From positions 510,001 through 542,000 of the forward strand of contig NZ_CP053627.1 of NCBI RefSeq assembly GCF_013177435.1: a stretch of 32,000 nt of DNA, written 5' to 3'. Below, piece by piece: positions 1 to 32,000 of the stretch. Numbering within the stretch: the stretch's first letter is position 1; every line of letters starts with the position of its first letter. This DNA is from Xylella taiwanensis. GTDB taxonomy: Bacteria; Pseudomonadota; Gammaproteobacteria; Xanthomonadales; Xanthomonadaceae. The notes beneath the pieces were generated by a model. It did not search any database. It was not told where the DNA came from and was given only the letters and a program-made list of their open reading frames with translations. Position numbers and translations under genes: made by a program.

Positions 1-2
1 AT

Positions 3-1976
3 TTCGGCAAGATTGATTTTGAGCCAACCGAGGATGACCGCCTGGAATTGAGCGTTCAGTACCGTGACGAAACCCAAATCGATAATATTGGTGGTCAGAA
101 TGCCGCCGATCATGGTCTAAACAAAATCAATAAAGACAAACGCAGCAGCCTGCGTTGGCAGCACAGTAATGATGCTTGGTTTAATGAACTGATCTTCAGC
201 CGGGAAAATGCGAAGAACAATCCTAATCCGATGAGTATCGGCAATGGTTTTAATTACGTGTATCTGGACGCAACGGATCCTAATATCGGTGAGTACACCT
301 TCCTTTCAGTAGGTCCTGACGGTGGCGCAAGCATGCAGCGCCGTGGTCAAAATGGTTGGTCGTTGCAGAACGATCTGACGTTTACCAGCTTTAAGTGGCA
401 TGGTGACCACACCATTAAAATGGGGGGCAGCTATAAGAAAATTAATCTGCAAGCGCAAGATGCAGCTTCGTTGAACCCGCAATTTAGTTATGCGGTTGAC
501 CCCACTGGGGTGGCCCCGACGCCATACCGCGTTGATTTCTATTCACCCTATGCGACACCTGGACAGAAGGCCTTGGTGGAAACCAGGGCCAAGCAGTACG
601 GCATCTATCTTCAGGATGATTGGAATGTCAATGAGAAACTGACCCTGAATTTGGGGGTGCGCTGGGATTACGAGGACAATCCGGCCTATACCGATTTTGT
701 GACTTCACGGTCGTTCGTTGAAACACTTTATGCGGACGATCCTGAGAATCCTGGTCACCCGTGGGCCAATCGATTACTGTCTAGCGGCATCAACGTTGCC
801 GATTACATTAGCAATGGTCACAACCGTAATAACTTCAAGCACGGGTGGGCGCCGCGTTTTGGCTTCTCTTATGACATTTTTGGTGACGAGGCGGCGGTCA
901 TTCATGGCGGCGCTGGGCGCTCGTATGATCGTAATTTATTCGAACAAATGGCCTATGAGACTAGTAAGGCGGCGTTGTCTCCGGTTGCTGTGTATTTCCA
1001 GAATCCAGCCACTAACATGTGTTATCACTCCGATCGTGTTTGTGTGCCTTGGGATCCGAAATATCTCAATGGTATTGATCAATTGAATGCAATTGCTGGG
1101 GTCAGTGGCAGTGGTGAACTGTTTATCTTCAACAATAGACTTAAGACCCCTTACAGCGATCAATACAGCATTGGCATCAGCAACAAGATAGGAGGTTGGC
1201 TGACCGATGTCACTTTCCAGCGTGTATTGAGTAATGATGGTTTCGCGATGTCGCTCGTCAACCGCTATCCGGATGGCACGTACTTTGATGCCACCGGCAG
1301 CGCGCCATGGGATGAGCCGGTACCTGGTTACAAGAACACGATTCTCGGCATGAATGGCCTGAAGCAGCGTAGTAGCCAAGTGTTGTTGTCTGCAGAGAAG
1401 CCTTATACCAAGGAATCCGGTTGGGGAGTCAATGTGGCCTACACGCACAGCAGTGCGCGTCATAATCGCAGCATCGACGAGCCCTTCGCATTCGACAAGG
1501 CGACGATTCATGAGTATCCGTTCGTCAAGTCCGATGCGGTTGCCTCGCACCGTTTTGTTGTTTCTGGTTCGATGGATGGTCTGTGGGGGATGACCTTTGG
1601 TGCCAAGATGGTGCTGGCCACGCCCACTCCAATCAATACGATTGCTTGCTATGGCTATACCGATCCGGATGGCGCGCAGTGCCAGCAGATTGGAGTCACT
1701 CCACCAGGCAACGGAAAGTTCTTGGTCGGGGGTAAGATCTGGGGTTATCGCACGGTGGATTTCCAGGCGAGTAAAGTGTTCACGCTGTTTGGTGATTTCA
1801 AGCTGTCGGCACGTGTGAATCTGCTCAATGCGTTTAATTTCAAGAATTACGCATCCTATGTCTATAACAGTTTCGGTAGTGATGGACGATTGCAACCGGA
1901 TATCGCAATCAATCGGATCGGTGATATCAACTATGTCCCACGCACAGTGACGTTCGAGCTTGGAATGAAGTTCTGA
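3..1976 (+). CDS. TonB-dependent outer-membrane receptor, C-terminal part (5' end outside the window)
   Basis: The frame is open from base 3 (FGKIDFEPTEDDRLELSVQYRD...), so the listed start at 48 is not the true start. The sequence is a Y/G/N/D-rich beta-barrel type and ends ...VTFELGMKF with the terminal Phe typical of TonB-dependent receptor barrels. A hairpin terminator follows. Confidence 0.85.
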   Translation, partial: FGKIDFEPTEDDRLELSVQYRDETQIDNIGGQNAADHGLNKINKDKRSSLRWQHSNDAWFNELIFSRENAKNNPNPMSIGNGFNYVYLDATDPNIGEYTFLSVGPDGGASMQRRGQNGWSLQNDLTFTSFKWHGDHTIKMGGSYKKINLQAQDAASLNPQFSYAVDPTGVAPTPYRVDFYSPYATPGQKALVETRAKQYGIYLQDDWNVNEKLTLNLGVRWDYEDNPAYTDFVTSRSFVETLYADDPENPGHPWANRLLSSGINVADYISNGHNRNNFKHGWAPRFGFSYDIFGDEAAVIHGGAGRSYDRNLFEQMAYETSKAALSPVAVYFQNPATNMCYHSDRVCVPWDPKYLNGIDQLNAIAGVSGSGELFIFNNRLKTPYSDQYSIGISNKIGGWLTDVTFQRVLSNDGFAMSLVNRYPDGTYFDATGSAPWDEPVPGYKNTILGMNGLKQRSSQVLLSAEKPYTKESGWGVNVAYTHSSARHNRSIDEPFAFDKATIHEYPFVKSDAVASHRFVVSGSMDGLWGMTFGAKMVLATPTPINTIACYGYTDPDGAQCQQIGVTPPGNGKFLVGGKIWGYRTVDFQASKVFTLFGDFKLSARVNLLNAFNFKNYASYVYNSFGSDGRLQPDIAINRIGDINYVPRTVTFELGMKF

Positions 1977-1985
1977 AGCACCATA

Positions 1986-2027
1986 ATGCCCGTCGTCCGG
2001 TTGCGTCAGTCGACGGGCATGTTTTCT
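1986..2027 (+). terminator. Rho-independent terminator after the TonB-dependent receptor gene
   Basis: A 10-bp stem, atgcccgtcg (1986-1995) pairing with cgacgggcat (2011-2020), has a 15-nt loop and is followed by gttttct. It lies 10 nt after the stop codon. Confidence 0.7.
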
Positions 2028-2407
2028 ATGGCTTTGCTGGGGTGTTGTCGCTATCAGCGCCTGATGATTACACCATGATAGGGGCGCAGCACAAACAGTG
2101 TTTTCCCACCTCACGTTATTGTTGGTGGCGACAGCCGACTGGATGGATTGTTCTGGAATGTGCTTGAAGCAATTTAGTCTGCGTAACGATGATTCATCGT
2201 GGTCGAATCTAAAGCCATTGGCAGACACGGAGGTGTTAGCGAAACTTCGGGGCTGAGCGTTTAATGATTTAATTCATGGCGACTCATCAAAGCCATTTAG
2301 AATCCTGCTATCCCGTTATCAAGATAATGTTTGCCTCTGCTGCTGCTCGTGGCTAAATGTCATTGTTATGTGCATTTCGAAATGCTCCTGAGGTTTTCGG
2401 GGCGTTC

Positions 2408-3850
2408 TCAATACCGATAGTGCTCAGGTTTGAATGGTCCTTCTACTGATACACCGAGATAGGCGGCCTGGTTGGCAGTGAGTGTGGTGAGTTTCACGCC
2501 GATCTTTTCCAGATGCAGACGTGCGACTTCTTCGTCCAATTTTTTTGGCAAGCGGTACACGTTCTTTTCGTAAACGTCCTTGTTTTCCCACAGATCAATC
2601 TGCGCCAGTGTTTGATTGGCGAAGCTGTTAGACATGACGAAGCTTGGATGACCAGTCGCGCAGCCCAAGTTGACGAGGCGGCCTTCTGCAAGAAGAAAGA
2701 GTGTATTGCCGTTGGGTAATACGAATTTATCCACCTGCGGTTTGATATTGATCTTTTGTACCCCGGTGAGGGCGTGCAGTGCATCGACCTGAATTTCGTT
2801 GTCGAAGTGGCCGATGTTGCAGACGATGGCCTGATCTTTCATCGTGGTCAGGTGTTCGATCCGGATGACATCTTTGTTACCAGTGGTGGTGACGTAGATG
2901 TCGGCTTGGCCGAGAGTGTCCTCGACCGTAGTGACCTCGAAACCCTCCATGGCGGCTTGCAGTGCGCAGATAGGATCGATCTCGGTCACGATCACACGGG
3001 CACCGTAGGCGCGCAAACTGTGCGCGGAACCCTTGCCAACGTCGCCGTAGCCGCATACCACGGCTAGCTTACCGGCCAACATCACATCCATTGCACGTTT
3101 TAAGCCATCGGCCAGGGACTCGCGGCAACCATACAGATTGTCGAATTTACTTTTGGTCACCGAATCATTGACGTTGATTGCCGGCACAAGCAGCTTGCCG
3201 GCGGTAGCGATTTGGTACAGGCGGTGTACACCAGTAGTGGTTTCCTCAGAAACACCCTTCCAGTCGTTGACGACCCGAGTCCAGTAGCCAGGACGCTCGA
3301 TTGCGATGCGTTTGAGTAGGCGTTTAATCACCTGTTCCTCATGTGAGCAGGCGGGTTCATCGACCCACGTTGAGCCGTTCTCCGATTCATAACCTTTGTG
3401 GATCAGCAGGGTGGCGTCGCCGCCGTCATCCACAACCAGTTCCGGACCGGCCAGAGTGCCATCGGCCAACGTAAAGGTTAATGCCTCCAGCGTGCAATCC
3501 CAGTATTCCTCCAATGTCTCTCCCTTCCAGGCGAACACAGGCGTGCCTGTGGCGGCGATCGCAGCAGCAGCATGATCTTGAGTGGAAAAGATGTTGCATG
3601 AGGCCCAGCGTACATCGGCACCGATGTCTTGCAGTGTTTCAATCAATACTGCCGTCTGGATGGTCATATGGAGGGAGCCCGTCACCCGTACGCCCTTGAG
3701 TGGCTCTTTGGCGGTGTATTTACGGCGAATGGACATGAGGCCCGGCATCTCGTGTTCGGCGATGTCGATTTCTTTGCGACCCCAGTCGGCCAAGGAAATG
3801 TCAGCTATCTTGTAGTGGGTATTCGGTGATGGCTTGAGAAGCGCGTTCAT
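2408..3850 (-). CDS. ahcY: S-adenosyl-L-homocysteine hydrolase (adenosylhomocysteinase)
   Basis: The 480-aa ORF carries hallmark AhcY sequence: [58 protein letters not shown]. It also has the NAD-binding stretch [10 protein letters not shown] and the C-terminal ...[10 protein letters not shown]. Confidence 0.97.
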
Positions 3851-3889
3851 GGCGGGATGTCGGTAATGGGCAGATGGGCGGAAGGTCTG

Positions 3890-3985
3890 CGGTTTCTGGG
3901 CGCCGTTGAACGGTCAAGATTCCGATCGAGCTTGGCAGGCGGCAAGGCGGGAAACCGGTCGCAGCACCCCTCAACGGGGAGCCGA
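3890..3985 (-). promoter_or_regulatory. Probable SAH riboswitch in the ahcY leader, with a TATAAT -10 box just upstream
   Basis: The minus-strand leader reads ...cguuGAGGGGUGCUGCGAC...CAAGCUCGAUCGG...CAACGGCGCCCag. This matches the conserved SAH-riboswitch blocks as I recall them (GAGGnGCGCUGCGAC / CAGGCUCGG / AACGGCGCUC). GGGUGC can pair with GCGCCC with one G-U pair, and UUGAG with CUCGA. A TATAAT box (plus coordinates 3987-3992) would start transcription near the element. I could not draw a clean P2 hairpin. Confidence 0.6.
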
Positions 3986-4427
3986 CATTATATCGTTCAC
4001 TTCGTGGTGTGACTGTCTCCTGGTAATGATCCACCATTCGCAGTGGAAGGAGCGTAAGAGGAGAGGCGGAGTACGTTCAGATTAATTTCTCCTCCAGGAT
4101 GAGGTGGACATCTCCAGCAGTTTCCATACCAAAGTGGCGAGGAAGCTTCTTATCTTAGGAGATGCTCTAATTGTCTTCGAATAAGAAAACTACCGTGCAT
4201 CTCATCATTGCAAAAACCTGCAGAAGTGTGTCGAAACCGTACTACTTATAGATACTTCGTTTTTATCCGCATTTTTGTTGCATTTTTCTTGTTTATATCA
4301 ATGAAAATTCAGAATCGCATCAAGATCAGTCGCATGGTGTCGGTCATGGTGAATGTTTTGATTGATACTTACTCTGTGTTTTCGGTTTCTCTATGAAAGT
4401 ATTGCAAGGTTCGTCATGGAGGAAAAT

Positions 4428-4616
4428 ATGTTTATGCTGTCAGTAGTCGTGATGTTGTTGTGTTTCATTTTCTCAATTTTTATTGTCCAAGATTGGCTTT
4501 GCGTACCTGTACGGCTACAACAGAAATTGAGCCGAATATGCAAGCCCAACATGATTGGTATCCTTGCTGTGCTTAAGGACTGTTCAGAAGCTGTCATTGA
4601 ACTCAGGGGAAGATAA
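4428..4616 (+). CDS. Hypothetical small single-pass membrane protein (62 aa), speculative
   Basis: A strong Shine-Dalgarno GGAGGA (4418-4423) lies 4 nt before the ATG at 4428. The N-terminus MFMLSVVVMLLCFIFSIFIV looks like one transmembrane helix. It sits in an AT-rich, ORF-poor block, and I recognise no homology. Confidence 0.2.
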   Translation: MFMLSVVVMLLCFIFSIFIVQDWLCVPVRLQQKLSRICKPNMIGILAVLKDCSEAVIELRGR

Positions 4617-5967
4617 AGTCGGTTCGCTTCTTCCTCTTAGTTTGGTAAAGCTGGAGGATGGATGTGAGCACATCCTATGCATTCTCTTATGGTGCTTCGA
4701 GAAGCGTTATCCAACGGATGATCTTTGTTTCTTACTTTTTACCAAAGACATTCATGACTCAGTTTGCCTAATATTCTATGTGTCCACCGATGAATATATG
4801 TTGTAACAGCATTGTTGCTTTGTCGTTTCTGATTTGTCTCTGGATGACGGCGTGTTCCAATGTGATATGTTGATTGGCGAATGACTTACCTGAAAAATCA
4901 AGAAAGTAGTCTGAATCTCAAAGCAAACCAGAGTGTCTCCACTGTTGCGGCATGATTTATGTTTTGCGTTCCCAATCCAGTTGGGTCACCTCTATATCGA
5001 TTCGGTGAGTGTCTTTACACTGGAACTGCTTCAGAAGGCTGAGGTCTTGTAATGCTGGGAACGCAGCGTTGCTGTGTGCACGAGAGATTTGTATTGATCG
5101 GACGCCAAGGGTTTACAAAACATCTGTTAAAGCAGCTTATTGAATAGCATGATGGCGGTTGTGCTCTGCACGGTGAATATGACGCTATGATGAATATTGA
5201 TGCGTCTTATTTTATAGATTCATTTTCTATCTTTCATGAATGCGGCATGGTTATCTCCCTTTTCAACGTTTGCTGATCTGTTTGCGTAAATGGTTTTGTT
5301 TCATAGAGAGCTGGAGCATACAGAATTTGGATAGTTATTGAACACTTGAAACGGCATGCTTCACTCAGCTAATGACATATCCTGCATCGAATCTGCTGTG
5401 GCCGATGTGGCGGATCGATGCGGTATTTGCACTGTATGTTTGGATGTTGAATTTTTTGAAGTGGCTCATAGAGATGAAATAGCATTCTGTAGCGATGTTT
5501 ACTCTCAGTACATTATCCAGTTGTATTTCAAACGTTGTAGTTGAATCCAGCGTACGATTAAAAACAATATCAAGTACCAACAGCTGCGTATCATTTCTTT
5601 CGTAGATACGATTCATGATGAAGCGCTGCGTTATTTTCTGGGATGATCGATACACTCCCTGTTGAATTTTATTTAGAGTCTTCTTTGATTCAACGCTTTG
5701 GGAACGTTGTATGACGCGTGATTGAAACGCAGAACCATGAAGATCGATCAGGTGATGCAGAGTACATCGTATGCTTTCAGGCTTCAGCGCATCAGTTCTT
5801 TTGATTTTTGGTGGCGCAAAGTGTTTGTGTCCCGCATGTATCGCAACGGTGCTCAGAATTTATTGTGCATTGTTACCGTAGAGTTGCTGCCCTCATCCTT
5901 GTGCCGCCTTGCCGGATCTAGTTTGCATGGCCGCGTGGGGGGATTCCTTTACTGCCGCCTTTACGCC

Positions 5968-7320
5968 ATGTCACGTATTGCCTTTCCTTCTTCCGGTGTT
6001 TTGTCTCTTCCACTTGCGGTCGGTTCACTCGATCGGCCACTGATATGGGTGCATGGGCAGCCTATTACTCTGCGTCGCTTCCTGGCTCAGGTCCGTGGTT
6101 TGGCTGCACAACTTCCTGAGGGAAGTTATGCAGTGAATTTGTGCGAGGATCGTTATCACTTTTTGTTGGTGTTTTGTGCTTGTGTATTGCGTGGCCAGAT
6201 TTCCCTTCTGCCGCCTTCACGTGCACCGGAAATGGTCGCTGAGATTTATGGCAGTTATCCGGACAGTTACTGTTTGGGTGACCAGACGTTATCACTGGAA
6301 TCGCTGTGCTATTGGCGTTTGCCCGAGATCTTGCCGGAAGTGGATGGTGCGATGCCGAGTCTGTCCGAAGATACTTTGGTTGCGATTTGTTTCACTTCCG
6401 GCAGTACCGGGGTGCCTCAATCCAATCCCAAGACTTGGGGCAGTCTCATGACCGGTACTCAGCAGGACTGGTCTGCATTGTGTAGTTTGTGTGGTTTGCA
6501 GGTTCCGACGGTGGTAGCCACAGTGCCACCGCAGCACATATACGGTATGGGATTTTCGGTGTTGTTGCCGTTGATGGCACCAGTGGCAGTGCATGCTGGT
6601 CGACCGTTTTTCCCTGAAGACGTTGCGCGAACCTTAGCTGAGGTACCGGCACCTCGCTTGTTGGTCACCACACCGGTGCATCTTCGTGTGTTGGTTCAAT
6701 CGGGTCTGCGCTTTCCTGAAATTGTCGGTATTGTTTCGGCGACTGCACCGCTCGCACGCGATTTGGCGATTGCAGCTGAAGCCTGCTTTGGTTGTGAGTT
6801 ACGTGAGATGTTTGGTTCTACTGAAACCTGCGGGTTTGCGGTGCGCCGCACAGCGTATGAACAAGCATGGAGACTTTTGGATGGTGTGAGCATCGAGGTT
6901 GATGCTGATGTGACTTGGGTGCGTGCCCGTCATCTGGCTGCGCCGGTGTCCATCGCTGATCTTGTGGACGTGTACGACGACGGTCGTTTTGAGGTGCTTG
7001 GGCGTCAGGCCGATCTGTTGGAGATTGCCGGCAAGCGTGCTTCGTTGAGTGAGTTGAATCGGTGTCTGCTGGCCATTCCTGGTGTGATTGATGGTGCGTT
7101 GGTGCAGATGCCGCTTGAAGCTGACCAGGCGGTGGGTCGCATTGCCGCGGTGGTGGTCGCGCCGACACTGCAAGAGGTGCATATCCAGAAGATGTTGCGT
7201 ACGAAGATGGATCCGCTCTTTCTGCCGCGTCGTCTACGCAAGGTCGATGCCTTGCCACGTAATGAGACTGGCAAACTGCCACGTGAGGCGTTACTAGCGT
7301 TGTTGGCTGATGTGTGTTGA
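5968..7320 (+). CDS. AMP-dependent synthetase/ligase (acyl-CoA synthetase-like adenylating enzyme)
   Basis: Adenylation motifs are present: FTSGSTGVPQ (A3), EMFGSTETCG (A5), GRQADLLEIAGKRASLSEL (A8) and LPRNETGKLPR (A10 lysine). The start is set at the ATG at 5968 (MSRIAFPSSG...). The ORF track extends to 5722, but that N-terminal 82 aa looks non-coding. The exact start is uncertain. Confidence 0.85.
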   Translation: MSRIAFPSSGVLSLPLAVGSLDRPLIWVHGQPITLRRFLAQVRGLAAQLPEGSYAVNLCEDRYHFLLVFCACVLRGQISLLPPSRAPEMVAEIYGSYPDSYCLGDQTLSLESLCYWRLPEILPEVDGAMPSLSEDTLVAICFTSGSTGVPQSNPKTWGSLMTGTQQDWSALCSLCGLQVPTVVATVPPQHIYGMGFSVLLPLMAPVAVHAGRPFFPEDVARTLAEVPAPRLLVTTPVHLRVLVQSGLRFPEIVGIVSATAPLARDLAIAAEACFGCELREMFGSTETCGFAVRRTAYEQAWRLLDGVSIEVDADVTWVRARHLAAPVSIADLVDVYDDGRFEVLGRQADLLEIAGKRASLSELNRCLLAIPGVIDGALVQMPLEADQAVGRIAAVVVAPTLQEVHIQKMLRTKMDPLFLPRRLRKVDALPRNETGKLPREALLALLADVC

Positions 7321-8434
7321 TTAAAGATGGTTATGGATTTGTGTCAAGTTCTTTGCGAATCGAAGCCGTAGGAGGGAAGCTCAGATCTGATAGTGATCTT
7401 TATGATGCACGTTGGTGTTGTTCCTCAATCATGCACGTTCGATCTTATCGAGGATGAATGAGGTGGTGTTGTCCGGATGAAGGAGTGTGTGTGTGGAGGG
7501 AATCGTGTTTCACACACTGCTTGATGGTGTTGGACCGCATCCTTGACGTTACGGTTTGATGGGTAAGGTGCGGAGCATCAAGAATCACGTTAAGGTTAAT
7601 GCATTGGGCCGCTATACCTGGTTTCACCTCACGCTTGAACATGTGCCTATGGTCTGGAAGGTGTTGATGCCTTTTTGGAATTAAGGGGCGCTTGCCAATT
7701 GGGTCTGCAATGTGGACAGGTGAGCGGTGATTGCCTTTCTCCAGCCTAAAGTGCAAGGAGTGGAAGAGATTGGATTGTGGCTTTTACAAGGCACGTTATA
7801 TGTTCGAATACTTCTGTATCTGCTTTATAAGCAACACTGCGCTGGTGAATAAAATTGCTTGCAACGTTGTTGGATGTTATTGATCTATTCGTATTGCTTA
7901 TTTGAATCAATTGATGAGATATCTTGTTTGCTGATAGCCATCTTGGCGTGGTGTTGATATCTGGTAATCCAGCATCGGATGCAAATATAGGTCTTCGTCC
8001 AGGAGGTGAAAGAAGTGCCTGGAATTCACGGTGGCAGTTGGCTCACTACTTGTGCTGTGTCGGTATTTTGCCAGTGACTGGGTCTAAGGTAACCAACATG
8101 GGCGTGTTGCCATAGTGTGTTGTCGAGAGGGATGTTCTGGGGATCATGTGGCTTTATAAATCAGCAGCAGCGGTGTTTAGTTGTGAAGTCCCCATGTCAT
8201 TCCCAGTTTGTAAATTGCATGATTCTCTGTTGCGTCCTATGGTGATGCAAAGGCTCTGAAACACGTCATTTGTGTTTGTGTTTCTTGGTCTTTGTTACTA
8301 AGTTGAATAAATGAGGGAAGTGCGTTGTGTCGGCGCACAGCGTCCGGTTGGGCCTTCAGTGGCTTCGGAAAAGTCGCTTAATATTCAACTTGTTAATCCA
8401 TTTTGCTTGCAATCATTGAGTTCCTAATAGCATG

Positions 8435-9112
8435 TTAAAGTGCTTTAAGACATTGGGTCTCATTGTGCTGCTGTTCTGACTGTTTTGCGTGCATGGCTTC
8501 AGGGGCAAGCATCCTGCGCACTGGAGCGAAGCTGCGGCGGTGCTGTAGACATGGACCATGCCGTGTTAAAGCGGCAAGGTGTGCTGGTGTTCCGTATCCT
8601 TTGTGTTTGTCGAAGCCGTAGTGTGGATACTGTAGATGCAGCTCAGTCATATAGCGGTCACGGGTGACCTTGGCCAGAATCGAAGCTGCCATGATGGTGC
8701 GATCACGTGCATCGCCGCCGACCAGAGCTTCAGCGGGGCAGGGGAGATCTTTAGGTACACGGTTGCCATCAATCTTTGCGAAGCTGGCCACATGCGCTAC
8801 GCCTTCCACCGCTAAGCGCATGCCGAGCATAGTGGCTTGGTAAATATTAAGTGCGTCGATCTGTGTGCTGTCGATCATGACCACTTGATAGGCCAGTGCG
8901 CGCTCGACGATGTGAGCGTAGAGACGTTCACGGCATGTAGGGGACAATTGTTTGGAATCATTCAGGCCATTGATGCGTGCTCGCGATGGATCGAATACCA
9001 CTGCTGCGACTACGACTGGTCCGGCGAGCGGACCGCGTCCGGCTTCGTCGACTCCAGCGACAAGTACCGTGTTGGTACTGAGGAGATGTTGTGTATCAAA
9101 TAGGGAGACCAT
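8435..9112 (-). CDS. rnhB: Ribonuclease HII
   Basis: The 225-aa ORF has [28 protein letters not shown] and a typical RNase HII C-terminal half. Its position after lpxB is conserved. It overlaps the lpxB 3' end by 17 nt. Confidence 0.95.
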
Positions 9113-10325
9113 GGTTACTGGCTGTGTGTGCTGCTAATTCGTGACTCAGTGTCCCTGAGTTTTGCAGCGTGCCTCTAGGTAATAGCTCGGCGACTGCTTC
9201 CGCTGCACGTGCCGAGGCGTTACGGCGCAGTTGTGCGTGTAATGCCAGATAACTGCTTTGTAGTGCGGTCACCTTCTGAGGATGCCTGAACCAGTCCAAC
9301 AGCGCAGCGCATAGCGCCGGTGCGGTGCAATCATTCTGTATAAGCTCGGGCGCAAGGTCTTCTCCTGCGAGGATGTTGGGTAGGGCGAAGCGATCGATCT
9401 TCAGTAGCTTCAATGCTTTGACAATGCGATAAGTGAGTGGTGCGACTTTGTAAGCCACGACCATTGGCCGTTTGGCCAACATTGCTTCGAGGGTGGCCGT
9501 GCCAGAGGCCACCAGTACCACGTCTGCAGCCAACATTGCAGTGCGAGCGCAACTATCGAGCAAGTGTGAGTGCATGACGGGTAACGTTGAGTGCGAGAGT
9601 TGTTCGGCCAGTAGTGATTTGCATTGTGCATTTGCGGCCGGAATGACGACATGCAGCCCGGGTAGGTGTTCGGACAACTGCCCGGCGGCTTCTAAGAAGG
9701 TTGTGCCGAGTTGGCTAATCTCGCTATGGCGGCTGCCTGGAAGGACCGCCAGCACTGGGTTGAGAATGGGCAGGCCAAGCGTAGCTCGCGCTGCGGCACG
9801 GTTGGTTCGATAGGGAATCTCGTCGGCCATGGGATGACCGACGAAGCGTGCATCAATGCCGTAGCGTGCGTAAATAGGTGGTTCCATTGGGAATAGACAC
9901 AGTACGCGGTCGGCGCTAGCACCGATTTTCCGGGCACGTTTCTCGCGCCAAGCCCATACCGATGGGCTGACGTAGTGAACGGTGCGAATGTTACGTTGCT
10001 TGAACCAGCGTTCTACCGTTAGGTTAAAGTCTGGTGCGTCAATACCGATCAATACGTCGGGATGCCAGATGAGTGCACGCTTGCAGAATTCGTGACGTAC
10101 CTTTAATAGATGTGGCAGATGCCGCAGTACCTCGGTCAGGCCCATGACCGCTAGTTCGCTCGTGTCGAACCAGGTCTGACAGCCCGCTGAGCGCATCAGA
10201 TTCCCGCCGATGCCGACGAATTCTGCAGCAGGAAAGTGCATGCGCAGTTGCTGAATCAACCCAGCACCAAGTAGGTCGCCTGATGCTTCACCCGCAATCA
10301 GGGCGATGCGAGGCGCTTGGGTCAT
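9096..10325 (-). CDS. lpxB: Lipid-A-disaccharide synthase
   Basis: [24 protein letters not shown]... is a typical LpxB N-terminus. The start is taken at the ATG at 10325. The track ORF extends to 10523, but that part overlaps lpxA in another frame and reads as junk. The position between lpxA and rnhB is conserved. Confidence 0.93.
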
Positions 10326-10401
10326 GTCAAGATGCCGTGGTGAGTAAGTCCGGTGTGTGGTACCGCGCTGTTGGTGGGTATCGCTTCCCTTGAAGTTGGA
10401 T

Positions 10402-11196
10402 TCATCGTAGTAGCGGCCTTTCCGCTGTCTCGATGAATTGGAGTAATTCCTGTATGTCGTCGTTGTCTTTCGCTTGTTCAGCCAGTTGCTGTTTTGCTTC
10501 AGCCAGCGGTAGGCCTGCCACATACAAGGTGCGATAGGCGTGCTTGATTGCGGTGATGCGTTCGGGAGTGAAGCTGCGTCGTTTCAATCCTTCGCTGTTG
10601 ATGCCCCGTGGACGACCGAGTGCATCGCTACCAACCATGGTGAATGGTGGTACGTCGCCGTTAATCAGCGCTCCCATACCGACGAAGGCGTGTGTTCCAA
10701 TTCGGCAAAATTGGTGTACACCACTGAAGCCACTGAAGATCACCCAGTCACCGACTGTGACGTGCCCAGCCAGTGTAGCGTTGTTGGAAAATACACAGTG
10801 GTGACCGACATGGCAGTCGTGAGCGATATGGGTGTAGGCCAGTATCCAGTTGTCGTTGCCAATTGACGTCACGCCACCACCACCGCCAGTGCCACGGTTG
10901 ATGGTGACAAATTCGCGGATCGTGTTGTTATCGCCAATCACCAGCTCTGTGTGCTCACCGGCGAACTTTTTGTCCTGTGGCTCGCCGCCGATTGCGGCTT
11001 GACCGATGAAACGGTTATTACGGCCGATTTTGGTTGGACCGTGGATACTGCAGTGTGATCCGACCACAGTGCCTGTGTCGATTTGCACGTCGTTGCCGAT
11101 CAAGGTAAAGGCACCGATTTGTACGTCGGCGGCTAACGCGGCCGATGGGGAGATCACTGCGGTTGGGTGTATCAAGGGCGCATGCTGGCTCATCAC
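10402..11196 (-). CDS. lpxA: UDP-N-acetylglucosamine O-acyltransferase
   Basis: The 264-aa left-handed beta-helix hexapeptide-repeat protein begins ..[27 protein letters not shown] and has a C-terminal helical domain. Its position in fabZ-lpxA-lpxB is conserved. Confidence 0.95.
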
Positions 11197-11214
11197 TGCT
11201 TCTGTACCGGGCGC

Positions 11215-11697
11215 TTAAGACTTGACGCCGGCACACATGATATCAGCACATGCCACGACTCCGCCGTTGACCCGCGCCTCACCATAGTAGCAGCCCATGT
11301 TACGGATCCGGCGTTTCATCGTCATATCCAGGATCAGTATGTCGCCGGGCACCACTTGTTTGTTGAAGCGAGCATTGTCGACTTTCACCATATAAAACAA
11401 CAGACTGGAATGGGCGTTATGGCTAAGCTTAAGTTGCGTCATCACGCCGCCGGCTTGCGCAAGTGCTTCAATGATCAAAACACCAGGCATTACTGGATGT
11501 TCAGGAAAATGGCCCTGGAAGAATGGTTCGTTGATGGACACATTTTTCTGAGCAACGATGTGCTCTCGTTTCTGGTCTAGTTCCAATATTCGGTCAACCA
11601 ATAGAAACGGGTAGCGGTGTGGTAGCAGCGCTTGGATTTTAATGATATCGATTGGTAATTCCAGACAAGTGTGAGCGGCAGTGGGTGAATCGCTCAT
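11215..11697 (-). CDS. fabZ: 3-hydroxyacyl-ACP dehydratase
   Basis: The 160-aa ORF has [38 protein letters not shown]. Its start overlaps the lpxD stop in an ATGA arrangement (11694-11697). Confidence 0.95.
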
Positions 11698-12710
11698 GCT
11701 TTCTCCTTACGGACGGTCATCATGCGACGCACCAGCATATCCAGCTGTTTAAACCGTACAGCGTTTTTGCGCCAAGTACTATTGTCGGTTAATGGAGTAC
11801 CCGATGAGTACTCACCTGGTGTGTGAATTGAGTTGCGTACAACCGACTTGCCGGTGATCACGACTTTGTCACAGATCTCGAGGTGACCGACTACGCCAAC
11901 GTGGCCACCAAGCAGACAGTAGCGCCCAATTTTGGCGCTACCAGCGATGCCTGTACAGCCGGCGATCGCGGTATGTGCTCCGATCCAGCAGTTGTGTGCG
12001 ATTTGCACCAAATTGTCGATATGCACATCCTCTTCCAATACAGTGTCGCCAAGCGCACCACGGTCGATGCAGCTGTTGGCACCGATCTCGCAATCATCGC
12101 CGATCACAACGCCACCTAACTGCGGTATTTTGATCCAGTGTCCGGTTTCCATTGCCAGACCAAAGCCGTCGCCACCCAGCACCACGCCAGGGTGGACGCG
12201 TACCCGTTTGCCCAGGCGCACTCGGATGACCAAGGTGACACGTGCAACCAGCTCGCTGCCGTCATCGATGGTGCAATCATCGCCGATGATACTCCCGGTA
12301 CCGATGATGCAACCCTCACCGATGACGCTGCGTGCACCGATGCTGACAAATGCGCCGACATGCGCTGTAGGTGCGACACGTGCGCTTGGATCGACTGTTG
12401 CCAGAGGATGGATACCCGCTTCACGTGCTGGTGTTATGTCGAATAGTGCGGCGATCTTGGCGAAAGTGACGTAGGGGTCTTTAGCGATCAGTACTGTACC
12501 GGACGCTGCTTTGACATCGTCGGCATGAAGTACAATGACGCCCGCACGACTATCGATGAGCTGTGTGCGGTAGCGCGGATTAGCAAGGAAGCTGAGTTGC
12601 TTTGGACTCGCTTGTGCGAGTGTGGCGACTCCGTGGATATGGATGTTCCCGTCACCGAACAGTTGCAGATCAAAGCGTTCGGCGAGCTCTTGAGCGGTAA
12701 GGATTGGCAT
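11694..12710 (-). CDS. lpxD: UDP-3-O-acylglucosamine N-acyltransferase
   Basis: MPILTAQELAERFDLQLFGDGNIHIHGVATLAQA... is followed by long hexapeptide repeats, as in LpxD. The start is taken at the ATG at 12710. The ORF is open to 12758, so the start is uncertain by 16 codons. Confidence 0.93.
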   Translation of the reverse strand: MPILTAQELAERFDLQLFGDGNIHIHGVATLAQASPKQLSFLANPRYRTQLIDSRAGVIVLHADDVKAASGTVLIAKDPYVTFAKIAALFDITPAREAGIHPLATVDPSARVAPTAHVGAFVSIGARSVIGEGCIIGTGSIIGDDCTIDDGSELVARVTLVIRVRLGKRVRVHPGVVLGGDGFGLAMETGHWIKIPQLGGVVIGDDCEIGANSCIDRGALGDTVLEEDVHIDNLVQIAHNCWIGAHTAIAGCTGIAGSAKIGRYCLLGGHVGVVGHLEICDKVVITGKSVVRNSIHTPGEYSSGTPLTDNSTWRKNAVRFKQLDMLVRRMMTVRKEKA

Positions 12711-12908
12711 ATTCACGCTGAAAAGTTTAATCTCTGGTGCCTGTCCGAAGAAAATCATTCATGGGACAGTGAATCAGACGGAACGCTGGCCACCCACACG
12801 GTTTGGGTCACGGTAGTGCTTGGGGCGCCAAATCCTGTGTTTTAAAGCGGATGTATACTCTGCCGGAGGTATTAAGAGTTACAAGGAGGTCCCCGGCTCC
12901 TTCGACAG

Positions 12909-15263
12909 TTAGAATTGACCGCCGAAGGTGAACTGCAGCCGCTCGATTTCGTCGTTGTTTTCCTTCTTTATCGGGAATGCATAGCTGATTGAGATAGGGC
13001 CAATCGGCGCGCGCCATAGTAGTGCTACGCCGCTGGAGGCACGCAATTCGTTTGCCTTAAAAGTATTCACGCCATTGAAGACATTGCCGACGTCAAGGAA
13101 AGCTGAGATGCGTGCCGATGGGCTGTCGAACAGCTTTGGGAAGTACATTTCAGTCGATCCAACGGTCTTGAAGGCACCGCCCAGTGGCTGGCCTTGAGTG
13201 TACAGTGCGGTGACCTCTGAACGTGGTCCTAGTGTGTTATCTCTGAACCCCCGTACCGAGTTGGTGCCGCCGGCGTAGAAGTTTTCGAAGAAAGGTAAGC
13301 CAGAAGCAGTGACCAGATTCCCGTTGGGTAGGGTACGAGTGTGAGCCTTTCCGTAGGCGTCTCCGTAGCCTACGTCAAAGCGTGTGTTGAGTACCAATGC
13401 TGGGATAAGTGGCCAGTATTTAGAGATCTGGTAATTGATTTTGTAGTACTTAACAGTTGAGCCGGGTAGCGTCACTTCTGCACCGATACGCTGATACATA
13501 CCGAGGTTCGGCATGAAATAGTCGTTGCGAGTGTCGCGTGCCCAGCCAAGCTCGGTGCGCCAAGCACGGAAGGTACGCTGCCCGACCGCGTTTATGTAGT
13601 CAATAATCGCTTGTGGTGTGGAACCTGGGAAGGTGGTGATTTGGTTGCTGTCTGCGCCTAATACCCAAGAGACAGTGTCGTTTTCGGTGATGGGAATACC
13701 GAAGATGGTTTGCCCTGACATGCGCTTGCTGTTGTATTGCGCAGCGTTGAAGTCTGAGTAGTCCAATTTTTGGTAGGCCAAGTTATAGCCCAGTGAGACA
13801 CCATTGTCGGTGAAAAACGGATTGGTATAGGAGAACGAATAGCGATCTTGATACCTGCTGCGTGAAGCATCCATGGACACACGGTTGCCGCTACCGAGGA
13901 AATTGTTTTGCGACAACTGTAATGAAGTGGTTACACCGTACGTTTTCGAGTAGCCCAGGCCGACCTGAAAGCTGCCCGAGGTGGTTTCTTTGACGGTATA
14001 GACTACGTCGACTTGGTCGTTGCTTCCTGGAACTGGTGTGTTCTCCACGTCCACGGCCTCGAAGTAGCCCAGGCGTTGTAGGCGAATCTTGGAGCGGTCG
14101 ATCGCCGCTTGCGAGTACCAACTGTTTTCGAACTGGCGCATCTCGCGGCGCAGCACTTCATCGGAGGTACGGGTGTTACCTTTGAACAGGATCTGACGCA
14201 CAGTCACGCGAGGTCCGGGGATAACGTGCAAGTTGACTGCAACGGTACGGTCAGCGCGGTTGGGTGTTGGAATTGGGTTGACCCTGGAAAATGCGTAGCC
14301 GATATTGCTCAGGGTGTTAATGATTGCTGCCGAGCTGTATTCCAGAAGCACACGCGAAAAAACATCACCTGGTTTGGGAATGACCAGCTTTTCGATTTTT
14401 TCCTGAGGTAATATGGTGTCGCCAGTAACTTTAATGGAGGAGATCTTGTATTGGTCGCCTTCTGTTACACCAGCAGTAATGAACATGTCGTGCTTTTCGG
14501 GGCTGATCGACACTTGCGTGGAGTCAATACTGAAATCGACGTAGCCACGGTCCAAGTACCAGGAGTTCAGCTTCTCAAGGTCTCCAGACAGCTTTTCTTT
14601 AGAGTACTGATCGTCGCGACGGTACCACGAAGCCCAGTTGTGTTCCTTGGATTCCCAGGTCTTCATGACATCTTTGTTATTGAATTTTTCAGTGCCGATC
14701 AGATTGATGTGGCGAATCTTGGCAGCCTTGCCTTCTTTAATTGCGATCGTGACATCGACACGGTTACGATCCAACGGGGTGGTGGTTGCTGTCATCTGAA
14801 CGTTGTATTTGCCGCGGTTGTTGTACTGGCGTTTCAGCTCTTGGGTGACACGGTCCAAGCTGAGCCGGTCGAAGGTGCCTCCTTCGCTCAGCCCGATTTC
14901 GGACAGGCCTTTGAGCAATTCTTCGGATTTGATGTCCTTATTTCCCGTGATGGTCAGCTTGTTGATTGCTGGGCGTTCTTTGACTTTAACCACCAGAATA
15001 TTACCTTGGCGGTCTATCCGAACATTTTCGAAAAAACCGGTGCGATACAGTGCGCGGATTGCCTCGGCAACCTTGGCATCATCCACGGTGTCGCCACGGT
15101 TAACCGGCAGGTAGGTGAAGACGGTACCCGATGCGATACGCTGCAGACCGTCCACGCGGATGTCGTTGGCAACAAAGGATTCAGTGGCTTGTGCCAATAC
15201 AGGTAAGCTGAAATTGGCAGCAATGGTAAGGGTAAGCAAATGGCGAGCGGGAAATCGTGTCAT
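12909..15263 (-). CDS. bamA: Outer membrane protein assembly factor BamA
   Basis: It has a signal peptide (MTRFPARHLLTLTIAANFSLPVLAQA), POTRA-type repeats (IRVDGLQRI..., VKVKERP...) and a C-terminal barrel ending ...LQFTFGGQF. The start is taken at the ATG at 15263 rather than the ORF maximum at 15338. Confidence 0.95.
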   Translation of the reverse strand: MTRFPARHLLTLTIAANFSLPVLAQATESFVANDIRVDGLQRIASGTVFTYLPVNRGDTVDDAKVAEAIRALYRTGFFENVRIDRQGNILVVKVKERPAINKLTITGNKDIKSEELLKGLSEIGLSEGGTFDRLSLDRVTQELKRQYNNRGKYNVQMTATTTPLDRNRVDVTIAIKEGKAAKIRHINLIGTEKFNNKDVMKTWESKEHNWASWYRRDDQYSKEKLSGDLEKLNSWYLDRGYVDFSIDSTQVSISPEKHDMFITAGVTEGDQYKISSIKVTGDTILPQEKIEKLVIPKPGDVFSRVLLEYSSAAIINTLSNIGYAFSRVNPIPTPNRADRTVAVNLHVIPGPRVTVRQILFKGNTRTSDEVLRREMRQFENSWYSQAAIDRSKIRLQRLGYFEAVDVENTPVPGSNDQVDVVYTVKETTSGSFQVGLGYSKTYGVTTSLQLSQNNFLGSGNRVSMDASRSRYQDRYSFSYTNPFFTDNGVSLGYNLAYQKLDYSDFNAAQYNSKRMSGQTIFGIPITENDTVSWVLGADSNQITTFPGSTPQAIIDYINAVGQRTFRAWRTELGWARDTRNDYFMPNLGMYQRIGAEVTLPGSTVKYYKINYQISKYWPLIPALVLNTRFDVGYGDAYGKAHTRTLPNGNLVTASGLPFFENFYAGGTNSVRGFRDNTLGPRSEVTALYTQGQPLGGAFKTVGSTEMYFPKLFDSPSARISAFLDVGNVFNGVNTFKANELRASSGVALLWRAPIGPISISYAFPIKKENNDEIERLQFTFGGQF

Positions 15264-15357
15264 GTCACATCCGATTTGGTGTCGATAACTTGGGTTACAG
15301 GGTGCCGGCGCATGACGACGACAGTTTCGGTTAAGCACAGCCTCACATTGCGGTTCC

Positions 15358-16692
15358 TCAGCCGAGCAGATCGTTGTAGAAGGCCAGCCCCATCAATCCT
15401 GTTAGTAGCGCTAAACCGATGTATTGGCCTGCGGCCATTGCACGTGTACTGAGTGGGCTGCCTTTGAGCAATTCGATAGCGTAATACAGCAGATGCCCCC
15501 CATCCAATATTGGGATTGGAAACAGATTGATGATCGCCAAGCTGAGTGATAGCAACGACAGAAAATAAATAAACCAACCCACTCCCCGTTTGGCCGAGGC
15601 GTTGGCGATTCTGGCGATGCTGATTGGACCAGAGATATTTTTCGCAGAGGCTTGTCCAGTGATGATCCGCTTCATCATTCCGAATGAATCAGTTGTCATC
15701 TGAACGGTCTCGCGGATTGCCAGTGGCACAGCCGCAAGTACGCCGTAGCGTTGTTGACTGTCGAAAGCTGGTACCGGTCCTGGACTAATCTTGACACCGA
15801 GTAACCAGATGCCTTGCGCTGATTTACGTGGCCTTAGCTCTAGCGCCAAGCGTTCTTCACCACGCTGGATCTCTATCATTCCCGAGTGCCCGTCGTGGCC
15901 GAGTTTTTGAATTTGGTTGTATAGGTCTTCGGTAGAAAGAGTCTGTTGTCCATCCACTGCCAGTACGGTATCCCCGGGTTTCAGGGTTCCTTCGGCGATC
16001 GAACCCGGCTCGACCTTTGCGATGATTGGTGGCTGCAACATGAATTGCCAGTTTAGGCCAGCCAGTGTCGTCACGCGCCGCTCATCGAAATGCTGCTTCA
16101 GCTTTGATAATTCCAGGACGTGCTCACTGTGCTTGCCGTACAGGTCGATAACGCGCAAAACCGTGTCTTGCTTGTCCAGCGCTGCGGTGGTCAGTAACAT
16201 GCTTGCTTCGGTCCAGCTGGTGACCTGACGACCATCGACTGCGGTGATGCGATCTCCGGGGTGGAGCCCGGCTTGTGCAGCAAGATGCTCGACGCGGCCC
16301 ACGGTTGCCGAATAGTCTTCCTTACCGATCACGAACAGTGCCCATAGCAGCAGCATGCATAGCAATAGGTTGGCGAGCGGTCCGGCGGCGACGATCGCGA
16401 TGCGCTGCCACACCGATTTGCGGTTGAATGCTTGGTTACGCTCAGCCACTGTGACATCAGCCTCGCGTTCATCCAGCATCTTCACGTATCCACCCAGTGG
16501 GATTGCACCAATCACGAATTCGGTACCCGCGCTATTGCGGCGTGACCAAAGTGGTGTGCCGAAGCCAACTGAAAAGCGCAGAACTTTTACACCACAGCGG
16601 CGTGCCACCCAGTAATGACCGAATTCGTGGAACGTTACCAGTACACCGAGACTGACAATCATCCACCAGACAGATCCTAAAAAATCACCCAT
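15358..16692 (-). CDS. rseP: Site-2 (RIP) zinc metalloprotease RseP
   Basis: The 444-aa ORF has the HEFGH zinc motif at the N-terminus, central PDZ-like regions and the C-terminal membrane segment NLFPIPILDGG. Its position between dxr and bamA is conserved. Confidence 0.95.
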   Translation of the reverse strand: MGDFLGSVWWMIVSLGVLVTFHEFGHYWVARRCGVKVLRFSVGFGTPLWSRRNSAGTEFVIGAIPLGGYVKMLDEREADVTVAERNQAFNRKSVWQRIAIVAAGPLANLLLCMLLLWALFVIGKEDYSATVGRVEHLAAQAGLHPGDRITAVDGRQVTSWTEASMLLTTAALDKQDTVLRVIDLYGKHSEHVLELSKLKQHFDERRVTTLAGLNWQFMLQPPIIAKVEPGSIAEGTLKPGDTVLAVDGQQTLSTEDLYNQIQKLGHDGHSGMIEIQRGEERLALELRPRKSAQGIWLLGVKISPGPVPAFDSQQRYGVLAAVPLAIRETVQMTTDSFGMMKRIITGQASAKNISGPISIARIANASAKRGVGWFIYFLSLLSLSLAIINLFPIPILDGGHLLYYAIELLKGSPLSTRAMAAGQYIGLALLTGLMGLAFYNDLLG

Positions 16693-16722
16693 AAGATTTT
16701 ATATTGATACTTGCGTATAGAG

Positions 16723-17907
16723 TTAGACGGGGAGGGGGTGCTGGGCGAGTGCTGCGTGTGTAATACGACGGGTTTCTGTGTCTACGGTCAGCAGGGTCTC
16801 CAAGGTGTCGGCATCGTGACGAGGAAGTGTGGCCAGCGCATGTTCGATCAGTACTGGAATCGTTAGGAAACCGATGCGCCCCTGAAGAAATGCTGAAACA
16901 GCGACTTCATTAGCAGCGTTTAGCACCGCTGGGGCTGTGCCACCAGTGCGCATGGCGTCCCGTGCCAGACGCAGGCATGGAAATGTTTCTGTGTCCGGGG
17001 GCTCAAAGTCCAACCTGTTGTGGGTCAGCAAGTCCAAACCCGGCACTCCGGAATCGATTCGCTCTGGCCAGGAGAGGCCGACGGCGAGAGTGGTACGCAT
17101 GTCTGGCAGGCTTAACTGAGCAAGCGTTGAACCATCGACAAACTCCACCAGAGAGTGCACTAAACTCTGTGGATGCACTAGCACTTCGATATGTTCGATA
17201 GGTAGCCCGAACAGATGGTGAGCTTCGATCACTTCCAAGCCTTTGTTCATCAGTGTAGCTGAGTCTACCGATATCTTTGGTCCCATCGACCACTTTGGGT
17301 GTGCCATTGCTTGGGTGGGAGTGATATTGGCCAGCATAGTGCGGTTGTGGCCGCGGAATGGACCACCAGAAGCGGTCAAGGACACACGACGCACACCATC
17401 TGTAGTACGTGAACGCAGGCATTGAAAAATTGCGTTGTGTTCGCTGTCGATCGGTATGATCTCCGCACCACTGATGCTGGCCTCACGCATCAGCAGCATT
17501 CCGGCCAGGACCAGCGATTCTTTGTTGGCTAGCAACAGGCGTTTGCCGGCGCGTGCTGCAGCCAGCGTTGAAGAAAGACCAGCTGCTCCAACGATTCCTG
17601 CAACCACGGTATCGCAAGCGGCGCTGGAGACCAGTTCTGCTAATGCTGCTTCCCCAGCGTGCGCTTTGGTGGTTAAACCGGCGGTATTCAGACCCTCGCG
17701 CAGAGTGGGGTAGAGCGTTAAATCCCCAATCACCGCGTGGTCCGGACGATGTGTGCGGCACAGTGTCAACAGTGTATCGACGCGGCGGCCAGCAGCCAGC
17801 AGGCTTGCGTGCAACCGCCTGGGGTGGCGTGTGATCACATCTAGTGCTGCGCCCCCAATCGAGCCCGTGGCGCCGAGCACGGCGACGTTGTGGATTGCTT
17901 TAGTCAT
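16723..17907 (-). CDS. dxr: 1-deoxy-D-xylulose 5-phosphate reductoisomerase
   Basis: The 394-aa ORF has [17 protein letters not shown] (NADPH binding), [20 protein letters not shown] and [27 protein letters not shown]. Confidence 0.96.
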
Positions 17908-17909
17908 GC

Positions 17910-18764
17910 TCAGAAACCGAAGATGTCCTTCCCCAGTGCGAACACCGGAAGTGCGGCGAGCGTGCTGTCGATCCGGTCTAGAACACCGCCGTGGCCTGGG
18001 ATCATGCTCCCAGAGTCTTTGACGCTGGCGTGGCGCTTAAGCAGGCTTTCGAACAAATCCCCGATGACCGAAGCCAGGATCGCCACGAATGCAACTAGCA
18101 ATAATGCCGGGAGTTGGACGAAGGTTACGCCATTCAATAGGCCAAAACCAACCGCTGTTACCAAGCCGGTGAATATGCCGCCAAGGAGGCCTTCCACGGT
18201 TTTGTTGGGACTGATCCTTGGTGCCAGTTTGTGCTTACCGAAGAGTCGTCCAGCAAAATAGGCACCTGAATCGGTGGCCCATACCATTGCCTGAGCAGTC
18301 AGCAGCCACAAGTGGGCATGCATGCTTTCTGGAAATGCTGAGCCAGGTTTATTGCCTGAGTGCAGTAGGACCAAAGCAGACCAAGCTGGAATGACCGCTA
18401 ACGTGCCCGCAGTGAGCTTCAGCATTTTTGAGCCGGGTTGGTCAGGATCAGTGCAGAATCCGAAGAATCGCAGCCATAACAAAGCCAGCATCCACCAGCC
18501 GACACCAGCCAGCGTGGCGATTTGGAACAGTACCAGTGAGTTAGCTGAAGACCAGACCAATAGCACCATTAAGAGCAGGTTCAGTGCCAGCAGTGCGGTG
18601 CGTACCAAGGTATCCTCTACCCAGGACAATTTCATCCATTCCCATAGGCCCCACAGGAACACGATTGCTGCTAATGATGCCAGCCAAGCAGTCGGTAAAA
18701 GTAGGATCGAGCAGATTGCGACAGATGCCATGATCAGTGCGGCAATGGCACGGATTCGGTTCAT
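17910..18764 (-). CDS. cdsA: Phosphatidate cytidylyltransferase (CDP-diglyceride synthase)
   Basis: This polytopic membrane protein has the C-terminal CdsA signature [28 protein letters not shown]. The start is taken at the ATG at 18764, which overlaps the uppS stop (ATGA). The track ORF reaching 18926 runs through uppS in another frame. Confidence 0.92.
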
Positions 18765-19528
18765 GCGGACGTTGTCTCTTGTACCCGCTTGGCAATTTGT
18801 GCATTCGTTAGACCGAAGCGACGTTCGCGACTGGCGTAGTCGTCCAGAGCTTGTTGCAACACTGTGGAGTCGAATTCTGGCCACATCACGTCGGTGAACC
18901 ACAGCTCGGTGTAGGCGAGCTGCCACAGCAAGAAGTTACTGATGCGAATCACCCCACTGGTGCGGATGAACAGGTCGGGCGGTGGCAGATCAGCCAGTGC
19001 CATGCGTTGTCCAAGCACATCCTCGTCGATTTGCTCTGGTTTCAACTGTCCGGCAGCCACGTCCTGGGCAAGTGCGCGTGCAGCCATAGCAATGTCCTGC
19101 CGGCCACCGTAGCTGGCAGCGAGTGACAGTATCAAGCGTTGGTTGCCAGCTGTCAGGTGTTCAGCCTTGGTCATATGTTCGACGATCGCTATGTCGAAGC
19201 GCGTGCGCTCGCCTATAAAGCGTACTTGTACACCGCGTCGGTGCAGTTCTTCGATCCCGCGGTCAAATAATTTGATGGACATTTCCATCAAAAAGTTGAC
19301 TTCCTCGGGTGGACGGTTCCAGTTTTCGCTGGAGAATGCGAACAATGTCAACATCCCGATCCCTTTGTCCAGGCAGAAATCGACGGTGCGCAGGGCTGCC
19401 CGTACACCAGCGCGATGGCCGATTGTGCGTGGCCGGGACCGGCGTTCTGCCCAGCGGCCATTACCATCCATGATGATGGCTATGTGGCGGGGAAGTTTGG
19501 GATTCATAGGCATGGTGTTGATCTGCAT
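18761..19528 (-). CDS. uppS: Undecaprenyl (ditrans,polycis) diphosphate synthase
   Basis: The 255-aa ORF has HIAIIMDGNGRWA, LTLFAFSSENWNRP, and RTSGVIRISNFLLWQLAYTELWF. It starts 2 nt after the frr stop. Confidence 0.95.
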   Translation of the reverse strand: MQINTMPMNPKLPRHIAIIMDGNGRWAERRSRPRTIGHRAGVRAALRTVDFCLDKGIGMLTLFAFSSENWNRPPEEVNFLMEMSIKLFDRGIEELHRRGVQVRFIGERTRFDIAIVEHMTKAEHLTAGNQRLILSLAASYGGRQDIAMAARALAQDVAAGQLKPEQIDEDVLGQRMALADLPPPDLFIRTSGVIRISNFLLWQLAYTELWFTDVMWPEFDSTVLQQALDDYASRERRFGLTNAQIAKRVQETTSA

Positions 19529-19530
19529 GT

Positions 19531-20088
19531 TCAGACTGTCATCAATTCCTGTTCTTTGGACTTGACTACTTCATCCACATTTTTGATTGCTTTATCGGTC
19601 AGCTTCTGGATGTCCTCTTCACTGTGGCGTACCTCGTCCTCAGTGATTTGCTTGTTCTTCAGCATATCCTTAATTTGCTGGTTGGCGTCGCGGCGGATGT
19701 TGCGGATTGCGACTTTGGTGTCCTCTCCATCGTTGTGTACGACTTTTGTGAGTTCTTTGCGGCGTTCCTCGGTGAGTGGTGGCAGGTTGAGGCGGATTAA
19801 TGTGCCGACGACGGTTGGCGTCAGGCCGAGGTCGGAAGCATAAATGGCTTTCTCGACTTCCTTCGACATGTTCTTGTCGAACAGCGTGATGACCAATGAG
19901 CGCCCTTCTGAGACACTGATGCTGGCGATCTGATTCAGTGGTGTATCGGTGCCGTAGGCCTTGATTTTGATGCCATCTAACAGTGACGGTGAAGCCCGGC
20001 CAGTACGGAGAGATGCCAGGGAGTTGCGCAGAGTGTCGATGCTCTTTGTCATGCGATCCTGAGCGTCGTGTTTGATTTGGTTGAGCAT
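19531..20088 (-). CDS. frr: Ribosome recycling factor
   Basis: The 185-aa ORF has LRTGRASPSLLDGIKI.AYG, PLTEERRKELTKVV and a typical Frr C-terminal coiled region. Confidence 0.97.
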   Translation of the reverse strand: MLNQIKHDAQDRMTKSIDTLRNSLASLRTGRASPSLLDGIKIKAYGTDTPLNQIASISVSEGRSLVITLFDKNMSKEVEKAIYASDLGLTPTVVGTLIRLNLPPLTEERRKELTKVVHNDGEDTKVAIRNIRRDANQQIKDMLKNKQITEDEVRHSEEDIQKLTDKAIKNVDEVVKSKEQELMTV

Positions 20089-20298
20089 CGCCTAAACGTT
20101 AATGATAAACCGTAGTTGAGCGATTATAGCTGGGACTGGTGCTTAGGGTTGAACCGAGCTGTTTTTCTGGTGAATCTCAAAGCGTTCTGAAAGTAGATGA
20201 AACGATGGCGTTGTAGGTGCCACTCTCGACGCCAGCTGCTCTGATCGAACTTGACTGCCGGACATGCCCCCCTCCCTTACTGCTTGCCTTCAAAACTT

Positions 20299-20758
20299 CA
20301 TCACTCTGCTGCGGCGTTGCTGAAGACAGTTGAAACTGAAATGAAGTGCTGTGTTGCAGTGGTGCGACGAGATGTTCTGTTCGCCCCAGTGGTAGTGAGT
20401 ATTCGAGCGGACAGCAGTTCTCGTCGTGTTGGAGTTGATCGTGCTGGTTATGTAGGGAGTGTGTGCCTCCCCATATGTGTTGTACGCGATGCTCAGTAGC
20501 GTGGGACTGATAGTCCTGTACATGTGCTGATGTGGTACAGCACTGGACATGAACAGCGATGATTATTGAATAGCGCACCTCTTGGTGAACAGCCTCTGTT
20601 GAGGTGACGGCTGCGTATTTCGAAGGGCTGTCGAGTGACGTACTGTCGGTGGAACCCATTGAGATCGTTTTGGGATGCCGCGGTGTGGTCTGTGATGAAT
20701 ACGATGTTGGCTTCAGCCTATGTCACCCCTGGACTATCCCTGGTCCAGGGGTAGAACA
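20299..20758. repeat. Direct repeat R, copy 1 (460 bp, non-coding), 210 nt upstream of frr
   Basis: It is identical base for base to 28619-29078 (offset 8320), checked block by block and against the ORF-track translations. Flanks diverge immediately on both sides. The terminal hairpin is cccctggac (20726-20734) paired with gtccagggg (20743-20751). Confidence 0.95.
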
Positions 20759-20818
20759 TGGATTGCACAGCCAGATCAGGTTCTTTGCCATTAATCGGTT
20801 GGGACTATTAGTTTTTTG

Positions 20819-20840
20819 TTTGCATATAATTTGCATATAA
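20819..20840. repeat. Perfect tandem duplication of an 11-mer (TTTGCATATAA x2)
   Basis: Read directly: tttgcatataa at 20819-20829 and again at 20830-20840, 61 nt from the end of repeat copy 1. Confidence 0.9.
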
Positions 20841-21093
20841 GTACCGGGCTTGCTGCTGGAGGAATCAGCGTACTGCCATAAGCATTCGGACAGGGCATCT
20901 CCATGTAGTGGTGGGCATCAGTGACGCTGCAGCGATGTTGACACTGTTGCAGAACGATCTGCGGTAATGCGGCAATGATGGCGGTATCTGCTGCTAATCC
21001 GGAGGCGCCGCCTCAATAGCCGGTTACATGCAGACACGATGCCAGGCCCAGGATGTGGACTGCGGAGTATCACCCAATCCCACATTTCCGCTA

Positions 21094-21850
21094 TCAGCGG
21101 CAATTCACCAAGCAGGTAATCAAAGATTTTGTTGTGACCCATGAGCGACGACAGTATTTTGTGCCACAGTATTTGGGTGAGATGACATACGTCGCAGTGC
21201 AGTCATTTCCAGTGATGTACAGGTTGTGCTTTGCCGAGTTTGGCAAAATGCGCTTAAAGCATTGGTATAATTCAATAGCTGTCTTGGAATACAAGGATTT
21301 CGATTCTGTCATTTGCCAGAATGGATGATGGCCAGTGCGGCTGAATTGATGTCGTCTTTCATCGCTGATGTTTAGGCGTTTAACTTCATTGATCCTGGCT
21401 ACAACCATGTAATTGATTACAAATACATGTTTATTCAGTGGTGCGTCTGCTTGATTGATGTGCATGCACTTAAGCACTTTTCGTTGATACAGTATTTGCG
21501 GCGATATCGTTGCTGGTCTGAATATCGTTGGCTTCATCAGTGACTATCGTGGTAGCCCATGGGTTAATTTCGATTTGGAACTGTCGTGCAAGCACAGGCA
21601 CTTGGACATAATTCGAGTGAGATTTGTACAAGGACTCAACGATGATTGGGCTGTGATCATGGTCTGGGACACACAGCATGATCACCTGTTTCTGGAGGTG
21701 TCCGTGCAGAGTATGTACATGATGTGATGTGCCACACCCCTGGGTGTGGATCGTAGTAGTGAAATATTCAAGTACAGCAATGCTACAGGGATGGCTCAGT
21801 ACGCTACTGCTAGCCAGAAACCCAGTTGATATACAGAATATCCTCGATTT
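21094..21850 (-). pseudogene. Frame-broken ORF remnants; faint resemblance to a calcineurin-like metallophosphoesterase (Icc/CpdA type); family call tentative
   Basis: Minus-strand fragments lie in three frames and are interrupted by stops: ...IEDILYINWVSG*, then ...HVHTLHGHLQKQVIMLCVPDHDHSPIIVE...FQIEINPWATTIVTDE..., then ...NKHVFVINYMVV...NLYITGNDCT... The order loosely mirrors phosphoesterase motifs (DxH, GD, GNHD/E, ..LDS.., HH, GHxH), but every motif is degenerate. The region is AT-rich. Confidence 0.2.
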
Positions 21851-23048
21851 TTTATTGCTTGACTGCCCTATGATCCGCTACAACGGATTCTGGATCGATT
21901 TCAAAATGATCGCTTAGATTGTTGCGTCGAGGTTGATCCATTCGCACGTATGCTTGTATTGCTCGAAGATTAGTCTCTGCTATCCGGAGGACTTGACATC
22001 CGTTCGCTGGTTCCTCCTATATGGAGCAAGCGAAACGTCTGCACCAGTATGCGATGAGTACAGTGCAGGTGTTTGTTTTTAATCTGCTAATCACATCCAA
22101 GCATGCCAAACTACTCGATCCGGCCAAGCGAGTGATGAACCACTCTTTCGGTATGCGATGGTTGCGCTGAGAGAAACTTTTTCTTGTCGGTAATGCCTAA
22201 AGAACAGAATATGGGCGTAAGCGTGAGGGAGATCAGGTGAATTTTAACAAAACTTATTTTTGTTTATCCGACTTCTGTCCGAGTTTCATCACTATACATG
22301 GATGCGTGTTAATCAAGAATCGTTATTCAGATCGAGTGGGTAGTTGGATGGTTTGCCTGCTGCATATTCATTGTTCACCCAACTACATTTATGACTGTTA
22401 TTCCGAAGTTACGTCCACTCTTACATCTTTTTCTATGATTGAATTCAATCGTGTTAATGGAGTTTGCGGTTGTTCAGTATGCTGTAGGAGTTTCGCTTGT
22501 TCATTGCAATGGGTCAGTGCACTGTAATCTTCAATCCAAACGACTTTTAAAAATTGTCTTTATTATCCAGCCGAATTACGTGTGGCTTATACGCACTCAT
22601 GTGCTTGGCAGGGGCGACGCATCGATAAACCTGCCAAGTTAAGAGTTGCGGTAGCTCGATTGGTTGGGCACACACTCGGATATTATCAGAGCAGATAATA
22701 ACTACTTCGGTCCGTACGTGGAGCGTAAGGTATTATGGAGTGTTTTTTCTACGATACGTGGTGGTACCTCACTGCACTGTGAAATCACAAAATATGCTTG
22801 CATGTCAGCGGCGCGTTGATGCTGGTATGTGTGATGTTGTTGTGACACGCCCCTTGTGTTTAGCTATCAGCTCATGACGTGTGCTGCGTTGTTGATTGTG
22901 CATGTTAGTCAATCGTCCCTTCCCACGTTGTGCTAGACGAACTGTCCAGCAGTCCGGAAGGGATTGCACCTCCACCCCTGTTCGTTGCCATGCATCATGC
23001 ATATAGTATGGAAAAGCATTTCTCTGGTGTTAGTGATTCACCATAAAT

Positions 23049-23060
23049 GGGGGGGGGGGG
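23049..23060. repeat. Homopolymeric G12 tract (C12 on the minus strand)
   Basis: Read directly: ataaat-GGGGGGGGGGGG-ctccat. It is intergenic, about 200 nt downstream of the FadL-family gene stop. Confidence 0.95.
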
Positions 23061-23064
23061 CTCC

Positions 23065-23111
23065 ATTAGTGGCGGACGCGTTTTTGCTGACGGTCCGCGC
23101 GTAGCACTAAT
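23065..23111. other. Imperfect inverted repeat/hairpin next to the G12 tract
   Basis: ATTAGTG-GCGGAC (23065-23077) pairs with GTCCGC (23093-23098) and CACTAAT (23105-23111), with a 6-nt bulge. The loop is gcgtttttgctgacg. No U-tract follows on either strand. Confidence 0.5.
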
Positions 23112-23259
23112 ATGTACGATGTGTTGCTATTGGCGGTATTTGATAGGCCAGTGAGGGCGCAGTGTATGGTTACTTGGTCGCTATCGGATACTGACTGTGG
23201 TGCAACCTTGAGAGGGCTCCCCTAAGTTTAGACGGATGACTTGGCAGTGTGCGCATTGA

Positions 23260-24591
23260 TCAGAACTTGTAGTTGATTGAAGCCGAAAGTAAGTCGGCAT
23301 TTACGTTATAATCACCGGCCAAGGTGCTACCTGTTGAGCTAATTTGCGCTACAGTCGGATTGCTGATAAACAGGTGCGCATAGCCGATGTTAAAATCTGT
23401 TTGCTTCGATGGTTTCCAAGTCAGGCCGAGCGAGAACCAAGTGCGACTGTTGTCCGGCACGCGTACGCCGCGGTACTTGGCGGTGGTTGGTGTCTGGTCA
23501 TAACCCAAGCCGCCGCGCAGAGTCAACATTTCGCTGCACCGATAGTCGGTTCCTAGCCCAACAAAAGTGCTGTCCCGATAGGAGAAGTTCAGCACGTTGT
23601 CGGGCTGATTTGATCCAAAGTCAATGGTCACTTTGTCGAACTTGCTCCAGGCAGTGCGAGTCATCTCAGCCATCACTGACCATCGGTCGTTAATGGTATG
23701 AGTGAAGCTCGCTGTTGCGCTGGCAGGCAGGCGGATCGTGGCCTTGCCTTTTGTATTGATGAATGTCCCCGGTGCAGCGACCGCCAGCACTGCAGCAGCG
23801 TTGCTAGGCACAGTAAAGTTGACGTTGCCGTTGTCGATTTTGTGTTCAACCTGAGAGCGGTAGCTGAAGCCAAGATGGGTGTTCTCATCGACGCTGAACA
23901 AGCCACCCAGCGTGAAGCCTCCTCTGGTATTGTTGCCTTTGATATGTGAGTAGCCATCGGCACTACCCGGGGCAAAGCTTGGTACACCAAGCGAAGCGAG
24001 AATGCTGCCGAAGTCGATTGCATTACTCAAATCCACGCTGAGACGCTCCGCAAACACTGCACCGCCGAACGACACGTATGGGTTGATGTCATAGGAAAGG
24101 GCTACGCCTAGGTCAATTGCTTGTAACTTGCTATTGATGCCTTGATAGCGTCCGGTCCAGTTGCGGCCATATTTGGTACTGAAACCGAACGGTACGTTGA
24201 GCGATGTCCCCAAATGTAAGTTGTTGTTATCTCCAAAAGGTATATGGAAATAGGACACAGGCAGCAGCGCCACCATGCCGGCATCACCACCATTGTCGCC
24301 GCTGATTGAGCTACCATTGCTGTAAACCCCTGGGGCCCCACGATACTTGGCGGAAAATCTGACCGTGCTCAGATCGGCTTGGAATTGTCGGCCGTCTAAT
24401 TGGCGCATGCCAGCCGGGTTGTTGACGATGATGGCTGCGTCGCCCGAGGCACTTGCCGCGCCTGCGAACGAACGGCCCAGAGCCTTGGCACTGTTTTCCT
24501 TTAATTGGAAGGCAGCGGCGTGAGCTTGACTCACGTAAAGCACGCTAGCGATTGAAGTAAGGCGAATTACAGTAAAAACGCTTCTAATCAT
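23260..24591 (-). CDS. FadL/OmpP1/TodX-family outer-membrane transporter for hydrophobic compounds
   Basis: It has a signal peptide ending SQAHA|AAF and the family N-terminal hatch motif FQLKENSAKALGRSFAGAASASGDAAIIVNNPAGM. The alternating beta-strand pattern ends ...SASINYKF. An AGGAGA Shine-Dalgarno lies 6 nt before the ATG. Confidence 0.85.
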   Translation of the reverse strand: MIRSVFTVIRLTSIASVLYVSQAHAAAFQLKENSAKALGRSFAGAASASGDAAIIVNNPAGMRQLDGRQFQADLSTVRFSAKYRGAPGVYSNGSSISGDNGGDAGMVALLPVSYFHIPFGDNNNLHLGTSLNVPFGFSTKYGRNWTGRYQGINSKLQAIDLGVALSYDINPYVSFGGAVFAERLSVDLSNAIDFGSILASLGVPSFAPGSADGYSHIKGNNTRGGFTLGGLFSVDENTHLGFSYRSQVEHKIDNGNVNFTVPSNAAAVLAVAAPGTFINTKGKATIRLPASATASFTHTINDRWSVMAEMTRTAWSKFDKVTIDFGSNQPDNVLNFSYRDSTFVGLGTDYRCSEMLTLRGGLGYDQTPTTAKYRGVRVPDNSRTWFSLGLTWKPSKQTDFNIGYAHLFISNPTVAQISSTGSTLAGDYNVNADLLSASINYKF

Positions 24592-24804
24592 GCGGTGTTC
24601 TCCTGTTGAAAGACCTCTGCTTGGGTGTGTCTTAGGTGCCTGTTTTGCTATCTGGCTAAAACTAGTCAGTAGATGCCTGAGTCCCTTTCGATGGACTTAT
24701 TGATGCTGTACTGCAAGTACACGTGAGATGCTAACTACAATATAGTAGGCGATTGTAGGTATACGGAATTGGTGATCGTTCCCAAGTTGGTATTGTGCCA
24801 ACCT

Positions 24805-25497
24805 ATGTTTGTATCTATTCCTTCACGCAATCGACCGATTTGGCGTTGGGCGGTCCCATTGCTTTTTGTCGCTGTATCGATCACTTTCCTGTGGTCGATC
24901 TGTAGGCCAGGACAAGCACGCAGTACGCTGTGGCTGGATTGGGGGGCACTGTCGGGTGGCTTCTCTCGTCCACGTGACTTGTGGGCAACCTTGCAAGGCG
25001 GCAGTTTGATGCGTCTGTTTACCGCCCTGTTTCTCCACGCCGACTGGGCTCATTTGTTAGGTAACCTCGTGTTCCTGCTGATCTTTGGGTTGCCAGCCGA
25101 ACGCATCCTCGGGTCGTGGCGGTTACTGTTGCTGTTTCTGCTTGGCGGCGCATTGGCTAACTTGGCTGCAGTATTGACCATCGGTAGCCCGAATCACGTG
25201 ATTATCGGCGCTTCTGGTGCAGTTTCGGCGCTCATCGGTAGTTACTTGGCGTTGTTTCCAGGAGCTAAGTTAGGAGTGGTATTGCCGTTGGGTCTATTTC
25301 TAGAGTTTATCCGGGTTCCAGCGCCTCTTCTCATCGGAGTTTGGGCGCTGCTGCAGGTAGTATTTGCCTACACTGGCCCGGCTTTGGGTATGGTAGCTTG
25401 GTCGGCGCACCTGGCAGGGTTTGTATCTGGTGTTGTCTACGGGGGCTGTGTACGCGCGGCAATTGTGCGGCGGCTGCGTCAGCGACACGGGTTCTGA
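24805..25497 (+). CDS. Rhomboid-family intramembrane serine protease
   Basis: The multi-pass membrane protein has the rhomboid motifs HADWAHLLGN, GASGAVSALIG (catalytic Ser) and AHLAGFVSG (catalytic His). The start is taken at the first ATG (24805). A TTG at 24769 is also open. Confidence 0.85.
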   Translation: MFVSIPSRNRPIWRWAVPLLFVAVSITFLWSICRPGQARSTLWLDWGALSGGFSRPRDLWATLQGGSLMRLFTALFLHADWAHLLGNLVFLLIFGLPAERILGSWRLLLLFLLGGALANLAAVLTIGSPNHVIIGASGAVSALIGSYLALFPGAKLGVVLPLGLFLEFIRVPAPLLIGVWALLQVVFAYTGPALGMVAWSAHLAGFVSGVVYGGCVRAAIVRRLRQRHGF

Positions 25498-25593
25498 ACG
25501 TGTGCCCACCGTGGTGGCAATATGCGTAGCACTACATGAAATGTATAGCCAACCGAAGAAGAAGGGACAACAGATGGCCGTATAATGCATCGC

Positions 25594-25914
25594 ATGTCAA
25601 AAACGCTGTACAAAATTACTTTCGTCAATCATGGCAAGCTTTATGAGTTGTATGCGCGACGCGTGATCAGCAGTCATCTATGGGGTTTCAACGAGATCAG
25701 CGAGTTGGTGTTTGATATGCATGGCGGGCTTGTGGTCGATCCCATTGAGGAACAGTTGCGCTATGAGTTTGCCAACACTAAAACTTTGCATCTGCCAATG
25801 CAGAGCATCGTGCGTGTCGAAGAAGTGGATAAGAAAGGCCAGTCTGTTATTCGTGATGCGGATACTGGTGAGAAGGTTGTGACCCCTTTTCTGGCACCAT
25901 TCAAACCACGCTGA
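25594..25914 (+). CDS. DUF1820-family small protein
   Basis: MSKTLYKITFVNHGKLYELYARRVISSHLWGFNEISELVF...VDPIEEQL..EF....LHLPMQSIVRVEEV resembles the conserved DUF1820 pattern as I remember it (YKV.F.NQG.VYE.YA....S.L.GF.E.E..VF). The start is taken at the second ATG. The first (25585) overlaps a TATAAT box. Confidence 0.7.
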   Translation: MSKTLYKITFVNHGKLYELYARRVISSHLWGFNEISELVFDMHGGLVVDPIEEQLRYEFANTKTLHLPMQSIVRVEEVDKKGQSVIRDADTGEKVVTPFLAPFKPR

Positions 25915-26630
25915 TGTCAATGATTATGTTGTCGCTGATGTGGTTAGGGCACGCAATACTTTTTCTTTCGTAAACTATCGATATAGTTTTTATCATTCAA
26001 ATGCCATTGGTGGTCAGAGTGATTGTATTGCGTGCAGGTGAGGATTGAGAGATACCCAATACAGATCGAACATGGGTGTTCTCATCACATGTTTTGTGTG
26101 TTTTTCTGCTCGATATCACACGTGCAGTACTGCCATAGATGAGATATCTCTATGATGTTTGTTTCACTGACTGATAAATCCATTGATTTCCACGGCTCCC
26201 TTACATTTCATCTGGATCTGCAACAAGGGCGAGAAAACGATCAGAGTTGAACTCGTATTGCGGTAGCTTATAGCGCCGCCCATATCATACAGAGCAATGT
26301 ATCACTCAATATATTCACGCGCACCCGCTCATAGCAATCGAACGGTGTTCATTTGTTTGAATATGTAGTGCCATGATCAACCTGGGTTATGCAACTGTAT
26401 GGACCGGCACTCAAACCGTCTTACTTAAGGATCAACGTCGTAAGACATGGTGGGTAGCGGGAGCTATGTATTTCCCCTTATCTATATCAATGAACTGTGA
26501 GAATTGCTTTTCAGGATGTTTTTGAATACATGTGGATTAGTACGGAATGCCCACTTTTGAATCAGGTGGACCGATACAGGAGAGAAATATTGTGTATTTT
26601 CCGATACCGAATCTGCGTCCTCTTCTGGGC

Positions 26631-26659
26631 AGACACAGTGTTAGGCAATGTGTGATAAT
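26631..26659 (+). promoter_or_regulatory. Candidate sigma-70 promoter of rnpB
   Basis: The -35 is aGACAc (26631-26636), followed by a 17-nt spacer and the extended -10 TGtGATAAT (26651-26659). The predicted start about 7 nt downstream coincides with the 5' strand of the P1 stem. Confidence 0.45.
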
Positions 26660-26665
26660 GACCAA

Positions 26666-27021
26666 CGGTGAAGTCGGCTGGGCAGCCGCGTCATCCGAGA
26701 GGATGCCGAGGAAAGTCCGGGCTCCATAGGGCAAGGTGCCAGGTAATACCTGGGCGGCGTGAGTCGACGGAAAGTGCAACAGAAAGATACCGCCAATGTT
26801 CCTTTACAGGATTTGGTAAGGGTGAAATGGTGCGGTAAGAGCGCACCGCGAGTCCGGTGACGGACCGGCACGGCAAACCCCACCTGGAGCAAGACCAAAT
26901 AGGGATCCGATGGTGTGGCCCGCGCTGGATCCGGGTAGGTTGCTTGAGCACCGTGGTGACACTGTGCCTAGATGAATGGCTGTCCATGACAGAACCCGGC
27001 TTATAGGCCGGCTTCACCGTT
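26666..27021 (+). ncRNA. rnpB: RNase P RNA, bacterial type A
   Basis: It aligns with E. coli M1 RNA landmarks: GAGGAAAGTCCGGGCTCCATAGGGCAaGGTGCCAGGTAA, AGTGCAACAGAaAG, GGTAAGGGTGAAAtGGTGCGGTAAGAGCGCACCG, CCTAGATGAATGgCTGTCCAtGACAGAACCCGGCTTATaGG. The P1 stem pairs cggtgaagtcggc (26666-26678) with gccggcttcaccg (27007-27019). Confidence 0.93.
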
Positions 27022-27472
27022 TCCCCATTAATAATGTGTGCGGTTAACTTCCCAAGTTTTGTTCGCTGATTAAATCAATGCCATGCAGCGATCAGACCCG
27101 ATGACGGTCTGTATCTGATCAGAGAACTGCAACGTTGTACTCACATCTTCGGCTGCAAATGTCCAGTTGGCCTCAAAGCGTGATCGGTAAAGTTAAAGTT
27201 TGTGTCGTGCGCCACGGAATTTTTTATCGCCCGCATAGACGGCTGGTATCTGAATATTTGTAGATTTTCACATCGCTTTGGATCAGCTGCTCCAACTTAA
27301 TGCTGGGTATTATCTACTTCGTGACCAGGGGAGGCTGGCTGTGTCTGACAGTGGTGATCAATAAAAACATTGATATGTTGGTCAATTCCATGTTTCCCCG
27401 TATCAGTTTTGAAGATTTGCTATCACTTTCAAAGCCATCAGACAAAATCACCCAAGTAGATCGGACACCAAT

Positions 27473-28273
27473 TCAATCAGCCTGATTCACTAAATTGACG
27501 AGTTCCTCCTTGTCGAAACCAGCGAGTAACCGTGCTTCCAGATTGAATGGTTGATGCAAGTATCCTCTAGCATACTCGCGCAAAAGTACTTTGAAATGCG
27601 TATATGGCTCCACACCAATGTGTGTGCAGTACCAGCGATACCAGCGTGAGCCAGCTGCGACGTGAGCCACCTCTTCACGCAGGATAATTTCTAAGATGTC
27701 GGCGGTGGCGTCATCGCCCAACGCGCGTAGCTTAGCGATCATCCCTGGAGTCACATCCAGGCTGCGTGCTTCCAACACCCTTGGTACCAATGCCATGCGT
27801 GCTAGACCGTCATGTGCAGTTTTCTCGCACATTTCCCACAGGCCATTGTGTGCATCGAAGTCGCCGTAGTCGTAACCGAGGGCATGTAATCGCCCACGTA
27901 GCAGTGTGAAATGACGCGATTCGTCATCGGCCACATTCACCCAGTCGGCATAAAATGCTTGCGGCAAGCCGCGAAAGCGGTAAACCGCGTCCCAAGCCAA
28001 GTCGATCGCATTCAGTTCAATGTGTACGATTGCATGCACAAATGCGGCACGCCCTGCGTTGCTGCCCAGGCCACGCTGTGGTAGTGCGCGCGGATGCACT
28101 AGATGCGGTCGTGCCGGGCGCCCTGGCATGGCGATCGGCACCGGAGGCGGTGCTTCAGTTGGTAGTTTAAGCTGTCCCAGGCGAAACGCGGCAGCGTAGT
28201 GATGGGTTAATGCGACCTTCGCCTCCGGGGCGGCGGCCCGCAAGCAGGCCCAGGCGGCTTGCAACAGATCCAC
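27473..28273 (-). CDS. DUF455 ferritin-like (putative di-iron) protein
   Basis: The 266-aa ORF has a GTG start with an AAGGGA Shine-Dalgarno-like element upstream. Four carboxylate/His motifs are spaced as in ferritin-like di-iron proteins: HIELNAIDL, DESRHF, LEARSLD, REEVAHV. The overall pattern matches DUF455 as I recall it. Confidence 0.75.
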   Translation of the reverse strand: MDLLQAAWACLRAAAPEAKVALTHHYAAAFRLGQLKLPTEAPPPVPIAMPGRPARPHLVHPRALPQRGLGSNAGRAAFVHAIVHIELNAIDLAWDAVYRFRGLPQAFYADWVNVADDESRHFTLLRGRLHALGYDYGDFDAHNGLWEMCEKTAHDGLARMALVPRVLEARSLDVTPGMIAKLRALGDDATADILEIILREEVAHVAAGSRWYRWYCTHIGVEPYTHFKVLLREYARGYLHQPFNLEARLLAGFDKEELVNLVNQAD

Positions 28274-28618
28274 AGTGTTCCCTTATTTCGGATGCTAGCG
28301 CATATTGCTCTGATAGTTTGCATCATAGCTAGCGGCTCGAACCATGTCAGGCCATTGGTGCCAAGTAGATGCGTGTTTATGCATTCCTTGGGTGCGACGA
28401 AGACAAAGATTTCATAATTCACACGCTTAAGAGTTGGACTTGTAACGATGTCGCACCGGTCTTCATCGCTTATTTGCCGCAGTAATGGGTTTGAGATCAC
28501 TATTAAAACTAATTAATTCGTCTCCTCCACTTTTTCAGATATCTATTTTCATGGACAGTGTGCTTCCCAGAAATCTGGGGCAGGAAAGATCTGGCAGGTA
28601 GTCGTTGAAGGGATGTCG

Positions 28619-29078
28619 CATCACTCTGCTGCGGCGTTGCTGAAGACAGTTGAAACTGAAATGAAGTGCTGTGTTGCAGTGGTGCGACGAGATGTTCTGT
28701 TCGCCCCAGTGGTAGTGAGTATTCGAGCGGACAGCAGTTCTCGTCGTGTTGGAGTTGATCGTGCTGGTTATGTAGGGAGTGTGTGCCTCCCCATATGTGT
28801 TGTACGCGATGCTCAGTAGCGTGGGACTGATAGTCCTGTACATGTGCTGATGTGGTACAGCACTGGACATGAACAGCGATGATTATTGAATAGCGCACCT
28901 CTTGGTGAACAGCCTCTGTTGAGGTGACGGCTGCGTATTTCGAAGGGCTGTCGAGTGACGTACTGTCGGTGGAACCCATTGAGATCGTTTTGGGATGCCG
29001 CGGTGTGGTCTGTGATGAATACGATGTTGGCTTCAGCCTATGTCACCCCTGGACTATCCCTGGTCCAGGGGTAGAACA
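28619..29078. repeat. Direct repeat R, copy 2 (460 bp, non-coding), 59 nt downstream of pyrH
   Basis: It is identical to 20299-20758. The terminal hairpin lies at 29046-29071. Flanking sequences are unrelated to those of copy 1. Confidence 0.95.
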
Positions 29079-29137
29079 GGGCATGTCGATGACAACAAAG
29101 CCAAGCAAGCGCCTTTACATGGGTATACCATCGTTTT

Positions 29138-29869
29138 TTAGCCCCCTGAGTTGCGGCCCTTGACCAAGGTGCCAATCTCCTCGCCGTGCAGGATGCGTAA
29201 TAGCACGCCTGGTTGCTCGATGTCGAAGATGCGTAATGGTAGGTTGCTGTCACGTGCTAGTGCGAAGGCGGCGGTGTCCATCACTTCCAGGTTCTTAGAG
29301 ATGACTTCGTCGTAAGTCAGCATGCTGTACTTGACTGCGTCGTCGTGCTTTTCTGGATCTTTGTTGTAGATGCCATCAACCTTGGTGGCCTTTAACAGCA
29401 AGTCTGCGCCGATTTCAATTGCGCGTAGCGCTGCACCCGAATCGGTGGTGAAAAACGGATTGCCAATGCCAGCTGCGAAAATTGTGATACGGCTCTTCTC
29501 CAAGTGGCGGATTGCACGGCGGCGTATGAAGTCTTCGCATACGTTGTTGATTCTGATCGCGCTCATCACTCGCACTTTGGCGCCGAGTTTTTCCAGTGCG
29601 TCTTGCATTGCCAATGCGTTCATTATCGTAGCTAGCATACCCATGTGGTCACCGGTCACGCGGTCCATCCCTTTGGCAGCCAGACCTGCGCCACGGAAGA
29701 TGTTACCACCACCGAGGACCAAAGCTAACTCGGCACCAGCATTTTGCGCCTCAATGACTTCGCGCGCCAATCGGTTAATGACATTCGGATCAATGCCGTA
29801 GTCTGCATTCCCCATCAACGCCTCTCCTGAAAGTTTGAGAAGAACGCGGCGATAGGCGAGTTTGGACAT
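29138..29869 (-). CDS. pyrH: Uridylate (UMP) kinase
   Basis: The 243-aa ORF has [68 protein letters not shown] and [13 protein letters not shown]. Confidence 0.97.
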
Positions 29870-30286
29870 GGGATATCTCGATTATTGAGGGGTAATTAAA
29901 CAATCTAATTTTAACGGAGGCTCACATGTTGTGCGGCGGGCAAAGGAACAACAAAGCAAGTTTGGTGGAGATGTGTCATCAAATGAGGCACAAGCACCTA
30001 TATGCAGTTATGCAGTTATTGTGCTTGACTTGGTACAGTGTTTTCTTTGGAAGTTTGCAAGGCGTGGCGATGCCAATGCAAACGACCTGATTGCCGCATA
30101 CCGTCAGCTAAGTAAGCGTTAAAGAAATGGTAAGCGCCCTTGTTATAACACGTGATTGTGGTGTCGTGCTGCTTGAATTTTCACAGGAAGTGTTCGATCA
30201 CATAACGGTGTCCTGACTATTTAAGGTTGCGCTTGTGGATATGTTGCACTTCGAGAAATCACGATGTGTTTTGATAAGACATGGCA

Positions 30287-30313
30287 GGTGCTTCCAAATA
30301 CTAGGGAAGCACC
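30287..30313. other. Perfect 9-bp-stem hairpin in ORF-free DNA
   Basis: GGTGCTTCC (30287-30295) pairs with GGAAGCACC (30305-30313), with a 9-nt loop aaatactag. No U-tract follows on either strand, so it is not called a terminator. Confidence 0.5.
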
Positions 30314-30588
30314 CTTGAGCAATACAGTATCGTTTGGATGATTAGGTGATTATTATGTGATTTTTGTGCCGATACACTTGTTGTTGCTTGGTAACAATAG
30401 TGTGATTCATTTTTACTGATCTTCTTGAAAAGCTTGGTGATGTCATATGGATGATTTATCAAACGGTTGAGTTAAGGATTCAAGCATTCCTTAGTTTCTT
30501 GACTGAAACATGACATGCGCCCAGTTGGTACATCTGTGTCCCCGGCGAGATAATTCAAAACAACACTTGAGCGCTGTTTAAGGTTAAT

Positions 30589-30602
30589 CCCCCCCCCCCC
30601 CC
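30589..30602. repeat. Homopolymeric C14 tract
   Basis: Read directly: ggttaat-CCCCCCCCCCCCCC-aactggtc. It is intergenic, about 720 nt upstream of the pyrH start. Confidence 0.95.
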
Positions 30603-30805
30603 AACTGGTCATATATGTGCTTTCCTGGCAGTGCCGCACTGCTTAAGGACCATGCGGCTCGAGCCGGCAATGGCTCTGCCATCGGTATGTTTAAGATGAA
30701 TTCGATAAAGAGCATCTATAAAAAAGTACGTTAAGTTGCTTATTTTTGACGCATAAAGCGTCAACGCTTATTTCAAACCAAGATGTGTAAGATGCCTTGT
30801 TGAGA

Positions 30806-30833
30806 AGGAGGTCTGTGCAAGGAGGTCTGTGCA
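30806..30833. repeat. Perfect tandem duplication of a 14-mer (AGGAGGTCTGTGCA x2)
   Basis: Read directly: 30806-30819 and 30820-30833. It lies in ORF-poor DNA. Confidence 0.9.
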
Positions 30834-32000
30834 GTGTTGATATGGCCGGTTTTTTCTCGAAAACAGTTCTTGCTTTGGGGAGGTCAGAACGACACATCTT
30901 GAGGAGGTTGGGAGGTGCTAATCTCGTTGAACAGGGCGGAGTCATCATCTAGTTTCACTTATCTGTGCAGGCGATGCCATCACCGATGTGGAGGTGTGTT
31001 CCACCGGCCGCCCACGCTCATGGTTGAGTGAAGCTTCACGGAACCGATGTAATGGCGTGAGTGTGACCGAATTTGGAGAGGAGCCGAAGCGATCTTGTCT
31101 ACAAAGCAATGTCACGCTGAAGGAACTTAAGGCACAACAAGAACGGTTGCAGGGATTGTGTGCTTTCAGCATCCTGCGTAGATGGTAGCTACTCTGTCCA
31201 TGTGTACCGCACAACAGCGTGTGTAGATGCTGAAGGTCGGGATGGTGCATCTCGATCGATGTGTCAGTGCAGCGTTGCACCAAGCTGAACGTTGTTGCAG
31301 CCAAATTTAAACCATCTCACCTTGATCATTGTGTGCATCCTGTGCGATTGCTAACAGTCTTTCACCACGGCTGGCATTGCTGTCCATCACTTAGGGAATG
31401 CCCAGTGTCGCTGGCAAGCCGATATCGCTGTGCCTACAGCTGGGATGAAGGAATAACAAGCCTACCTTGGTGCCATTGATGCGATGTGCAAGCCGAGCCA
31501 AACAGATCCAAGGTGCAGGGAGCACGATAAGTCCCCGCGTGTCGGCATGTTGTATAGCGGGTAGTGGGGAATGTGTGACGGGCAATCTCGTTCCGGTAAC
31601 CATACAGTTTGAATCAGTGATGGTTGATGCGCGCAAGGTGGTAGATTCCGACACCTAGTACGCCTTTACGCAGATGGGATGGGATATCCAGGATCTGACC
31701 TTGTGCTTGCCGATAGCCTTCACTGCAATCTCCCAATGAGCGGCGGTTGCCAGCTAAGCCAATATCCCATACGGAGGTACTATGTTTTGCCAAAGATGCA
31801 GCCAGAACGTGGGTTGCCTTTGACTCCAACGCATCGGGTGTTGGCCAAACCGTGACTACTTGGTATACCAGGGGCGTACTGAATGTGATCGCCGTGCACG
31901 CAGTGCCGATCTGCCCCATTCGATGCGCATCTGATGCCAGTGCAGATGGAACCAGCTCACACGCAGCACAGTATTGTGGATATTAACTGGCGAGCACGGC

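Follow-up and report, generated by a model that had tools for sequence, protein, structure and literature searches.

In Xylella taiwanensis, a 460-bp direct repeat (hereafter R) lies at both edges of the DNA between pyrH and frr. This repeat is probably the product of a young, lineage-specific and non-tandem segmental duplication, in which the copy upstream of frr (copy 1) gave rise to the copy on the pyrH side (copy 2) and which did not split pyrH from frr. An earlier reading of the same DNA from its letters alone, here called the sequence-only reading, had offered a segmental duplication and a very recent event among its explanations, and we keep both as the best account. The window, i.e. 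the whole stretch analysed, spans 32,000 nucleotides of contig NZ_CP053627.1 (positions 510,001 to 542,000). All genes proposed previously (FadL, rhomboid, DUF1820, DUF455, pyrH, frr and rnpB) were confirmed by Pfam or Rfam. The features of the locus, in window coordinates, are the following:

19531..20088, minus strand: frr, ribosome recycling factor (PF01765, RRF, E 3e-66)
20089..20298, minus strand: native frr upstream region outside R, defined by a four-way alignment of X. taiwanensis, a Japanese MAG, X. fastidiosa and X. rufipogonis
20121-20175, outside R: promoter-like conserved block (ATTCACC ... TATAAT) in the frr upstream region
20299..20758, no strand: R copy 1, non-coding DNA upstream of frr, read as the donor or native copy
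20725..20752: perfect 10-bp inverted repeat ACCCCTGGAC N8 GTCCAGGGGT, 6 nt from the R end
20759..23259, no strand: AT-rich non-coding spacer
23260..24591, minus strand: FadL/OMPP1-family outer membrane protein (PF03349, Toluene_X, E 4e-89)
24769..25497, plus strand: rhomboid protease (PF01694)
25585..25914, plus strand: DUF1820 protein (PF08850)
26670..27019, plus strand: rnpB, class A RNase P RNA (RF00010, 329.7 bits)
27473..28273, minus strand: DUF455 ferritin-like protein (PF04305)
28610..28618: 9-mer GGGATGTCG, target-site-duplication-like, abutting copy 2
28619..29078, no strand: R copy 2, read as the derived copy
29045-29072: copy-2 counterpart of the 10-bp hairpin
29079..29088: 10-mer GGGCATGTCG, target-site-duplication-like, abutting the other side of copy 2
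29138..29869, minus strand: pyrH, UMP kinase (PF00696, AA_kinase; annotated as UMP kinase [Xylella taiwanensis])

The perfect repeat described in the sequence-only reading was recovered by exact-match extension in a window free of N: the copies are identical at 460 of 460 positions with an offset of 8320, and a repeat search of the window returned the same pair, cut to 300 nt. Both copies have the same orientation, lie 8.3 kb apart and are the only two in the 32-kb window. Copy 1 begins 210 nt from the frr start and copy 2 is located 59 nt downstream of the pyrH stop, spacings that the ORFs reproduce, and 345 nt upstream of DUF455. Beyond the ends of R, the identity of flanks of 50-200 nt is random (22-34%). 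Since an old duplicate under partial gene conversion would leave residual homology past the ends, such homology was sought, and none was found; flanks of 400 nt align locally no better than shuffled sequences.

The sequence-only reading had interpreted the interval as an insert bracketed by R, the removal of which would restore a pyrH-R-frr order, as after Campbell-type integration. It had also named two findings that would together speak against this, namely the same intervening genes in relatives without a repeat, and R as a common dispersed repeat; the first of these, the gene arrangement, is present in X. fastidiosa and ‘X. rufipogonis’. The order pyrH-rnpB-DUF1820-rhomboid-FadL-frr is common to both species and lacks R, with rnpB in the same place and relative orientation and FadL in the same position. 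As judged from this shared gene order, the separation of pyrH from frr appears to be ancestral for Xylella as a genus, rather than the work of R-mediated integration. DUF455 is intact at the locus only in X. taiwanensis; X. fastidiosa retains an 88-nt DUF455 remnant between pyrH and rnpB, and a DUF455 ortholog was absent among its matches. In Xanthomonas, DUF455 comes after purF and the DUF1820-rhomboid-FadL trio sits at a different locus, and in X. albilineans the rhomboid, DUF1820 and FadL genes likewise form a syntenic trio. Because DUF455 and this trio sit apart in Xanthomonas, the interval appears to be an old mosaic of pieces from different Xanthomonas loci rather than one insert. We suppose that older rearrangements in the Xylella ancestor placed rnpB, DUF1820, the rhomboid gene and FadL, originally together with DUF455, between pyrH and frr.

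The two copies differ in their surroundings. The frr-side boundary of copy 1 (20298/20299) falls within a motif that all three Xylella species have conserved, and from this boundary 110-157 nt of the copy are homologous to X. rufipogonis (as far as ~20409 with blastn and ~20455 with nhmmer). For these reasons copy 1 would be the native one, in its ancestral sequence context; no direct repeat or target duplication was found in its flanks. Copy 2, where the sequence-only reading had seen no short target duplications, is enclosed by the near-identical 9/10-nt direct repeat GGGATGTCG / GGGCATGTCG, which is imperfect by one indel. Among the positions in the window, a fraction of 2.7e-4 shows an equally good match directly at the two sides of a segment, and it is because of this flanking repeat that copy 2 looks like a duplicative insertion. 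R is absent beside pyrH in X. fastidiosa and X. rufipogonis, but both carry deletions spanning the site, so that its absence there is uninformative. Indeed, the X. fastidiosa alignment ends ~30 nt past the pyrH stop, and no empty acceptor site, defined as pyrH ... CGACATGCCC-TTCAACGAC ... DUF455 without R, was recovered. In a Japanese X. taiwanensis-like MAG (94% ANI), the frr contig begins 168 nt upstream of frr and misses R by 42 nt, and the DUF455 contig measures only 951 bp; this genome is too fragmented to show the acceptor site, and a search with the pyrH C-terminus found no partial pyrH belonging to it.

Under the duplication model, a copy of a 460-bp native non-coding stretch upstream of frr would have been placed near pyrH, 8.3 kb from its source and in unchanged orientation, with the 9/10-nt target-site-like duplication left behind at copy 2. 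The insertion would most likely have proceeded through a template switch during replication or repair, or by a copied fragment being captured where a staggered break had opened; R is rich in hairpins, which may have made either route easier. The template switch is offered as a conjecture, because the 9/10-mer is imperfect and the flanks of the donor showed no microhomology to the acceptor site. The event resembles templated insertions of the FoSTeS/MMBIR type in that arbitrary native non-coding DNA is copied nearby in the same orientation, with sharp borders and identical copies, in that a short duplication flanks the inserted copy, and in that the donor is prone to secondary structure. It differs from them in the lack of microhomology at the R junctions, and the mechanism proposed here is inferred. 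Such events are known chiefly from eukaryotes and from experimental systems in E. coli.

Once duplicated, the copies could only undergo gene conversion or slow divergence. Recombination between them would, as the sequence-only reading had pointed out, excise an 8320-bp circle carrying rnpB; since this gene is presumably single-copy and essential, the pair would not be collapsible by RecA-mediated deletion. With zero differences in 2 x 460 nt and rates known from X. fastidiosa (3.2-7.7e-7 per site per year), the duplication would be younger than about 4,000-10,000 years, if no gene conversion has taken place.

Two further observations weigh against this model. Firstly, the position of the copies at the pyrH and frr edges of the interval would be a coincidence, the chance of which we roughly estimate at 1 in 5 to 1 in 10, given that few intergenic spacers are available. 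Secondly, a neutral duplication gives no account of the strong predicted fold of R. The plus strand folds at -183.8 kcal/mol with a z-score of -4.3 to -4.8 (minus strand, -3.3), as compared to a mean of -0.36, a standard deviation of 0.97 and a minimum of -3.1 in 38 control windows. The 10-bp hairpin belongs to this unusually stable fold. As to coding capacity, the 160- and 156-aa ORFs through R gave no Pfam match, and none of the eight ORFs running through R was ever called as a protein in an exact look-up; they are treated as non-coding.

Two other explanations deserve closer consideration, each of which we regard as unlikely. According to the first, the pair is ancient: R was duplicated when a block entered the pyrH-frr spacer by Campbell-type or R-mediated integration, and gene conversion has since prevented the copies from diverging in X. 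taiwanensis, whereas copy 2 was deleted in X. fastidiosa and X. rufipogonis. This would explain why the copies occupy both edges of the interval parting pyrH from frr, it also predicts the native junction between copy 1 and frr, the deletions in the relatives cover the copy-2 site, and the sharp borders fit conversion limited to the duplicated tract. However, the interval combines pieces of at least three ancestral neighbourhoods, and pyrH is also separated from its usual upstream partner, which does not suggest the entry of one circle. An ancient pair would also need a pyrH-R-frr spacer of 729 nt, as compared to 73-264 nt in relatives with adjacent genes, and neither R nor its flanks showed similarity to the pyrH-frr spacers of these relatives. 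Furthermore, it leaves the 9/10-nt direct repeat around copy 2 unexplained, and conversion must have continued without a break while the genomes diverged by about 15%, with copy 2 being lost twice independently. No integrase, recombinase or transposase was found in the interval, all ORFs of which correspond to FadL, rhomboid, DUF1820 or DUF455. The AT-rich stretch of ~2.5 kb noted previously (20759-23259) indeed has a GC content of only 0.42-0.48; it gave no Pfam signal (six-frame, 20200-23300) and its ORFs gave no PHROG signal, and hence no trace of a decayed integrase, transposase or phage gene. Identical direct repeats bracketing a multi-gene interval, from which an 8320-bp circle could be released, do recall the attL/attR sites of prophages, ICEs and genomic islands. 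Unlike these, the R locus has neither an integrase nor a tRNA target, R is far longer than typical att cores, and the bracketed genes are ancestral residents that occur in all Xylella species, there without the repeat.

The second explanation holds that R is a non-autonomous mobile element, MITE-like or of another type, which is dispersed over more than two genomic copies and relies for its movement on a transposase acting in trans that generates 9-10-bp target duplications. The 9/10-mer at copy 2 would be such a duplication, and in being small, non-coding and hairpin-rich, with a perfect subterminal hairpin, R resembles MITEs and other non-autonomous IS derivatives. Unlike these, R has no terminal inverted repeats; the window contains no inverted repeats of at least 30 nt, and R itself only short internal or subterminal hairpins. 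Copy 1 is not flanked by a duplication, and only two copies are known from the 32 kb. Moreover, the frr-side 110-157 nt of copy 1, including its boundary, is conserved upstream sequence in other Xylella species, which indicates that R covers a piece of native DNA and is not a discrete element. Lastly, blastn against plasmids and phages gave no match, and neither did exact 28- and 34-mers of R against IMG/VR and JGI metagenomes. The view of the sequence-only reading that the locus does not look like a classical mobile element thus holds, in that no integrase, transposase or terminal inverted repeat was found.

A related idea, which we consider quite improbable, is that R represents an undescribed small structured element with a 9-10-bp target duplication, either a mobile, non-autonomous DNA lacking terminal inverted repeats or a structured RNA copied back into the genome. 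The frr-side copy would then be an old domesticated insertion and the pyrH-side copy a fresh transposition. It is very unlikely that R encodes a structured non-coding RNA, the second copy being a functional gene duplicate that possibly arose via an RNA intermediate. The plus-strand z-score lies beyond those of all 38 controls, and the insertion of a copy with a short target duplication would be in line with this possibility. However, Rfam returned nothing for R at the gathering score or at E<=1 (the region 20000-23300 gave only a chance miRNA match), and no plus-strand promoter or terminator was convincing beyond chance. Conservation in the sister species extends over only about 150 nt, with too few homologs for covariation, so that the signal is thermodynamic only, and the window shows no evident reverse transcriptase.

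That the pair arose in assembly or polishing, through artificial duplication or homogenisation of a segment that the cell does not carry as two perfect copies, is scarcely credible: mis-polishing with multi-mapping short reads could yield perfect identity, but the same arrangement was present in 24 of 24 contigs read, the second complete X. taiwanensis genome (CP087686.1) carries both copies in identical form, and the PLS229 assembly was built from 228x ONT plus Illumina data. Long-read assemblies resolve both copies, and contigs of more than 1 Mb were found in 29 collection blocks, CP087686.1 among them. In seven collection blocks the FadL gene resides only on contigs of 5-10 kb, which is what short-read assemblies interrupted at each copy of a genuine repeat of at least 460 bp would produce around the 7.86-kb interval. 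R thereby accounts for the recurrent interruption of contigs at this locus in short-read assemblies of X. taiwanensis. In several assemblies the proteins are numbered consecutively in agreement with the same order, and a 2014 draft gives DUF455 to FadL the numbers EWS76993-76996, with frr (EWS77303) and pyrH (EWS77522) standing apart. A tandem duplication of the whole 8.3-kb unit with precise loss of one interval was rejected, as it involves two events and does not predict the 9/10-mer.

Read as a young duplication, the R pair would represent a clean natural example of small copy-paste duplication with distinguishable donor and acceptor, trapped in place, as any deletion between its two members would take rnpB with it. 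R could serve as a lineage marker for X. taiwanensis, a quarantine pathogen. Otherwise the practical lessons are modest, and R would be of more interest if it were mobile or RNA-encoding. The relocation of rnpB into the broken pyrH-frr junction would constitute a genus-level synteny marker for Xylella rather than a recent insertion. The cluster rpsB-tsf-pyrH-frr-uppS-cdsA-dxr-rseP-bamA is also disrupted elsewhere: pyrH and frr are independently parted in Lysobacter, with BlaR1-like and CzcD genes between them, and in Pseudoxanthomonas, where no pyrH lies within 10 kb. In contrast to these cases, the intervening DNA in Xylella holds the essential rnpB and is conserved genus-wide, the 460-bp repeat being a later addition in one species that would be unrelated to the disruption. 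Apart from its FadL-proximal ~900 nt (about 22335-23259), which are shared with X. rufipogonis at 63%, no homolog of the AT-rich spacer was detected in the loci examined in the relatives.

The two copies of the 460-bp direct repeat R, at 20299-20758 on the frr side (copy 1) and at 28619-29078 on the pyrH side (copy 2), were identical at 460 of 460 positions, with an offset of 8320 and 0 ambiguous bases. This was established by base-by-base match extension and is exactly what the sequence-only reading had claimed; a repeat search of the window recovered the same 20299/28619 pair. Immediately beyond both ends of R the identity was random, and gapped local alignment of the 400-nt flanks scored no higher than shuffled sequences, leaving no residual flank homology. 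The borders of R are therefore sharp. ORF, Pfam and Rfam calls bore out the distances noted earlier from copy 2 to the pyrH stop (59 nt) and from copy 1 to the frr start (210 nt), as well as the identities of frr, pyrH, the interval genes for FadL, rhomboid, DUF1820 and DUF455, and the following RNA gene:

26670-27019, + strand: rnpB, class A, full-length (Rfam RF00010)

The spacer at 20759-23259 is AT-rich, and no recognisable coding remnant was found in it when all frames were searched.

One origin first suggested for the interval between the two copies was Campbell-type integration of a circle that split pyrH from frr. Among the Lysobacterales relatives examined, most have pyrH next to frr (73-264 nt apart), and none has the interval genes close by. 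X. fastidiosa (e.g. CP009829.2) and 'X. rufipogonis', the proposed name for a wild-rice lineage, share the order pyrH - rnpB - DUF1820 - rhomboid - FadL - frr with the window, and rnpB matches in position and in relative orientation in both (Rfam). R was found at neither position in the loci of these two species. The presence of interval genes between pyrH and frr without the repeat speaks against the proposed integration, and is one half of what the sequence-only reading had itself named as evidence to the contrary. X. rufipogonis has been placed as sister to X. taiwanensis, with X. fastidiosa branching outside both (Briand et al. 2025, PMC12542735). The locus identities are 87.2% for taiwanensis-fastidiosa, 85.1% for taiwanensis-rufipogonis and 82.8% for fastidiosa-rufipogonis. 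Under either topology the sequence comparison indicates that the interval arrangement is older than X. taiwanensis, and that the pyrH/frr split is old and unconnected with R.

The usual neighbour of pyrH is tsf, in an rpsB-tsf-pyrH-frr cluster. X. fastidiosa and X. rufipogonis instead carry eda and three tRNA genes ahead of pyrH. In Xanthomonas, DUF455 directly follows folC-dedD-cvpA-purF, the DUF1820-rhomboid-FadL trio is found at a separate locus, and rnpB is at neither of these. Since these loci are scattered in Xanthomonas and pyrH is without its usual neighbour, the interval is a mosaic of several old rearrangements, not one integrated circle. In X. fastidiosa CP009829.2, 88 nt of decayed sequence from the 3' end of DUF455 remain (L066:7586-7673; aligned to window positions 27553-27634, blastn E 7e-8), and tblastn matches these residues weakly. 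The remnant lies where DUF455 would be expected, between pyrH and rnpB, and in the matching orientation. DUF455 was therefore probably ancestral at this locus too, and was lost from X. fastidiosa and X. rufipogonis; in the latter, pyrH abuts rnpB with nothing between. DUF455 thus seems to have been lost twice. An intact DUF455 gene was seen at the locus only in X. taiwanensis among the Xylella species.

Separation of pyrH from frr also occurs in other Lysobacterales, making the junction a recurrent breakpoint. L. enzymogenes (among the Lysobacter loci L018-L025) carries genes for a BlaR1-like M56 peptidase and a CzcD-type cation efflux protein between pyrH and frr, and Pseudoxanthomonas MAGs (L002/L004/L008) have serA-like and FAD-oxidase genes upstream of frr, with no pyrH within 10 kb.

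We then consider which copy of R is native. Multiple alignment of the sequence upstream of frr places the edge of copy 1 that faces frr (20298/20299) within a motif that all three species conserve, reading CGCCGCAGCAGAGTGATG|AAGTTTTGAAGG in X. taiwanensis and GCCGCAGCAGCGTGAAG|AAACTTGGAAGG in X. fastidiosa, with X. rufipogonis alignable across the same columns. With R alone as the query, blastn follows the homology to X. rufipogonis inside copy 1 up to 20409 (74% over 77 nt, E 4e-8); nhmmer carries it on to about 20455 (E 1e-25, contiguous block). Therefore, at least the frr-side 110-157 nt of copy 1 are ordinary resident DNA, and the frr junction is native. The pyrH-side copy duplicates native DNA from upstream of frr. 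Copy 2 is abutted by GGGATGTCG (28610-28618) and GGGCATGTCG (29079-29088), which differ only by a 1-nt indel and which had been missed when short target duplications were reported to be absent. In a scan of the window, a flanking match that good across a segment occurred at 2.7e-4 of positions, and copy 1 has no such flanking direct repeat. Copy 2 thus resembles an insertion accompanied by a short duplication of its target; an empty acceptor site would read ...TTGTCATCGACATGCCC-TTCAACGACTACC.... Non-coding DNA of X. taiwanensis and X. rufipogonis is only 63-74% identical; so little change in the decamer argues that the event is much younger than the split of these species.

We propose that a single duplicative insertion would account for the pair. 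Its route may have been a template switch during replication or repair, or capture of a copied fragment at a staggered break; either is conjecture, because no donor/acceptor microhomology favouring a specific route was found. The hairpin-prone sequence of R may have promoted polymerase stalling. If RecA recombined the two copies with each other, a circle of 8320 bp with rnpB on it would be excised, and this deletion should be lethal. The pair would therefore be shielded from collapse, leaving homogenisation by conversion or divergence as its only fates.

An old duplication, made in the course of the original rearrangement and followed by uninterrupted gene conversion, is unlikely. Both relatives have deletions over the copy-2 site, so that the absence of R there does not count against it, but it requires an ancestral spacer of 729 nt, loss on two independent occasions and conversion sustained over a long time, and leaves the flanking decamer unexplained. 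A dispersed or mobile repeat would fit the target-duplication-like flank of copy 2 and the structure of R. It is nevertheless improbable, as copy 1 stands in a native context, R has no terminal inverted repeats, and no further copy was found in the available data. R has no relatives in the plasmid, phage, viral-contig and metagenome collections and no match to a protein family (Pfam, including a six-frame search) or to Rfam, and an exact look-up of its ORFs found no annotated protein.

The + strand of R folds at -183.8 kcal/mol with a z-score of -4.8 (-4.3 on recomputation) and the - strand with a z-score of -3.3; 38 control windows of 460 nt from the same sequence gave a mean of -0.36, an sd of 0.97 and a minimum of -3.1. 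A perfect 10-bp hairpin lies 6 nt from one end of R. Folding well beyond that of shuffled or neighbouring sequence is the one unusual property of R (20299-20758, 28619-29078). This thermodynamic signal is the sole support for a structured RNA gene, possibly retro-copied, which we consider very improbable. A promoter-like block for frr at 20121-20175 (- strand; ATTCACC...TATAAT) lies outside R, as does a promoter-like site of DUF455's own; neither gene therefore depends on R for a promoter. The block (ATTCACCAGAAAA ... GCACCAGTCCCAGCTATAATCG) is almost invariant in X. taiwanensis, X. fastidiosa, X. rufipogonis and an X. taiwanensis-like MAG from Isodon japonicus in Japan (GCA_052692375.1; 94% ANI; fragmented assembly). 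This conservation suggests that frr gained or kept its own promoter once parted from pyrH.

Proteins named X. taiwanensis match the frr, FadL, DUF455 and pyrH products of the window at 100% identity. Both R copies are also intact in another complete genome, CP087686.1 (2.82 Mb), which differs from window positions 9531-30087 by one 1-nt gap, with 0 mismatches. The neighbours of frr and of FadL were unchanged in all 24 contigs read. The FadL gene was found on contigs >1 Mb in 29 collection blocks and only on 5-10 kb contigs in 7 blocks, and frr on 20-50 kb contigs in 5 blocks. Such a spectrum is expected of short-read assemblies when a real repeat exceeds the length of the reads or k-mers, so that the 7.86-kb interval is left isolated as its own contig. 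In the numbering of the 2014 draft, DUF455 to FadL are EWS76993-76996, with frr (EWS77303) and pyrH (EWS77522) elsewhere. An assembly artefact is thus extremely unlikely, given two genomes and 24 contigs in agreement, short-read contigs that break as at a real repeat, and a type-strain genome (PLS229) closed with 228x Nanopore plus Illumina data (PMC8176220).

Attachment sites (attL/attR) around an integrated element resemble the R pair superficially, but the interval is without an integrase, relatives show no empty site, and R differs from the ancestral target. Such an element thus failed every defining test run (integrase, empty site, repeat equal to target). With MITEs the pair shares one feature, a flank resembling a target duplication, and this at copy 2 only; terminal inverted repeats are absent, and the available data contain no further copy. 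The R pair fits native DNA copied to a second site, in a small dispersed segmental duplication. Of the origins first suggested, segmental duplication remains the best reading, and the more dramatic integration is not supported. Events of this kind are known; the present example appears to be undescribed. Given the strong fold and the target-like duplication, there is still a small chance that R represents something new.

About 900 nt of AT-rich spacer adjacent to FadL (window 22335-23259; L069:11343-12216 in the X. rufipogonis locus) are 63% conserved between X. taiwanensis and X. rufipogonis and absent from X. fastidiosa. No ORF, Pfam, PHROG or Rfam signal was found in this block, and by sequence we classify it as conserved non-coding DNA. 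The regions compared upstream of pyrH were window positions 30244-32000, L066:5584-6001, L069:2213-2637 and L075:1-4700. In contrast to X. fastidiosa and X. rufipogonis, with their eda and three tRNA genes, the window contains no tRNA at all; it has low-GC DNA (0.41 at 30001-30500) with small ORFs without family matches. An HTH_31 repressor-like gene lies further out in CP087686.1, and in X. rufipogonis the small-ORF island at this site is a different one (DUF7673). The region upstream of pyrH looks like a variable island or prophage-remnant site beside tRNAs.

Low GC (0.40-0.45) was also observed at 4001-6000, between the following features:

2408-3850, - strand: S-adenosylhomocysteine hydrolase gene
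5722-7320, + strand: ORF with only a partial AMP-binding domain

The 31 nt at 4288-4318 are 77% similar to 26477-26507, probably by chance. Lastly, the three 33-nt direct repeats at 12072-12323 inside the lpxD ORF (67-100% identity to the reference copy) are ordinary hexapeptide-repeat coding sequence.
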